Source: Rebecca billardiae RCC1528 (lineage: Eukaryota; Protista; Haptophyta). Taken from it: 64,000 bases of DNA. Numbering within the stretch: the stretch's first letter is position 1; each line of letters opens with the position of its first letter. The notes beneath the pieces were generated by a model. The model was not told the DNA's origin and ran no database searches. It saw only the letters and a list, made by a program, of their open reading frames with translations. The stretch is taken from NCBI GenBank assembly GCA_965240325.2, contig OZ251239.1, positions 434,001 through 498,000 on the forward strand. Direction: 5' to 3'. A program made the translations under genes and the position numbers. Of the stretch, positions 1 through 64,000 are shown one piece after another.

Positions 1-1178
1 GGACGACATCCTTCGGCTCTACAACACAGTGCACATCCTCGTCGCGACGCCCGGAAGGCTGCTCGACCTGGCCAACAAGGGGGTGGCGCAGCTGCAGCAG
101 GTGGTGACCGTGGTGATGGACGAGGCGGACAAGCTCCTCTCGCCCGACTTCCAGATGCTCGTCGAGGGCATCTTTGACTACCTCCCGCCGCAGCGCCAAA
201 TCCTGTGCTACTCGGCCACGTTCCCGGTCAAGGTGAAGGACTTCAAAGACAAGTGGATGCGCAAGCCGTACGAGATCAACCTGATGGAGGAGCTCACGCT
301 CAAGGGTGCGCGCGCGCAACCGAGCGCGCGCGCGCCGAGCGAGCGCACGGGGCGCCGGAGCGGGCCGAGAGCGAGCGCGCGAGCGAGCGCGCGCCGTCGC
401 CGCGCGCGCGCCGCCGCCGCCCTCGGCCGAGCGCGCTCACACGCGCGACGCGCACGCGCCCCGCACCCGGCTGCCGCGCGCGCGCGCCGCGCGCGCGCAG
501 GCGTGACGCAGTACTACGCGTTCGTCGAGGAGCGGCAGAAGGTGCAGTGCCTCAACACGCTCTTCGCCAAGCTGCAGATCAACCAGTCGATCATCTTTTG
601 CAACTCGGTCAATCGCGTCGAGCTGCTCGCCAAGAAGATCACCGAGCTTGGATACTCGTGCTTCTACATCCACGCGAAGATGCTGCAGTCGCACCGCAAC
701 CGCGTGTTCCACGATTTCCGCAACGGCGCGTGCCGCAACCTCGTCTCCTCCGACCTCTTCACGCGCGGCATCGACATCCCTTCCGTCAACGTCGTGATCA
801 ACTTTGACTTCCCGCGATCGGCCGAGACCTACCTGCACCGCATCGGCCGCTCGGGGCGGTTCGGGCACCTCGGTGCGCGGCCGCGCGCGCGTGCGCGGCG
901 TGGCACACGGCGCGCGCGCGCAGTGCCGCGCGCTGCGCAGTCGCGCGCGGCGGCGGCGGCGGCCCCTGGGCGCACGTGTTGGGCTGGCGGTGCGCTCACG
1001 CGCGCGCTCCGCTGCGCCGCGCGCCCCTGCCTGCGCGCGCGCGCGCGCAGGCCTCGCGGTCAACCTCATCACCTTTGACGACCGCTTCAACCTCTATAAG
1101 ATCGAGAAGGACCTGGAAACGACGATCCAGCCCATCCCGCCCACCGTCAACCCGGAGCTGTACGCGTTCAGCGGCTAG
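1..1178 (+). CDS. DDX6: DEAD-box RNA helicase DDX6/Dhh1 (3' part; exons <1-305, 501-872, 1051-1178)
   Basis: Motifs [35 protein letters not shown]|[38 protein letters not shown]|LAVNLIT are typical of Dhh1/Me31B/DDX6. Removing two GT-AG introns gives a continuous frame. Confidence 0.96.
306..500 (+). other. Spliceosomal intron 1 of DDX6 (195 nt, in-frame, no stop)
   Basis: aagG|gtgcgc...gcgcag|GC. Interrupts the conserved LTLKG-VTQYY and is (GC)n-rich. Confidence 0.93.
873..1050 (+). other. Spliceosomal intron 2 of DDX6 (178 nt)
   Basis: ctcG|gtgcgc...gcgcag|GC. Joins GHLG to LAVNLIT and explains the frame change in the ORF track. Confidence 0.93.
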
Positions 1179-2366
1179 CGGGCGGCGGGCCGCGCGGCGG
1201 CCAGGCCGACGCGCGGCGCAGGCGGCGCCGGGCGCGAGCCGTGGGCGCGCCGGGCCGGGCGTCGGTGGGCGCGTCCCCGCGCACCCCTTGCGGGGCGTGC
1301 GGGGTGCGCCCGCCGCGCGCGCCCGGCTGCGCGCGCGCGCGCGCCCGCGGCCGGCTGCGCACACGCCCGCACGTGGAAGCCTCGCGTGCGCGGCGCGCGC
1401 ACAGCCGGCCGCGCGCTGCCTGCGCGCACGCGCGCGGCCCAGCCGCCGCCCGCCGCTGCTGCACACCAAACCTCCCATCCTCCTCCACGTCCACGCGTCC
1501 ACGCTGCACGCGCTCACGGCTCGCACCCGCTGCAAGTCGCGCGCGTGCGCGCGCGCGCGCACCGACTGCGGTGCGCGCGCGCGCGCGGCTGGTCAGGCTA
1601 GCCACGCGCCCTGGGCGCTCGCGCGCGCGCTCACTGGGCGCGCGCGAGCTCCCAGGCGTGCGGTATCGGCCCGGCCGTACGGCCTCTTCACGCGCCGCCG
1701 GCGGCGCAGCGCATGCGCGCGCACTCGTGCGCGCGCGCGCTCCGCGCCCGCCCGCGGCGGCCTACTATGGCCTCCATGCTGTCCGTCCTTTTCTTTTTCT
1801 TTTCTTTTCTTCTCTTCTCTTTTTGCTCGTCGTCTTCGTGCCTCGGCTGCTGCTCGCCGCCGCGCCTTCTCCCATCCGCATCGCACGCTTCGTCGCCGCT
1901 CGACCTCGCCCGAAGCTCCGCACGCCACCCGCGCTCACCCCACGACCAGAGCGCTTTCTGCTCGAGCGCGCCCGCGCGGCGCCGCCGGCGCCATCCGGTG
2001 CCGGCCCGCCCGCTCGCGCCCTCGACCGCTGCGGCACCCGCGCTCGGCGATGCCCGCACGCGCCGCGGCCGCCGGCGCGGCCGTGGCGGTGCGGGCCGCA
2101 GCCGCGGCCTTGCTCGGCGAGCCGCCTCGGCCTCGGCGCCTCGCCAGCTCGCTCCGCTGCGCCGCGCTGCGCGCACGGCGCACGGCGGCCCTGGCCACAA
2201 CGCTCGCGGCGTGGCGCTCGCCGCCCGCTCGCGCTGCTGCGCGAGCGCGCGGCTGCTGCCGCCGCTCGGTGCCCGCTGCCGCACCCGCCACGCGCCGCAC
2301 CCTCGCCGGCAGCTGCCGCACCCGCACACCCCCGTGCCCATCCATGCCAGTGTCCATCCTCCGCAC

Positions 2367-2437
2367 ACCCAGCACACTGCTGCACCCAGCACACTGCTGC
2401 TCTGCACACTGCTGCTCTGCACACTGCTGCTCTGCAC
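2367..2437. repeat. Short tandem repeat (~15-nt unit acactgctgctctgc, ~4 copies)
   Basis: Directly visible repeats of cacactgctgc(tctg). Confidence 0.8.
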
Positions 2438-5045
2438 AGCACAGCACGGCGTCGCGCCGCACGGCGCGCGCGCCGCTGCGCTCCGACCGACCGCTGCCCA
2501 GCACGCGGATCACACGGGCAGCAGCCGCAGCTGCGGACGTGCCCAGCCGCACCGCCGCGGACCACGCGCGTGCCTAGCGTGCGCGTGCGCGCGCGTGCGC
2601 ACGCCGCACCGAGTGGCCTCGCACGCGGCGCGCGGCGGGCGCTGTGTGCTGCCCGCGGCTTGTGCCACCTAGGTCTGGAGCAGCTCCGGAGCAGCCTCGC
2701 CCACGGGCGTGTGCCGCACGCACCGCCCAAGCCGCTTGGTTGGCGCGCCGCGGCGCGGGCGCGCTGCCGCCGCCCAGGGCGTCGCACCGCACCGCTCCGT
2801 GCGGCCGCCCTTGCCGGGGCCGCCGCCGGGGCGCCGGGTGACGATGCCGGCGGCGTGCCGCGTGCGCCCTGCCCTGCCCTGCACGCCGTGCCAACGGCGC
2901 TGCGCACGCGTGGCTTCGGCAGTTGAATCGCACCACTCGCGCGGCGGCGGCACGCGGCGGCGCGCGGCGCTCGCGACGGCGCGGCCACGGCGGGCCGCGC
3001 CGCGCCACGCGAGCGCGGGCCGGACGGCGCGTGTCCTTGCCGCCGCCTCCGACCCCTCTGCTCCGCCGCCGCCGCCGCCGCCGCCATCATCGCACGCTGC
3101 CGAGGCTGCGCTGCGTCGCCAGCCTCATCGCTGCTTATGGCGCGCCGCGGTGCGGTGGTGCCGCAGCGCGTGCCGCACCGCGGCCCGCGCCACGCCCGCC
3201 TCCTCCGAGCACCGCTGCCCAGCACCGCCCTCGCCGCCCTCGCCCACGTTGCCGGCGCTGTGCGCGCCGAGTGCGGCGCCAGCGCGCGCCGACCGCCGAC
3301 CGCGAGAGGCCTCGACGGGGGCGACGTCCCTCACACGCCGGCGGGCGCGCCCTGCGCCGGCTCTCTCGGCGCCAGGGCGCCGCGTCACGCCCGCACCGGC
3401 ACGCTCCGAGCGCGGCCGCGCATGGCCGCGCGCACCGTCGCCTGCGCTGCGGGCGGCGGCGTCCGCCACACGAGCGCGCTCGGCCGACGCGGCTGTGGCC
3501 GAGCGTTGCGTTGCGCGCCGTCCTCTCGCCGCGCTCACAACACGCGTGCGCGCGCGGCACGGCCGCTGCGAGCCGCCGAGCGCCGGCGCGGTGCGCTCGC
3601 GCGCGCGCAGCTGTCGCGCGCTGCTGGCGGGGCGGTCGCCGCTGCGGCTGCCTGTGGGCTCAGCCTGCCGCCTTCGCCCGCGCCCGCCCCGCTCGCCTTT
3701 GCCTCCGACCGGCGCGGCGGCGGGCGCGCCTCCCCGACGGGGTGCGTCTCCCGCGGCCGCTGCCGCCACACGTCGCCTCCGCCTTCGCCGCCTCCCTCCT
3801 ACCCACGCCCACCGCTCGAATCAAACGCCTCCGCCGTCGCCCTGCCTCCCGCCACGCCTCCGCGCCACTGCCGCCGCCCCGGCGCAGTGCGCGCCATCGC
3901 CGCCGCCGCTGCACAGCCGCCGCCGCCTGGCCGCCGCCGCTGCCCTCGGCAGCAGCCGAGGGCAGCCGAGTTGTCGGCTGCGGCCGGCGCGCCACCGCCT
4001 CACTCGCTCTCGCGCCGTGGGCGCCTGTGGGCGCTCTTGCGTGCACCGCCTGCGCAACCAAGCGCCCGCGGGCCTCCGCGCGCGCTCCCGCCGCCGCCGT
4101 GCCGCCCGCTGCCTCGACTCCGGTCGGCACCGCCGCCGCAACCACCTCCACCGCCACCACCTCCGCCATCGCCGCGCACGCACCGCGTGCGCGCGCCGGC
4201 CATGCGCGCACGTCGGCGAGCGCGCGCGCGCGCGCGCGCTCTGTGTGGCCAGCCGGATTCTGGCGCGGCCGCACAGCGCGCCGCGCGCGCGCCGCCACGC
4301 GCTACGTGCTGCCCGCCGCCGCCTCTCGCATCACGCCGCCACCGCACTCCGACAAGATTCCCGTCGTCGTCGTCATCGCACCGCCGGCGCTCGCGGCTGT
4401 CAAAAGCCGCGCCGCCGACGCCGCCGCCGCCGCCGACTACCGCCTCTCCTCCACGGCTCCCGCCGCGCGTGGCGCGCGGCGCACACCCTGCTGTGCGGCG
4501 CGCGCCACCCGCTCGCTCGCCCTTCCCCCCGACCTGCCCTTGCCTCGACCATCCCCTCGTCCTCCTCCTGCGCTACTCGAGTCGCGGAAGGACAAACAAC
4601 ACCACATCCGCCGCCCGTGCGCCCAGCCAGCCGTGGGCGCACCCGCCGCGCGGCGCGCCGCGGTCAGTCCGCCGCACCGGCGCGCCGCCCATTGGACCTG
4701 AGCGCTGCTCAGGCACAGCTGCTGTGCTGGCTGTGGCGGGCCGGCGGGCGTCCGGTCGCGGCTGGTGCCGGCCGTCCGCACGTCGGCGGTCGCGCGGGCT
4801 CGGCTCGGACCAAGCGGCGCACTCCGCGCTCAGGGTCCGACCTTGACGGGCGTACGCGGCCACGCCTGACGCCACATGCTGGGGCCATCTGCGGTCGTCT
4901 TGCAGTGAGCTGCTACGATCCACGGATGCTCAGTGCTCAGTGGCACTGGCAGACCGTTGACTCGGACGAAACGGCTGCTGCATGGCGCTACTGCTGGCTG
5001 CATCATCGCTGCCATCATGCGGCCCTGCGGCCATCCGGGCGCCGT

Positions 5046-6570
<1,525 letters not shown>

Positions 6571-6742
6571 TTCGGCAGCATTGCCCTAGCTAGACGCCGT
6601 CGACGGGCTCAGTCGACGGCGTCCAGCCGACGGCCGTCGGACTCGGAGCCCGGTCCGAATGGCTGACGACGCAGCCGCCGGGTCGTAGGCGGCCACCCGG
6701 TGTGACGACATATGCCGCAGTCACACTCCGGCCAGTCAGCGC

Positions 6743-7990
6743 TTATGCGCGGCGCGAGAGCAGCGCGAAGCCGGCGATACCAACGGCGGCGACCCCCGCC
6801 GCGGCGAGCGCCCACTGGCGCGCCGACTCGGCGCCGTCGGCCCTGCTGCCGCCGCCCGCGTTGAGCACAGACGCGTGGCGCGCGCGCTGCCGCTCCGGCT
6901 TGGGCATGCCTGGCACGAGTGGCTCGAGCGGCGCGTAGAACGAGCCGAGGTCGATCGAGCGGTAGACGACGGCGTCGTCGGAGCCGTCCCCGCCGACGAA
7001 GCCTCCGCCCTCCTTCGGGGCCGCCTCAAGCCACGGCACCTCGAGCGCTTCGTCGATGGTCATGCGCGCCGCCGGCTCGATGCGCAGCAGCCCGTCCATC
7101 AGCTCCTGCACGGCCGGCGAGAACGGGCACTCTCGCGAGTACATGGAGAAGACGAGCTGGCACGTGTTCCGCTTGCCCTGCGCCTGCTCGGCCTGCAGCT
7201 TGCGGAACCGCCAGTCGCGCGAGTCCGCCACGTCGATCGGGAAGAAGCCGGACAGCATCGTGAAGAGGCACACACCGGCGCTCCATGCGTCGGACGGCGG
7301 GCCGGCGTACCCGCGCGACTTGCGCACGAGCACCTCGGGCGCGACGTAGGACTGCGAGCCGACGACGTCGCGGAGGAGGGCGTTGGGGTTGATCGGCCGC
7401 CCCGACGCGTCGACGGCGAGCTCGGCCGCCAGCCCAAAGTCGGCGAGCTTCACCGTGCAGCCGTCCTCGGAGAGCAGCGCGTTCTCGAGCTTCACGTCGC
7501 GGTGGATCACGCCGCGGTTGTGCAGGTGGCGCAGCCCGGTGAGCAGGCCGCGCATGTACACGGCGGCGTTGGGCTCCGGGACGCGGCCGAAGTCGGTCAG
7601 CCGGTCGAACAGCTCGCCGCCGTCGCACAGCTCGAGGAACACGTACGCGGTCCCCGACGGACCGATCGGGCTGAGCCGCGTCACGTCCGCGTCGTCCGCG
7701 CGCGCGATGTGCACGTCCAGGCAGCGGAGCACGTTGACGTGCGGCTCCGAGTTGGCCTGGCGCATGATGCGCACCTCGCGCATCACCGTCCGCTCGTCCG
7801 TCTTGCCCACCGGCCGCAGCTGCATGATCTTCACGGCGACATCGACGCCGCGCCGCACGTCCCTCGCGACGCGGACCTCTGCAAAGCCGCCGCAGCCCTT
7901 GACCTCGGCCTTGGGGGGGATGAGGTACTCGCGCTCGCCGTCGACGACGATGCGCACCTCCTTCTCGAATGGCACTGCGAGGTGCATCAT
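6743..7990 (-). CDS. Ser/Thr protein kinase, CAMK group (SNF1/CIPK-like), with a C-terminal hydrophobic tail
   Basis: GCGGFAEV, VAVKIM, ELCDGGELFD, HRDVKLEN, DFG, YVAPE, DAWSAGVCLF, RMTIDEAL. Single 415-aa ORF. Confidence 0.93.
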   Translation of the reverse strand: MMHLAVPFEKEVRIVVDGEREYLIPPKAEVKGCGGFAEVRVARDVRRGVDVAVKIMQLRPVGKTDERTVMREVRIMRQANSEPHVNVLRCLDVHIARADDADVTRLSPIGPSGTAYVFLELCDGGELFDRLTDFGRVPEPNAAVYMRGLLTGLRHLHNRGVIHRDVKLENALLSEDGCTVKLADFGLAAELAVDASGRPINPNALLRDVVGSQSYVAPEVLVRKSRGYAGPPSDAWSAGVCLFTMLSGFFPIDVADSRDWRFRKLQAEQAQGKRNTCQLVFSMYSRECPFSPAVQELMDGLLRIEPAARMTIDEALEVPWLEAAPKEGGGFVGGDGSDDAVVYRSIDLGSFYAPLEPLVPGMPKPERQRARHASVLNAGGGSRADGAESARQWALAAAGVAAVGIAGFALLSRRA

Positions 7991-8355
7991 CGCACGCGGC
8001 GGGCTCGCGCGCGCGTCGCAGGCGTTTGTTGTTCACCAGCAGCGACGCCTTGGGACGTCTCGGCCTCTCGGGACTTGGCGGCCGCAAGCAGACAGGTCTT
8101 TGGCCAAAAATGGTCCGGAACTCCGGGTCCTGATCGTCGTCGGTGTATGGGGGTAGGCAGGCACCCGCTCGCTGGGTCGCAAATCGATGTTGATTGTTGG
8201 ATAGATCTCACAAACACGTCACAAAGAGCGCGTCTGTAACTAAAAGCTAAAAACCGGCCCGGGCGCTTGCTGGCGTTGCCGCAGCAGCAGGCGGCCTCGC
8301 TGGGCGTGAGCCCTCCTCAGCCGGGCTCGCGGCGCCGGCGCCGCGATCTGGCGCC

Positions 8356-10554
8356 ATGGCGACGAAGCCCACGCAGCCCAAGCCGTACTCGGAAGGGCTG
8401 TACGATGCCTACCGAACGGCCGCACGGGCGGGCTCCCTCGCCTACCACACCGCGGAGGGCGTCGTGCGCGTGACCGACCACGCGGTCAAGGTGACCGACC
8501 GCGCGATCCGCAAGAACTACGTGCAGGGCCTCACGGAGGAGCAGGTGGAGAAGATCCGCGCGCTGTACGAGAAGGGGGACGTGCGCAAGGACGGCACGCT
8601 CGACAAGGTCGAGCTCCGCGTCGCGCTGCACAAGCTCACCCACCACTGGCTGACGGCGAGGCAAATGAACGAAGTGTGGATGGAGGTCGACCGCGACCAG
8701 TCGGGCACGATCTCGTTCGACGAGTTCCTGCTGCACGTGGGGCCGATGCTGTACCCGCCCGCGACGTACACGATCATGCGCAAGGCCGCCGAGCGCGCCA
8801 CACAGGTGCGCGACGCCGCCTCCAAGCAGATCGAGGAGACGACCGCGGCGGCGATGGAGGCATCTCTCGACCTCGTCTGGCCGCAGATCGAGGAGGCGGT
8901 GTCGGTGGGGATCGTCGACCAGGACATGCCGCGGGTGATGCAGCTGTCGGTCACGAAGCTGCTCGAGTCGGTGATGCGCGACCTCAAGATCGAGGTGAAG
9001 GAGATCGCCTCCAAGACGCTGCGCGCGATCCCGCAGCCGCCTGTGATGCACAACTACATCAACCCGGTCTACAGGCTGCTGCGGCGCGCGCGCGGCTGGT
9101 TCTTGTACACGCTCTTCCCGTACGACCGCACGGTGTGGGTGCAGCTGCGCAACCCGGCGTTCGTCGTGCTCAAGACCCTCTCGCTCCTCCCCATCTTCGG
9201 CATCCAGCCCTCCTTCTTCATCCTGCAGTTCCTGCTGATGGAACATTGGGACGAGTACCAGTTGGTGCACTTCATCCTGCTCTTCAAGGGTGAGCGAGTG
9301 GGCACAGGGAGCGGCGCACACACCCGCAAGCAGCGCGCGAGCACGCACGCACCGAGCGCACGCGCGAGCACGCGCAAGCACGCACGTGCACGCGCGGGAC
9401 ACGGAGCGCGGGCGCGGCGCAGGGGCGTGGCGGCGAGCGGGGCGGCACGGCGGGGCGCGTGTCTGCGCGCGCTGCGCGATGCCACGCGCGGCGCTGCGCG
9501 CGGACGTGACGCCCACGCCCCCTTGCGCCGCGCGCAACGCGACGCACGCGCGCGCGCTCTCGCCCGTCCAGGCTCGCAGTTCTTCTCGATCGGGCTGCTG
9601 CAGCTCACCGTCGGCGCGGCGCTCTACTTTGCGTACGGCGGATCGACGTCCTTCTTCCCGTGGCCGCGCGCTGACGACTATCGCACGTACCTGTTCGCGT
9701 CGCAGATCTTCGTCGTGTGGGTGGCGTTCATCCTGCTGCCCTACTCGAAGGAGAAGGGGCGGAAGCACAAGGTGGTCGAGACGCGCACGCGCGAGGCGGG
9801 GCACGACGACACGCTGCCGATCGGCACGTGCTGCGGCTTTGACGTTTACGAGAAGCGAGGCGGCCGGCTGCGTGTGTTCCTCGTGTACGATACGATCGTC
9901 TTCTGCTTCTGCCTCGCGCTCACGCTCGCCGTCGCGTACGGCACGCGCGTCGGCCCCGTGGGCAGCCTCGCGTGGCGGCAGCGCATGGACGAGACCGTGT
10001 ACTGGACCAAGACGATCTACGGCCTGATGTCGTTTCCGTTCATGTTCTTCATGGTGCCGCTGCTCGGCTCCCTGTTCACGCACACGCTGCCGTCGGGGTA
10101 CACACCCTACGGCAAGTGCGTGCCCGTGCTCGACTCGCAGCTGATGGCGCGCAAGGCGGAGGAGCGGCGCACCGAGCGCGAGATGCGCCACGCCGAGCGC
10201 TACCTGCGCGGCTCGCCCGTCAAGAACGCCGCGGTGGCCGTCGGGATGGGCGGCGCCGCGCGCGCGGCGGGCGACGTGATGCCAGCGAATCTGGACTTTC
10301 AGAAGCAGCTCGCCAAGGAGGAGCGCGAGAAGGAGGACAAGGTGCGCAAGCTGCAGGAGCGCCGGGACAAGGAGAAGCGCGAGCAGGCGAGGAAAGCGGA
10401 GCAGCGGCGCAAGCTGCAGGAGACCAAGAACAAGGCGGAGGAGACGAAGCGTATGGCGCAGGAGAAGGCGGCGCAGCTCCAGCAGCAGGCGGCGAGCATG
10501 GCCGGCGGCAAGCCCGGCTCTGCGGAGAAGCCGGACCCGAGCGCCAAGGTCTGA
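8356..10554 (+). CDS. EF-hand pair + multi-pass membrane protein with C-terminal coiled coil (exons 8356-9289, 9572-10554)
   Basis: EF loops DVRKDGTLDKVEL and DRDQSGTISFDEF, several hydrophobic segments, and a K/E/Q-rich tail. The Arg/Ala-rich insert corresponds to an in-frame GT-AG intron. Confidence 0.85.
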   Translation: MATKPTQPKPYSEGLYDAYRTAARAGSLAYHTAEGVVRVTDHAVKVTDRAIRKNYVQGLTEEQVEKIRALYEKGDVRKDGTLDKVELRVALHKLTHHWLTARQMNEVWMEVDRDQSGTISFDEFLLHVGPMLYPPATYTIMRKAAERATQVRDAASKQIEETTAAAMEASLDLVWPQIEEAVSVGIVDQDMPRVMQLSVTKLLESVMRDLKIEVKEIASKTLRAIPQPPVMHNYINPVYRLLRRARGWFLYTLFPYDRTVWVQLRNPAFVVLKTLSLLPIFGIQPSFFILQFLLMEHWDEYQLVHFILLFKGERVGTGSGAHTRKQRASTHAPSARASTRKHARARAGHGARARRRGVAASGAARRGACLRALRDATRGAARGRDAHAPLRRAQRDARARALARPGSQFFSIGLLQLTVGAALYFAYGGSTSFFPWPRADDYRTYLFASQIFVVWVAFILLPYSKEKGRKHKVVETRTREAGHDDTLPIGTCCGFDVYEKRGGRLRVFLVYDTIVFCFCLALTLAVAYGTRVGPVGSLAWRQRMDETVYWTKTIYGLMSFPFMFFMVPLLGSLFTHTLPSGYTPYGKCVPVLDSQLMARKAEERRTEREMRHAERYLRGSPVKNAAVAVGMGGAARAAGDVMPANLDFQKQLAKEEREKEDKVRKLQERRDKEKREQARKAEQRRKLQETKNKAEETKRMAQEKAAQLQQQAASMAGGKPGSAEKPDPSAKV
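9290..9571 (+). other. Spliceosomal intron (282 nt, in-frame, no stop)
   Basis: aagG|gtgagc...gtccag|GC. Joins LLFKG to SQFFSIG. Confidence 0.88.
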
Positions 10555-11447
10555 CCCGCCGCCCTCGCGGGCAGCACTCGCCATCCGTGTGCGACGTGCG
10601 CGCGCAGCTGGCCCCAAAGCTCCCTCTCACATCGGCGGCGGCGCGGCCAGGAGCGCGCGGGCGCTCGGTCCCGCCCCCGCCTGCACGATCTGGTTGGTCC
10701 TACTACACTATGCATCATGCATCAGTCACCATAAGCATCGTCATGCACGTCCGACGACATCGTTACCCCGACGCCGGGCGGGCCGACGCGCACGGCCCTC
10801 GTCCGATCTGGGGCCGCTATTTAAAGGCGCCCGCACACTCGGCCGTACCGAGCAGGCCGCGGGGCCCGACAGCATTTATTATAATAATAAAAAGTGTTTA
10901 CATGGCCGGCGGTTAGCAGGGCGGAGCGCGTCAGCGTGGAGCCCGCAGTGCGGGCCCTCGGACCACGTTTCAAAAAGATCTTTGATCATCATCAAATAAA
11001 GAAAAAAGGGATGACGTGGCCGCGGCGATTTTCATTCAGGGCCACGGGTCGGTGGAGACCAGGGCTGGGAGTTCGTGATCACGACTCACGTGAGCGTGAT
11101 ATCAGTGAATAATTATCACGGCGTGATCACGTGACACGTGATCACGTGACGCGTCACGTCGGCAATGGGTCCGTCACGTGACAGCAGTCCGGTAGTCATG
11201 GTGTGCACCCGGACAGCCCCCGGGCCCGAGGCCGGGGCAGTGCGCGCCTGAGGCGCGGGCCGGCGGGGCGGCGGCGCCGACTCGCCGGGTCCTCGACGAG
11301 CCAAGGCGGGTTCGCGGCAGCAGTGAGTGAGTGCGCGCGAGCTGGCTGGCCAAGTTGATGGCTCGGCAGGCGAGCCTCATGCAGGTCTTCAAAGACGGGG
11401 CTGCTGACCGCGACTAGTGGTCGGAGTGCAGCTGTCTAGCGTCTTAA

Positions 11448-12800
11448 CCCCTATTGTGGAACGGACCCCTATTGTGGAACGGCGCCAGTTTTTCCTATGT
11501 AGAGCTCGGATGTCGCGGAGGCGATGAGATCGGCGGCTACCGCCGTGTGCGCCTGGCCAAGGCGCGTCCAACGAGCCCAAGAACGTCGCCATAGCCCCAC
11601 CCCAGCGCCGTCCGCTGCCGATCGTTTGCTGGAGTCAGAGCTGAGAATCTGGTGTGAAAAAATGGTTTTCGGCTCCTGTAGGCCGAAGCTTCGGCCGGGA
11701 GGGCGCGCACGGTATTTTTGGGAGCTCCCCGAGAGCAGCCCGGGCAGGGAATCAAGCCGGCTTGCCGCTGCCGCACTCGTGGATGGAGCGCGAGTGACAC
11801 GAATTGGGTCAGGTCAGCATGGCTGATTCCTGGGTTGGAGGGTCGAGGACGCCCCGCCGCGGCGGGGGGCGGTGCGGCGGCGCGAGCTGACTGGTGGCGA
11901 TGATGAACGCGTAGCCGAAGGTGCCGGACCGTCAGGCGACGCCCAACCCCGCAAAGCAGCTTCATCGCCTGCCGACCGCGCGAGAGCCGCGCCGCGCGAA
12001 GCGGCTGGGCGCGAGTGGACTACGACCCGCCGGATGCAGCCATCAGGGACTGTGTGTAGAGCGGGGAGCTGGCGTGAGGGCACAGCTGTCGCCGACTTCG
12101 GCTCATATGCCGTGACAACGGGCCACGCTCTGTCGGATGGTGAAGGACCCGACCAGCCCGTCGAGGCCGCTGGGGCTGAAGCCGCGGCTGAGCGGCTGTG
12201 ACGGTCGAGCAGATGCACACCAACTGGGTCGCGGAGATAGCGCTACTCGGCTTCGCGCCGACCACGCGGCAGGTCTGCATCGATGCGGCGCTCCTCTTCC
12301 TGCGTAGCGGCGCGCCCTTCTCGACGCTCTCCAGCATGCCCTGGAAGCGGTGGTGTCGGCGGCGGCTCCGGCGCCACGCGAAGGCGAGCGAGCGTCGATG
12401 ACGGACACGCTCGTCGACCGCATCACTCATCGTGGAGAGGGTTCGCGCGGGCAAGACGTGCCCCCCGGCGGCTGCGGGGTCGAGGGCGGGTGCCCACACC
12501 ACCAGCACGCCGGCGAGCGCCAGTGGGCCGACTGCGAACGCTCAGGAGCCAGCAGTGGCACCGTCCTGAGCGAGGAACCAAAATCGTTCCACAATAGGGG
12601 TCAGTCGACCCGTCGACGCACCCCGCGCGCGCGCGCGCGCGCGCGCGCGCGCGCGGGCTAGTTTCGAGCTCCGCACCTTCAGAGGTGTATGGTCCCTTCG
12701 GTAGGACCCATGGCCAGTACCTGACACCTTAAGATCGCTCGCCGAGCCGCACTACCTCGCCCTAGGGGCGGAAAACCCGAAAATCGTTCCACAATAGGGG
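11448..12800. mobile_element. Non-autonomous piggyBac-like element nested in the hAT
   Basis: TTAA at 11444-11447 and 12801-12804. Perfect 16-bp TIR cccctattgtggaacg. Internal copies of the TIR motif at 11466-11481 and (inverted) 12585-12600. Confidence 0.88.
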
Positions 12801-12808
12801 TTAAGATA

Positions 12809-14603
12809 GGGGGTCCAAGCCAGCAGCCCACCGATTGGTGATATTTGACAACCATGCCATGTAGGCGTCTGATGAGCGTGACGCTTGCGGAGTCACCCTC
12901 AAATATGTCCCAGAGCCCAGCCCAGCCGCCAGAAGCACTAAAAACCGACTCCGCGTGTCGTCGCGCGGTCGCGCGCGCACGCAGCGGCGCCCGCTGTGTC
13001 ACATAGAGATTCAGCCGAATGTTACCTACTTGTCATGGCAACTAGATGACGATACGCGGTCGGACTTACTTATTGACAAGCGCTGCCCTCTATCCAAAGG
13101 ATTTTATGGTGAAAATACCGAAAAAGTGGGGCACAATGCTGTGCGCGTAGACGTCCATGAAAAACTACTCCAAGATCGAGCACATTACCCATTTAATTAT
13201 GGGAATATACCCGCATATAAGCGCCAGGTTACCCACTATATATATAATGTGGTTAATTTTGCCATATGTATTCAAGTGAGTGCCTATACATGGGTACCTT
13301 GCTCACTACTTGCTGGGTCATCCGAATACGGAGTACGGCGGCGCCGAGACGGCTCATGCCACTGGACTCAGCACATCAGTGAGTGCCGGCCCGCGAACGC
13401 GGGCCTGATGCCGGTGGCGGGCTGCACGTGCTGCGGCACACGGCCAACTCCGCCACTGAACACGCCGCCACCATCCCGGCATGAGAGTCCTCTCCGCCGT
13501 CGAGGCTGGCGTGCGCAGACTAGCTCGCCATGTGCCGGGCGGCTTCCTTGCCCGTACTCAGGTGTCACCGGCACCGTCGCCGTTCGTCGTACCCCAGCTC
13601 ACGCGAGGCCGCCGCCGGTCCACCTCTGCTGCGGCTACAGCGCTTGCAGTCGAGGCTGCTCCAGCTTACCTCTGACTCTGCGAGCTGCTCGGTGGCGAGC
13701 GTTGAGCTCTCTGCCTCCACTGCCGTGCCCAGCAGCACTCCTGCCCCGAGCATCATGCAGTCCGCGCGCTGCTCCAAGACGGCCGCCAACAGTGGCGCAG
13801 GCACTCCCGAGACGAAGACACGGTGTGCAGATGTGGCAGCGGTCATAGCGGAGCTTGGCGGCGCGCGTTTGCTCCGCAGCAAGCTTGACGTTCGTGACAA
13901 GGTGCACGCTCTCAGCGCAGCTCGGCTGCTGCATGCAGCCAAGCGGCACGCCAAGTGGCACAACAAACAAGCCGACGCGTGCCGGCTGGAGCTTCTGGCG
14001 GTACTACTGTGAGCTGGAAGACAGGCCCCGCACGTACACAGGGTCGCCGAGCTTGCTTACCACCCACGACTGCCGCGCACTCCCGTTTGCGAACGAGCGG
14101 CCAGCGATCGCGCGAGTGCATGCGCAGCGCGTGGGGAGGTGAGCACTGCACGCACCAGGCCGAGCGCCGGGGGGTCATTCATGCTCATCATGGACAAGCT
14201 AAACCAGGTGTAAACCAGCGCGCAGCGTGCACGCTTCACCTGAAACCGGGGCTGCGTTGTCCGCGCTCATCCGGATGAGAGTTCGAACGGCGCGCAGAGC
14301 GGGGCTGTGAGGTTCAAGATGTCCGGTGAGAGCGAGCTGCCAGCGATCATTTGGTCGACCGCTGTCATGATGGCCACCCTGACTCGCCCGCCCGCGCGCC
14401 TCTGACGCCAGAGCGCGCTCCGCCGCGCCGACGCGACGATGAAGTCCACCGCCCAGGCGTGCTACTCGCCCGATCTCGGGCTCGACCGTGCTCTGAACGG
14501 CCGCGGCCCGTGCTGCCGCAATTCGAGCCAACAATGTTCGGAAATGGTCACCGCGAAATCGGTCAGTCGATTTTCGATTTTTAATTCCGCGGCTTGGACC
14601 CCC
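12809..14603. mobile_element. TA-flanked TIR element nested in the hAT, superfamily uncertain
   Basis: 13-bp perfect inverted termini gggggtccaagcc / ggcttggaccccc, each flanked by TA. No recognisable transposase. Confidence 0.6.
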
Positions 14604-14703
14604 TAGTTAAGACGTTAATCGCGCTCTTCATGAGTCACTCGTCAGTACTGATAGTCCGTGTCGTAGTTAGATTTCGTCATTATTCACGATTCCGGCCTAG
14701 ACG

Positions 14704-15128
14704 GGGGTCAGAGCCCCACTGTGGCGTGTGTGGCCCAAAATCCAACTTTCTGTCGTCTTGAGATGAGGCTCTCAAACTTCGGGATATCAATATTCGCCTG
14801 AAATGACCTGGGGTCACGCTGACAAGTTTTGCGAAAAAATGTCACATACTGGAGATATACGATCTCAATCTCGACGCGATCTCGGCAACATTAGTAGGAG
14901 AGATACACGATCTCCAAGGTGATCTCGCTATTTGCACCAGAATCGCACCTGCTAGATCACATTTTGACAGTCAGAAATTGGCACAGACGGATTCTACACC
15001 CTGGAATTAAGCCTAAACGAACTTAAACGGACTCAAACCGTTATATAAACGGAGGAGATATTTCGTCATATTTCGAGATTTCGGGAGATTGTGTCACTCG
15101 GGAGTGTAACGGTCGGAGCTCTGACCCC
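14704..15128. mobile_element. Possible MITE (AT-richer ~425 bp)
   Basis: 11-bp inverted termini ggggtcagagc / gctctgacccc. A nearby direct repeat cacgattcc occurs on both sides but does not abut the termini. Confidence 0.35.
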
Positions 15129-15326
15129 ACTACACGATTCCCAAATATAGGCCCCATAAAAATTTTCTTCGCCTCGGGCCGGCGGGGCCCCGGGGGGGGG
15201 ACCCCGGACCCCCCCGTGGGCCGGACTCGTCACGTGATGTCACGTGATCACGCCTGTTATTGATTGAGTGTTGGGCAGCCGTGACGACACGTGATGGTCA
15301 CCGTGTACGACGAATTCCCAGCCCTG

Positions 15327-17680
15327 GTGGAGACCGAGTTTCGATTTTTTCACTTTTGAGACCGCCGCATAGAGTCAGAGACGTTCATTCGGCGAGAAAA
15401 GGGCGCGCCCACGATATTCCCTAAGTAAAGTGCGATCTGGACGTGAGCCGGGCGTGGCTTTAGCGTAACGGTTCGTTACGAGCGAATCGTATTCGTCGTC
15501 CCGGATCGCGTTACGTCCGGACTGGGCCACATCCGGATCGGAGCCTGACGTGCCCCGCACGATGTCGATGGCGGATGGGAGGCCAACCCCTGCCTGGCTG
15601 CGAGCGAGCGCGCCTGCACGTGCCTCCGGACCCGCCTCCCGCTTGCTGCTCACGCAGTCAGCTGCGACCGTGGCGCATGATCGCAGAAGCAGTGCCGGCA
15701 GTACGGCCTGCATCAGCTAGTCGTGCCGCGCCGTCGTGTCCGCGCGCGGTAGTTGCGTTTGCAGCGCTTGCGCTCGGCGAGTCGGCGACGGCACGCGCGT
15801 GCGGCTCACGGGCTCAGTCACGGGTGTGTCAAATGCGGTCTCGTCGGCGCGCTTTCGCCCGCCACCTCGTGCACCCGTGCCGCCAGCTTCATCGTCTTCA
15901 TGATGGCCCGCGGTGCAGGGCGGAGCGCGCAGCGTGGAGCCCGCAGTGCGGGCCCTAAGGCAGCCTACTGTCAATCTCGCCCGTGCCTGAGCTGTGTGCG
16001 TCTCTTATTCTGAGTAATTAAACTGTATAACCACGTTTCATGCAAATAAAAGATCTTTGATCAAAGAAAAAAGGGACGGTGGCCGGGGCGATTTTCAGGG
16101 AGGTGGAGACCGCGAGTACAGTTTACTAAGTATAAGAGACGCACACAGCTCAGGCAGGCGAGATACAGTAGTTCGATTTTTTGAGACCGCATACAGTAGA
16201 GACGTTTACATTCGGCGAGCTAGAAAAGGGCGCGCCCACGATATTCCCTAAGTAAAGTGCGATCTGGACGTGAGCCGGACGTGACTTTAGCGTAACGGTT
16301 TGACGTTACAGTTACGAGCGAATAATCGTATTCGTCGTCCCGGATCGCGTGACGTCCGGACTGGCCCGACTGGGCCACATCCGGATCGGAGGTCGGACGT
16401 GCCCCGCACGATGGCGGATGTGACCAACCCCTGGCTGCGAGCGCGCCTGCACGTGCCTCCGGACCCGCCTCCCGCTTGCTGCTCACGCAGTCAGCTGCGA
16501 CCGTGGCGCATGATCGCAGAAGCAGTGCCGGCAGTACGGCCTGCATCAGCTAGTCGTGCCGCGCCGTCGTGTCCGCGCGCGGTAGTTGCGTTTGCAGCGC
16601 TTGCGCTCGGCGAGTCGGCGACGGCACGCGCGTGCGGCTCACGGGCTCAGTGGGCAGTGGCACGGGTGTGTCAAATGCGGTCTCGTCGGCGCGCTTTCGC
16701 CCGCCACCTCGTGCACCCGTGCCGCCAGCTTCATCGTCTTCATGATGGCCCGCGGTGCAGGGCGGAGCGCGCAGCGTGGAGCCCGCAGTGCGGGCCCTAA
16801 GGCCTACTGTCAATCTCGCCCGTGCCTGAGCTGTGTGCGTCTCTTATTCTGAGTAATTAAACTGTATAACCACGTTTCATGCAAATATAAAAGATCTTTG
16901 ATCAAAGAAAAAAGGGACGGTGGCCGGGGCGATTTTCAGGGAGGTGGAGACCGCGAGTACAGTTTACTAAGTATAAGAGACGCACACAGCTCAGGCAGGC
17001 GAGATACAGTAGTTCGATTTTTTGAGACCGCATACAGTTTACTATGTTTTAACGTGCACACTTGGTTAAGGCGTGATTGACGCCATCCAACACTGCACAA
17101 AGACACCGCCACAAAACAGACCGGCGCAGGCAGAGTAGAGACGTTTACATTCGGCGAGCTAGAAAAGGGCGCGCCCACGATATTCCCTAAGTAAAGTGCG
17201 ATCTGGACGTGAGCCGGACGTGACTTTAGCGTAACGGTTTGACGTTACAGTTACGAGCGAATAATCGTATTCGTCGTCCCGGATCGCGTGACGTCCGGAC
17301 TGGCCCGACTGGGCCACATCCGGATCGGAGGTCGGACGTGCCCCGCACGATGGCGGATGTGACCAACCCCTGGCTGCGAGCGCGCCTGCACGTGCCTCCG
17401 GACCCGCCTCCCGCTTGCTGCTCACGCAGTCAGCTGCGACCGTGGCGCATGATCGCAGAAGCAACGGTGCCGGCAGTACGGCCTGCATCAGCTAGTGCCG
17501 CTGCCGTCTGAGTGGCGCGCGCGGTAGTCAGTGAGTGTCCGTAGTAGAGTTGCGTTTGCAGCGCTCCGCGGCGCTCGGCGACGGCACGCGCGTGCGGCTC
17601 AGGTGTGTCAAATGTGGTCTCGTCGGCGCGCTTTCGCCTGCCACCTCGTGCACCCGTGCCGTCAGCTTCATCGTCTTCAT
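15327..17680. repeat. Tandem repeat, ~840-bp unit, ~2.8 copies (continues left of the hAT at ~10915-11059)
   Basis: Matching anchors at 15966/16805 and 16117/16958 (period 839-841). Repeated ORF translations MQAVLPALLLRSCATVAAD... x3. Segment 10915-11059 matches the unit end. Confidence 0.92.
15966..16170. repeat. Two oppositely oriented copies of a ~50-nt dispersed module (15966-16027 and 16117-16170); repeated at 16805-16866 and 16958-17011
   Basis: Module aatctcgcctgcctgagctgtgtgcgtctcttattcttagtaaactgta, the same sequence that flanks the large MULE. Confidence 0.85.
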
Positions 17681-18394
17681 GAGGACTGCTGCTGCTCGGT
17701 CGCCATCCGCTCTCCGCCATCACCCCGAGTCGCCCGCGGCGCGCGCGGTAGCCAGCGGGCGTACGGTCACTCACACCCGTGCCAACGGGTCAAGTGGCCA
17801 GAGTACGTCTGGTCGTTGGCTGGCACGGGCCGCAGCGCTAAAGCACCCTGCTGTCAGCACACCCGACTTCTTCAGTACTCCGAGCTGAAGCTCCGCGGCA
17901 CGACTCACTCGCCGCACGATCGGGCGGACGCGGGACGGGTCGGATCCGCGAGCTGATTGATCAGCCATCAGGCCAGAGTTGGACACGGTTTCATTCAGGC
18001 AGCTAGTAATAGTTGTCAGACGGACGTCCGATGCCGATGGCACGATCGCGGACAGGTCGGATCCAAGCTGATCAGCCAGTTGGACATTTGGCAGCTAGCT
18101 GTCAGACGGACGACGGGACGTCCGATTTGACCGGTGCCGCGGGTGCGGTCTCAGGTCCGCTGCTGTGATTCACTGATTGTGTGAAGTGTCAGGAATGAGT
18201 CTCGCGGTCGCAGGCAGGGCGACGGTCGGACTAATAGCTTCGTCAGTCATCTCACAACCGACTTCAACTGGCGAACTGCCACGACTACGGCGGAGAGCCG
18301 CGATTGCACGGCCACCGCGGGCCCCCAACTGCGTTGATTCTATTTATGCTAAGTAAGAAATGGACCGCGAAACGGGCGCGGTCATATCTAAGTA

Positions 18395-18396
<2 letters not shown>

Positions 18397-18470
<74 letters not shown>
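18397..18470. repeat. (AT)37 microsatellite
   Basis: Pure AT run. Confidence 0.99.
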
Positions 18471-18472
<2 letters not shown>

Positions 18473-20792
18473 TGGTGAACACAGCTTTAATAAACTACAT
18501 CAATTTCAGTAATTCGTGAGGAAGCCTGGGAGACCCAGCTCCGACCCCTTTAATTGTTGTCCAATACTGCTGTCCAAAGTGATACCGGATTAGGAATACC
18601 GAATACGAACAATGAGGCCTCAAACGTTATTTTTTTGATTAGGTACGCCTCGGGAATCGAGAACGCATGTCGTTACCTTTTTGAGCGCGCCTCATAGGGA
18701 CGTCGTTGCGATTCCCGCACCTATTTGTTGACGCTTTTCTACATACGACCATCCGCTCCCAAGTTGAGGATGGAACCGCGACGAGTGGCCTTTCGCCGCC
18801 GGCGCCGGCGTGCCGGCTCGGCACACACGATTGAGTATGACGAACGAGCTCAGCGCGCTGCTGCAGGGAGGCGAAGGCCTCGCGCGACACGCAGAACGGC
18901 GCTCAGCCGGTGTTCGACCAGCCCCACCGGGACAAGGCCGCCACGGGCCCCGCCCGCAGTTTAATTGTCGTCAGGCCACCCGGGTCCGAGCCGCTGACCC
19001 GAGTCAGTAGACGAGTTCAGCCGCCGACCTTGAATGACCCCAGTGGGCGGAAATGGCCATATCTCCCGGAGATTGCGTTTACTGACGTACGTCAGTAAAG
19101 TTTCGTCGGGATTTTCAGCAATTTCATTGGAGGAGGGTGCCTCACTCTATTGTCCAAACTTGCATTTTCGGGATGTGAAGCTGTAAGTGTTTCGCCTTGC
19201 GGAGTAGCGCAGCCGCCAATCCGTCCAATGGGAAGCCAGCTCGGGCTTCGCTCAATGAAAAATGATCACATCGGCTCCCGCGAGCCCCAATAGGAAATAG
19301 CGATGCTCGCTCCGTTCCACTTCGTCGGTATCTCGCCGTCTCGTGGTGGGCGAGGGGCGGAGCTGAGTGGTTGGGGCTGCGGCGCGGACTGCGATGCTGG
19401 GCTGCTGACGTTCTCCGCGCGGGATATCTGAGGGGCACGCGAGCTGTATGTAGGGCACGCCTTGCAAACAATCTCCCCGCTGTACGTGCAGGTCATGCTA
19501 GCGTCCTCCGCGCCAAAAAAACCTGCTTGTTCTTGCGCGAGGCCCGAGTCCGCGGCACGGTCGCTGCTCGCCGCAAGCTGGCACGCGTCAGCGTCTACAC
19601 ATTCACGATTCGGTGGTCATCGTGCGCCTGAGGACGGGGGCGATCTACTGAGTGCGCTGCTAGATGAGCAGGCCCGCGTAAGGTTAGATCACCCTGCTCC
19701 TCACGCCTTGCGCGCACCTTGGGTTGCTTCCGTCACGCCGTTGAGGCGCTTCACGTCGCACGGGTCGGCGTAAGCTGTGTGTGTGATGCAAGCAGACGTC
19801 TTCCAAGCCTGGCTTGTACCCGATGGGAGAGCATACTTCTATCGCCTTCAGCCACCACCTTCTCCGGCGTTCGACGCCCACACTACATGCGACCACAGCC
19901 ATACGCAGCTCGTCGGGACTCGTCTCCGTTAGCTTGTCGATGTGCAAACGCCAAGGCCTGTGACACGCAGGGAAGACTGATTCGCCATGGCATTTGTGCA
20001 CTGCGTGAAGCATTGACACCCGCGCACGTTCGCCAGGTAGATTTGCGGGAGCAGAGCGTGCTTTTCTGCAAGGAATCGCACACGTATCACAGAAGTTCAG
20101 CAGTCGCGGGCTCGGACTGAAGATCTCTGCACCGTCGCTTGGCCGTGAGTGACAGGAACAGGCGAGGAGCTCCCACGGTGCTGGCGCACAACATGCCGTG
20201 ACAGCGGGGGGCACACACATGGCGCGTGCGCTGACACAACCGCGCGGACGACCGGGCTAGGCGCCACTGATCGGCCGCCCTCGTGCAAGGCACCGGCGGA
20301 CTTCGCGGCCGGAACGCCATCGGGACAGCCGTCCCTCGTTTCGGCCGCCAGATAGTCTTTCGCCTTCTTCAAAACTCTAAACATTGACTGGCCAAGTAAC
20401 TCTGAGATTCGCAATCGTGCGGCCAAAAACGGGGCTGGGGGGCAGTCAAGGTAGTACGGTGGCACTCCGTGAGTCTCTGTACGTGAGTAATTCGCGGCGG
20501 TCCACTAGCGGCGCAGTGGCATCTGAATTAATAAATGCAGCAGCAGCAGAGCGCAGCATATCGTCAGTCGTAGTATCAGTCGTCGTCTGAGTATATAGTA
20601 CTTAACGATGACGATTCAGTCACAGTGCATGACAGTGCCGCCGCAGCCGCGGCCGCCGGCCCCGGCCGCGGCCGCTCCGCGCGGCCCGGCTCCGCGCGGC
20701 CGCTCCGCGCGGCCCCCGCCCCGCGGTGCCGCGACTGCCGAGCCGCGCCTGCCCACGGGCTCGGCGCGGCGCAGCCACGGCGACGCTGGCTG

Positions 20793-23708
20793 TCATGCCG
20801 GCGGCAGCTCGTGAGGTGGCCGTGCATATGCCGTCGTGGCCGCACAGCCGTCTGCTCCGCGTTGTCGCTCGTCGTGAGCCGCGCCTACACACATGGGCGC
20901 ACCCGCGGCCGGCGCGCGCGCGTGCGTTGGCACTGGCCTGAAGCAGTGTGGTCCGTGCGCCGACATCGCCGCCGATTCCGTTGTGCGTGTTGGGACCGGC
21001 CGCCCGATCAGGTGATGGCTGGCGAGAGCGTGAGGGGCGGGCTCGGCGCCGCGATGCACCGGCCTGTCATCGCGCGACATCACCAGCGTGTTGTTGTTCA
21101 CCGCGACGAGAGGCGACGTGTCCACGAGCATGAGCTCGCCTGCCGCTGCTGCCGGCGCGTGCGAGCGGCCGTTGTTGAAGGAGAGCACGGGCGTCGATGG
21201 CACGGAGAGCGGGTCCCTGCCGCCGCCGCTCCCGTACCGCTCCCGCCAGTGCTGCCGGAAGAGCGCGCGCGACGCCTCCACCTTGAACGGCGCCTTGCTC
21301 AGGAAGCCATGTGCGCGCGTCAAGTAGTCAGCGACCTCGCCGTCTGAGTCGTTGGCCGAGCGCACGAGCATCAGCGTGCGCGCCTCGTCGTCGGGGTCGA
21401 GCTTCTGCCGCACCTCGGCGATGATGTGCGAGCCGTACGCGATCAGCGAGCTCGAGCCCATCCGGGCGGTCGGCGGCATCTCGCCGTACTCGAGGTTCTC
21501 GTCGCAGATGATGAGCACGCGCGCGTCGCCGGCGTCGCGGATGCGGCTGAGCAGCGTGGCTGCGAGCGGCGGGATTTCCTCCGGCGTGCCGAGGGTGACG
21601 ATCGCCTCGTCCGGCGCGCCGAGCTTGGAGAACATGCGCTTGAGGACCGAGCGCTGCATCTTCGAGTCGTCGATGCCGATGCACACCGTGCCGTCCGGGA
21701 TGACCCACGTCGGCGAGGACGGGCGCGACGGCCGCGGCCGGCGCGTCTCGGCCGAGATCTCAATCTCCGGGATCGTGAGCGTCATGATCGTCTCGCCCTT
21801 GTCGAAGCGGATGCCGACGGTGCCGCCGAGCGCGTTGGCGCACAGCCGCATGATCCACGCGCCGTCGCCGGAGGACGTCGACGGGTGCCCCCCCTTCGGC
21901 GTGTCGCCGTGCAGCCGGAACCCCTTCTCGAAGACGACGGCGGGATCGTCGATGTTGAGCAGCTCCTCGTGGTCGTCGCCCGCCGAGTTGTGCACGTGCA
22001 TCCGCAGCGTGTTGCTGCCGCCCGGCTCGTCGGCGAGGTCGAGGCAGACGCGGACGCGCACGGCGCCGGCCTCGCTGCCGTACTTCACCGCGTTGCTCAC
22101 GGCGTTCGCCAGGATGATGTGCAGCAGGTGCGGGTCCGAGACGATCTGTGGCGGCTGCGCGGGCGAGAACTCGAAGTGCACGTTCGGGTTCGGCGAGCTG
22201 ATCACCGTCGGGAGGTGCACGGCCAGCCGCTTGGGCGCGTACATGCCGTTGACGATCTCGCGCGCGAGCGCGGCCGAGGTGATCGTGGTGAGCATCCCCG
22301 CGAGCAGGTCGTTCAGCATCGCCAGCTTCTCCCCGCCCACGCCCTGCTCGGTCAGCTCGTCGACGACCTGGATGGCGGCGAGAACGTCGTTCTTGACCTC
22401 GTGGCGCGTGAAGCGGTTGGCCTCCTCGTCCTTGCGCCGCGCGACCTCGAGCTCGCGCGTCTGGATCTGGTGCTCGATCATGCGCTCGCGGTCGGTCACG
22501 TCGCGCACGACGATCACCATGTACTGCTCCTTCGCCACCAGCTTCGGCTTCACCTCGCAGAGCAGCACGCGCGCGCCGTCGAGCGTGTCACGGCCGTTGA
22601 GCGTGTAACGAAATTCGGCCTGCTGGCTCGTGTCCTGCGCCCACGCGGCCGCGAGCATGCGGTCGATGTCGGTGTCCTCGCTCAGCTGGTGCGCGCGGCC
22701 GTGGATCCACGCGTCCGCGTCGTGCACGAGCGAGAGCAGCGAGTGCGACGCCACCGTGTGGTACCAGTCCTTCTCGCGCTGCGAGACGATGAGCACGTCA
22801 GACGCGTGCCGCCACGCGATGCTCATCTGCTCGGTGAGCCGCTCCAGCCGCCGCGCGGCCACCCGCCGCTTGGCGAGGTCGTGCTGCTCGCCGAGGTACG
22901 TGGCGTACAGCATCTTGCCGATGCAGTCCATCACCGCCTCCAGGATGCCGAACACGTCGTACTGCCGCGTCACCGCCGCGAACGCGAACAGGCACGGGAA
23001 GATGCTCCACACGCAGCAGCAGGTGAACGCGACGCGCTCGGCGCGCGCGTACGCCTCGTGGGTGCCCGGCTGGGTGTCGGCGGAGGAGTGCGCATTGAGC
23101 GCGCGGCGGCACTTGAACCAGCGCGCCCAGATGATCGAGTAGCACGCCGTCGCGCACGCGATCAGCAGGCACCACAAGCCGAGGTGCGGAGTGAGCCACA
23201 GGAAGTTGCCAAAGACGATGCACATGAACTGCGAGGACGCGGTGAGGGCGGCGACGCGGAGCGGCTCGCCAGCGGCGTCTTCGCTCACCACGGTCATCAG
23301 AAAGAGCGTCACGCCCCACTCGGCGTACCGAAGCGGCGAGGCGTGCGTCCCAATCACCGGGTCGAGCCGCACGGGGACCGGCAGCAGGAAATGCATCCAG
23401 TTGGTCGCCGCCGCAATCACGTGCACGGCGGTGACCAAGATCTCCGCGGAGGATGCGCCACGCATCAGCATCGCCAGCGTGCGCACAACCACCGCCGTGC
23501 CCAGCACCGTCCCCGACACGAGGTTGGCCCACCCTTCTGACCTGGTGAACTCCGACTCCGTCGGGATTGTCATCAGCACGAGCGCGCTCAGAGCACCCCA
23601 GACGAGCGCGGCGACAGCGACGATGAGGGCGGCGGTGCGCACGCGGAGCGTCGACAGGCCGCGCGCTGCGACCGTCGAAGACTCGTACAGCGCCGGCCCC
23701 AACCCCAT
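20793..23708 (-). CDS. Microbial rhodopsin-PAS-histidine kinase-response regulator hybrid (HKR-like photoreceptor); start uncertain (ATG 23708 or 23762)
   Basis: Helix C LRYAEWGVT, helix F WSIFPCLF, helix G MDCIGKMLY with retinal Lys (22914-22916). PAS end VIVVRDVTDRERM. H-box RHEVKN (His 22401-22403), N-box NAVSNAVKYG, VFEKGF, SSGDG. Receiver IDDSKMQR...ICDENL (Asp 21501-21503)...FLSKAP. Confidence 0.92.
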   Translation of the reverse strand: MGLGPALYESSTVAARGLSTLRVRTAALIVAVAALVWGALSALVLMTIPTESEFTRSEGWANLVSGTVLGTAVVVRTLAMLMRGASSAEILVTAVHVIAAATNWMHFLLPVPVRLDPVIGTHASPLRYAEWGVTLFLMTVVSEDAAGEPLRVAALTASSQFMCIVFGNFLWLTPHLGLWCLLIACATACYSIIWARWFKCRRALNAHSSADTQPGTHEAYARAERVAFTCCCVWSIFPCLFAFAAVTRQYDVFGILEAVMDCIGKMLYATYLGEQHDLAKRRVAARRLERLTEQMSIAWRHASDVLIVSQREKDWYHTVASHSLLSLVHDADAWIHGRAHQLSEDTDIDRMLAAAWAQDTSQQAEFRYTLNGRDTLDGARVLLCEVKPKLVAKEQYMVIVVRDVTDRERMIEHQIQTRELEVARRKDEEANRFTRHEVKNDVLAAIQVVDELTEQGVGGEKLAMLNDLLAGMLTTITSAALAREIVNGMYAPKRLAVHLPTVISSPNPNVHFEFSPAQPPQIVSDPHLLHIILANAVSNAVKYGSEAGAVRVRVCLDLADEPGGSNTLRMHVHNSAGDDHEELLNIDDPAVVFEKGFRLHGDTPKGGHPSTSSGDGAWIMRLCANALGGTVGIRFDKGETIMTLTIPEIEISAETRRPRPSRPSSPTWVIPDGTVCIGIDDSKMQRSVLKRMFSKLGAPDEAIVTLGTPEEIPPLAATLLSRIRDAGDARVLIICDENLEYGEMPPTARMGSSSLIAYGSHIIAEVRQKLDPDDEARTLMLVRSANDSDGEVADYLTRAHGFLSKAPFKVEASRALFRQHWRERYGSGGGRDPLSVPSTPVLSFNNGRSHAPAAAAGELMLVDTSPLVAVNNNTLVMSRDDRPVHRGAEPAPHALASHHLIGRPVPTRTTESAAMSAHGPHCFRPVPTHARAPAAGAPMCVGAAHDERQRGADGCAATTAYARPPHELPPA

Positions 23709-23937
23709 CTCATCGGCCACGGCGGCCGTGGAGGGCGGCCGCTTGATGGCGGATACGCGCATCTCGCAGCCGTGTCTCGTCAGGCGGCAATCTGGAAACC
23801 TCGCTATCAGGGCGAGATTCTGCCTTTCGCGATTGACCAAGCAGGCGACCGAACCGTCGCAAACGAGTAAACGACGGCGCAATCAGCATTTTAGATAGAG
23901 TGATGTTTACCGAGCTGTCTCTAGCGTACCGATATTA

Positions 23938-24040
23938 CAGGTGGATACGGGTGATCTGGACAGTGGCCGACCCAACTCACGCCGAGGCCTCCCTGGTTGC
24001 TCAGGAGTAGCCCCTGTGTCCAGTAGCCCGTATCCACCTG
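23938..24040. mobile_element. 103-bp MITE with TA TSD (Tc1/mariner-like) upstream of the HKR gene
   Basis: TA|caggtggatacggg...cccgtatccacctg|TA. 14-bp perfect TIR extending imperfectly to ~24 bp. Confidence 0.8.
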
Positions 24041-24536
24041 TATCAAAGTCTCAACTCTCATATTACCCACTACTCACTACTGCGAAGGCCGTACTTGCCT
24101 ATTATCGAGAATACCGCCGTATCCGTCGTCAAGTAGGGTAAAACCTGCCGCTCGACACAGTTGAATAGAAACTTGAAATTATAATAATATGATCATCACT
24201 ATGATCCCGTTGACGAAAGCACTCGTCCGCAGCCTCGAGATCAAACTCAAGCTTATGAGTTATGATATCATAGTTGCAGCGGATGAGCTCCAGAGCGGAT
24301 TCGAGAATCGGGCCGATCGCCCGATCCATCGCAAAGATGTCGTCTAGCATGAACAGCATGAGCGACAGCAGCGTCGGCCCGGGCCGTTCCGCGCAGATAA
24401 TCTCGGCGGTCGGGTCCGCGAATCAGTGCATTAGATCGCTGTGGGGGTGCGTACGGATAGCTTGTGAGTGGTTATAATGATGTCATCCTCGTTGGCTTGT
24501 CCGCCCCGTGCCGGCGTCATCGCCTCCCGGCTCAGA

Positions 24537-25095
24537 ACTCAGAAGGCTGGGCGTGTGTGACGCGTCATGACGTGACGTCACGTCATGACGTCATGACGTG
24601 ACGCGAGGAGTGGCGTAACGTGACGCCCGGACAGCGCTCTGCCCACGCCTGGCACACCCGGACTCACAGTAGTGCCACAGGCGGCTGCGCGCGCGCGCGC
24701 GCCGGGCGCGCCGCGTCGGCGCCGCGCGGTGGCGGCTGACGGGCGGCGGTGCAGCCCTGCCCCATTCGTACCAGCTCGTGGATCCTCCAGCTCCACGGCC
24801 ACATGGTGCGGGAGCGGGAGCCCTCGCCTTTGGGCGACGAGCCCACCTCCTCTGTGCGGTCCGGCCAGCCGGAACCCGGCGCACTCCCTTACGGACGAAA
24901 CTGTCAATGTCAACGACTGATTAGTTTCTTATAACACCAATCACAAGAATAATACGACATACGTAACGGACGAAACGGTCACCGCCAAAAGACGTGTTGC
25001 TATGACGCGTAAATGACGCGTAAAACGCATGACGTCATGACGTGACGCTAGAAATGGGCGTCATGACGCGTCATAGGGTCCCAGGCCTGCTGAGT
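24537..25095. mobile_element. Probable degenerate non-autonomous TIR element with TGACG subterminal arrays
   Basis: Dense tgacgt/tgacgc/catgacg arrays at ~24558-24625 and ~25003-25073. Imperfect inverted ends actcag(a/c)aggc(c)tggg. No clean TSD. Confidence 0.45.
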
Positions 25096-26198
25096 CAGAA
25101 TGACGGCGCCGCCGGATTCCGCGCTTAGGCGGCACTGGTCCGGCTGGAACCGCCGCACCGCGGGCTGAGGGGCGGGGGCGAGGGCGACTTCGATGAGCGC
25201 AGTCCTGGTGCTCCATACTGTCCGATCCGCTGGCTGTTTGGCGTGCGCGCGGGTATATATATATATGTATACTAGTCCTCGCTCAGCTGCAAATCAATCG
25301 CATCGACCGTCGTGCGCCTCAGGCCAGCGGGGCGCGGACTCAGTCAGACAAGTGCCGCTCGCGTGTGCCACTGGTCGCCGTAGGCGAAGCGAGGTCCGGA
25401 CGAGGAGCAAGCTACCGGGCGCAGAGCCAAGCATGACAGCGTTCCGATGCTGCGCAAGCAACGCGTCGCCTTCGCACGGCAACTCGACGGCCGCAGCGGA
25501 GGCAGCGCCGGCCCCGCGCAGTGCGCGCGGCGGCGATGCATTATTTTTGTAGTACTGTGGGGCTCCACATTCTTTACTACATCCTCATCCTGTCGGCGCG
25601 CTGTCGCATCGGCGCCCAGTCGGCGAGTTCGGACGACGACGTTTTGTGGACGACGGTGGGGCGAGGACGACGGGCGCTGGCGCGCCGCGAGGCGGCCGCA
25701 GCCCTCATCCAGGCCTCGCAGGCGGACGGCTGAACGAATCTTCCGGCGGCGCTACCATCGGCGACGGCTTCATGGGCGGTGACAGTTGGCGGGCGTCAAT
25801 CTCGCCTGCCTGAGCTGTGTGCGTCTCTTATTCTTAGTAAACTGTATACAGTTTAGGGAATCCTCCGGAAGTCCGACGAGGACCGACCGAGCAACCAGAA
25901 CTCCGACAAACCTCCGCATCTCAGCACGGCGATTTCCGGACTGGCACCCCCGCCAGTTTTCCGACGGCCAGAAGCTTCGGGAGCGAGCAAATGGCGCCGC
26001 TCGCCCGCAACGCGGAAGATACCGCTCGCGGCGAACCGGCGCGAACGCCCGCCTTGTATTCGGGCGGAGTACCCTAATGAGCGGGGGTGGGCACTTTCGT
26101 ATTGCGCGCAGCCTGACGCCCACCCGCGACGAAACGACGCCGTCGACTCCTCCCGCCCGGACCGCCGCCGGAACGTTGCTCGTCAATTAGTTAGAGAA

Positions 26199-29100
26199 AT
26201 GCGACGCCGGGGGGCGCGCCGCAAAACTTGCTCCCGAGCTCGCCACGAGGGAGGGCTGGGCGTGAGCACGACGTTAAGGGGGTACGCCTTCCACGCGCGC
26301 GGGCGTCGTGCGCGCGCCGCGCGGTCGCGCGCGGCGCATCGCGCACACGCACCGACCGTTCTTGTTCCCTGCGGCCTCCCCTCGCAGGAGTTCCCCCTTC
26401 TCGCATCCGAGTCGGTCTGAGGCGTCGACGGTCGCCGGCCGCGACGAGCAGGCAAGTCGCACTCGTGATTCGTGAATGGTGCGAGGTCGCGGTGGGCCGG
26501 GGCGGGTGTGTGTGGTCGGCAGCGATGTTGGTGGCGTGCGCCGCCGCGCGCGCGCACACCGCACCACTCCCATGCGCCCCCGTCCCCTGTCTGACGATGT
26601 GCCCCGTGTGTGTGCTCGCGCGCGCCTGCGTTTGCCTCTCCGCCGCACGTGCTGGCACGTACCGCGCAGGCGGGCATGCGGCATGTGTCCGCCGGCCCCA
26701 GCAGTCAGGACGACCTGCTGCTCGTGGACGCGGTGATCGCAGCGGCTGACGACGCGTTGTGCACGCTGCAGTTCTCCTCGGCAGCAGCCCCGTGGACGTT
26801 CACCTTTGGTCTGGTGCTGTGCACCCTCGGCGTGGTCCACAGCACCGACGTGGGCCTTGGCGCCGCCGCCGCGCAGGTCACAGTGCCGCGCGTATGGGGT
26901 GGCAGCGGCGCCGACGCGCTGCTCACTGTGGTGGAGTGTGCGGAGTTGTTGGCTTCGCACCCGGACGCGCTGCGTGAGCGCGCGGACTCGGTGGCGCGCG
27001 TGTGCGCGGCGGCCCTTTGGTTCAGGGCCGTCGCGCAGATCGCCGTGCGCGCTGCCTGTGGTGCTTCCGCCGACGGGGCTCTGGCGGAGGAGGGCAGTTT
27101 CGCGGAGACGGCGCGACTGACGGCGTCCGCAGCGGCGCTCGGAGGGAAACCGGCGCCGCCGCCCGCAGGCACGTCCCACGCGCGCCGCTCGGGTGGCGCG
27201 GAGTCGCTGTCGCCGTCGTCCTCGGCGCCGACCCCAGGGCAGCACGCACGCGCCGCTGAGCACGCGCAGGGCGCATGCGCGTGGGCAGTGCGTGCGGCCT
27301 GGGCCGCCGCTCCGTTCCGGACGAAGCTGGCTCTGGCGGCGTTGTGCGCCCCCCGTCCGGATGCCCGCCCAGGTGCTGGGACTGGCGGAGGCGTCGACGA
27401 CGTGCTCCCGGCGACGACGGCGGCGGCGGCGGCGCCGTCGGGCGCTTGGACGGGCGCGCCCCCCCCGTGCCCGCCGCTGTCATGCCCGTCCGAGGCGGTG
27501 ATGTACTACGCGCGCGCCGTCTTCGGCGCGGACGCTGGCCAGTCCGAGCCTCTGTTCGTCGCCTTCGAGCGCGTGGCGTCGTGGCCAGCAGGCCGCAGCA
27601 GCCTCTGCGCGGACGCGCTGCGTGCGCGAGCGGCGGAGCTGCGCACGCAGGCGTACGCTGCCGTACGCGCGCTCTGCGCGCCCGTGCCGGCGCAGCCGCG
27701 CGCGTTCGTTCCCGCGTCGGCTGAGCAGGCACGCTGGCGCGACCAGCAGCTGCGTGCGGAACTCGAGAGCGCCCGCTTGGCGTGGCTCGGCGCCGTCTCG
27801 CAGGCCGTCGTGGGGGCCGGCGAAGGGGTGGCGGCAGATGGAGCGCCGCGCGCTGCCACGTCCGGCGCCGCCGCTGGACGTGACGCCGCCGTGCGCGCAG
27901 CCGCCGTCAGGCTGCGTGCTGCCGTGGTCGCCGACGGCCACGCCGGTCTTGCGGCCTTTGTGGCCGCGTGCGAGGACGGCTCGCTGCGCGAAGGGTGGCT
28001 GGCGCGGCCGTTGCTGCGGGCCGCCTCCACCATCGCCGAGCGCACCGTGTGGGCAGTGGTCATCCCGCTCGCGCCCGCGCTGGTGCACGTCGGCGAGGGC
28101 GCGCGTCTGCACCCCTTGCTCGACGCCACCTTCGCGCAGGCCCTCGTGGCCGGCGCGGCCGTCTCGCAGCCGCCAGTGACGCTGGTGCTGACGCTGTGCG
28201 GTGCGCACGCTGTCGTGGGCGCCGCTGCGCCGTGGCGCGACGAGGTGACGAGCGCGGCGTCGGGCGCGATGCGCCCTGCCTCCGCCGTGGTGGTGCCGCG
28301 CGCGCTGCCGCCTGCAGGCGAGCCGCCGCTGGGCGACGCGCTGGCGCCGACGCCTGCGGCGGCGCCCGCGCCCAGCCTCGACGACATGCTCGCGCATAAC
28401 GCCGCGGTTGGGCGCGCGCTGCAGGCCGCGTTTGGTGCCGCCGCTGCGGCACCGCAGCGTTTGGACATGGACATGGGCGTGCTGGTTGGCCCGTTGCGCG
28501 AGTACGTGCTGCAGCACGCAGGCCTCGGCGGGGACGGCGATGCGTCCATGCCCTTGCTGGATGAGGGTGGCGGCCTCCTGCGCACGGTGCACGCGTACCA
28601 GTCCGCGGACGCGGGCGGCGAGGCGGCCGCGCAGCGGCGCTGGGGGGTGGGCGACCACGGCTCCTCTGCGCGCTCGGTGCTGGGGTGCCGCGCCTTTGAG
28701 CGCGTGGTGGCGGCGCTGAAGGGCGTCGTGAGCTCGTTGTTCCGCGGCGACGCCTCTGACGGTGTCCGCGGCCTCGACGCGCTCGACCTCACGGCCTGGC
28801 ATGTCTTCGGGCGGCCGATGCGTCCGCCCGACGGGGGCCGCGGCACGTGCGACGACGGCGACGTCACGACGTACGGGTGGCACGTCGACGGCACGACCGA
28901 CGAGGACCATCTGTGGACGGCAGTGGTCCTCTTGCACTTGCCGCAAAGTGTGCCCACCAATCCCTTCCCGCTGCAGACGGTCGGCGCGCGCCCCCCCGGT
29001 GCGCGCGCCGACGCCGTGCCGCTGCACGGCGACGTTGCCCTGCAGGAAAGCGCAGGTGCAGTGCACATCTTCCCCGCCATGTGGCATCACCGCTCGGCCC

Positions 29101-32100
29101 CCAGTGCGCGCGCCGCGTCCTCGGGGTCCGTGCCGTCGTCCTCGCGCAAGAGGCCTACGCGTCAGGGTGCGGCGGACGCGCTCGTCCTGAAGGCTGTGTT
29201 CTCATTCGGGGGGCGGGGCCTCGCGGACACATTCCGCGCTTCGTTCACGCCGCCGCCGAGCGCGCCTCGCCCCGCCGCCACGCCGTGCGCGGCGCGCTCC
29301 GACCCGCCTCCCACGCCGTATCGGCTCGTGCCCGCCCTCGAGCGCGGGCTCCAGCACTCGTTTGAGACCAGGCTGCGCTGGGGGGCTGAGCCCACGCGCG
29401 CTGGCGCTGACGCCCGCTTCCGGCTCGGCTCGCCTGCGCACCACGAGTACGTCTCCCGCCTGGTGGTCGACCTGCCGACCGCGGCGCACGGCCAGCAGGC
29501 GCCGTCGGACCACGAGCAGCGGGCCTGGGCGCAGTCGGCGCTGCAGCTGGCGCTGCCCGTGTGCGCTGCCGACGGCGCGCAGCTCGCACATGAGCGCGCA
29601 GCGGCGCCTGCCGTGCCCCACGTCGTGGGGCTTGCGGGCGGCCACCCCGCGCCTCACGCCGACGGCGGTGGGCGCGCGCCCACCGCCGCGGCCGCGCACG
29701 GCACGGGCGCGCACGTGGGCGCCCCCTTTGACGAGGGCGCGCGGCCCCCACGCGCCGATGGCGTTGACGACCCGGCTGTCGGGCCGCGCGCGCCCACGGC
29801 CGTGCGTCGCCCCGACGCAGCGTCCGCCCCGCTGCGGCACACCGGCGCCCGCCAAAGCTCGAGCTCGGACGCGCCGGGCGCGCACGAGCCCGCGTCGCCG
29901 CGGCCTGGCGATGGGCACTCTTCGCCCGCTCGCGTGGCAACGCCAGCGCCGGGCGCACCCTGCGCTGCGGGCGACGCCGTGCCCTGCGTCGCGGTGACGG
30001 TGCCCGGCGCTGCTGTGTGCGCCGCGACGGCGCGCCCGCCACTCCACCCGGCGGGGCCGCCCCTCGACAGCAGCAGCGCGCGCGCGGTGATCGCGCAGCC
30101 GCCCGGCTGCGCCTCGCGCGCGCCGCCGCAGCCGCGCGGCGCCTCCGGTGGCGACGGCGGCAATGACGACGACGACGCGCGGCTGAGGGCCCTCCCTGCG
30201 CTGCCGCACGCAGGTGGCCTCTTGTCCGGCGGGGACCTCGCCCTGGCCCTGCACGCCGGCCAGCGTGCCCACCTCGGTGGCCACCTTGCCGACGCGTTGG
30301 CGACGGAGAAGTCGGCGCCCGCATGGGCGCGCGGTGGAGTGCCCCTCGTCGACGCGTCCGTGGGCCATAGGACGCACACGACGGCGGCCGCCCGCGGCAA
30401 CGCGCCGCTGTTCGCCCTGAGCGCGGACTGGCCGACGATGCGCGTCGGCGAGTCCGACGCCCGCGGCGAGCCGCTCGTCACGGACGCCGATCCCGCCAGT
30501 GCCGCCATCGACGTGCGCGACTGGGAGGAGGGCATCGCGGACGACGACTGCGCGGACGCCCGCGCGCGCGCGGCGCAGGCGGCACTGCAGGCGGACGAGT
30601 CCGCCGACAGCGACGCCGCTCGCGCGCGCGACCCGCTGGCTGCCCTCATGCCGTGTCCACCCATCGTCGCTCGCGCGCAGCCGCCCTCCACCGGTCCCGC
30701 CGAGCCCCGCGCCGGCCAGGCCGGCGCCCGGCTTGTTGCGCCGGAGTCGCTGCACCACGGCGGTGACGCCGGGTACTTCCGCTACTCCGCGCCGTCGAGC
30801 ACCTCGGCGAGCACGTCGGCGGCAGCGCACCGCCTCGAGCTCCGGCCCCTGGCACTGTGGAGGAAAATGGGCTTGCGGGCGCCGCGCCCGTACTCCCAGG
30901 TGAAGGCGGACGCCACCCTGCTCGAGCCCCCGATGGTGCGCCAGGTGTACCCGCGCCTCGCCGACGCGCTCACGCACGCCTCGGAGTGCGCGCTGCACCG
31001 GGGGGCCATGCCGCCGACGCGGCGCGTCGACCGCGCCAAGCTGACGATCGGATGCCCCACGCCCGGGTGCCCGTCCGTGGTGGTGGTGGGCCCGTCGAAG
31101 TACGTGGACACGTTTGGCGCGCCGCCGTGGGCCGTGCAACGCTCGGTCGCGCACGGCTCCATGTGCCGCAACCTGCGCATGGGCAAGGGGTCCGAGGAAC
31201 ACCCCATCGGCTCGCTGCCGCGCCCGACCAACCAGCCGGGCGTGCGCACGACGCCGTACTCCCAACACGAGCTCGGGCGGGCGATCGTCGAGGACTGGAA
31301 GGCGCGCTTGGCCCGGCGCGGGACCACGCACGCGCAGCTGTGCTACGGCCCGCAGCAAGCACGAGAGGTCGCGCGCCAGCTGGACGCAGAGCTCCCCATG
31401 GGTGAATCGCTCATCGCGCGAGCGCACAAAGAAGCGCGCGCCGAGATCTACGGAGACGACACGGCCATGTCGCGCGACCTCGTGGCCGTGTGCGCGTCGC
31501 TGTCGCAGGAGGGCAACGAGGTCGCGCCCATCATCTTCCACGAGAACTCGGTCGAGGACGCGCTGCTGGCCATGTTCGGCCGCGTGCACGACGAGGTGCA
31601 GCAGGGGCTGCCGGCGGGCGCGCAGCGCGCGGCCTTCAACCCCGACGCGGCGGAGGTGCAGAAGGCGCTGGCTGACGTGCGCGGCAAGAAGGCAGTGGGT
31701 GGCTTCCACTACGTGCCCAAGCAGGCCAAGGCGCTTTACCGCGAGCACTTTCACGCGAAGGGCAACACGGCCGCGTTCAGCGACGCGTGCTTCCTGCACC
31801 GCCCCGCCAGCGGTGGCGCGAAGCGCGCGGGTGCGCGCGCCCGCCGCACCCGGGCACGCCCTCGCGACGCCGCGTGCGTCCGTGCCGCCTCAGCGCCCGC
31901 CCGTCTTACCTGCCCGCGCGCACGCACGCGCGCGACGCAGGCATGCTCTTCGTCACGCTGGCCGTGAACGCCAACCGGCAGCTGTTCGTCTTGTGCGTGT
32001 CGTACATCGTCGACGTGGAGTGCCTGGACTCGTGGTGCGCGCACGTCGGATACCTCATGCAGCACCTCGGCGGGGCGGCTGTGTGGGACGACCCCAACGG

Positions 32101-35100
32101 CGTCACCATCTCGGACGGCCAGAAGGGCCTGCGCGGCGCGTGGAAGCTGCTGTGCCCGCGCAGGCACCTCTTCCTGTGCACGTTCCACAAGCGCCAGACC
32201 TTCATCACGAGCTACGCACACTCGGCGAACGAGGTGCCCACCATCCTGCGCGTGTTCGACGCGTGCGTGGACGCGTTGACCGAGGAGGTGTGGGAGGCCG
32301 CCTGGGTGGAGATGCCAGAGTCGGCCAAGCGCATCCTCGACGTCATCCCCCGCGAGGAGCTCTTCCCGTGCTTCGCGCCGGTGTCCCTGCGCGGCTACGT
32401 GACGTCCGCGCCGGCGGAGTCCTTCATGCACTGGCTGCTGCCGGTGCGCAAGGCGCAGGGCCCGGTGTGGATGCTGCTCGACCTGCACGACAACCTCTTT
32501 CGCCTCTACGCGACGCACCGCAGCGTCGCCGTGCGCCACGCCCTGAAGCCCGACGCCGATGATGAGGTGCACGGGTTGCCGCCACGGCACCTGGAATACG
32601 TGCGCCAGCAGGTGAGCACGGCGCGCACGCTCTCTCAGGTGGAAGTGCACCGTGTCCTCGACGGGCCGCACGCAGGTGCCCTGCGCATGCTCAACACCAC
32701 GGACGGCTCGGCGCCGCGCCACGTGTACCTCGACGAGTTCCGGTGCTGCGCGTTGCTGCGCCGCAAGCGCCTGCCGTGCATGCACTTCTGCCGCGTGGCG
32801 ACCTCCGTCGGCAGTGCCATGGGCACGTGCTTGCCCGAGGACCTGCGCTGCGAGACGTGGTTCGCGCAGGTGGGCCTTCGGGTCGAGCGCGACGCCAACG
32901 ACACCCGGGTGGACACGCTCGGGCGCGTCGTGGCCATCACCAAGCTCGACGTCATCACACCGCCCCAGCGCCTGGAGGACGCCATTGCGGCTCTGCTGCT
33001 GCCCGCTCTCGCCAAGCGCGCCCTGCTCGAAAAGTACGTGGCCATGCCAGCGGTGCCCGCGCGCGTGGGCAGGCCCGCGTCCTCGGCGCGACGGCTGGCG
33101 TTCTGGGAGGGCCGCGCCGGGGCGCGCCACCCGCGCGCACCGCGCGCGCGCGCGCCGCGCGTGCAGTTGGGCAAATCCGCGGCGTCGTACGTGCGCCCCT
33201 TGAGGGAGCAAGCCCCGGACGGCGACTTCGCCCGGCGCGTGCGCGAAGCGCACCGCGACGAGCTCGCGCGTGTGCTCGAGGGGCTGCCGGAGCACCTGTA
33301 CGGCATCGCGCACACGCACGTGCTCGACGACACTAACGTGCTCGTGCGCGTGGCCGGCCCGCTCCGCGAGGGTGTGGTTGCGAACCAGCGACGTCGCCAC
33401 TTTGCCACGTACACGGCCGGCACGACCGCCGCCGCGCAACTGCGCTGCTGCGCGTGTTTCGACCCCGAGGCCGCGGACCTCAGCGCGGCGTGGCCGGCGG
33501 ACTCGCCGCCGATCGACCCCCGACTGGCGTGCCAGGGCTGCGCCTGCTTCATCCACTCGCCCGCGCAGTGCAAGTATGTGTGGCACCTCGGCGCGCTGGA
33601 CAGCGGGCTGTACATGTGCACGTGCTGCTACTTCCTGCTCGTCGCGGGGGCGTGGAAGCGCCTGCGCGAAGCGCGCGCAGCCGCGGCGGGCGAGGCGGCG
33701 GCGCCCGACGGGCCGCGCGGCGCGAGGCCGGAGGACGTGCCATACCACCGTATGCGCGGACAGCACGGCGGTGGGGCCGCGCGCGGCGACCCCGCGCGCA
33801 CCGCAGGCGCGCGCGGGGGCCGCGCAGGCGGCCGCGGGGGCCGCGGCGCGGCGGCGCCCGCGCCCGGGCGCGCGCAGCCGGCGGCCGCCCAGACGCGCGA
33901 CGGCGCCGCCGCGGCGGGCGCGGGCGCGCGCGGCGGCCCGCGCCGGCACTGCGCGCGCGCGATCGCCTCGCAGGCACTTGGCGGCACCGGCGTACGCATG
34001 GGCTTCGCGACGGCACCGATGCCAAACGCCGCCACGCAGCGGCCGGCCGCACCGCCTGAGGGCACGACGGGCCCGCGCAGTGGCGCGGACGCCGGCACGA
34101 CGCCCGCCGCGCGCGCGCGCGCGCACGCCGCGGAGCCGCTGCCGGCCACGGGCGACACAGTACCGCTGGCGGCGACTGAGCATCCCTTCCGCCCCCCGTG
34201 GCCCGGCGCCCACGCGCCACCGCCACCGGGTGCGCGAGTCCCTCGGGCGCGCGCGGGCGCGGCAGAGCCACCGGCGGAGGCGGCGGAGTCCGAGTCGGCG
34301 TACGCGCGCCTCGCTGACGACAGCGCCGCAGTGCTCGCGGCGTTGCAGCGCATACCTGGCATCGGTCGGGGCAGGGCAGACATGTTCATGTGCACTCGCG
34401 GCCTGTCAGCACCGTGGCGCACGCTCAGCGAGACGGCCGGTGACGCATTCGGCGCGTCCAGCGCGACGACGGGCAAGGTGCTGGCACAGTTTGCGCGCGC
34501 CGCCGCCGCCCCCGCCGAGCTGGCGCGCGCGCACGCGTCGCCCGCCGTGCCCGCCGAGGGCAGTGGCGGCGCGAGGGGCTCGGGCGGCGCCGCTCCGAAC
34601 GCGGCCTCCCACGTGTGGGCGCACGCAGGCGCACACGACGTCGCGGCGGCGGCGGCGGGCCTGGCGGACGTCCTGGCTGGCGGCGGCGGCGCGGGCGCAG
34701 GCGCCGCAGTCCAGGCGGGCGCCGCGGCTGGCACCTCCCGCGCGGGCGCGGGGGCCGCGTCTGCGCCGTGCGCGCCCAAGCGCCCTCGGACTGCGGCCGC
34801 CGCCGACGACGCGGGCGGTGCGGCCGCGGATGGGCGCCTGCCGCCGGCTTCGCGCCAGGCGGCGGGCGCCCGCGCGTCCACGGCGGGGCCATCGTCGGCG
34901 GCGCGGTCGGTGCCGACGCCGGGCCCAACGCGCGCAGGCGCCGACCTGCTGGGGACGGCGCGTGGCACGTCTGGTGCCGCGGACGACACAGCCGTCGCCA
35001 CCGCGGACGACGCGGTCGCCCACTTGGCGCGCACTGGTCTGCCGGTGCGCGACGCTGGAGCGCGCGCCGCTGGCGATGACCGCCACGCGCCGGTGCGCCT

Positions 35101-37564
35101 GTTCCACGCCGCCGACGCCGCCGCCGGCGCAGACGACCACGACGCCGAATTCGCCCGATTACGGCTCTGCTGCGCCCAGGCAGTGCTCGACGACCTCTGG
35201 GGCGCGGGCGCCGCACAGCCGTTGCCCGTGCCAGCCGACGGTGACGACGTGCTGCACGCGGTGCTCGCGCACGCGCACGCGCGGGCGCGTCCGCCCAGCA
35301 CGCTTGAGGCCCTGTGGTGGACGTGCTGCGCGCGGCGCCTGCGCGCGGCGGCCGCGTCGTGGCTGGCCGCGCACGCGCATGCCACGCCCACCGAGCACTC
35401 CGTCGGCTGGGGTGGCGCGCTGGGCCCGGCCGAGTCGGCAGAGGACCTGCGAGCGCAGGCGCGCTTCATCGGCTTGTGCGGCGCTGACGTGCGCGCACTT
35501 CCCCCGGAGAGCGCAGGTGGCGACGAAGCTGGGCAGGCGCGTTTGCGGGCTCTGCGCATGGTGGCCCCCGACGACTCGTCGTCGTGGCACACCCCCGACC
35601 AGCGCGTGCGCGATCTGGACGACGCAGTGACGCTGGCAGTGCGAGCGGCGGAGTACACGTGCGACGGGTACGTCAGCAGCCGGGGCAACACGTGCGATGG
35701 CCCTGAGTGGTACGCGGCAGTCGCTCGCGCCGCCGGCGTGCACCTCCTCGTCTTCGACATGGCCGACGCACGCCGAAGTCGCGACGTGCACGGCGTCGCC
35801 ATGCGTGAGCACGTGCGGTGGTATCCTCCGACGGCAGTGCGCGTGCCGCCGGCGCCGGCGGCGGCACGCGTTCGCGGGGGCGCCGGCGCGAAGCGCCGGC
35901 GCGCCGACACGCCCGACGCAGGCGCCGCGCACGCGGACGCACGTCCGCTGTGCGAAGCGCGCCTGAGCCTGGGACGCGAGACGCACGCACGCGTCCTGCG
36001 CACGCTCGACGTCGGGGCGATGGGCACCGGCTGGGTGGCCATCGTGCGCAACGTGTGTCCTCGCCGGCAGTTCTACGCAGTGGTTGCGCCGCAGGCCACC
36101 CCGCGCGCGCACGGGGTGTTGCCGGCGTCGCGCTGGAGTGCGTTCCAGCCGGCTGCGGACGCGCACGTGAGGCTGGCGTCCAGGCGGCGCGGGTGCGAGG
36201 TGGATGCGCTGGACCCGAGCGCGTTCGGCACCGAGGTGGTCCCTCTCGACGGCTCCGACGGGGCATGGCGGTGCGACGTGGGCTTGGGGCTGCGCCTGGC
36301 CTTGGGCGAGACCGCCGCTGACGTGACGGCGGAGCGGGCGGGTGATGCCGCGCCACGCGGCGCAGCCGCGCCGCGCGCCGCGGCGGCGACGGACGCCACC
36401 GTGGACGCGGGTGCGGCGGCGCCGGCGCCCGCCGGGCACGGGGCTGCGCCGGCTGCGGTGGCTCCGGCGGCCGCCGCACACGTGCACGCGCCGGTGGACG
36501 ACGCCGCGGTCCTGCTCGAGCGCCAGGGCTTCCCCGTGCTGCCCCTGCCGCCGGCGTTGCCGCCCGAGGCGCGGGCTGGTGCACAGACCGGAGCACCCGG
36601 CGGCGTGGATGGCGACGGCAACGTCGCCGCGGCCATCCGCGAGCTCTTCGGCGGCGGCACGAGCGTGCAGGACGTTCCCGGCGATGGCGACTGCTACTTT
36701 CACGCGTGGCTCGCGCACGACACGCGTGGCGTGCAGGCCGACCTGCCCGCCGCCAACGCGCGCGCGCAGACGCTGCGCGACGGCGTGTGCTCGTACCTCG
36801 CGTCGTGGGAGGACGAGCACGGACCGGGCGAGACGCTCGGCACGTCGTCGGCCACGGCGTCGGCGGCAAGCGCGCTCGGCATGCTTGGCGTCAAGCCAGC
36901 ATCCATCCCCCGGGCCCGCACCGGCCAAGGACTCGAAGTGCAGGACGAGGACTGGCAGGAGGTGCTGCCACTGCCACTGCGACATACTGGAGGCGTGCGG
37001 ACGCTGGGAGCAGCGGCGCGCGCGTACGCGCGCGGCGCCCGGTACACGGGCGACGGCGCTGGCGCGCATGCGGCGCGCGCTGGTGCGTGGTCGGCGTGGG
37101 GCTCGCACGTCGCGACGGCGCGCGCCACGGGCCTGCCGCTGGTGGTCCTTGAGCTGCGCGGCGGGGCTACGCCGGAGGAGGCGGCGTGGCGCGCGTTCAC
37201 CGACAACGTCTGGTTCTACCCCGTGCAGACGCGGCCGGGCCTTCGCTGGCGGCGGACTGACGACGGCGGGCGCAAGGGCAGCGTCGCAGTGAGCACGCAT
37301 GCGCACCTGCGCCTGCGTGACGAGCGCACGCGGCGCGCCTTGCAGCGTCTGGACGTCACGCAGTTGGGCACGACGTGGATGGCCGTGGTGTACGACGGCC
37401 GTTGCCACTTCGGCGCGGTGGTGTCGGCGACGGCGCCCCTGGAGGCGCGTTCGGCGCGCGACAACAACGAGGGGCGTCTGGCGCACTTCATGCGAGCTAC
37501 ATCACCCTTGCAGGAGTACGTTGAGTGCGCACCACGCCGCCTGAGCACGCCAGGTGCCAGCTAA
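26199..37564 (+). CDS. MULE transposase polyprotein, copy 1 (exons 26199-26281?, 26388-26451?, 26670-31830, 31941-37564)
   Basis: Intron 31831-31940 joins FSDACFL...KRAG to MLFVTLAVNANRQLF. Contains TISDGQKGL, LCTFH, TSAPAESF and PCMH. See copy 2 for domains. Confidence 0.88.
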
Positions 37565-40385
37565 CAGAACGACAGGCGCCGACTCGGCACCGGCCGGCCG
37601 GCCTGCGTCCGAGCTGACGACGACATAGCACGGGGCGGCACAGTGTGGGCCCCCGGCGGCGTGTATCAGTGTTGTCGCGCGTGGCGCTGCTTGCATCCCG
37701 CTAAGACCTTCGCTAAGACCTTCTCGGCGGGCCCCGCCGTAGGCCCTTGTGGCGCCGTCACTGCGAGTGGCGCAGAGGCGCTGGCCGGGGGGGTGCCTGT
37801 GGCCGTGTGCTCGGAGAATCGGGCTCAGGCCACGGCGATTCCGACGAGCCACTCCGCCGGCACCCCGGGTGCCGAGCTCGTGGCCAGATGCTGCCAGCGG
37901 TGGCGGCCACCCGCGTGGCCGCCCCGGGTGGCGCGCAGCCTGTGCACGCCACCGCGACGCGCGCGCGCGCACGGGGGCGGTCTGGCGCGACTGAGCCAGG
38001 GCTGCGCGTACACGCCGCTCGGCGTGCGCACGGCTGGCGCCGCCCGATGTGGTGTGTGCGCGCACCTGTGGGCGGCGCGTGGGCACGTCAGGACGCGCCC
38101 TTGTGGGTCGGCGTCTACTGCGCGGCCGGCGGGGGCTGGCCCGCGGGGGCTTCGTCGGCCTGCGCGGCCGGCGCACGGAGCGACAGTGCAGCGGCCTGGC
38201 GGGCACACGCCAGTCAGGGGGCGGCACTCGGCGCCGCGCGCGCTGGCCGAATGCGACCGGCGGCGGCGCGCCACGCCGTGCCGTGGGTGCGCGCGACGTG
38301 GGCGCAGCGGACGCAGCGCTCACCGACGGGCCCGCAGCCGGGGCGTGCGCGCCGTGCGGTGCTTCGCCTGTTGGCAGCTGGACGCACGCCGCGTGCGCCG
38401 ACGCGTGCGGGCCGGGCTGTGCGCCACCTGCGCTGCGGTCCATCATGAATCGCGTCAACGCCTGCATAGACATCACCATCGCGCTCGCGATCTCGTCACG
38501 TTTCATTGCGGCCGCGCGATCCTCGTCGCGTCGGCGCGCCGCCTCCGCGCGCTCCTGCTGGCGCCAGGCCTCGTCCGCCGCGCGCTCCTGCCGGCGCCGC
38601 TCCTCGTCCGCCGCGCGCCAGGCCTCGTAGTCCTTCTGGCGCTTGGCGTCGTTCGCAGCGAGTTGTCCGATCGCTTGTGCCATTGCGTTGGGGATGCCGT
38701 GCACCATCTCAGCGAGCTGGGCGTGGGCCGCAGCGAGCTCGGTGCACATGCGCGTCGCCTGTTCGGGTGGCCCGGGTGCGCGCGCGACGGCGGATGGCCG
38801 TGTGACGGCGACGCGGCCCGGGTCGCCGACCGGCCGGCGCGCCACCACACGCCCACCGGCGGCGCCGCCCGCGCCGCCCGCGTCGGCGCCGCGTTCGTTC
38901 AGGCGACGCTTGCGCGCTGGCGCCGCCTGTACGTGCCGCGCCAGCGAGGGCGCGCGCCTGTGGAGCGCGGCGGCGTACATCTTCGGCGCGTCCACGCCGC
39001 TGCTTTTGCCGGTGACTGGGTCCGCCGGGTGCGTCCAGAGCCGATCCTGGCAGAACGGGACGATGTCAGCCCACACGCTGATGCACAAGGGGCGAAAGTC
39101 CACAATCGCACCCACGGGCGGCGCGGCAGGTGGCGTCCCGGCAGGCGGCGGGCGCGCCAGGGCGGCTGCCTTCACGGGGTCGCGCATGTGCGGGACGAAG
39201 AACAGCGTGCCGAAGTTGCCGGCGTCGTCGCCGGCCGCCGCGCGGCTGTGCGTTGACAGCGCCTCCGTCGACTTCCACGAGCGCGTCTTCGAAGGCACGT
39301 AGGTGAACTCGAGCACCTCGTCCCGGTGGAGTGCCCGCGAGCTCGTGTCGGCGTTGAGCACGCGGTCGTAAGCACCGGCGTTATCCTCGGAGACGGCGAG
39401 GAGCTCGAAGGTGAGCCGCTTCTTCCGCTCGGGCGCGACGAGCCGTGCGCTGACGATGCGCACCTTGGTGAGGTAGTCCGCCGCCTCGAAGGACGCACCA
39501 TCGCCCACGCTGACGTCGGCGAGGGCGTCGTATCGCAGGTGTGCCGCCTTGACGCGCAGCACGAGCGCCGAGGCGCACGCGATGGCCGCCGCGACGCACG
39601 TGTGCTTCGAGGCGAGCATCAGCTCTTGTTCATGGACGGGCAGCTCGCCGACGACGCCTGCGACGCGCACGCGCGTCCCACCGCCCGGCCGGGGGAGAGG
39701 CCTGTCAAACGAGCGCTGCGGGCGGCCGGCGACCATGATCTGGTTGAGCGTGTGCAGCAGGTCCGCCGACGCCGCCGTGCCCCCAATCACATCGTAGTTC
39801 GACTGCACGTACGTGAGCGCCGCCTCCGCGATGGCCGCGGCGTTCGCCATGAGCCCGGGCGGGTCGCCATCGGGCGCCCAATGGCATGGCCCGATGCCGA
39901 GCGCGCTGCACACCGCGGAGGCGCCCATGAGCACGTCCGTGGACGTCGGGACCACGTCCCCGCGCGGGCGGGGCGGCAACGCGTCCGTCTCGTCCGGGCT
40001 GGGCGGCGGGTCGTGGAGCGCGGGGGCGGCGTGCTGGACGGGGGGCGCAATGGCCCGCGGCGCTGACTGCAGCTCGCACGCAGCAACCTCACGCCGGCTC
40101 ACGGCGTCGGCGAAGGCTCCAACCGTGAAGTCCGTTTTCGTCGCAGCCGTCATCGCGCCCGCCGCACCACTGGGCGGCCGCGTGGCGAAGGTGAGGAGGC
40201 GCCAGCCCGCCTCGAAGCGGATGGCGTACGCGTGCGCGCCGACGACGGGCTCCGACTCGTCGGTGTCGTCGGTGTCCACGGACCGGTAGTCCACCACGGC
40301 CACGGCGGCGTGCAGCAAAGGCGACGTCCCCTGCTCAGCGGGCGCCCGCAGCGGCGTGGGCACAAGCGCGCACCAGGAGGGCGCC
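37502..40385 (-). CDS. Convergent MULE gene B, copy 1 (3' portion, truncated by gap)
   Basis: Near-identical to the C-terminal half of ORF 57338-63037. Confidence 0.65.
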
Positions 40386-40585
40386 NNNNNNNNNNNNNNN
40401 NNNNNNNNNNNNNNNNNNNNNNNNNNNNNNNNNNNNNNNNNNNNNNNNNNNNNNNNNNNNNNNNNNNNNNNNNNNNNNNNNNNNNNNNNNNNNNNNNNNN
40501 NNNNNNNNNNNNNNNNNNNNNNNNNNNNNNNNNNNNNNNNNNNNNNNNNNNNNNNNNNNNNNNNNNNNNNNNNNNNNNNNNNNNN
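40386..40585. other. Assembly gap (200 N)
   Basis: Run of exactly 200 n. Confidence 1.
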
Positions 40586-43467
40586 TATGCCGTCGTGGCC
40601 GCACAGCCGTCTGCTCCGCGTTGTCGCTCGTCGTGAGCCGCGCCTACACACATGGGCGCACCCGCGGCCGGCGCGCGCGCGTGCGTTGGCACTGGCCTGA
40701 AGCAGTGTGGTCCGTGCGCCGACATCGCCGCCGATTCCGTTGTGCGTGTTGGGACCGGCCGCCCGATCAGGTGATGGCTGGCGAGAGCGTGAGGGGCGGG
40801 CTCGGCGCCGCGATGCACCGGCCTGTCATCGCGCGACATCACCAGCGTGTTGTTGTTCACCGCGACGAGAGGCGACGTGTCCACGAGCATGAGCTCGCCT
40901 GCCGCTGCTGCCGGCGCGTGCGAGCGGCCGTTGTTGAAGGAGAGCACGGGCGTCGATGGCACGGAGAGCGGGTCCCTGCCGCCGCCGCTCCCGTACCGCT
41001 CCCGCCAGTGCTGCCGGAAGAGCGCGCGCGACGCCTCCACCTTGAACGGCGCCTTGCTCAGGAAGCCATGTGCGCGCGTCAAGTAGTCAGCGACCTCGCC
41101 GTCTGAGTCGTTGGCCGAGCGCACGAGCATCAGCGTGCGCGCCTCGTCGTCGGGGTCGAGCTTCTGCCGCACCTCGGCGATGATGTGCGAGCCGTACGCG
41201 ATCAGCGAGCTCGAGCCCATCCGGGCGGTCGGCGGCATCTCGCCGTACTCGAGGTTCTCGTCGCAGATGATGAGCACGCGCGCGTCGCCGGCGTCGCGGA
41301 TGCGGCTGAGCAGCGTGGCTGCGAGCGGCGGGATTTCCTCCGGCGTGCCGAGGGTGACGATCGCCTCGTCCGGCGCGCCGAGCTTGGAGAACATGCGCTT
41401 GAGGACCGAGCGCTGCATCTTCGAGTCGTCGATGCCGATGCACACCGTGCCGTCCGGGATGACCCACGTCGGCGAGGACGGGCGCGACGGCCGCGGCCGG
41501 CGCGTCTCGGCCGAGATCTCAATCTCCGGGATCGTGAGCGTCATGATCGTCTCGCCCTTGTCGAAGCGGATGCCGACGGTGCCGCCGAGCGCGTTGGCGC
41601 ACAGCCGCATGATCCACGCGCCGTCGCCGGAGGACGTCGACGGGTGCCCCCCCTTCGGCGTGTCGCCGTGCAGCCGGAACCCCTTCTCGAAGACGACGGC
41701 GGGATCGTCGATGTTGAGCAGCTCCTCGTGGTCGTCGCCCGCCGAGTTGTGCACGTGCATCCGCAGCGTGTTGCTGCCGCCCGGCTCGTCGGCGAGGTCG
41801 AGGCAGACGCGGACGCGCACGGCGCCGGCCTCGCTGCCGTACTTCACCGCGTTGCTCACGGCGTTCGCCAGGATGATGTGCAGCAGGTGCGGGTCCGAGA
41901 CGATCTGTGGCGGCTGCGCGGGCGAGAACTCGAAGTGCACGTTCGGGTTCGGCGAGCTGATCACCGTCGGGAGGTGCACGGCCAGCCGCTTGGGCGCGTA
42001 CATGCCGTTGACGATCTCGCGCGCGAGCGCGGCCGAGGTGATCGTGGTGAGCATCCCCGCGAGCAGGTCGTTCAGCATCGCCAGCTTCTCCCCGCCCACG
42101 CCCTGCTCGGTCAGCTCGTCGACGACCTGGATGGCGGCGAGAACGTCGTTCTTGACCTCGTGGCGCGTGAAGCGGTTGGCCTCCTCGTCCTTGCGCCGCG
42201 CGACCTCGAGCTCGCGCGTCTGGATCTGGTGCTCGATCATGCGCTCGCGGTCGGTCACGTCGCGCACGACGATCACCATGTACTGCTCCTTCGCCACCAG
42301 CTTCGGCTTCACCTCGCAGAGCAGCACGCGCGCGCCGTCGAGCGTGTCACGGCCGTTGAGCGTGTAACGAAATTCGGCCTGCTGGCTCGTGTCCTGCGCC
42401 CACGCGGCCGCGAGCATGCGGTCGATGTCGGTGTCCTCGCTCAGCTGGTGCGCGCGGCCGTGGATCCACGCGTCCGCGTCGTGCACGAGCGAGAGCAGCG
42501 AGTGCGACGCCACCGTGTGGTACCAGTCCTTCTCGCGCTGCGAGACGATGAGCACGTCAGACGCGTGCCGCCACGCGATGCTCATCTGCTCGGTGAGCCG
42601 CTCCAGCCGCCGCGCGGCCACCCGCCGCTTGGCGAGGTCGTGCTGCTCGCCGAGGTACGTGGCGTACAGCATCTTGCCGATGCAGTCCATCACCGCCTCC
42701 AGGATGCCGAACACGTCGTACTGCCGCGTCACCGCCGCGAACGCGAACAGGCACGGGAAGATGCTCCACACGCAGCAGCAGGTGAACGCGACGCGCTCGG
42801 CGCGCGCGTACGCCTCGTGGGTGCCCGGCTGGGTGTCGGCGGAGGAGTGCGCATTGAGCGCGCGGCGGCACTTGAACCAGCGCGCCCAGATGATCGAGTA
42901 GCACGCCGTCGCGCACGCGATCAGCAGGCACCACAAGCCGAGGTGCGGAGTGAGCCACAGGAAGTTGCCAAAGACGATGCACATGAACTGCGAGGACGCG
43001 GTGAGGGCGGCGACGCGGAGCGGCTCGCCAGCGGCGTCTTCGCTCACCACGGTCATCAGAAAGAGCGTCACGCCCCACTCGGCGTACCGAAGCGGCGAGG
43101 CGTGCGTCCCAATCACCGGGTCGAGCCGCACGGGGACCGGCAGCAGGAAATGCATCCAGTTGGTCGCCGCCGCAATCACGTGCACGGCGGTGACCAAGAT
43201 CTCCGCGGAGGATGCGCCACGCATCAGCATCGCCAGCGTGCGCACAACCACCGCCGTGCCCAGCACCGTCCCCGACACGAGGTTGGCCCACCCTTCTGAC
43301 CTGGTGAACTCCGACTCCGTCGGGATTGTCATCAGCACGAGCGCGCTCAGAGCACCCCAGACGAGCGCGGCGACAGCGACGATGAGGGCGGCGGTGCGCA
43401 CGCGGAGCGTCGACAGGCCGCGCGCTGCGACCGTCGAAGACTCGTACAGCGCCGGCCCCAACCCCAT
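40586..43467 (-). CDS. Rhodopsin-PAS-HK-REC gene, duplicate copy (last codons lost in gap)
   Basis: Translation identical to 20793-23882 up to the gap. Confidence 0.9.
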
Positions 43468-43696
43468 CTCATCGGCCACGGCGGCCGTGGAGGGCGGCCG
43501 CTTGATGGCGGATACGCGCATCTCGCAGCCGTGTCTCGTCAGGCGGCAATCTGGAAACCTCGCTATCAGGGCGAGATTCTGCCTTTCGCGATTGACCAAG
43601 CAGGCGACCGAACCGTCGCAAACGAGTAAACGACGGCGCAATCAGCATTTTAGATAGAGTGATGTTTACCGAGCTGTCTCTAGCGTACCGATATTA

Positions 43697-43799
43697 CAGG
43701 TGGATACGGGTGATCTGGACAGTGGCCGACCCAACTCACGCCGAGGCCTCCCTGGTTGCTCAGGAGTAGCCCCTGTGTCCAGTAGCCCGTATCCACCTG
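43697..43799. mobile_element. 103-bp TA-flanked MITE, duplicate copy
   Basis: Identical to 23938-24040. Confidence 0.8.
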
Positions 43800-44295
43800 T
43801 ATCAAAGTCTCAACTCTCATATTACCCACTACTCACTACTGCGAAGGCCGTACTTGCCTATTATCGAGAATACCGCCGTATCCGTCGTCAAGTAGGGTAA
43901 AACCTGCCGCTCGACACAGTTGAATAGAAACTTGAAATTATAATAATATGATCATCACTATGATCCCGTTGACGAAAGCACTCGTCCGCAGCCTCGAGAT
44001 CAAACTCAAGCTTATGAGTTATGATATCATAGTTGCAGCGGATGAGCTCCAGAGCGGATTCGAGAATCGGGCCGATCGCCCGATCCATCGCAAAGATGTC
44101 GTCTAGCATGAACAGCATGAGCGACAGCAGCGTCGGCCCGGGCCGTTCCGCGCAGATAATCTCGGCGGTCGGGTCCGCGAATCAGTGCATTAGATCGCTG
44201 TGGGGGTGCGTACGGATAGCTTGTGAGTGGTTATAATGATGTCATCCTCGTTGGCTTGTCCGCCCCGTGCCGGCGTCATCGCCTCCCGGCTCAGA

Positions 44296-44854
44296 ACTCA
44301 GAAGGCTGGGCGTGTGTGACGCGTCATGACGTGACGTCACGTCATGACGTCATGACGTGACGCGAGGAGTGGCGTAACGTGACGCCCGGACAGCGCTCTG
44401 CCCACGCCTGGCACACCCGGACTCACAGTAGTGCCACAGGCGGCTGCGCGCGCGCGCGCGCCGGGCGCGCCGCGTCGGCGCCGCGCGGTGGCGGCTGACG
44501 GGCGGCGGTGCAGCCCTGCCCCATTCGTACCAGCTCGTGGATCCTCCAGCTCCACGGCCACATGGTGCGGGAGCGGGAGCCCTCGCCTTTGGGCGACGAG
44601 CCCACCTCCTCTGTGCGGTCCGGCCAGCCGGAACCCGGCGCACTCCCTTACGGACGAAACTGTCAATGTCAACGACTGATTAGTTTCTTATAACACCAAT
44701 CACAAGAATAATACGACATACGTAACGGACGAAACGGTCACCGCCAAAAGACGTGTTGCTATGACGCGTAAATGACGCGTAAAACGCATGACGTCATGAC
44801 GTGACGCTAGAAATGGGCGTCATGACGCGTCATAGGGTCCCAGGCCTGCTGAGT
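44296..44854. mobile_element. Degenerate TGACG-array element, duplicate copy
   Basis: Duplicate of 24537-25095. Confidence 0.45.
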
Positions 44855-45614
44855 CAGAATGACGGCGCCGCCGGATTCCGCGCTTAGGCGGCACTGGTCC
44901 GGCTGGAACCGCCGCACCGCGGGCTGAGGGGCGGGGGCGAGGGCGACTTCGATGAGCGCAGTCCTGGTGCTCCATACTGTCCGATCCGCTGGCTGTTTGG
45001 CGTGCGCGCGGGTATATATATATATGTATACTAGTCCTCGCTCAGCTGCAAATCAATCGCATCGACCGTCGTGCGCCTCAGGCCAGCGGGGCGCGGACTC
45101 AGTCAGACAAGTGCCGCTCGCGTGTGCCACTGGTCGCCGTAGGCGAAGCGAGGTCCGGACGAGGAGCAAGCTACCGGGCGCAGAGCCAAGCATGACCGCG
45201 TTCCGATGCTGCGCAAGCAACGCGTCGCCTTCGCACGGCAACTCGACGGCCGCAGCGGAGGCAGCGCCGGCCCCGCGCAGTGCGCGCGGCGGCGATGCAT
45301 TATTTTTGTAGTACTGTGGGGCTCCACATTCTTTACTACATCCTCATCCTGTCGGCGCGCTGTCGCATCGGCGCCCAGTCGGCGAGTTCGGACGACGACG
45401 TTTTGTGGACGACGGTGGGGCGAGGACGACGGGCGCTGGCGCGCCGCGAGGCGGCCGCAGCCCTCATCCAGGCCTCGCAGGCGGACGGCTGAACGAATCT
45501 TCCGGCGGCGCTACCATCGGCGACGGCTTCATGGGCGGTGACAGTTGGCGGGCGTCAATCTCGCCTGCCTGAGCTGTGTGCGTCTCTTATTCTTAGTAAA
45601 CTGTATACAGTTTA

Positions 45615-46103
45615 GGGAATCCTCCGGAAGTCCGACGAGGACCGACCGAGCAACCAGAACTCCGACAAACCTCCGCATCTCAGCACGGCGATTTCCGGAC
45701 TGGCACCCCCGCCAGTTTTCCGACGGCCAGAAGCTTCGGGAGCGAGCAAATGGCGCCGCTCGCCCGCAACGCGGAAGATACCGCTCGCGGCGAACCGGCG
45801 CGAACGCCCGCCTTGTATTCGGGCGGAGTACCCTAATGAGCGGGGGTGGGCACTTTCGTATTGCGCGCAGCCTGACGCCCACCCGCGACGAAACGACGCC
45901 GTCGACTCCTCCCGCCCGGACCGCCGCCGGAACGTTGCTCGTCAATTAGTTAGAGAAATGCGACGCCGGGGGGCGCGCCGCAAAACTTGCTCCCGAGCTC
46001 GCCACGAGGGAGGGCTGGGCGTGAGCACGACGTTAAGGGGGTACGCCTTCCACGCGCGCGGGCGTCGTGCGCGCGCCGCGCGGTCGCGCGCGGCGCATCG
46101 CGC
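45615..46103 (+). repeat. Left TIR of MULE (~489 bp)
   Basis: Reverse complement of 62892-63380; nearly perfect over the first ~395 bp. Confidence 0.93.
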
Positions 46104-49100
46104 ACACGCACCGACCGTTCTTGTTCCCTGCGGCCTCCCCTCGCAGGAGTTCCCCCTTCTCGCATCCGAGTCGGTCTGAGGCGTCGACGGTCGCCGGCCG
46201 CGACGAGCAGGCAAGTCGCACTCGTGATTCGTGAATGGTGCGAGGTCGCGGTGGGCCGGGGCGGGTGTGTGTGGTCGGCAGCGATGTTGGTGGCGTGCGC
46301 CGCCGCGCGCGCGCACACCGCACCACTCCCATGCGCCCCCGTCCCCTGTCTGACGATGTGCCCCGTGTGTGTGCTCGCGCGCGCCTGCGTTTGCCTCTCC
46401 GCCGCACGTGCTGGCACGTACCGCGCAGGCGGGCATGCGGCATGTGTCCGCCGGCCCCAGCAGTCAGGACGACCTGCTGCTCGTGGACGCGGTGATCGCA
46501 GCGGCTGACGACGCGTTGTGCACGCTGCAGTTCTCCTCGGCAGCAGCCCCGTGGACGTTCACCTTTGGTCTGGTGCTGTGCACCCTCGGCGTGGTCCACA
46601 GCACCGACGTGGGCCTTGGCGCCGCCGCCGCGCAGGTCACAGTGCCGCGCGTATGGGGTGGCAGCGGCGCCGACGCGCTGCTCACTGTGGTGGAGTGTGC
46701 GGAGTTGTTGGCTTCGCACCCGGACGCGCTGCGTGAGCGCGCGGACTCGGTGGCGCGCGTGTGCGCGGCGGCCCTTTGGTTCAGGGCCGTCGCGCAGATC
46801 GCCGTGCGCGCTGCCTGTGGTGCTTCCGCCGACGGGGCTCTGGCGGAGGAGGGCAGTTTCGCGGAGACGGCGCGACTGACGGCGTCCGCAGCGGCGCTCG
46901 GAGGGAAACCGGCGCCGCCGCCCGCAGGCACGTCCCACGCGCGCCGCTCGGGTGGCGCGGAGTCGCTGTCGCCGTCGTCCTCGGCGCCGACCCCAGGGCA
47001 GCACGCACGCGCCGCTGAGCACGCGCAGGGCGCATGCGCGTGGGCAGTGCGTGCGGCCTGGGCCGCCGCTCCGTTCCGGACGAAGCTGGCTCTGGCGGCG
47101 TTGTGCGCCCCCCGTCCGGATGCCCGCCCAGGTGCTGGGACTGGCGGAGGCGTCGACGACGTGCTCCCGGCGACGACGGCGGCGGCGGCGGCGCCGTCGG
47201 GCGCTTGGACGGGCGCGCCCCCCCCGTGCCCGCCGCTGTCATGCCCGTCCGAGGCGGTGATGTACTACGCGCGCGCCGTCTTCGGCGCGGACGCTGGCCA
47301 GTCCGAGCCTCTGTTCGTCGCCTTCGAGCGCGTGGCGTCGTGGCCAGCAGGCCGCAGCAGCCTCTGCGCGGACGCGCTGCGTGCGCGAGCGGCGGAGCTG
47401 CGCACGCAGGCGTACGCTGCCGTACGCGCGCTCTGCGCGCCCGTGCCGGCGCAGCCGCGCGCGTTCGTTCCCGCGTCGGCTGAGCAGGCACGCTGGCGCG
47501 ACCAGCAGCTGCGTGCGGAACTCGAGAGCGCCCGCTTGGCGTGGCTCGGCGCCGTCTCGCAGGCCGTCGTGGGGGCCGGCGAAGGGGTGGCGGCAGATGG
47601 AGCGCCGCGCGCTGCCACGTCCGGCGCCGCCGCTGGACGTGACGCCGCCGTGCGCGCAGCCGCCGTCAGGCTGCGTGCTGCCGTGGTCGCCGACGGCCAC
47701 GCCGGTCTTGCGGCCTTTGTGGCCGCGTGCGAGGACGGCTCGCTGCGCGAAGGGTGGCTGGCGCGGCCGTTGCTGCGGGCCGCCTCCACCATCGCCGAGC
47801 GCACCGTGTGGGCAGTGGTCATCCCGCTCGCGCCCGCGCTGGTGCACGTCGGCGAGGGCGCGCGTCTGCACCCCTTGCTCGACGCCACCTTCGCGCAGGC
47901 CCTCGTGGCCGGCGCGGCCGTCTCGCAGCCGCCAGTGACGCTGGTGCTGACGCTGTGCGGTGCGCACGCTGTCGTGGGCGCCGCTGCGCCGTGGCGCGAC
48001 GAGGTGACGAGCGCGGCGTCGGGCGCGATGCGCCCTGCCTCCGCCGTGGTGGTGCCGCGCGCGCTGCCGCCTGCAGGCGAGCCGCCGCTGGGCGACGCGC
48101 TGGCGCCGACGCCTGCGGCGGCGCCCGCGCCCAGCCTCGACGACATGCTCGCGCATAACGCCGCGGTTGGGCGCGCGCTGCAGGCCGCGTTTGGTGCCGC
48201 CGCTGCGGCACCGCAGCGTTTGGACATGGACATGGGCGTGCTGGTTGGCCCGTTGCGCGAGTACGTGCTGCAGCACGCAGGCCTCGGCGGGGACGGCGAT
48301 GCGTCCATGCCCTTGCTGGATGAGGGTGGCGGCCTCCTGCGCACGGTGCACGCGTACCAGTCCGCGGACGCGGGCGGCGAGGCGGCCGCGCAGCGGCGCT
48401 GGGGGGTGGGCGACCACGGCTCCTCTGCGCGCTCGGTGCTGGGGTGCCGCGCCTTTGAGCGCGTGGTGGCGGCGCTGAAGGGCGTCGTGAGCTCGTTGTT
48501 CCGCGGCGACGCCTCTGACGGTGTCCGCGGCCTCGACGCGCTCGACCTCACGGCCTGGCATGTCTTCGGGCGGCCGATGCGTCCGCCCGACGGGGGCCGC
48601 GGCACGTGCGACGACGGCGACGTCACGACGTACGGGTGGCACGTCGACGGCACGACCGACGAGGACCATCTGTGGACGGCAGTGGTCCTCTTGCACTTGC
48701 CGCAAAGTGTGCCCACCAATCCCTTCCCGCTGCAGACGGTCGGCGCGCGCCCCCCCGGTGCGCGCGCCGACGCCGTGCCGCTGCACGGCGACGTTGCCCT
48801 GCAGGAAAGCGCAGGTGCAGTGCACATCTTCCCCGCCATGTGGCATCACCGCTCGGCCCCCAGTGCGCGCGCCGCGTCCTCGGGGTCCGTGCCGTCGTCC
48901 TCGCGCAAGAGGCCTACGCGTCAGGGTGCGGCGGACGCGCTCGTCCTGAAGGCTGTGTTCTCATTCGGGGGGCGGGGCCTCGCGGACACATTCCGCGCTT
49001 CGTTCACGCCGCCGCCGAGCGCGCCTCGCCCCGCCGCCACGCCGTGCGCGGCGCGCTCCGACCCGCCTCCCACGCCGTATCGGCTCGTGCCCGCCCTCGA

Positions 49101-52100
49101 GCGCGGGCTCCAGCACTCGTTTGAGACCAGGCTGCGCTGGGGGGCTGAGCCCACGCGCGCTGGCGCTGACGCCCGCTTCCGGCTCGGCTCGCCTGCGCAC
49201 CACGAGTACGTCTCCCGCCTGGTGGTCGACCTGCCGACCGCGGCGCACGGCCAGCAGGCGCCGTCGGACCACGAGCAGCGGGCCTGGGCGCAGTCGGCGC
49301 TGCAGCTGGCGCTGCCCGTGTGCGCTGCCGACGGCGCGCAGCTCGCACATGAGCGCGCAGCGGCGCCTGCCGTGCCCCACGTCGTGGGGCTTGCGGGCGG
49401 CCACCCCGCGCCTCACGCCGACGGCGGTGGGCGCGCGCCCACCGCCGCGGCCGCGCACGGCACGGGCGCGCACGTGGGCGCCCCCTTTGACGAGGGCGCG
49501 CGGCCCCCACGCGCCGATGGCGTTGACGACCCGGCTGTCGGGCCGCGCGCGCCCACGGCCGTGCGTCGCCCCGACGCAGCGTCCGCCCCGCTGCGGCACA
49601 CCGGCGCCCGCCAAAGCTCGAGCTCGGACGCGCCGGGCGCGCACGAGCCCGCGTCGCCGCGGCCTGGCGATGGGCACTCTTCGCCCGCTCGCGTGGCAAC
49701 GCCAGCGCCGGGCGCACCCTGCGCTGCGGGCGACGCCGTGCCCTGCGTCGCGGTGACGGTGCCCGGCGCTGCTGTGTGCGCCGCGACGGCGCGCCCGCCA
49801 CTCCACCCGGCGGGGCCGCCCCTCGACAGCAGCAGCGCGCGCGCGGTGATCGCGCAGCCGCCCGGCTGCGCCTCGCGCGCGCCGCCGCAGCCGCGCGGCG
49901 CCTCCGGTGGCGACGGCGGCAATGACGACGACGACGCGCGGCTGAGGGCCCTCCCTGCGCTGCCGCACGCAGGTGGCCTCTTGTCCGGCGGGGACCTCGC
50001 CCTGGCCCTGCACGCCGGCCAGCGTGCCCACCTCGGTGGCCACCTTGCCGACGCGTTGGCGACGGAGAAGTCGGCGCCCGCATGGGCGCGCGGTGGAGTG
50101 CCCCTCGTCGACGCGTCCGTGGGCCATAGGACGCACACGACGGCGGCCGCCCGCGGCAACGCGCCGCTGTTCGCCCTGAGCGCGGACTGGCCGACGATGC
50201 GCGTCGGCGAGTCCGACGCCCGCGGCGAGCCGCTCGTCACGGACGCCGATCCCGCCAGTGCCGCCATCGACGTGCGCGACTGGGAGGAGGGCATCGCGGA
50301 CGACGACTGCGCGGACGCCCGCGCGCGCGCGGCGCAGGCGGCACTGCAGGCGGACGAGTCCGCCGACAGCGACGCCGCTCGCGCGCGCGACCCGCTGGCT
50401 GCCCTCATGCCGTGTCCACCCATCGTCGCTCGCGCGCAGCCGCCCTCCACCGGTCCCGCCGAGCCCCGCGCCGGCCAGGCCGGCGCCCGGCTTGTTGCGC
50501 CGGAGTCGCTGCACCACGGCGGTGACGCCGGGTACTTCCGCTACTCCGCGCCGTCGAGCACCTCGGCGAGCACGTCGGCGGCAGCGCACCGCCTCGAGCT
50601 CCGGCCCCTGGCACTGTGGAGGAAAATGGGCTTGCGGGCGCCGCGCCCGTACTCCCAGGTGAAGGCGGACGCCACCCTGCTCGAGCCCCCGATGGTGCGC
50701 CAGGTGTACCCGCGCCTCGCCGACGCGCTCACGCACGCCTCGGAGTGCGCGCTGCACCGGGGGGCCATGCCGCCGACGCGGCGCGTCGACCGCGCCAAGC
50801 TGACGATCGGATGCCCCACGCCCGGGTGCCCGTCCGTGGTGGTGGTGGGCCCGTCGAAGTACGTGGACACGTTTGGCGCGCCGCCGTGGGCCGTGCAACG
50901 CTCGGTCGCGCACGGCTCCATGTGCCGCAACCTGCGCATGGGCAAGGGGTCCGAGGAACACCCCATCGGCTCGCTGCCGCGCCCGACCAACCAGCCGGGC
51001 GTGCGCACGACGCCGTACTCCCAACACGAGCTCGGGCGGGCGATCGTCGAGGACTGGAAGGCGCGCTTGGCCCGGCGCGGGACCACGCACGCGCAGCTGT
51101 GCTACGGCCCGCAGCAAGCACGAGAGGTCGCGCGCCAGCTGGACGCAGAGCTCCCCATGGGTGAATCGCTCATCGCGCGAGCGCACAAAGAAGCGCGCGC
51201 CGAGATCTACGGGGACGACACGGCCATGTCGCGCGACCTCGTGGCCGTGTGCGCGTCGCTGTCGCAGGAGGGCAACGAGGTCGCGCCCATCATCTTCCAC
51301 GAGAACTCGGTCGAGGACGCGCTGCTGGCCATGTTCGGCCGCGTGCACGACGAGGTGCAGCAGGGGCTGCCGGCGGGCGCGCAGCGCGCGGCCTTCAACC
51401 CCGACGCGGCGGAGGTGCAGAAGGCGCTGGCTGACGTGCGCGGCAAGAAGGCAGTGGGTGGCTTCCACTACGTGCCCAAGCAGGCCAAGGCGCTTTACCG
51501 CGAGCACTTTCACGCGAAGGGCAACACGGCCGCGTTCAGCGACGCGTGCTTCCTGCACCGCCCCGCCAGCGGTGGCGCGAAGCGCGCGGGTGCGCGCGCC
51601 CGCCGCACCCGGGCACGCCCTCGCGACGCCGCGTGCGTCCGTGCCGCCTCAGCGCCCGCCCGTCTGACCTGCCCGCGCGCACGCACGCGCGCGACGCAGG
51701 CATGCTCTTCGTCACGCTGGCCGTGAACGCCAACCGGCAGCTGTTCGTCTTGTGCGTGTCGTACATCGTCGACGTGGAGTGCCTGGACTCGTGGTGCGCG
51801 CACGTCGGATACCTCATGCAGCACCTCGGCGGGGCGGCTGTGTGGGACGACCCCAACGGCGTCACCATCTCGGACGGCCAGAAGGGCCTGCGCGGCGCGT
51901 GGAAGCTGCTGTGCCCGCGCAGGCACCTCTTCCTGTGCACGTTCCACAAGCGCCAGACCTTCATCACGGGCTACGCACACTCGGCGAACGAGGTGCCCAC
52001 CATCCTGCGCGTGTTCGACGCGTGCGTGGACGCGTTGACCGAGGAGGTGTGGGAGGCCGCCTGGGTGGAGATGCCAGAGTCGGCCAAGCGCATCCTCGAC

Positions 52101-55100
52101 GTCATCCCCCGCGAGGAGCTCTTCCCGTGCTTCGCGCCGGTGTCCCTGCGCGGCTACGTGACGTCCGCGCCGGCGGAGTCCTTCATGCACTGGCTGCTGC
52201 CGGTGCGCAAGGCGCAGGGCCCGGTGTGGATGCTGCTCGACCTGCACGACAACCTCTTTCGCCTCTACGCGACGCACCGCAGCGTCGCCGTGCGCCACGC
52301 CCTGAAGCCCGACGCCGATGATGAGGTGCACGGGTTGCCGCCACGGCACCTGGAATACGTGCGCCAGCAGGTGAGCACGGCGCGCACGCTCTCTCAGGTG
52401 GAAGTGCACCGTGTCCTCGACGGGCCGCACGCAGGTGCCCTGCGCATGCTCAACACCACGGACGGCTCGGCGCCGCGCCACGTGTACCTCGACGAGTTCC
52501 GGTGCTGCGCGTTGCTGCGCCGCAAGCGCCTGCCGTGCATGCACTTCTGCCGCGTGGCGACCTCCGTCGGCCGTGCCATGGGCACGTGCTTGCCCCAGGA
52601 CCTGCGCTGCGAGACGTGGTTCGCGCAGGTGGGCCTTCGGGTCGAGCGCGACGCCAACGACACCCGGGTGGACACGCTCGGGCGCGTCGTGGCCATCACC
52701 AAGCTCGACGTCATCACACCGCCCCAGCGCCTGGAGGACGCCATTGCGGCTCTGCTGCTGCCCGCTCTCGCCAAGCGCGCCCTGCTCGAAAAGTACGTGG
52801 CCATGCCAGCGGTGCCCGCGCGCGTGGGCAGGCCCGCGTCCTCGGCGCGACGGCTGGCGTTCTGGGAGGGCCGCGCCGGGGCGCGCCACCCGCGCGCACC
52901 GCGCGCGCGCGCGCCGCGCGTGCAGTTGGGCAAATCCGCGGCGTCGTACGTGCGCCCCTTGAGGGAGCAAGCCCCGGACGGCGACTTCGCCCGGCGCGTG
53001 CGCGAAGCGCACCGCGACGAGCTCGCGCGTGTGCTCGAGGGGCTGCCGGAGCACCTGTACGGCATCGCGCACACGCACGTGCTCGACGACACTAACGTGC
53101 TCGTGCGCGTGGCCGGCCCGCTCCGCGAGGGTGTGGTTGCGAACCAGCGACGTCGCCACTTTGCCACGTACACGGCCGGCACGACCGCCGCCGCGCAACT
53201 GCGCTGCTGCGCGTGTTTCGACCCCGAGGCCGCGGACCTCAGCGCGGCGTGGCCGGCGGACTCGCCGCCGATCGACCCCCGACTGGCGTGCCAGGGCTGC
53301 GCCTGCTTCATCCACTCGCCCGCGCAGTGCAAGTATGTGTGGCACCTCGGCGCGCTGGACAGCGGGCTGTACATGTGCACGTGCTGCTACTTCCTGCTCG
53401 TCGCGGGGGCGTGGAAGCGCCTGCGCGAAGCGCGCGCAGCCGCGGCGGGCGAGGCGGCGGCGCCCGACGGGCCGCGCGGCGCGAGGCCGGAGGACGTGCC
53501 ATACCACCGTATGCGCGGACAGCACGGCGGTGGGGCCGCGCGCGGCAACCCGGCGCGCACCGCAGGCGCGCGCGGGGGCCGCGCAGGCGGCCGCGGGGGC
53601 CGCGGCGCGGCGGCGCCCGCGCCCGGGCGCGCGCAGCCGGCGGCCGCCCAGACGCGCGACGGCGCCGCCGCGGCGGGCGCGGGCGCGCGCGGCGGCCCGC
53701 GCCGGCACTGCGCGCGCGCGATCGCCTCGCAGGCACTTGGCGGCACCGGCGTACGCATGGGCTTCGCGACGGCACCGATGCCAAACGCCGCCACGCAGCG
53801 GCCGGCCGCACCGCCTGAGGGCACGACGGGCCCGCGCAGTGGCGCGGACGCCGGCACGACGCCCGCCGCGCGCGCGCGCGCGCACGCCGCGGAGCCGCTG
53901 CCGGCCACGGGCGACACAGTACCGCTGGCGGCGACTGAGCATCCCTTCCGCCCCCCGTGGCCCGGCGCCCACGCGCCACCGCCACCGGGTGCGCGAGTCC
54001 CTCGGGCGCGCGCGGGCGCGGCAGAGCCACCGGCGGAGGCGGCGGAGTCCGAGTCGGCGTACGCGCGCCTCGCTGACGACAGCGCCGCAGTGCTCGCGGC
54101 GGTGCAGCGCATACCTGGCATCGGTCGGGGCAGGGCAGCCATGTTCATGTGCAGTCGCGGCCTGTCAGCACCGTGGCCCACGCTCAGCGAGACGGCCGGT
54201 GACGCATTCGGCGCGTCCAGCGCGACGACGGGCAAGGTGCTGGCACAGTTTGCGCGCGCCGCCGCCGCCCCCGCCGAGCTGGCGCGCGCGCACGCGTCGC
54301 CCGCCGTGCCCGCCGAGGGCAGTGGCGGCGCGAGGGGCTCGGGCGGCGCCGCTCCGAACGCGGCCTCCCACGTGTGGGCGCACGCAGGCGCACACGACGT
54401 CGCGGCGGCGGCGGCGGGCCTGGCGGACGTCCTGGCTGGCGGCGGCGGCGCGGGCGCAGGCGCCGCAGGCCAGGCGGGCGCCGCGGCTGGCACCTCCCGC
54501 GCGGGCGCGGGGGCCGCGTCTGCGCCGTGCGCGCCCAAGCGCCCTCGGACTGCGGCCGCCGCCGACGACGCGGGCGGTGCGGCCGCGGATGGGCGCCTGC
54601 CGCCGGCTTCGCGCCAGGCGGCGGGCGCCCGCGCGTCCACGGCGGGGCCATCGTCGGCGGCGCGGTCGGTGCCGACGCCGGGCCCAACGCGCGCAGGCGC
54701 CGACCTGCTGGGGACGGCGCGTGGCACGTCTGGTGCCGCGGACGACACAGCCGTCGCCACCGCGGACGACGCGGTCGCCCACTTGGCGCGCACTGGTCTG
54801 CCGGTGCGCGACGCTGGAGCGCGCGCCGCGGGCGATGACCGCCACGCGCCGGTGCGCCTGTTCCACGCCGCCGACGCCGCCGCCGGCGCAGACGACCACG
54901 ACGCCGAATTCGCCCGATTACGGCTGTGCTGCGCCCAGGCAGTGCTCGACGACCTCTGGGGCGCGGGCGCCGCACAGCCGTTGCCCGTGCCAGCCGACGG
55001 TGACGACGTGCTGCACGCGGTGCTCGCGCACGCGCACGCGCGGGCGCGTCCGCCCAGCACGCTTGAGGCCCTGTGGTGGGCGTGCTGCGCGCGGCGCCTG

Positions 55101-57341
55101 CGCGCGGCGGCCGCGTCGTGGCTGGCCGCGCACGCGCATGCGACGCCCACCGAGCACTCCGTCGGCTGGGGTGGCGCGCTGGGCCCGGCCGAGTCGGCAG
55201 AGGACCTGCGAGCGCAGGCGCGCTTCATCGGCTTGTGCGGCGCTGACGTGCGCGCACTTCCCCCGGAGAGCGCAGGTGGCGACGAAGCTGGGCAGGCGCG
55301 TTTGCGGGCTCTGCGCATGGTGGCCCCCGACGACTCGTCGTCGTGGCACACCCCCGGCCAGGGCGTGCGCGATCTGGACGACGCAGTGACGCTGGCAGTG
55401 CGAGCGGCGGAGTACACGTGCGACGGGTACGTCAGCAGCCCGGGCAACACGTGCGATGGCCCTGAGTGGTACGCGGCAGTCGCTCGCGCCGCCGGCGTGC
55501 ACCTCCTCGTCTTCGACATGGCCTACGCACGCCGAGCTCGCGACGTGCACGGCGTCGCCATGCGTGAGCACGTGCGGTGGTATCCTCCGACGGCAGTGCG
55601 CGTGCCGCCGGCGCCGGCGGCGCCACGCGCTCGCGGGGGCGCCGGCGCGAAGCGCCGGCGCGCCGACACGCCCGACGCAGGCGCCGCGCACGCGGACGCA
55701 CGTCCGCTGTGCGAAGCGCGCCTGAGCCTGGGACGCGAGACGCACGCACGCGTCCTGCGCACGCTCGACGTCGGGGCGATGGGCACCGGCTGGGTGGCCA
55801 TCGTGCGCAACGTGTGTCCTCGCCGGCAGTTCTACGCAGTGGTTGCGCCGCAGGCCACCCCGCGCGCGCACGGGGTGTTGCCGGCGTCGCGCTGGAGTGC
55901 GTTCCAGCCGGCTGCGGACGCGCACGTGAGGCTGGCGTCCAGGCGGCGCGGGTGCGAGGTGGATGCGCTGGACCCGAGCGCGTTCGGCACCGAGGTGGTC
56001 CCTCTCGACGGCTCCGACGGGGCATGGCGGTGCGACGTGGGCTTGGGGCTGCGCCTGGCCTTGGGCGAGACCGCCGCTGACGTGACGGCGGAGCGATGCC
56101 GCGCTGACGTGACGGCGGGTGATGCCGCGCCACGCGGCGCAGCCGCGCCGCGCGCCGCGGCGGCGACGGACGCCACCGTGGACGCGGGTGCGGCGGCGCC
56201 GGCGCCCGCCGGGCACGGGGCTGCGCCGGCTGCGGTGGCTCCGGCGGCCGCCGCACACGTGCACGCGCCGGTGGACGACGCCGCGGTCCTGCTCGAGCGC
56301 CTGGGCTTCCCCGCGCTGCCCCTGCCGCCGGCGTTGCCGCCCGAGGCGCGGGCTGGTGCACAGACCGGAGCACCCGGCGGCGTGGATGGCGACGGCAACG
56401 TCGCCGCGGCCATCCGCGAGCTCTTCGGCGGCGGCACGAGCGTGCAGGACGTTCCCGGCGATGGCGACTGCTACTTTCACGCGTGGCTCGCGCACGACAC
56501 GCGTGGCGTGCGGGCCGACCTGCCCGCCGCCAACGCGCGCGCGCAGACGCTGCGCGACGGCGTGTGCTCGTACATCGCGTCGTGGGAGGACGAGCACGGA
56601 CCGGGCGAGACGCTCGGCACGGCGTCGGCCACGGCGTCGGCGGCAAGCGCGCTCGGCATGCTTGGCGTCAAGCCAGCATCCATCCCCCGGGCCCGCACCG
56701 GCCAAGGACTCGAAGTGCAGGACGAGGACTGGCAGGAGGTGCTGCCACTGCCACTGCGACATACTGGAGGCGTGCGGACGCTGGGAGCAGCGGCGCGCGC
56801 GTACGCGCGCGGCGCCCGGTACACGGGCGACGGCGCTGGCGCGCATGCGGCGCGCGCTGGTGCGTGGTCGGCGTGGGGCTCGCACGTCGCGACGGCGCGC
56901 GCCACGGGCCTGCCGCTGGTGGTCCTTGAGCTGCGCGGCGGGGCTACGCCGGAGGAGGCGGCGTGGCGCGCGTTCACCGACAACGTCTGGTTCTACCCCG
57001 TGCAGACGCGGCCGGGCCTTCGCTGGCGGCGGACTGACGACGGCGGGCGCAAGGGCAGCGTCGCCGTGAGCACGCATGCGCACCTGCGCCTGCGTGACGA
57101 GCGCACGCGGCGCGCCTTGCAGCGTCTGGACGTCACGCAGTTGGGCACGACGTGGATGGCCGTGGTGTACGACGGCCGTTGCCACTTCGGCGCGGTGGTG
57201 TCGGCGACGGCGCCCCTGGAGGCGCGTTCGGCGCGCGACAACAACGAGGGGCGTCTGGCGCACTTCATGCGAGCTACATCACCCTTGCAGGGGTACGTTG
57301 AGTGCGCACCACGCCGCCTGAGCACGCCAGGTGCCAGCTAA
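45958..57341 (+). CDS. MULE transposase polyprotein (~3,600 aa): 2OG-Fe(II) dioxygenase, WRKY-like Zn finger, DDE, SWIM, PHD, HhH, pseudo-OTU, OTU. Exons 45958-46040?, 46147-46210?, 46429-51589, 51700-57341 (alternative start ATG 46435)
   Basis: GWHVD...FPAMWHHRS...K; CPTPGC...HGSMC; D(51541) D(51873) CTFH E(52176); RCC...LPCMH; CCAC...CQGC..FIH...C...YMCTCC; RIPGIGRGRA; VPADGDDVLHA; VPGDGDCYFHA...YDGRCHF. The four-exon model totals 10950 nt in one open frame. Confidence 0.88.
51590..51699 (+). other. Intron within the MULE DDE domain (110 nt)
   Basis: gcgG|gtgcgc...ctgac...acgcag|GC. Fuses the 1785-aa and 1931-aa ORFs right after the first catalytic Asp. Confidence 0.9.
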
Positions 57342-60300
57342 CAGAACGACAGGCGCCGACTCACGGCACCGGCCGGCCGGCCTGCGTCCGAGCTGACGAC
57401 GACATAGCACGGGCCGGCACAGTGTGGGCCCCCGGCGGCGTGTATCAGTGTTGTCGCGCGTGGCGCTGCTTGCATCCCGCTAAGACCTGCGCTAAGACCT
57501 TCTCGGCGGGCCCCGCCGTAGGCCCTTGTGGCGCCGTCACTGCGAGTGGCGCAGAGGCGCTGGCCGGGGGGGTGCCTGTGGCCGTGTGCTCGGAGAACCG
57601 GGCTCAGGCCACGGCGATTCCGACGAGCCACTCCGCCGGCACCCCGGGTGCCGAGCTCGTGGCCAGATGCTGCCAGCGGTGGCGGCCACCCGCGTGGCCG
57701 CCCCGGGTGGCGCGCAGCCTGTGCACGCCACCGCGACGCGCGCGCGCGCACGGGGGCGGTCGGGCGCGACTGAGCCAGGGCTGCGCGTACACGCCGCTCG
57801 GCGTGCGCACGGCTGGCGCCGCCCGATGTGGTGTGTGCGCGCACCTGTGGGCGGCGCGTGGGCACGTCAGGACGCGCCCTTGTGGGTCGGCGTCTACTGC
57901 GCGGCCGGCGGGGGCTGGCCCGCGGGGGCTTCGTCGGCCTGCGCGGCCGGCGCACGGAGCGACAGTGCAGCGGCCTGGCGGGCACACGCGAGTCAGGGGG
58001 CGGCACTCGGCGCCGCGCGCGCTGGCCGAATGCGACCGGCGGCGGCGCGCCACGCCGTGCCGTGGGTGCGCGCGACGTGGGCGCAGCGGACGCAGCGCTC
58101 ACCGACGGGCCCGCAGCCGGGGCGTGCGCGCCGTGCGGTGCTTCGCCTGTTGGCAGCTGGACGCACGCCGCGTGCGCCGACGCGTGCGGGCCGGGCTGTG
58201 CGCCACCTGCGCTGCGGTCCATCATGAACTGCGTCAACGCCTGCATAGACGCCACCATCGCGCTCGCGATCTCGTCACGTTTCATTGCGGCCGCGCGATC
58301 CTCGTCGCGTCGGCGCGCCGCCTCCGCGCGCTCCTGCTGGCGCCAGGCCTCGTCCGCCGCGCGCTCCTGCCGGCGCCGCTCGTCGTCCGCCGCGCGCCAG
58401 GCCTCGTAGTCCTTCTGGCGCTTGGCGTCGTTCGCAGCGAGTTGTCCGATCGCTTGTGCCATTGCGTTGGGGATGCCGTGCACCATCTCAGCGAGCTGGG
58501 CGTGGGCCGCAGCGAGCTCGGTGCACATGCGCGTCGCCTGTTCGGGTGGCCCGGGTGCGCGCGCGACGGCGGATGGCCGTGTGACGGCGACGCGGCCCGG
58601 GTCGCCGACCGGCCGGCGCGCCACCACACGCCCACCGGCGGCGCCGCCCGCGCCGCCCGCGTCGGCGCCGCGTTCGTTCAGGCGACGCTTGCGCGCTGGC
58701 GCCGCCTGTACGTGCCGCGCCAGCGAGGGCGCGCGCCTGTGGAGCGCGGCGGCGTACATCTTCGGCGCGTCCACGCCGCTGCTTTTGCCGGTGACTGGGT
58801 CCGCCGGGTGCGTCCAGAGCCGATCCTGGCAGAACGGGACGATGTCAGCCCACACGCTGATGCACAAGGGGCGAAAGTCCACAATCGCACCCACGGGCGG
58901 CGCGGCAGGTGGCGTCCCGGCAGGCGGCGGGCGCGCCAGGGCGGCTGCCTTCACGGGGTCGCGCATGTGCGGGACGAAGAACAGCGTGCCGAAGTTGCCG
59001 GCGTCGGCGTCGTCGCCGGCCGCCGCGCGGCTGTGCGTTGACAGCGCCTCCGTCGACTTCCACGAGCGCGTCTTCGAAGGCACGTAGGTGAACTCGAGCA
59101 CCTCGTCCCGGTGGAGTGCCCGCGAGCTCGTGTCGGCGTTGAGCACGCGGTCGTAAGCACCGGCGTTATCCTCGGAGACGGCGAGGAGCTCGAAGGTGAG
59201 CCGCTTCTTCCGCTCGGGCGCGACGAGCCGTGCGCTGACGATGCGCACCTTGGTGAGGTAGTCCGCCGCCTCGAAGGACGCACCATCGCCCACGCTGACG
59301 TCGGCGAGGGCGTCGTATCGCAGGTGTGCCGCCTTGACGCGCAGCACGAGCGCCGAGGCGCACGCGATGGCCGCCGCGACGCACGTGTGCTTCGAGGCGA
59401 GCATCAGCTCTTGTTCATGGACGGGCAGCTCGCCGACGACGCCTGCGACGCGCACGCGCGTCCCACCGCCCGGCCGGGGGAGAGGCCTGTCAAACGAGCG
59501 CTGCGGGCGGCCGGCGACCATGATCTGGTGGAGCGTGTGCAGCAGGTCCGCCGACGCCGCCGTGCCCCCAATCACGTCGTAGTTCGACTGCACGTACGTG
59601 AGCGCCGCCTCCGCGATGGCCGCGGCGTTCGTCATGAGCCCGGGCGGGTCGCCATCGGGCGCCCAATGGCATGGCCCGATGCCGAGCGCGCTGCACACCG
59701 CGGAGGCGCCCATGAGCACGTCCGTGGACGTCGGGACCACGTCCCGGCGCGGGCGGGGCGGCAACGCGTCCGTCTCGTCCGGGCTGGGCGGCGAGTCGTG
59801 GAGCGCGGGGGCGGCGTGCTGGACGGGGGGCGCAATGGCCCGCGGCGGCGCTGACTGCAGCTCGCACGCAGCAACCTCACGCCGGCTGACGGCGGCGGCG
59901 AAGGCGTCGACCGTGAGGTCCGTGCACGTCGCAGCCGTCATCGCGCCCGCCGCACCACTGGGCGGCCGCGTGGCGAAGGTGAGGAGGCGCCAGCCCTTCT
60001 CGAAGCGGATGGCGTACGCGTGCGCGCCGACGACGGGCTCCGACTCGTCGGTGTCGTCGGTGTCCACGGACCGGTAGTCCACCACGGCCACGGCGGCGTG
60101 CAGCAAAGGCGACGTCCCCTGCTCAGCGGGCGCCCGCAGCGGCGTGGGCACAAGCGCGCACCAGGAGGGCGCCTGTGCAACCACGGCGGGGAGGCCGAAC
60201 ACCGCCTGTCCCGAGCGCCGCATCGAGGGCAACGCAAGCGCCCGGTGAACCCAGGGCGCGTCGCCGCCTGCGACGCCATCGTCGTCGGCCTCAGCGTCCG

Positions 60301-63037
60301 CTAAGGCGACTCGCACGTCCGCGTCGAGGACGTAGGGCAACGGGCCGTGCACACCGAAGTGCTCGCCTGCTGCGCGCAGGGCGAGCTCAGAGACAGAGCC
60401 GCCGACGCTCGCGGCGGCGCCGGCGTAGAACTCGCGCACCGCATCGTCCACCTCGCTGCGCGTGTACAAGGCGCCCGAGGCGCACAGCTCGCGCACAGCG
60501 TCGGCATCCGTGAGCACGCCGAAGTGCTTGTTGTTCGTGGCATCGCACACCACGTTCACCACGCGGACCGTGCCGCCGCCGCCGCCGAGATGCCGTGACG
60601 CGAACGCGCGGTTGAACCTGAGGATGGCCGGCACCAATCGGCCGTTGTTCGGTTGCGGCCCGTGCTTCGTCGTCCGCGCGTCCGCATCCGCCACCGCGCT
60701 GGGGCGCACCAGCACGTGCGCGTGCGCCTGCGCCGGCGCGGCGGGCGTGTCTCCGCCGAACCTCCGGCGTTTCCCGTAGATGCCGCTGAAGAAATGATCC
60801 ACGTGCTGCAAGACATCGCTCATCGCGAACAGCTCGCGTGAGCCGCCGTCGCCGCTGCCGTAGACGCCGCCGCCGTCGTCAGCGTGGCCGCCACCGCCGG
60901 GTTGCGCGGCGGCGGGCGCCTGCTGTGGTGCATGGGAGTGCGACCCCGCTGCGCCAGCCGCCGCTCCACCCATCGACGCCGTCGCCGCCCGTGCCACCTC
61001 GCCCGAGGCAGCACCACCGGAGTCATCTGAGTTGACGCCCGCGGGGCCGTCGGCGGCCGCAGCCGGCGCCGGCGGCGCCGGCGCCGCCGCGGTGACGCCG
61101 GTGGCAGCCGCCCGCGCCTCGGCGGGTGCGCGTGGCGGCTCGGCGCGTTCGGCGCGCGTCGCGGTCGACGCCGTCGCCGCCCGTGCCACCTCGCCCGAGG
61201 CAGCACCACCGGCGTCATCTGAGTTGACGCCCGCGGGGCCGTCGGCGGCCGCAGCCGGCGCCGGCGGCGCCGGCGCCGCCGCGGTGACGCCGGTGGCAGC
61301 CGCCGGCGCCTCGGCGGGTGCGCGTGGCGGCTCGGCGCGTTCGGCGCGCGTCGCGGGGCCGCCGGCGGCCGCAGGCGGCGGCGCCGGCGCCGCCGCGGTG
61401 ACGCCGGTGGCACCCGCCAGCGTTTCGACGGGTGCGCGTGGCGGCTCGGCGCGTTCGTCGCTTGTCGCGGGGCCGCCGGCGGCCGAAGGCGGCGCCGCCG
61501 GCGCCGCCGTGACGCCGGCGACCGCCGTCGGCGCCGGCGGCGGCGCCGGCGCCGGCGCCAGCGTTGCGACGGGTGCGCGTGGCGGCTCGGCGCGTTCGTC
61601 GCTTGTCGCGGGGCCGCCGGCGGCCGCAGGCGGCGCCGCCGGCGCCGCCGTGACGCCTGCGACCGCCGTCGGCGCCGACGGCGGCGCCGGCGCCGAGGTG
61701 ACGCCGGGCAGCGCTTCGGCGGGTGGCGCAAGTGGCGGCTGGCGGCGCATGGCCCGCGTCCGCACGCCGCCGCGCCCGTTGTGGTGAGCCGCCCCCTGCG
61801 CGCCGCGCTGCCCCGCAGCCTCCTGCTGGATGCCCTGGGCGGCGTAGCTGCCGCCGCCCACGCGCGTGCTGCCGTGGCGGGCCGGCCGGCCGTCGGCGCC
61901 CTGCTCGGCGCCCTGCTCGGCGCCCGGCTGGGCGCCCTGCTCGGCGCCCTGCTCGGCGCCCGGCTCGGTGCCCTGCTCGGCGGCCTGCTTGCCATGCCCG
62001 GCGCCCGGCTGGGCGCCCTGCTCGGCGCCCTGCTCGGCGCCCTGCTCGGCGCCCTGCTTGCCCTGCTCGGCGCCCGGCCCGGCGCCCGGCCCGGCGCCCT
62101 GCCCGGCGCCCGGCTGGGCGCCCTGCTCGGCGCCCTGCTCGGCGCCCGGCTCGGCGCCCTGCTCGGCGGCCTGCTTGCCCTGCTCGGCGCCCGGCTCGGC
62201 GCCCGGCCCGGCGCCCGGCTGGGCGCCCTGCTTGCCCTGCTCGGCGCCCTGCTCGGCGCCCGGCTCGGCGCCCTGCTCGGCGGCCTGCTTGCCCTGCCCG
62301 GCGCCCTGCCCGGCGCCCGGCTGGGCGCCCTGCTCGGCGCCCTGCTCGGCGCCCGGCTCGGCGCCCGGCTCGGCGCCCTGCTCGGCGGCCTGCTTGCCCT
62401 GCTCGGCGCCCGGCTCGGCGCCGAGCAGGGCGCCGAGCAGGGCGCCCTGCTCGGCGCCCTGCTCGGCGCCCTGCCCCTGCTCGGCGCACTGCTCGCCGGC
62501 GGGCGGCGCACGCACGTGCGCCGCTGGCACCCTCTTCAACGAGCCTGCGCCCTCGACTGTTCCATCCGCGGACGCACCGACGGTGTCGCCAGGGACCGCA
62601 GCCCACGCATGAGCAGACACTCCCTCGGCAGCCCGGAGGACGTACGTCTGCACTCGCCCGTGTGCGCCGACCCCAAGCGCCGCGACCACAGCACGGACTG
62701 CCGGTGCACCCTGCTCGTACACCACGTCCACAGCAGCCCCGTTCGCGAAGCTCGTCGCAGTCGGAGTCGTCCCCGCAGGCGGCGGCGGCCTGCGCGCGGC
62801 ACGCGGGCACGACGCCGCGCAACGACGCAGAACGCACGGCGTGACGACATGCGCGAGCGCACGCCGCGCGCGCGAACGAAGACACACGCGCGCGCGATGC
62901 GCCGCGCGCGACCACGCGGCGCGCGCACGACGCCCGCGCGCGTGGCAGGCGTACCCCCTTAACGTCGTGCGAGGCATCGATCGTCCCTCGTGGCGAGCTC
63001 GGGAGCAAGTTTTGCGGCGCGCCCCCCGGCGTCGCAT
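57338..63037 (-). CDS. Convergent MULE gene B, unknown function (exons 63037-62955, 62789-~57338; 3' end uncertain)
   Basis: 1899-codon ORF starting in the right TIR with an in-frame 165-nt GT-AG intron (62954-62790). Tetrapeptide repeats, Ala/Pro repeats, a globular-looking central region and a charged coiled coil. Confidence 0.7.
60975..61720 (-). repeat. Imperfect long coding repeats (AEPPRAP...GVTAA...AAAGGPAT) in gene B
   Basis: Four to five degenerate copies visible in the translation. Confidence 0.8.
61894..62490 (-). repeat. 12-nt coding minisatellite ([16 protein letters not shown] tetrapeptides) in gene B
   Basis: ggcgccgagcag-type units with occasional 9-nt GKQ units. Confidence 0.95.
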
Positions 63038-63380
63038 TTCTCTAACTAATTGACGAGCAACGTTCCGGCGGCGGTCCGGGCGGGAGGAGTCGACGGCGTC
63101 GTTTCGTCGCGGGTGGGCGTCAGGCTGCGCGCAATACGAAAGTACCCACCCCCGCTCATTAGGGTACTCCGCCCGAATACAAGGCGGGCGTTCGCGCCGG
63201 TTCGCCGCGAGCGGTATCTTCCGCGTTGCGGGCGAGCGGCGCCATTTGCTCGCTCCCGAAGCTTCTGGCCGTCGGAAAACTGGCGGGGGTGCCAGTCCGG
63301 AAATCGCCGTGCTGAGATGCGGAGGTTTGTCGGAGTTCTGGTTGCTCGGTCGGTCCTCGTCGGACTTCCGGGGTTTTCCC
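62892..63380 (-). repeat. Right TIR of MULE (~489 bp)
   Basis: Inverted copy of 45615-46103. Confidence 0.93.
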
Positions 63381-63486
63381 TACAGTTTACTAAGAATAAG
63401 AGACGCACACAGCTCAGGCAGGCGAGATTTTATTTGTTTCAGCATCAGAGAAAACCGAAAAAGAAAGTCGCCGCCGACGAACGACG

Positions 63487-64000
63487 ATGGCGTCGTTCGA
63501 TCTGGGAATCGTGGCCAAGCCCGACGAGACAACGCAGGCTGTCGCGGAAGAGCTGGGATACCAAACAGCGGGATTCGTCACGGAGGTGCGGGGCCACGTA
63601 GCCAAGCAGCACGCGAGCCGCGCGCCGAGCGTGCTGACATCGCGGGCGGCGCAGCATGACCGAGTCGTGCTGCATGGCTCTGGGCGGCGGCCATTGCACC
63701 GGCTGTCGCGCCTGACGCTCACTGTGGACTCGACAGATCAGCTGCGGGACGTCAACGAGGGCAACCAGGTGATGCTGTCCTACGACCTAGTTGCCGTCGT
63801 CCCACACACGGAGGACGCGTTCGAGCGCTGCTGCAATCCTCCGGTGGTGAATGCGATCGACCTCATCTCTCTCCCGATGGACGCGCGCGTGCCGTACGCG
63901 CTCAACCCCGCGCTGCTCCGCAAGGCGGCGCGTGCCGGTGTGCACTTCGAGATCCGCTACGCATTCGCCCTTCGCGACTCCATGACGCGCCGCCACCTCA
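63487..64000 (+). CDS. RPP30: RNase P/MRP subunit p30 (Rpp30/Rpp1), 5' part, runs off window
   Basis: Manual translation from ATG 63487 (not in the ORF track): MASFDL...EELGY...LSRLTLTVD...SYDLVAVVPHTEDAFERCC...IDLISL...GVHFEIRYAFALRDSMTRR, matching the Rpp30 PHP-like pattern. Confidence 0.88.
   Translation, partial: MASFDLGIVAKPDETTQAVAEELGYQTAGFVTEVRGHVAKQHASRAPSVLTSRAAQHDRVVLHGSGRRPLHRLSRLTLTVDSTDQLRDVNEGNQVMLSYDLVAVVPHTEDAFERCCNPPVVNAIDLISLPMDARVPYALNPALLRKAARAGVHFEIRYAFALRDSMTRRHL

Follow-up and report, generated by a model that had tools for sequence, protein, structure and literature searches.

A very large Mutator-superfamily transposon with probable OTU protease and 2OG oxygenase-like accessory domains

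The window (the whole stretch of 64,000 nucleotides of Rebecca billardiae RCC1528 DNA that was analysed) contains at 45615-63380 a complete 17.8-kb DNA transposon of the Mutator superfamily, with intact terminal inverted repeats (TIRs) and target site duplication (TSD). The left TIR (45615-46103, + strand) begins GGGAATCC..., is 489 nt long and aligns at ~97% identity with its partner at 62892-63380 (- strand) in reverse complement, and an identical 9-mer, TACAGTTTA, abuts both ends (45606-45614 on the left and 63381-63389 on the right). Such ends agree with the 8-11-bp (typically 9-bp) TSD and the long TIRs (tens to hundreds of bp) that characterise Mutator elements. Together with the DDE core described below, they bear out the claim of an earlier note on this DNA that a giant, intact Mutator element lies here. 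The 49 nt beyond each end of the element are also inverted copies of one another. Their interpretation as an extension of the TIRs was rejected, since the 46-nt end stands alone, with a TA flank, at 16119 and 16960. The outer 49-nt repeats form the termini of another element (CAGT..., flanked by TA), and TACAGTTTA is made up of TA and the 7 nt with which the terminus of this neighbour starts. Because the outer repeats belong to that element, the Mutator element lies at the exact head-to-head junction of two CAGT... ends.

Three open frames fill the element, at 46369-51726 (+), 51546-57341 (+) and 57338-63037 (-), and a map of GC3 periodicity and codon log-odds favours exactly these three over nearly their full length. 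A random frame at this base composition is calculated to meet a stop about every 93 codons, and the 1,785 and 1,931 open codons of the two forward frames are therefore far beyond chance. These two frames are predicted to form one spliced gene (gene 1), with exon 1 at 46435-51589 (+), running from the first in-frame ATG to the splice donor on the evidence of frame and coding signal, and exon 2 at 51700-57341 (+), ending in the stop TAA at 57339-57341. The predicted intron (51590-51699, +) is a 110-nt GT-AG intron in phase 1 that falls within the DDE domain, after a ...KGG motif; another possible donor at 51572 would lengthen it to 128 nt. Its placement is based on the sequence and on a frame change in homologue contigs, as two distant contigs (L001 and L002) shift frame at the intron position, whereas a third (L003) is continuous there. 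Only one sequencing run contained the element, as low-depth fragmentary contigs with no splice joints, and the gene model is a prediction from DNA. The predicted splice of 46435-51589 to 51700-57338 yields 3,598 codons with zero stops, which upholds the ~3,600-aa predicted frame of the earlier note, in which a DDE transposase is joined to extra domains. The transposase frame is lengthened on both sides to reach this size, with GC-driven sequence of low complexity making up about half of the added length; across gene 1 as a whole, ~48% is low-complexity filler rich in Ala, Gly, Pro, Arg and Ser.

All of the motifs named in the earlier note are found in gene 1 and in the order it gave, with support that differs widely between them. 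Exon 1 encodes an N-terminal part with no assigned domain, followed by the 2OG-like domain, a candidate Cys/His finger and the first portion of the DDE domain, including its first Asp. Pfam scans of the whole ORFs and of 18 sub-pieces gave weak MULE and weak OTU matches only. No domain reached the Pfam cut-off. A PHROGs search returned nothing useful, and phmmer against PDB with the N-terminal 633 aa of gene 1 gave no relevant match. Two AlphaFold models made without an alignment had pLDDT values of 35 (OTU) and 34.5.

The intron-split Mutator-type DDE catalytic core (51142-52480, +) is assigned by homology, with D1703, D1777 and E1878 of the spliced protein as catalytic residues; the second Asp is followed by an F-x-C-x2-H motif. 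An exhaustive HMMER/phmmer search of 1.84 billion proteins with 1,200 aa from the DDE domain onwards found 13 relatives (E 4e-27 to 8e-4), which share 25-31% identity with the gene 1 core and among which, where aligned, D1703, D1777 and E1878 are invariant. These relatives carry Pfam MULE/Transposase_mut, in one case at E 7.6e-13 together with SWIM. A profile of the core matched 6xg8, a Mutator family transposase, in PDB (E 0.027), and the direct Pfam MULE match had E 0.008 and 17 bits against a cut-off of 27.6. Homology to MULE/Transposase_mut transposases is thus established through the relatives, 6xg8 and the invariant D, D and E. All 13 relatives are short MULE cores; neither a long relative nor a match to the part spanning PHD, HhH and the first OTU was found among the 1.84 billion proteins, and no relative with the domain architecture of the element was found in these proteins or in metagenome scans. 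In the latter, a single-protein query gave no match and an alignment query gave one 1.4-kb contig.

Downstream of the core lies a SWIM-like CC-x9-C-x-H finger (52503-52550, +), whose C269, C270 and C280 do not vary across 9 sequences, and one relative (P0013) has a Pfam SWIM match. A C4HC3 PHD-like Cys/His cluster follows at 53205-53390 (+), with the pattern CCAC...CxGCxCxIH...C...CxxC also present in three relatives (P0004, P0005 and P0006). Because it is conserved at the C-terminus of relatives of ordinary size, this finger is part of the transposase lineage, and no Pfam or PDB profile identifies it as PHD. The suggestion that a PHD finger had been added as a histone reader is therefore not upheld. 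As judged from sequence, the DDE core, the CC..CxH finger and the C4HC3 PHD-like finger are firm assignments. For the proposed WRKY-like finger and helix-hairpin-helix (HhH), the motifs are present but profiles lend them no support. The former is a C-x4-C ... H-x3-C cluster upstream of the DDE domain (50812-50925, +), a candidate WRKY/GCM1-type DNA-binding finger at motif level only. It sits where the N-terminal finger of a Mutator transposase is expected, and its pattern is present in 12% of shuffles; no profile matched it, and pairwise comparison with the equivalent finger in contig L001 showed no similarity. The latter is a single motif, VQRIPGIGRGRAAMF (54090-54140, +), likewise at motif level only, whose pattern, defined after the sequence had been seen, occurred in 2 of 2000 shuffles. 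Neither Pfam nor phmmer against PDB with the PHD-HhH stretch, which gave no relevant match, supported it.

The C-terminal part of gene 1 carries two OTU-like domains, and the earlier description of one as dead and the other as complete fits the residues found, Asp2821 and Gln3095 in the first against Cys3309 and His3547 in the second. The first (54843-55901, +) is an inactive paralogue in which Asp and Gln replace the catalytic Cys and His. It aligns with the second at BLASTP E 3e-6 and 32% identity over ~330 aa, with the motifs in register. The second (OTU2; 56349-57338, +) has intact catalytic motifs, PGDGDC3309YFH ... GRCH3547F, and so conforms to the OTU pattern D-G-[DN]-C-[LFY]-[FY] followed by a C-terminal H-[FY]. 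This motif appeared in 0 of 2000 shuffles, again with a pattern defined after the sequence had been seen. In the Atlas search OTU2 scored 0.92 with 177 shared features (the mark of the tool being 170), and 60 of the 100 matches listed fell in the top OTU set; the nearest clusters include giant-virus OTUs. The closest matches at sequence level were nairovirus L OTU domains in PDB (E 0.1), Pfam OTU (PF02338) matched at E 0.21, and a further PDB search matched EschOTU 6w9s alone (E 0.63); PDB gave no matches other than OTUs. Each of these sequence matches is weak and none is significant alone, but all are OTU. A homologue search with OTU2 found no proteins, and tblastn of the OTU region against phage genomes gave no match. 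An active-type OTU accompanied by a dead paralogue is very probable from these motifs and matches.

Towards the other end of gene 1, the region 48352-48969 (+) contains a probable 2OG-Fe(II) oxygenase-like domain of PF13640/PKHD type. The motif set that had been claimed for it holds in respect of its iron triad, with H736-x-D738 in TYGWHVDG, as against TYGFHVDG in E. coli YbiX, and the distal His805 in HIFPAMWHH, aligned at FPAMWHH. The canonical 2OG-binding Arg, expected in a G-x-R about 10 residues after the distal His, is missing from its family position. In an alignment with nine family members, Ser occupies the conserved Arg column, the nearest Arg stands three positions before it, and ~30 residues of low-complexity insertion are found downstream of the distal His. 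The Atlas score was 0.94 with 161 shared features, and 78 of the 100 matches listed were PF13640, nearly all others belonging to related 2OG sets. The families among the matches listed were of the PF13640/P4H kind, a few with PF13661, Asp_Arg_Hydrox or Pox_C4_C10. A targeted HMM, for which YbiX was combined with eight oxygenases of cyanophages/pelagiphages, matched only the two predicted motifs in the region, with a score reached by 2-4 of 1000 shuffles; among 1,266 six-frame windows of this DNA the region came top, at 5.4 bits vs at most 0.7. No match to it was found in Pfam, PDB, PHROGs, homologue searches or tblastn against phage genomes. JmjC, TET_JBP and 2OG-FeII_Oxy_2 gave no match in the Pfam scans and were absent from the Atlas matches listed. 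The oxidative eraser proposed earlier is accordingly not borne out, as every matching family is of PKHD/prolyl-4-hydroxylase type, with families that erase marks absent among those matches. The domain is probably a 2OG oxygenase-like domain of the PKHD/prolyl-hydroxylase type (PF13640), and not of the JmjC, TET or AlkB type.

The large convergent second gene reported earlier is present as an ORF of 1,899 codons at 57338-63037 (-), recognised by its open frame and coding periodicity, and the 5' end of each of the two convergent genes adjoins a TIR. Its coding signal is clear at 58080-60960, weak at 60960-61680 and rises again over repeats to ~62640. The ORF includes a coiled-coil-like stretch, and its predicted start and C-terminal tail are uncertain. 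The repeats are minisatellites (60973-62474) just inside the right TIR, in the 5' part of the ORF, with units of 114-192 nt at 60973-61695 and a 12-nt unit repeated 50 times at 61893-62474. No relatives were recognised by Pfam, by phmmer against PDB with the ORF core or in the Atlas, where the best score of 0.67 means that no family can be given.

A second, partial copy of the element (copy A; 25856-40385, +) has the same left flank as the complete copy and ends at a 200-N assembly gap (40386-40585). Sequence 20827-40385 matches 40586-60173 at 99.56%, forming a 19.6-kb near-duplicate beside the gap. Copy A was rejected as an independent insertion, since its flank and TSD are common with the complete copy and it ends at the assembly gap. 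One of the differences lies in the flank and nearly all others in the 3' part. The two copies differ by 46 non-synonymous and 10 synonymous changes; no purifying selection is visible between them, and none is expected for recent copies. Variants in run X1 match those of copy A at 51213 and 54102, and this run has additional variants, which points to a multicopy family.

The element is probably an autonomous, recently mobile and very large cut-and-paste transposon of the Mutator superfamily (MULE, Rehavkus-like), carrying probable accessory domains. In its proposed mode of action, the N-terminal Cys/His finger and the TIRs would guide binding, and the DDE core would carry out excision followed by insertion with a 9-bp stagger. 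The live OTU may function as a deubiquitinase in cis, either shielding the transposase or acting on ubiquitylated host repair or chromatin factors at the site of transposition. A deubiquitinase-type role has already been proposed for the Ulp1, OTU and USP domains captured by other transposon superfamilies. The dead OTU could serve as a ubiquitin- or substrate-binding module, and the oxygenase-like domain would more likely hydroxylate proteins, or be a fold that has degenerated, than erase marks on DNA or histones.

The 3,598-codon frame might not correspond to one protein, if further in-frame introns or internal promoters gave a normal-sized transposase along with a separate oxygenase and OTU, the fusion then being an artefact of GC-rich DNA with its few stop codons. 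This is unlikely. The coding signal does weaken within gene 1 at 46800-47040, 53520-54000 and 54480-54720, and additional frames are open across 53029-55519. However, the domains flanking each weak stretch share one frame, an upstream gene would require an in-frame stop and none is present, and the open lengths far exceed the chance spacing of stops. If there is a single long product, the live OTU may instead be mainly a processing protease that would cut it at disordered linkers into oxygenase, transposase and protease. Some RNA viruses have papain/OTU-like proteases that combine polyprotein processing with the removal of ubiquitin, and such a role would suit a very long frame with ~48% low-complexity linker between compact modules, as well as the resemblance of OTU2 to viral L-protein and giant-virus OTUs. 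Set against this, no cleavage sites were identified, the idea is pure inference and the OTU domains of Ginger1 and Helitrons have no known processing role, making it distinctly unlikely.

The extra domains had been interpreted by the earlier note as a self-contained anti-silencing/targeting system of reader, oxidative eraser and deubiquitinase, tethered to the transposase. With the PHD-like finger as reader and histones as the target of the deubiquitinase, such a system would have a role like that of VANC in VANDAL elements. Domains that could act on chromatin do occur within one frame, with the OTU2 catalytic residues and the oxygenase-like metal triad intact. However, the oxygenase is PKHD/P4H-like rather than JmjC, TET/JBP or AlkB, the transposase lineage had the PHD-like finger ancestrally and no profile recognises this finger as PHD, and similarity to VANC or chromatin proteins was found neither in the Pfam scans nor in the search of 1.84 billion proteins. 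This interpretation is very unlikely. Similarly improbable is a Mutator element whose single polypeptide would provide counter-defence, using a deubiquitinase pair, an oxygenase and a zinc-finger chromatin reader against silencing or ubiquitin-based restriction; such a self-sufficient element would represent a functionally new class of accessory system for transposons, in a protist or alga rich in GC. The accessory domains could also be decaying passengers from host genes, acquired in the manner of Pack-MULEs and without a role for the element, as one OTU copy is dead, the oxygenase-like domain has a low-complexity insertion and no Arg at the canonical position, and substitutions between copies look neutral. 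This too is highly doubtful, given that 10.8 kb is kept open with codon periodicity throughout and that neither the OTU2 motifs nor the HxD...H triad is disrupted. The preferred reading is that of an autonomous Mutator transposon with probable accessory domains.

If translated as a single protein, the product of gene 1 would be about four times the usual Mutator transposase (~800 aa), and no longer cut-and-paste transposase is known to us. The literature searched describes no earlier Mutator element that combines an OTU pair with a P4H-type oxygenase, both being probable domains here. Unrelated superfamilies (Mutator, Ginger, Helitron and IS4-like) have repeatedly gained ubiquitin/SUMO proteases, and the element adds to this unexplained pattern. 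Half of the frame length is low-complexity, GC-driven sequence and function is inferred from sequence, which calls for caution. As a multicopy and apparently active family with intact catalytic motifs, it would offer a good system for examining the roles of transposon proteases, candidates being transposase stability, control of DNA repair, chromatin and self-processing.

In maize MuDR, mudrA and mudrB are convergent and each starts beside a TIR; the usual Mutator transposase is ~800 aa and a MULE ~5 kb. The element shares with MuDR and MULEs a 9-bp TSD, long TIRs, a MULE DDE core with a SWIM-type finger downstream of it, and a pair of convergent TIR-proximal genes. It differs in its size (17.8 kb vs ~5 kb), its transposase frame (3,598 codons vs ~800) and its distance from the nearest known cores (25-31% identity, with Pfam MULE below cut-off), and its second gene is no evidenced kin of mudrB because similarity to anything is absent. 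Rehavkus, a Mutator-related group in Repbase, is described from arthropods and annelids as having a 9-bp TSD, long TIRs, a single ORF, a transposase with a PHD finger and, ahead of the 3' TIR, a minisatellite (PMC6446971). By this description, the element resembles it in the 9-bp TSD, the long TIRs and the minisatellites near the 3' TIR, and the C4HC3 cluster is a candidate counterpart of the PHD finger, but the element has two ORFs and extra enzyme domains. VANDAL21, the model behind the anti-silencing idea, is likewise a Mutator-family element with its own accessory protein; VANC, however, is small and encoded separately, and its hypomethylation activity has been demonstrated (cited in PMC6446971).

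The capture of protease, PHD and 2OG domains by transposons has several precedents (PMC2836005, PMC11417382, PMC6446971, bioRxiv 10.1101/2021.04.23.441226), and the novelty of the combination had been overstated in that Ulp1 with PHD was already published for Mutator and Ginger1, as were OTU for Ginger1 and Helitrons and 2OG, OTU and UCH for Helitron-like elements (PMC2836005, PMC11417382). As in Ulp1-MULEs and Ginger1, a ubiquitin/SUMO-type cysteine protease, there sometimes with PHD, lies at the C-terminus of a DDE transposase (PMC2836005). However, the known Mutator protease in the papers found is Ulp1 rather than OTU (PMC2836005), and here the OTU is duplicated, with one copy dead and an oxygenase-like domain at the opposite end. 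Helitron-like elements have captured OTU, UCH, Ulp1 and 2OG-FeII_Oxy_2 domains, with a role that is not established (PMC11417382). They transpose with a RepHel enzyme, their oxygenase is of AlkB type (Oxy_2) in contrast to the PKHD/P4H type (Oxy_3) found here, and the captured domains are mostly on separate ORFs (PMC11417382). What they have in common with the element is that DNA transposons have captured both deubiquitinase and 2OG-oxygenase domains, recurrently and stably (PMC11417382).

The Mutator element at 45615-63380 has the structure of an intact cut-and-paste transposon. At its ends, 45606-46011 and 62984-63389 form a 406-nt inverted repeat (98% identity) with an additional 84-nt arm, and global alignment of both ends gives terminal inverted repeats (TIRs) of 489 nt and ~97% identity, beginning with GGGAATCC... 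and GGGAAAAC.... The 9-mer TACAGTTTA directly adjoins each end (45606-45614 and 63381-63389) as a target-site duplication (TSD), and the intact TIRs and TSD reported in the earlier note are thereby borne out.

Outside each end of the element, 49 more nucleotides are perfectly complementary between the two sides. Their interpretation as an extra Mutator TIR was rejected, since the same ~46-nt sequence stands alone at 16119 and 16960, with TA in front and beginning CAGTTTAC.... It corresponds to the Tc1-like termini of a second transposon family, in which TA is followed by ~46 nt of the form CAGTTTACTAAG...GGCGAGAT (16117-16163, 16958-17004, 25798-25846, 45557-45605 and 63381-63429). Two of these Tc1-like, TA-flanked ends, placed head to head as a 98-bp perfect palindrome, thus formed the insertion site of the Mutator element, which entered precisely at their junction; the target it duplicated comprises the TA and 7 nt from one end. 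Host-like genes also lie between such TA-flanked ends, e.g. that for a HATPase_c protein at 20796-23882, and 15354-17682 is composed of tandem repeats with units of ~840-940 nt and one TA-CAGT end per unit. The host genes upstream are ordinary, and include a Ser/Thr protein kinase (6746-7990, minus strand; Pfam Pkinase, E 6e-52) and an EF-hand protein (8356-10551, plus strand).

Three long open frames lie in the element, two on the plus strand (46369-51726 and 51546-57341) and one on the minus strand (57338-63037). At ~78% G+C, base frequencies predict a stop about every 93 codons in a random frame, and lengths of 1,785-1,931 codons thus greatly exceed chance expectation. All three frames are also favoured, over nearly their full length, by GC3 periodicity and by a codon log-odds map that was trained on their best parts, with the coding signal missing only in the TIRs, 57360-58080 and 62640-63380. 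The junction of the two plus-strand frames falls inside the DDE domain, where a 110-nt phase 1 intron on the plus strand has its GT at 51590 and its AG at 51698-51699; an alternative donor GT at 51572 likewise preserves the frame. In two distant homologue contigs (L001 and L002) the frame switches at the identical place, directly after a ...KGG motif, whereas a third (L003) continues in a single frame through the site. A frameshift was accordingly rejected as the cause of the split, which marks a real, conserved intron position.

An exhaustive HMMER search with the 1,200 residues from the DDE onward against 1.84 billion representative proteins matched 13 proteins, all short (297-619 aa), at 25-31% identity and covering query residues 2-328. 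Pfam finds weak to clear MULE and Transposase_mut domains in these relatives (one has MULE at 7.6e-13 plus SWIM); gene 1 itself reaches MULE at E 0.008, under the cut-off, and the family profile matches 6xg8, a 'Mutator family transposase', in the PDB at E 0.027. The catalytic residues D1703 (FSDACF), D1777 (ISDGQKG) and E1878 (PAESF) are invariant; so too are the F-x-C-x2-H motif and the CC-x9-C-x-H finger. The ancestral transposase of the clade measured ~900-1,000 aa. A WRKY-like finger had been claimed upstream of the DDE, the position occupied by the WRKY/GCM1 fingers of MULEs (PMC1702500), and a C-x4-C...H-x3-C cluster is present at this expected place. However, it stands as a motif only, as the pattern turns up in 12% of shuffles and comparison with the clearer finger of L001 gave no similarity. 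The HhH claim similarly retains one good motif, IPGIGRGRA, but no profile support; the pattern, composed after viewing the sequence, occurred in 2 of 2000 shuffles.

The C-terminal 330 residues of gene 1 carry PGDGDC(3309)YFH and GRCH(3547)F, the motifs of the putative live OTU domain (OTU2). Sequence searches with it are weak yet unanimous: phmmer against the PDB returned two nairovirus L-protein OTU domains as sole matches (E 0.1), Pfam listed two equally weak matches, OTU (E 0.21) and UVSSA_N, and a two-sequence profile matched solely EschOTU, 6w9s (E 0.63). In Atlas, a language-model protein search, 60 of 100 matches fell in the top OTU set, with a best score of 0.92 and 177 shared features, which exceeds the mark of 170. 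About 490 residues upstream lies a paralogue, OTU1 (BLASTP E 3e-6, 32% identity over ~330 aa), in which the catalytic Cys is replaced by Asp (PADGDD2821) and the His by Gln (RRQ3095F). AlphaFold without an alignment gave a pLDDT of 35 for the region. The previously proposed dead-plus-live OTU pair at the C-terminus is highly probable. Elsewhere, L004:126-452 (a 2.2-kb contig of JGI 3300016936) encodes the OTU-type Cys motif DDGNCALHAL together with EEEAVQLAVAISLSL, a UIM-like stretch, in another frame directly upstream of a related MULE core; Pfam did not recognise this OTU-type region, and the contig could be either a second, independent OTU-MULE association or chimeric.

For the predicted 2OG-Fe(II) dioxygenase region, no match came from Pfam, PDB, PHROGs, homologue searches or tblastn against phages. 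In Atlas, however, 78 of 100 matches belonged to PF13640 (2OG-FeII_Oxy_3, P4H-like) and nearly all others to related 2OG sets (best score 0.94, 161 shared features). A targeted HMM built from nine 2OG oxygenases (YbiX of E. coli, and eight from cyanophages or pelagiphages) was searched unfiltered against the spliced gene 1 protein, the second ORF and reversed versions of both. It gave two matches only, collinear and on the predicted motifs TYGWHVDG (TYGFHVDG in YbiX) and GAVHIFPAMWHHRSAP. When the whole protein was shuffled, only 4 of 1000 global and 2 of 1000 windowed versions reached the score. Of 1,266 six-frame 300-aa windows over the 64 kb, those of the region and its duplicate reached 5.4 bits, all else at most 0.7. 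The family's conserved Arg (G-x-R beyond the distal His) is unmatched in the alignment, and a low-complexity stretch follows. The claim of a dioxygenase survives as a probable PF13640-type double-stranded beta-helix domain of uncertain catalytic competence.

The second large convergent gene is confirmed as a long frame with coding signal, clear over 58080-60960, weak through 60960-61680 and returning over repeats to ~62640. It includes a coiled-coil-like stretch, and no relatives were found in Pfam, PDB or Atlas. Its in-frame ATGs (63037 and 62977) lie within the TIR, where coding signal is absent, and the final ~250 codons also have none, so both ends of the ORF are uncertain. The stops of the convergent frames overlap in CTAA at 57338-57341 (plus-strand TAA, minus-strand TAG), and the 5' part of the ORF contains minisatellites with 114-192-nt units and a 12-nt unit repeated 50 times at 61893-62474. 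Each TIR has an ATG (ATGCGACGCC...), at 45958 and 63037; the right one opens the 1,899-codon minus-strand frame, and the left one, although it shares the phase of gene 1, is separated from it by a stop.

A 200-N assembly gap lies at 40386-40585, and the 19.6 kb ahead of it (20827-40385) equals the 19.6 kb behind it (40586-60173) at 99.56%. The gap thus truncates a second copy of the element (25856-40385), which shares the flank and TSD of the complete one. Differences occupy 87 alignment columns (58 substitutions and 29 indel columns) and are unevenly spread, with 1 in the near-identical flank, 3 in the element's first 6 kb and the remainder beyond 52000, accumulating toward the gap. A multicopy repeat whose assembly is unmerged or partly chimeric probably accounts for this, rather than two insertions or a true tandem duplication. 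In the sole public run with the sequence, contigs have the letters of the incomplete copy at 51213 and 54102 and four more variants, hence several slightly different copies exist in that sample.

In the favoured reading, the DDE core would excise and reinsert the element, and the live OTU would act in cis to strip ubiquitin, or a ubiquitin-like modifier, off the transposase itself or off host factors present at the break. This is in line with the role proposed for Ulp1, OTU and USP domains in Mutator, Ginger1, Helitron and IS4-like transposases (PMC2836005). The spliced frame from the first ATG (46435) is stop-free over 10,794 nt, or 3,598 codons; ~48% of the product (1,740 residues) lies in runs of at least 60% Ala/Gly/Pro/Arg/Ser, coding signal is low at 46800-47040, 53520-54000 and 54480-54720, and further in-frame introns are possible. 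That the frame does not encode a single protein, a question of gene structure, appears somewhat unlikely.

The earlier note had instead proposed an anti-silencing toolkit, in which a PHD reader, an oxidative eraser and a deubiquitinase are tethered to the transposase. The PHD as an added reader was not upheld: a CCAC...CxGCxCxIH...C...CxxC C-terminal cluster is common to all three relatives long enough to include it, so the PHD-like finger is ancestral in this transposase clade, and no profile in Pfam or PDB searches identifies it as PHD. The toolkit as a whole is improbable. The OTU might otherwise serve as a self-processing protease that cuts the giant gene 1 product; this is only slightly less doubtful. 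That the accessory domains are decaying passenger fragments is as improbable as the toolkit.

Maize MuDR has two convergent genes, each beginning at a TIR, and the two convergent genes of this element likewise each start at a TIR. Kinship with Rehavkus is a further possibility: these elements are described with long TIRs, a 9-bp TSD, a minisatellite ahead of the 3' TIR and a PHD-type finger (PMC6446971), and the present element has the first three together with its PHD-like finger. The same architecture was found nowhere outside this genome in 1.84 billion representative proteins or in metagenome scans. DNA transposons are well known to have captured protease and PHD domains (PMC2836005, PMC6446971, bioRxiv 10.1101/2021.04.23.441226), and Helitron-like elements are equally known to carry OTU, UCH and 2OG domains (PMC11417382); this element stands out for its scale, for the pair of OTU (not Ulp1) domains on a Mutator transposase, and for the in-frame P4H-type oxygenase-like domain.

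Follow-up and report, generated by a model that had tools for sequence, protein, structure and literature searches.

A putative, highly diverged Fe(II)/2-oxoglutarate oxygenase domain in a Mutator-type transposase gene of a haptophyte alga

Does a giant transposase gene of the alga Rebecca billardiae RCC1528 encode an Fe(II)/2-oxoglutarate (2OG) oxygenase and, if so, of which kind? The question is raised by positions 48540–48970 of a 64,000-nucleotide stretch of contig OZ251239.1 (the window), where the original prediction, made from the sequence alone, had placed a 2OG oxygenase domain. Members of the 2OG oxygenase superfamily have an H-x-D/E...H facial triad whose residues lie on core strands two and seven, and an Arg or Lys on the last core strand binds the C5 carboxylate of 2OG. 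On balance, we consider it fairly likely that the segment from approximately 48289 to 49002, of which 48540–48970 represents the core strands, is a highly diverged Fe(II)/2OG oxygenase domain within a MULE transposase gene and is related to the P4H/PHD/OGFOD hydroxylases, with its fold and catalytic activity predicted from sequence comparisons.

Mutator/MULE elements are recognized by long terminal inverted repeats (TIRs), a MULE DDE transposase, dispersed copies, and 8–11 bp target-site duplications. The domain is located in a 17.9-kb Mutator-type element, whose TIRs (45557–46103 versus 63429–62892) are 95.8 per cent identical over 548 nt in a self-BLAST comparison (Table 1). Ten near-identical copies of this element, designated family A, are dispersed in the genome and have only 0–2 nt differences across 3.9 kb. 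The element is therefore young and has probably been active recently. We saw no target-site duplication at 45556/63430, which may be due to a local duplication of approximately 19.6–19.8 kb (20827–40385 corresponds to 40586–60173, with 99.56 per cent identity). The second copy of the domain, correctly reported at 28781–29211, lies within this duplication and matches 48540–48970 at 431 of 431 nt. Only one diverged family (B, with 50 per cent amino-acid identity to A) is present, and a search of the same genome with a profile built from A and B (E-value cut-off of 10) matched these two families alone, with no third.

Table 1. Positions of the element, its transposase gene, and the predicted oxygenase-like domain in the window.
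Feature	Position	Strand	Basis
Left TIR of the 17.9-kb element	45557..46103	+	Self-BLAST and alignment
Right TIR of the 17.9-kb element	62892..63429	-	Self-BLAST and alignment
Exon 1 of the giant transposase gene	46369..51589	+	ORF, A/B alignment, codon-position divergence
Probable GT..AG intron (110 nt) inside the MULE domain	51590..51699	+	Frame change in A; splice signals read from the sequence
Exon 2	51700..57341	+	PF10551 match; 56 per cent identity to family B
Putative Fe(II)/2OG oxygenase (double-stranded beta-helix) domain, approximately 238 aa	48289..49002	+	Profile, language model, alignment, guided model, family B
H758-V-D760 (HxD), proposed first two iron ligands	48640..48648	+	No variation among A, B, and 20 host P4H domains
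H827 (latter His of WHHRS), proposed as the distal iron ligand	48847..48849	+	Invariant alignment column
Insert (approximately 25 aa) that separates the Lys strand from the distal-His strand	48862..48939	+	Aligned to a gap in every host P4H domain
K861, predicted to lie on the last strand; candidate ligand of the 2OG C5 carboxylate	48949..48951	+	Conserved in B
Second, identical copy of the domain	28530..29243	+	In the upstream, truncated element duplicate (25798–40385)

The host alga is very GC-rich, and the transposase gene has a GC content of 77 per cent. All four motif strings named in the original prediction are found in one ORF in frame +1 (46369–51726; 1,785 codons), which continues into the MULE transposase, and the domain indeed shares its coding frame with the transposase. 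Exon 1 encodes, in order, an N-terminal conserved region, the oxygenase-like domain, a long low-complexity linker, and a Cys/His DNA-binding-like segment. It ends within the MULE domain, which begins approximately 2.9 kb downstream of the oxygenase-like domain and is resumed past the probable intron. At the position of this intron, family A shifts frame, whereas family B reads through with 55 unconserved residues; the predicted splice would join ..AKRAG to MLFVTL.. in family A. A single sequencing run, not recorded as RNA, yielded only short contigs of low depth, without spliced joints. Exon 2 encodes the MULE DDE core together with SWIM-like and Cys-rich fingers, and its C-terminal part includes an OTU-like Cys motif. 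The core matches PF10551 over approximately 51696–51947 with 18.5 bits (E-value = 0.0028), which is below the cut-off of 27.6 bits. In total, the transposase gene probably comprises approximately 3,620 codons and would be spliced once.

Within the domain, TYGWHVDG starts at nt 48628, WHHRS at 48841, and LKAVFSF at 48946, which places H758 at 48640, D760 at 48646, H827 at 48847, and K861 at 48949; the HxD and distal His positions given in the original prediction are thereby reproduced. The residues of a facial triad (H758, D760, and H827) are present, and their assignment to core strands is predicted. Despite its 50 per cent divergence, family B keeps all three ligands, as part of the retained motifs TTYGWHVD, WTAV, VHIFP.M..HRSA, and KAVF.FG, and these catalytic motifs fall in the most conserved A/B blocks of the domain. 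Because family B reads LYHRS, H827 is the sole conserved His of WHHRS. In an unguided MAFFT alignment with 20 PF13640 (2OG-FeII_Oxy_3) domains from the host, H758, D760, and H827 are the only invariant columns. K861 falls 1–3 columns off the Arg/Lys column of the host domains, and its register is unsettled because this offset shifts between alignments. Mismatches between families A and B at codon positions 1, 2, and 3 have frequencies of 0.34, 0.31, and 0.50, respectively (GC3 of 0.86; dN/dS of approximately 0.46), and therefore the reading frame of the domain is coding and constrained.

Compared with the host P4H domains, the domain contains two inserts, one of approximately 20 aa ahead of HxD and the other of approximately 25 aa before the Lys strand. 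The latter contains conserved S, K, P, and R columns and a conserved basic patch that resembles a nuclear localization signal (RKRPTR at nt 48904–48921; GKKPRR in B), and 34 residues separate the distal His from the Lys, as opposed to approximately 10 in typical enzymes. We rejected the notion that the inserts are introns, since neither family loses the reading frame across them and some residues of the second insert are conserved, although this evidence is weak. Inserts of this size between core strands, the uncertain register of the basic residue, and the extreme divergence of the domain would also suit a relic that has the double-stranded beta-helix (DSBH) fold, has lost catalysis, and now has a structural or binding role within the transposase. 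However, the three metal ligands and the Lys persist across 50 per cent divergence in the best-conserved blocks, and such retention is not expected after the loss of catalysis. We therefore regard a catalytically dead relic as extremely improbable.

The relationship of the domain to a particular oxygenase family was examined by profile–profile comparison. An hhalign comparison of the A+B profile with 27 PF13640 domains from the host gave a score of 22.7 (P-value = 0.011) and aligned HxD, the WTAV strand after it, and the distal His. Column-shuffled profiles scored 12.7 on average (SD 2.4), and only 1 of 150 reached the observed score, which is approximately 4 SD above their mean. Truly related pairs of different DSBH families from the same genome score 22.2–27.9, and the A+B profile reaches only 15.9 with host AlkB and 15.7 with PF03171, which places the domain nearer to the PF13640 branch than to either of these. 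When the first 1,790 residues were scanned against the host P4H profile in sliding windows, scores above 20 were obtained only in the three windows that cover the domain, and all others were at most 16.8. Hence, with shuffled, reversed, other-family, and sliding-window controls in place, the similarity to P4H profiles appears to be position-specific, but it is remote, lies in the twilight zone, and is based on only two effective sequences.

More conventional searches did not recover the domain. Neither the whole ORFs nor pieces of A and B matched any Pfam model in this region at an E-value of 10; PF13640 in particular (gathering threshold of 27 bits) had no match in A or B at E-values up to 10, and its 58 matches in a genome-wide scan are all to host loci, with none on copies of the element. 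The domain was also unmatched in NCBIfam, and PHROGs returned a single irrelevant 15-bit match. Searches of PDB sequences with phmmer and with a profile yielded noise that included no oxygenase, and hmmsearch with a plain HMM of host P4H sequences gave no significant match in the six frames of both elements. An exhaustive HMMER search of 1.84 billion protein representatives with the A+B profile found 0 homologues, and no relative emerged from back-translated scans of metagenome contigs, for which both the domain and the transposase core served as queries, or from scans of viral contigs.

Language-model and structural comparisons bear on the same question. In the ESM-Atlas, the domain scores 0.92 for family A and 0.93 for family B, and the top clusters are nearly all PF13640, P4H, or OGFOD2-like; 150–152 of 256 features are shared, which is under the 170 typical of same-family matches, and, according to the calibration supplied with the tool, 4–10 per cent of shuffled proteins score at least 0.9. 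AlphaFold with A and B alone (the unguided model) reached a pLDDT of only 38, and the Foldseek search advised in the original prediction returned no matches with this model. In VIA, the best match of the unguided model has a Z-score of 4.7, and Fe/2OG oxygenases account for approximately 13 of its 50 top rows; in the VIA library as a whole, 162 of 48,161 chains reach a Z-score of 5 to a DSBH model. An AF2 model guided by host P4H sequences has a pLDDT of 57.8, with the highest values (68–79) on the ligand-bearing strands, but as a test of the fold it is circular. With the same circularity, this model is closest to PHD2 (Z-score of 12.4), Trichoplax PHD (12.3), Pseudomonas P4H, Dictyostelium PHD, and OGFOD1, and it also aligns with AlkB homologues (8.3–9.5) and NgTET1 (8.4).

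Given these results, the segment could instead be conserved coding sequence of the transposase that forms another fold or no stable fold, and the HxD...H...K pattern would then be a chance likeness aided by the 77 per cent GC composition. The lack of any match in HMM libraries, PDB sequences, and large databases, the unusable unguided model, the weak hhalign P-value of approximately 0.01, and the behaviour of shuffled proteins in the ESM-Atlas are all compatible with this explanation. Nevertheless, several independent tests agree on one pre-specified family at one position: the controlled hhalign scores, the invariant H/D/H columns of the unguided alignment, the PF13640-type neighbours obtained for A and for B, and the enrichment of Fe/2OG oxygenases among the matches of the unguided model. 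A chance likeness is, in our view, rather unlikely. The proposal of an Fe(II)/2OG DSBH domain is accordingly retained in a reduced form, in which the domain behaves as a very remote member of the superfamily, without a recognizable match in the HMM libraries and without a confident unguided model.

If the domain is such an oxygenase, it may act on protein or on nucleic acid. A true DSBH oxygenase of the element could oxidise methylated bases in element DNA or in RNA, the role ascribed to TET/JBP genes of fungal transposons and to AlkB domains of plant RNA viruses. Precedents exist in the transposon-borne TET/JBP dioxygenases documented in fungi (PMC12730594) and in a putative 2OG oxygenase fused to ParB in red-algal Plavaka elements (bioRxiv 10.1101/2025.02.11.637652). 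Moreover, the guided model aligns with AlkB homologues and NgTET1, and the fold alone does not fix the substrate. In opposition to a nucleic-acid substrate, the A+B profile has no significant similarity to the profile of nine host AlkB domains (hhalign score of 15.9; P-value = 0.19; 12 residues aligned); the language-model neighbours are of P4H/OGFOD types; neither A nor B has an AlkB-type R-x5-R after the distal His; and inspection of the sequence revealed no Cys-rich TET module adjoining the domain. PF12851 (TET/JBP) has no match in the whole genome, although the same search matched none of the control genomes either. We thus consider activity on nucleic acid to be very unlikely. The preference of the original prediction for a prolyl-hydroxylase-like over a TET-like enzyme holds, but not on the ground first given, because the motif spacing alone does not discriminate between them; it is the comparisons of profiles and of language-model neighbours that tell them apart. 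The domain is probably a prolyl-hydroxylase-like oxygenase rather than a TET or AlkB enzyme.

Under the hydroxylase interpretation, H758, D760, and H827 would bind iron, and K861, from the last strand, would anchor the 2OG C5 carboxylate, within a presumed DSBH in the N-terminal half of the transposase. With the P4H/PHD/OGFOD protein hydroxylases (PF13640-like), and not TET/JBP or AlkB, as the nearest relatives, the most likely activity would be that of an O2- and 2OG-dependent enzyme that hydroxylates a protein side chain within the nucleus, and possible targets are the transposase complex itself or a host protein of chromatin or the ubiquitin pathway. A bolder proposal is that an active protein hydroxylase and a C-terminal OTU-like deubiquitinase together provide the Mutator transposase with a toolkit that senses O2 and 2OG and edits the ubiquitin pathway. 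We hold this combination to be decidedly doubtful. If it were true, oxygen or the metabolic state might control transposition through this toolkit, or a host factor for silencing or proteolysis might be hydroxylated and either stabilised or disabled, and such transposon counter-defence would be of a kind so far undescribed.

To date, transposon-carried 2OG oxygenases are known mainly as fungal TET/JBP genes, which are interpreted as anti-silencing cargo. If the domain is what it appears to be, a protein-hydroxylase-type domain in a Mutator transposase would extend this theme to a new enzyme branch, a new superfamily, and a new host, an alga, and would point to the existence of elements that edit proteins instead of DNA. 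The value of the observation lies in a well-defined hypothesis that rests on twilight-zone similarity and two sequences, and a young, probably active element would make the question experimentally tractable in culture.

Among known systems, the P4H/PHD/OGFOD hydroxylases of PF13640 are the best profile–profile partner and the best language-model neighbour of the domain. They share with it a Y-x-x-H-x-D followed by a hydrophobic strand with a Thr, the setting of the distal His (G-x-x-x-x-F...H-x-x-x-P), and what is predicted to be a single Lys of the last strand. The domain differs from them in its two long inserts, in the complete failure of the Pfam model to match, in its wider His-to-Lys spacing, in the lack of detected homologues outside its own genome among the representatives searched, and in being fused inside a transposase, whereas P4H-type enzymes are stand-alone or located in the endoplasmic reticulum or cytosol.

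As in the fungal transposons that carry TET/JBP, a cut-and-paste DNA transposon would here carry a 2OG/Fe oxygenase as an accessory, plausibly for its own benefit. The fungal genes are carried by Kyakuja-Dileera-Zisupton, Plavaka, hAT, Harbinger, EnSpm, and Helitron elements, and Mutator is not among the superfamilies named in the abstract of that paper (PMC12730594). The two cases also differ in the oxygenase branch (there is no PF12851 signal here), in the host (algal versus fungal), and in the arrangement of the genes, with an in-frame fusion to the transposase here and a separate gene there.

Another algal comparison involves PDB entry 2OPW_A, which we take to be a phytanoyl-CoA-dioxygenase-type protein. 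This entry is the best HHpred match of PAG3, an accessory gene of red-algal Plavaka (CACTA) elements that encodes a ParB-like domain and a putative 2OG oxygenase (bioRxiv 10.1101/2025.02.11.637652). PAG3 likewise belongs to an algal DNA transposon and has a very remote, HHpred-level similarity to 2OG oxygenases and a substrate that is not known, but it is a separate gene coupled to a ParB DNA-binding domain, in contrast to a P4H-type match inside a Mutator transposase with a C-terminal OTU-like region.

Finally, OTU domains are mentioned in Ginger and Helentron elements (PMC2836005, PMC6431247). Our literature searches turned up no oxygenase or hydroxylase domain described for MULE, Helitron, or Ginger elements that bear ULP1 or OTU cysteine proteases. 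Those elements nevertheless resemble the one described here, in that their transposases are likewise enlarged by accessory enzymes that act on protein modifiers.

The four motif strings of the original prediction all fall in frame +1 of a single ORF, and the proposed second site is identical to the domain core at 431 of 431 nt. The putative Fe(II)/2OG oxygenase domain belongs to a probable MULE element (family A) whose only diverged relative in the genome, family B, has 50 per cent identity to A; family B keeps the predicted H/D/H residues, together with TTYGWHVD, WTAV, VHIFP.M..HRSA, and KAVF.FG. Because all six frames are open in such DNA, a coding test is relevant here. Across the domain (GC3 = 0.86), mismatches between A and B at codon positions 1, 2, and 3 are 0.34, 0.31, and 0.50, and dN/dS is approximately 0.46; these values mark the claimed frame as coding and subject to purifying selection. 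One of the three family B copies is frameshifted, and the domain protein is 100 per cent identical across the 10 copies of family A in the 72-Mb genome. Between family A copies there are 0-2 nucleotide differences in 3.9 kb, and their amplification is therefore very recent. No third family was found by a profile search of the same genome (E 10).

Features of the element and its surroundings (window coordinates)
Feature	Position	Strand	Detail
Diverged tandem copies	15354-17682		three; 83-92% identity; unit ~850-940 bp
Direct duplication	20827-40385 = 40586-60173		19.6 kb, 99.56%
Second domain site	28781-29211		in truncated element copy
Element, family A			17.9 kb, 75% GC
Flanks of TIR ends	45548-45556; 63430-63438		gcgggcgtc; ttatttgtt; no target-site duplication
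Terminal inverted repeats (TIRs)	45557-46103; 62892-63429		~540 nt; 95.8% identity
Insertion in left TIR	45604-45612		tatacagtt, 9 nt; lacking in right TIR
First long ORF	46369-51726	+	1,785 codons; in element
Conserved block	47689-48060		ORF residues ~441-565
Domain (core)	48289-49002 (48540-48970)	+	
TYGWHVDG	48628 (start)	+	H758 at 48640, D760 at 48646
WHHRS	48841 (start)	+	second His, H827, at 48847
LKAVFSF	48946 (start)	+	K861 at 48949
Insert 1 of domain			~20 aa; between first core strand and HxD
Insert 2 of domain			~25 aa; between distal-His and Lys strands
Second long ORF	51546-57341		weak MULE match (PF10551, 18.5 bits, E 0.0028; below 27.6-bit cut-off)
Probable intron, GT..AG	51590-51699		110 nt; inside MULE domain
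C-terminal part of polyprotein	55146-57338	+	Cys motif DGDCYFHAW (OTU-like)
Second gene, convergent	57338-63037	-	ORF of 1,899 codons
Tandem array	61793-62500		long; degenerate 12-nt (some 9-nt) units, inside minus-strand ORF

The domain probably adopts a true DSBH oxygenase fold. When the A+B profile was compared by hhalign with a profile of 27 of the host's prolyl-4-hydroxylase-type (P4H; PF13640) domains, the score was 22.7 (P = 0.011), and the alignment paired the HxD motif, the strand that follows it, and the distal His. Column shuffles (n = 150) gave a mean of 12.7 (SD 2.4), with one shuffle attaining the observed score, and the reversed query scored 11.8. As a calibration, true DSBH families of the host genome (P4H/AlkB, P4H/PF03171, and AlkB/PF03171) score 22.2-27.9 pairwise. 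When the first 1,790 residues were scanned in sliding segments, scores above 20 were confined to the three segments that contain the domain (20.3, 22.5, and 22.9), and every other segment stayed at 16.8 or lower. When A and B were aligned with 20 host P4H domains by MAFFT, unguided, three columns alone were invariant, namely the proposed iron ligands H758, D760, and H827.

A chance motif within a non-DSBH region is the alternative to such a fold, and we consider it unlikely given these alignments. On its side, the domain has no Pfam match at E 10 (both families, searched complete and in fragments), nothing relevant in NCBIfam, PHROGs, or PDB sequences, no homologue among 1.84 billion protein representatives (exhaustive search with the A+B profile), and no relative in metagenome and viral contigs, and a host-P4H HMM does not detect it in six-frame translations of either element. 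The AlphaFold model from A and B alone has a pLDDT of 38, and a Foldseek search with this model, one of the checks proposed originally, found nothing. By VIA, Fe/2OG oxygenases, including FTO, AlkB, a PHD, T7H, and DAOCS, occupy approximately 13 of the best 50 rows for the same low-confidence model; only 162 of the 48,161 chains in the VIA library score Z 5 or better against a DSBH model. Guidance by the 20 host domains (a 22-row alignment) raises pLDDT to 57.8, with the highest values (68-79) on the ligand-bearing strands. The guided model resembles PHD2 (Z 12.4), Trichoplax PHD (12.3), Pseudomonas P4H and Dictyostelium PHD (11.6), and OGFOD1 (11.2), followed by AlkB homologues (8.3-9.5) and NgTET1 (8.4), a circular test that shows only compatibility.

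Within the DSBH fold, a P4H-like and probably active protein hydroxylase is the likely identity. The A+B profile scores 15.9 against AlkB and 15.7 against PF03171, and ESM-Atlas neighbours of A (0.92) and B (0.93) are nearly all PF13640, P4H, or OGFOD2-like clusters, at 150-152 of 256 shared features, the range of a 'distant relative or chance'. The original view that the domain is more prolyl-hydroxylase-like than TET-like is thus favoured by the profile and language-model comparisons. A dead relic appears very improbable, and a nucleic-acid oxidase is improbable; the domain lacks both the AlkB-type R-x5-R and the TET-type Cys-rich module. TET/JBP (PF12851) has no match in the host genome, in a search that was also without a match in control genomes. 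The host set of 2OG oxygenases is unusually large (at least 58 PF13640, 34 PhyH, 16 JmjC, 13 PF03171, and 12 AlkB matches).

Relative to host P4H domains, the domain has two inserts, the second of which makes the His-to-Lys distance 34 residues; within this second insert, a basic patch resembling a nuclear localisation signal is conserved (A, RKRPTR; B, GKKPRR). Since its register against the host R/K column shifts by 1-3 positions between alignments, K861 is only a candidate 2OG-binding residue. The most likely mechanism would be nuclear protein hydroxylation with O2 and 2OG, preferred because every branch-discriminating comparison favours the protein-hydroxylase branch; candidate targets are the transposase complex or a host chromatin or ubiquitin-pathway protein. 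Directly upstream of the domain lies the best conserved block of the N-terminal half (up to 83 per cent A/B identity per 30 aa, with segments RTVWAVVIPL... and PPVTLVLTL...), which has no Pfam match and is a candidate partner or substrate-binding domain.

At the probable intron, the frame shifts in family A, while in family B it continues across 55 unconserved residues, where it is probably open by chance; conserved A/B sequence restarts at MLFVTL, after the intron. Splicing here would be the simplest join of the two ORFs, probably into one gene of ~3,620 codons. The single run examined, which is not recorded as RNA and yielded short low-depth contigs only, contains no spliced joints, and searches and folding used the two exons separately. 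A piecewise Pfam scan of the C-terminal part gave no OTU match at E 1 or less. The 19.6-kb duplication, comprising 5 kb of host sequence and the element's first 14.6 kb, could reflect either a genuine tandem duplication or an artefact of assembly.

Transposon-borne 2OG oxygenases are themselves known. Fungal DNA transposons with TET/JBP genes are established (PMC12730594); PAG3 of red-algal Plavaka elements combines a ParB domain with a putative 2OG oxygenase (bioRxiv 10.1101/2025.02.11.637652), and the same preprint cites capture of 2OG oxygenases by Helitrons. Proteases of the OTU and ULP types are likewise known from DNA transposons (OTU: PMC2836005, PMC6431247). We found no published description of a P4H-type domain within a Mutator transposase, and what appears to be new here is a putative P4H-type oxygenase-like domain in such a transposase.
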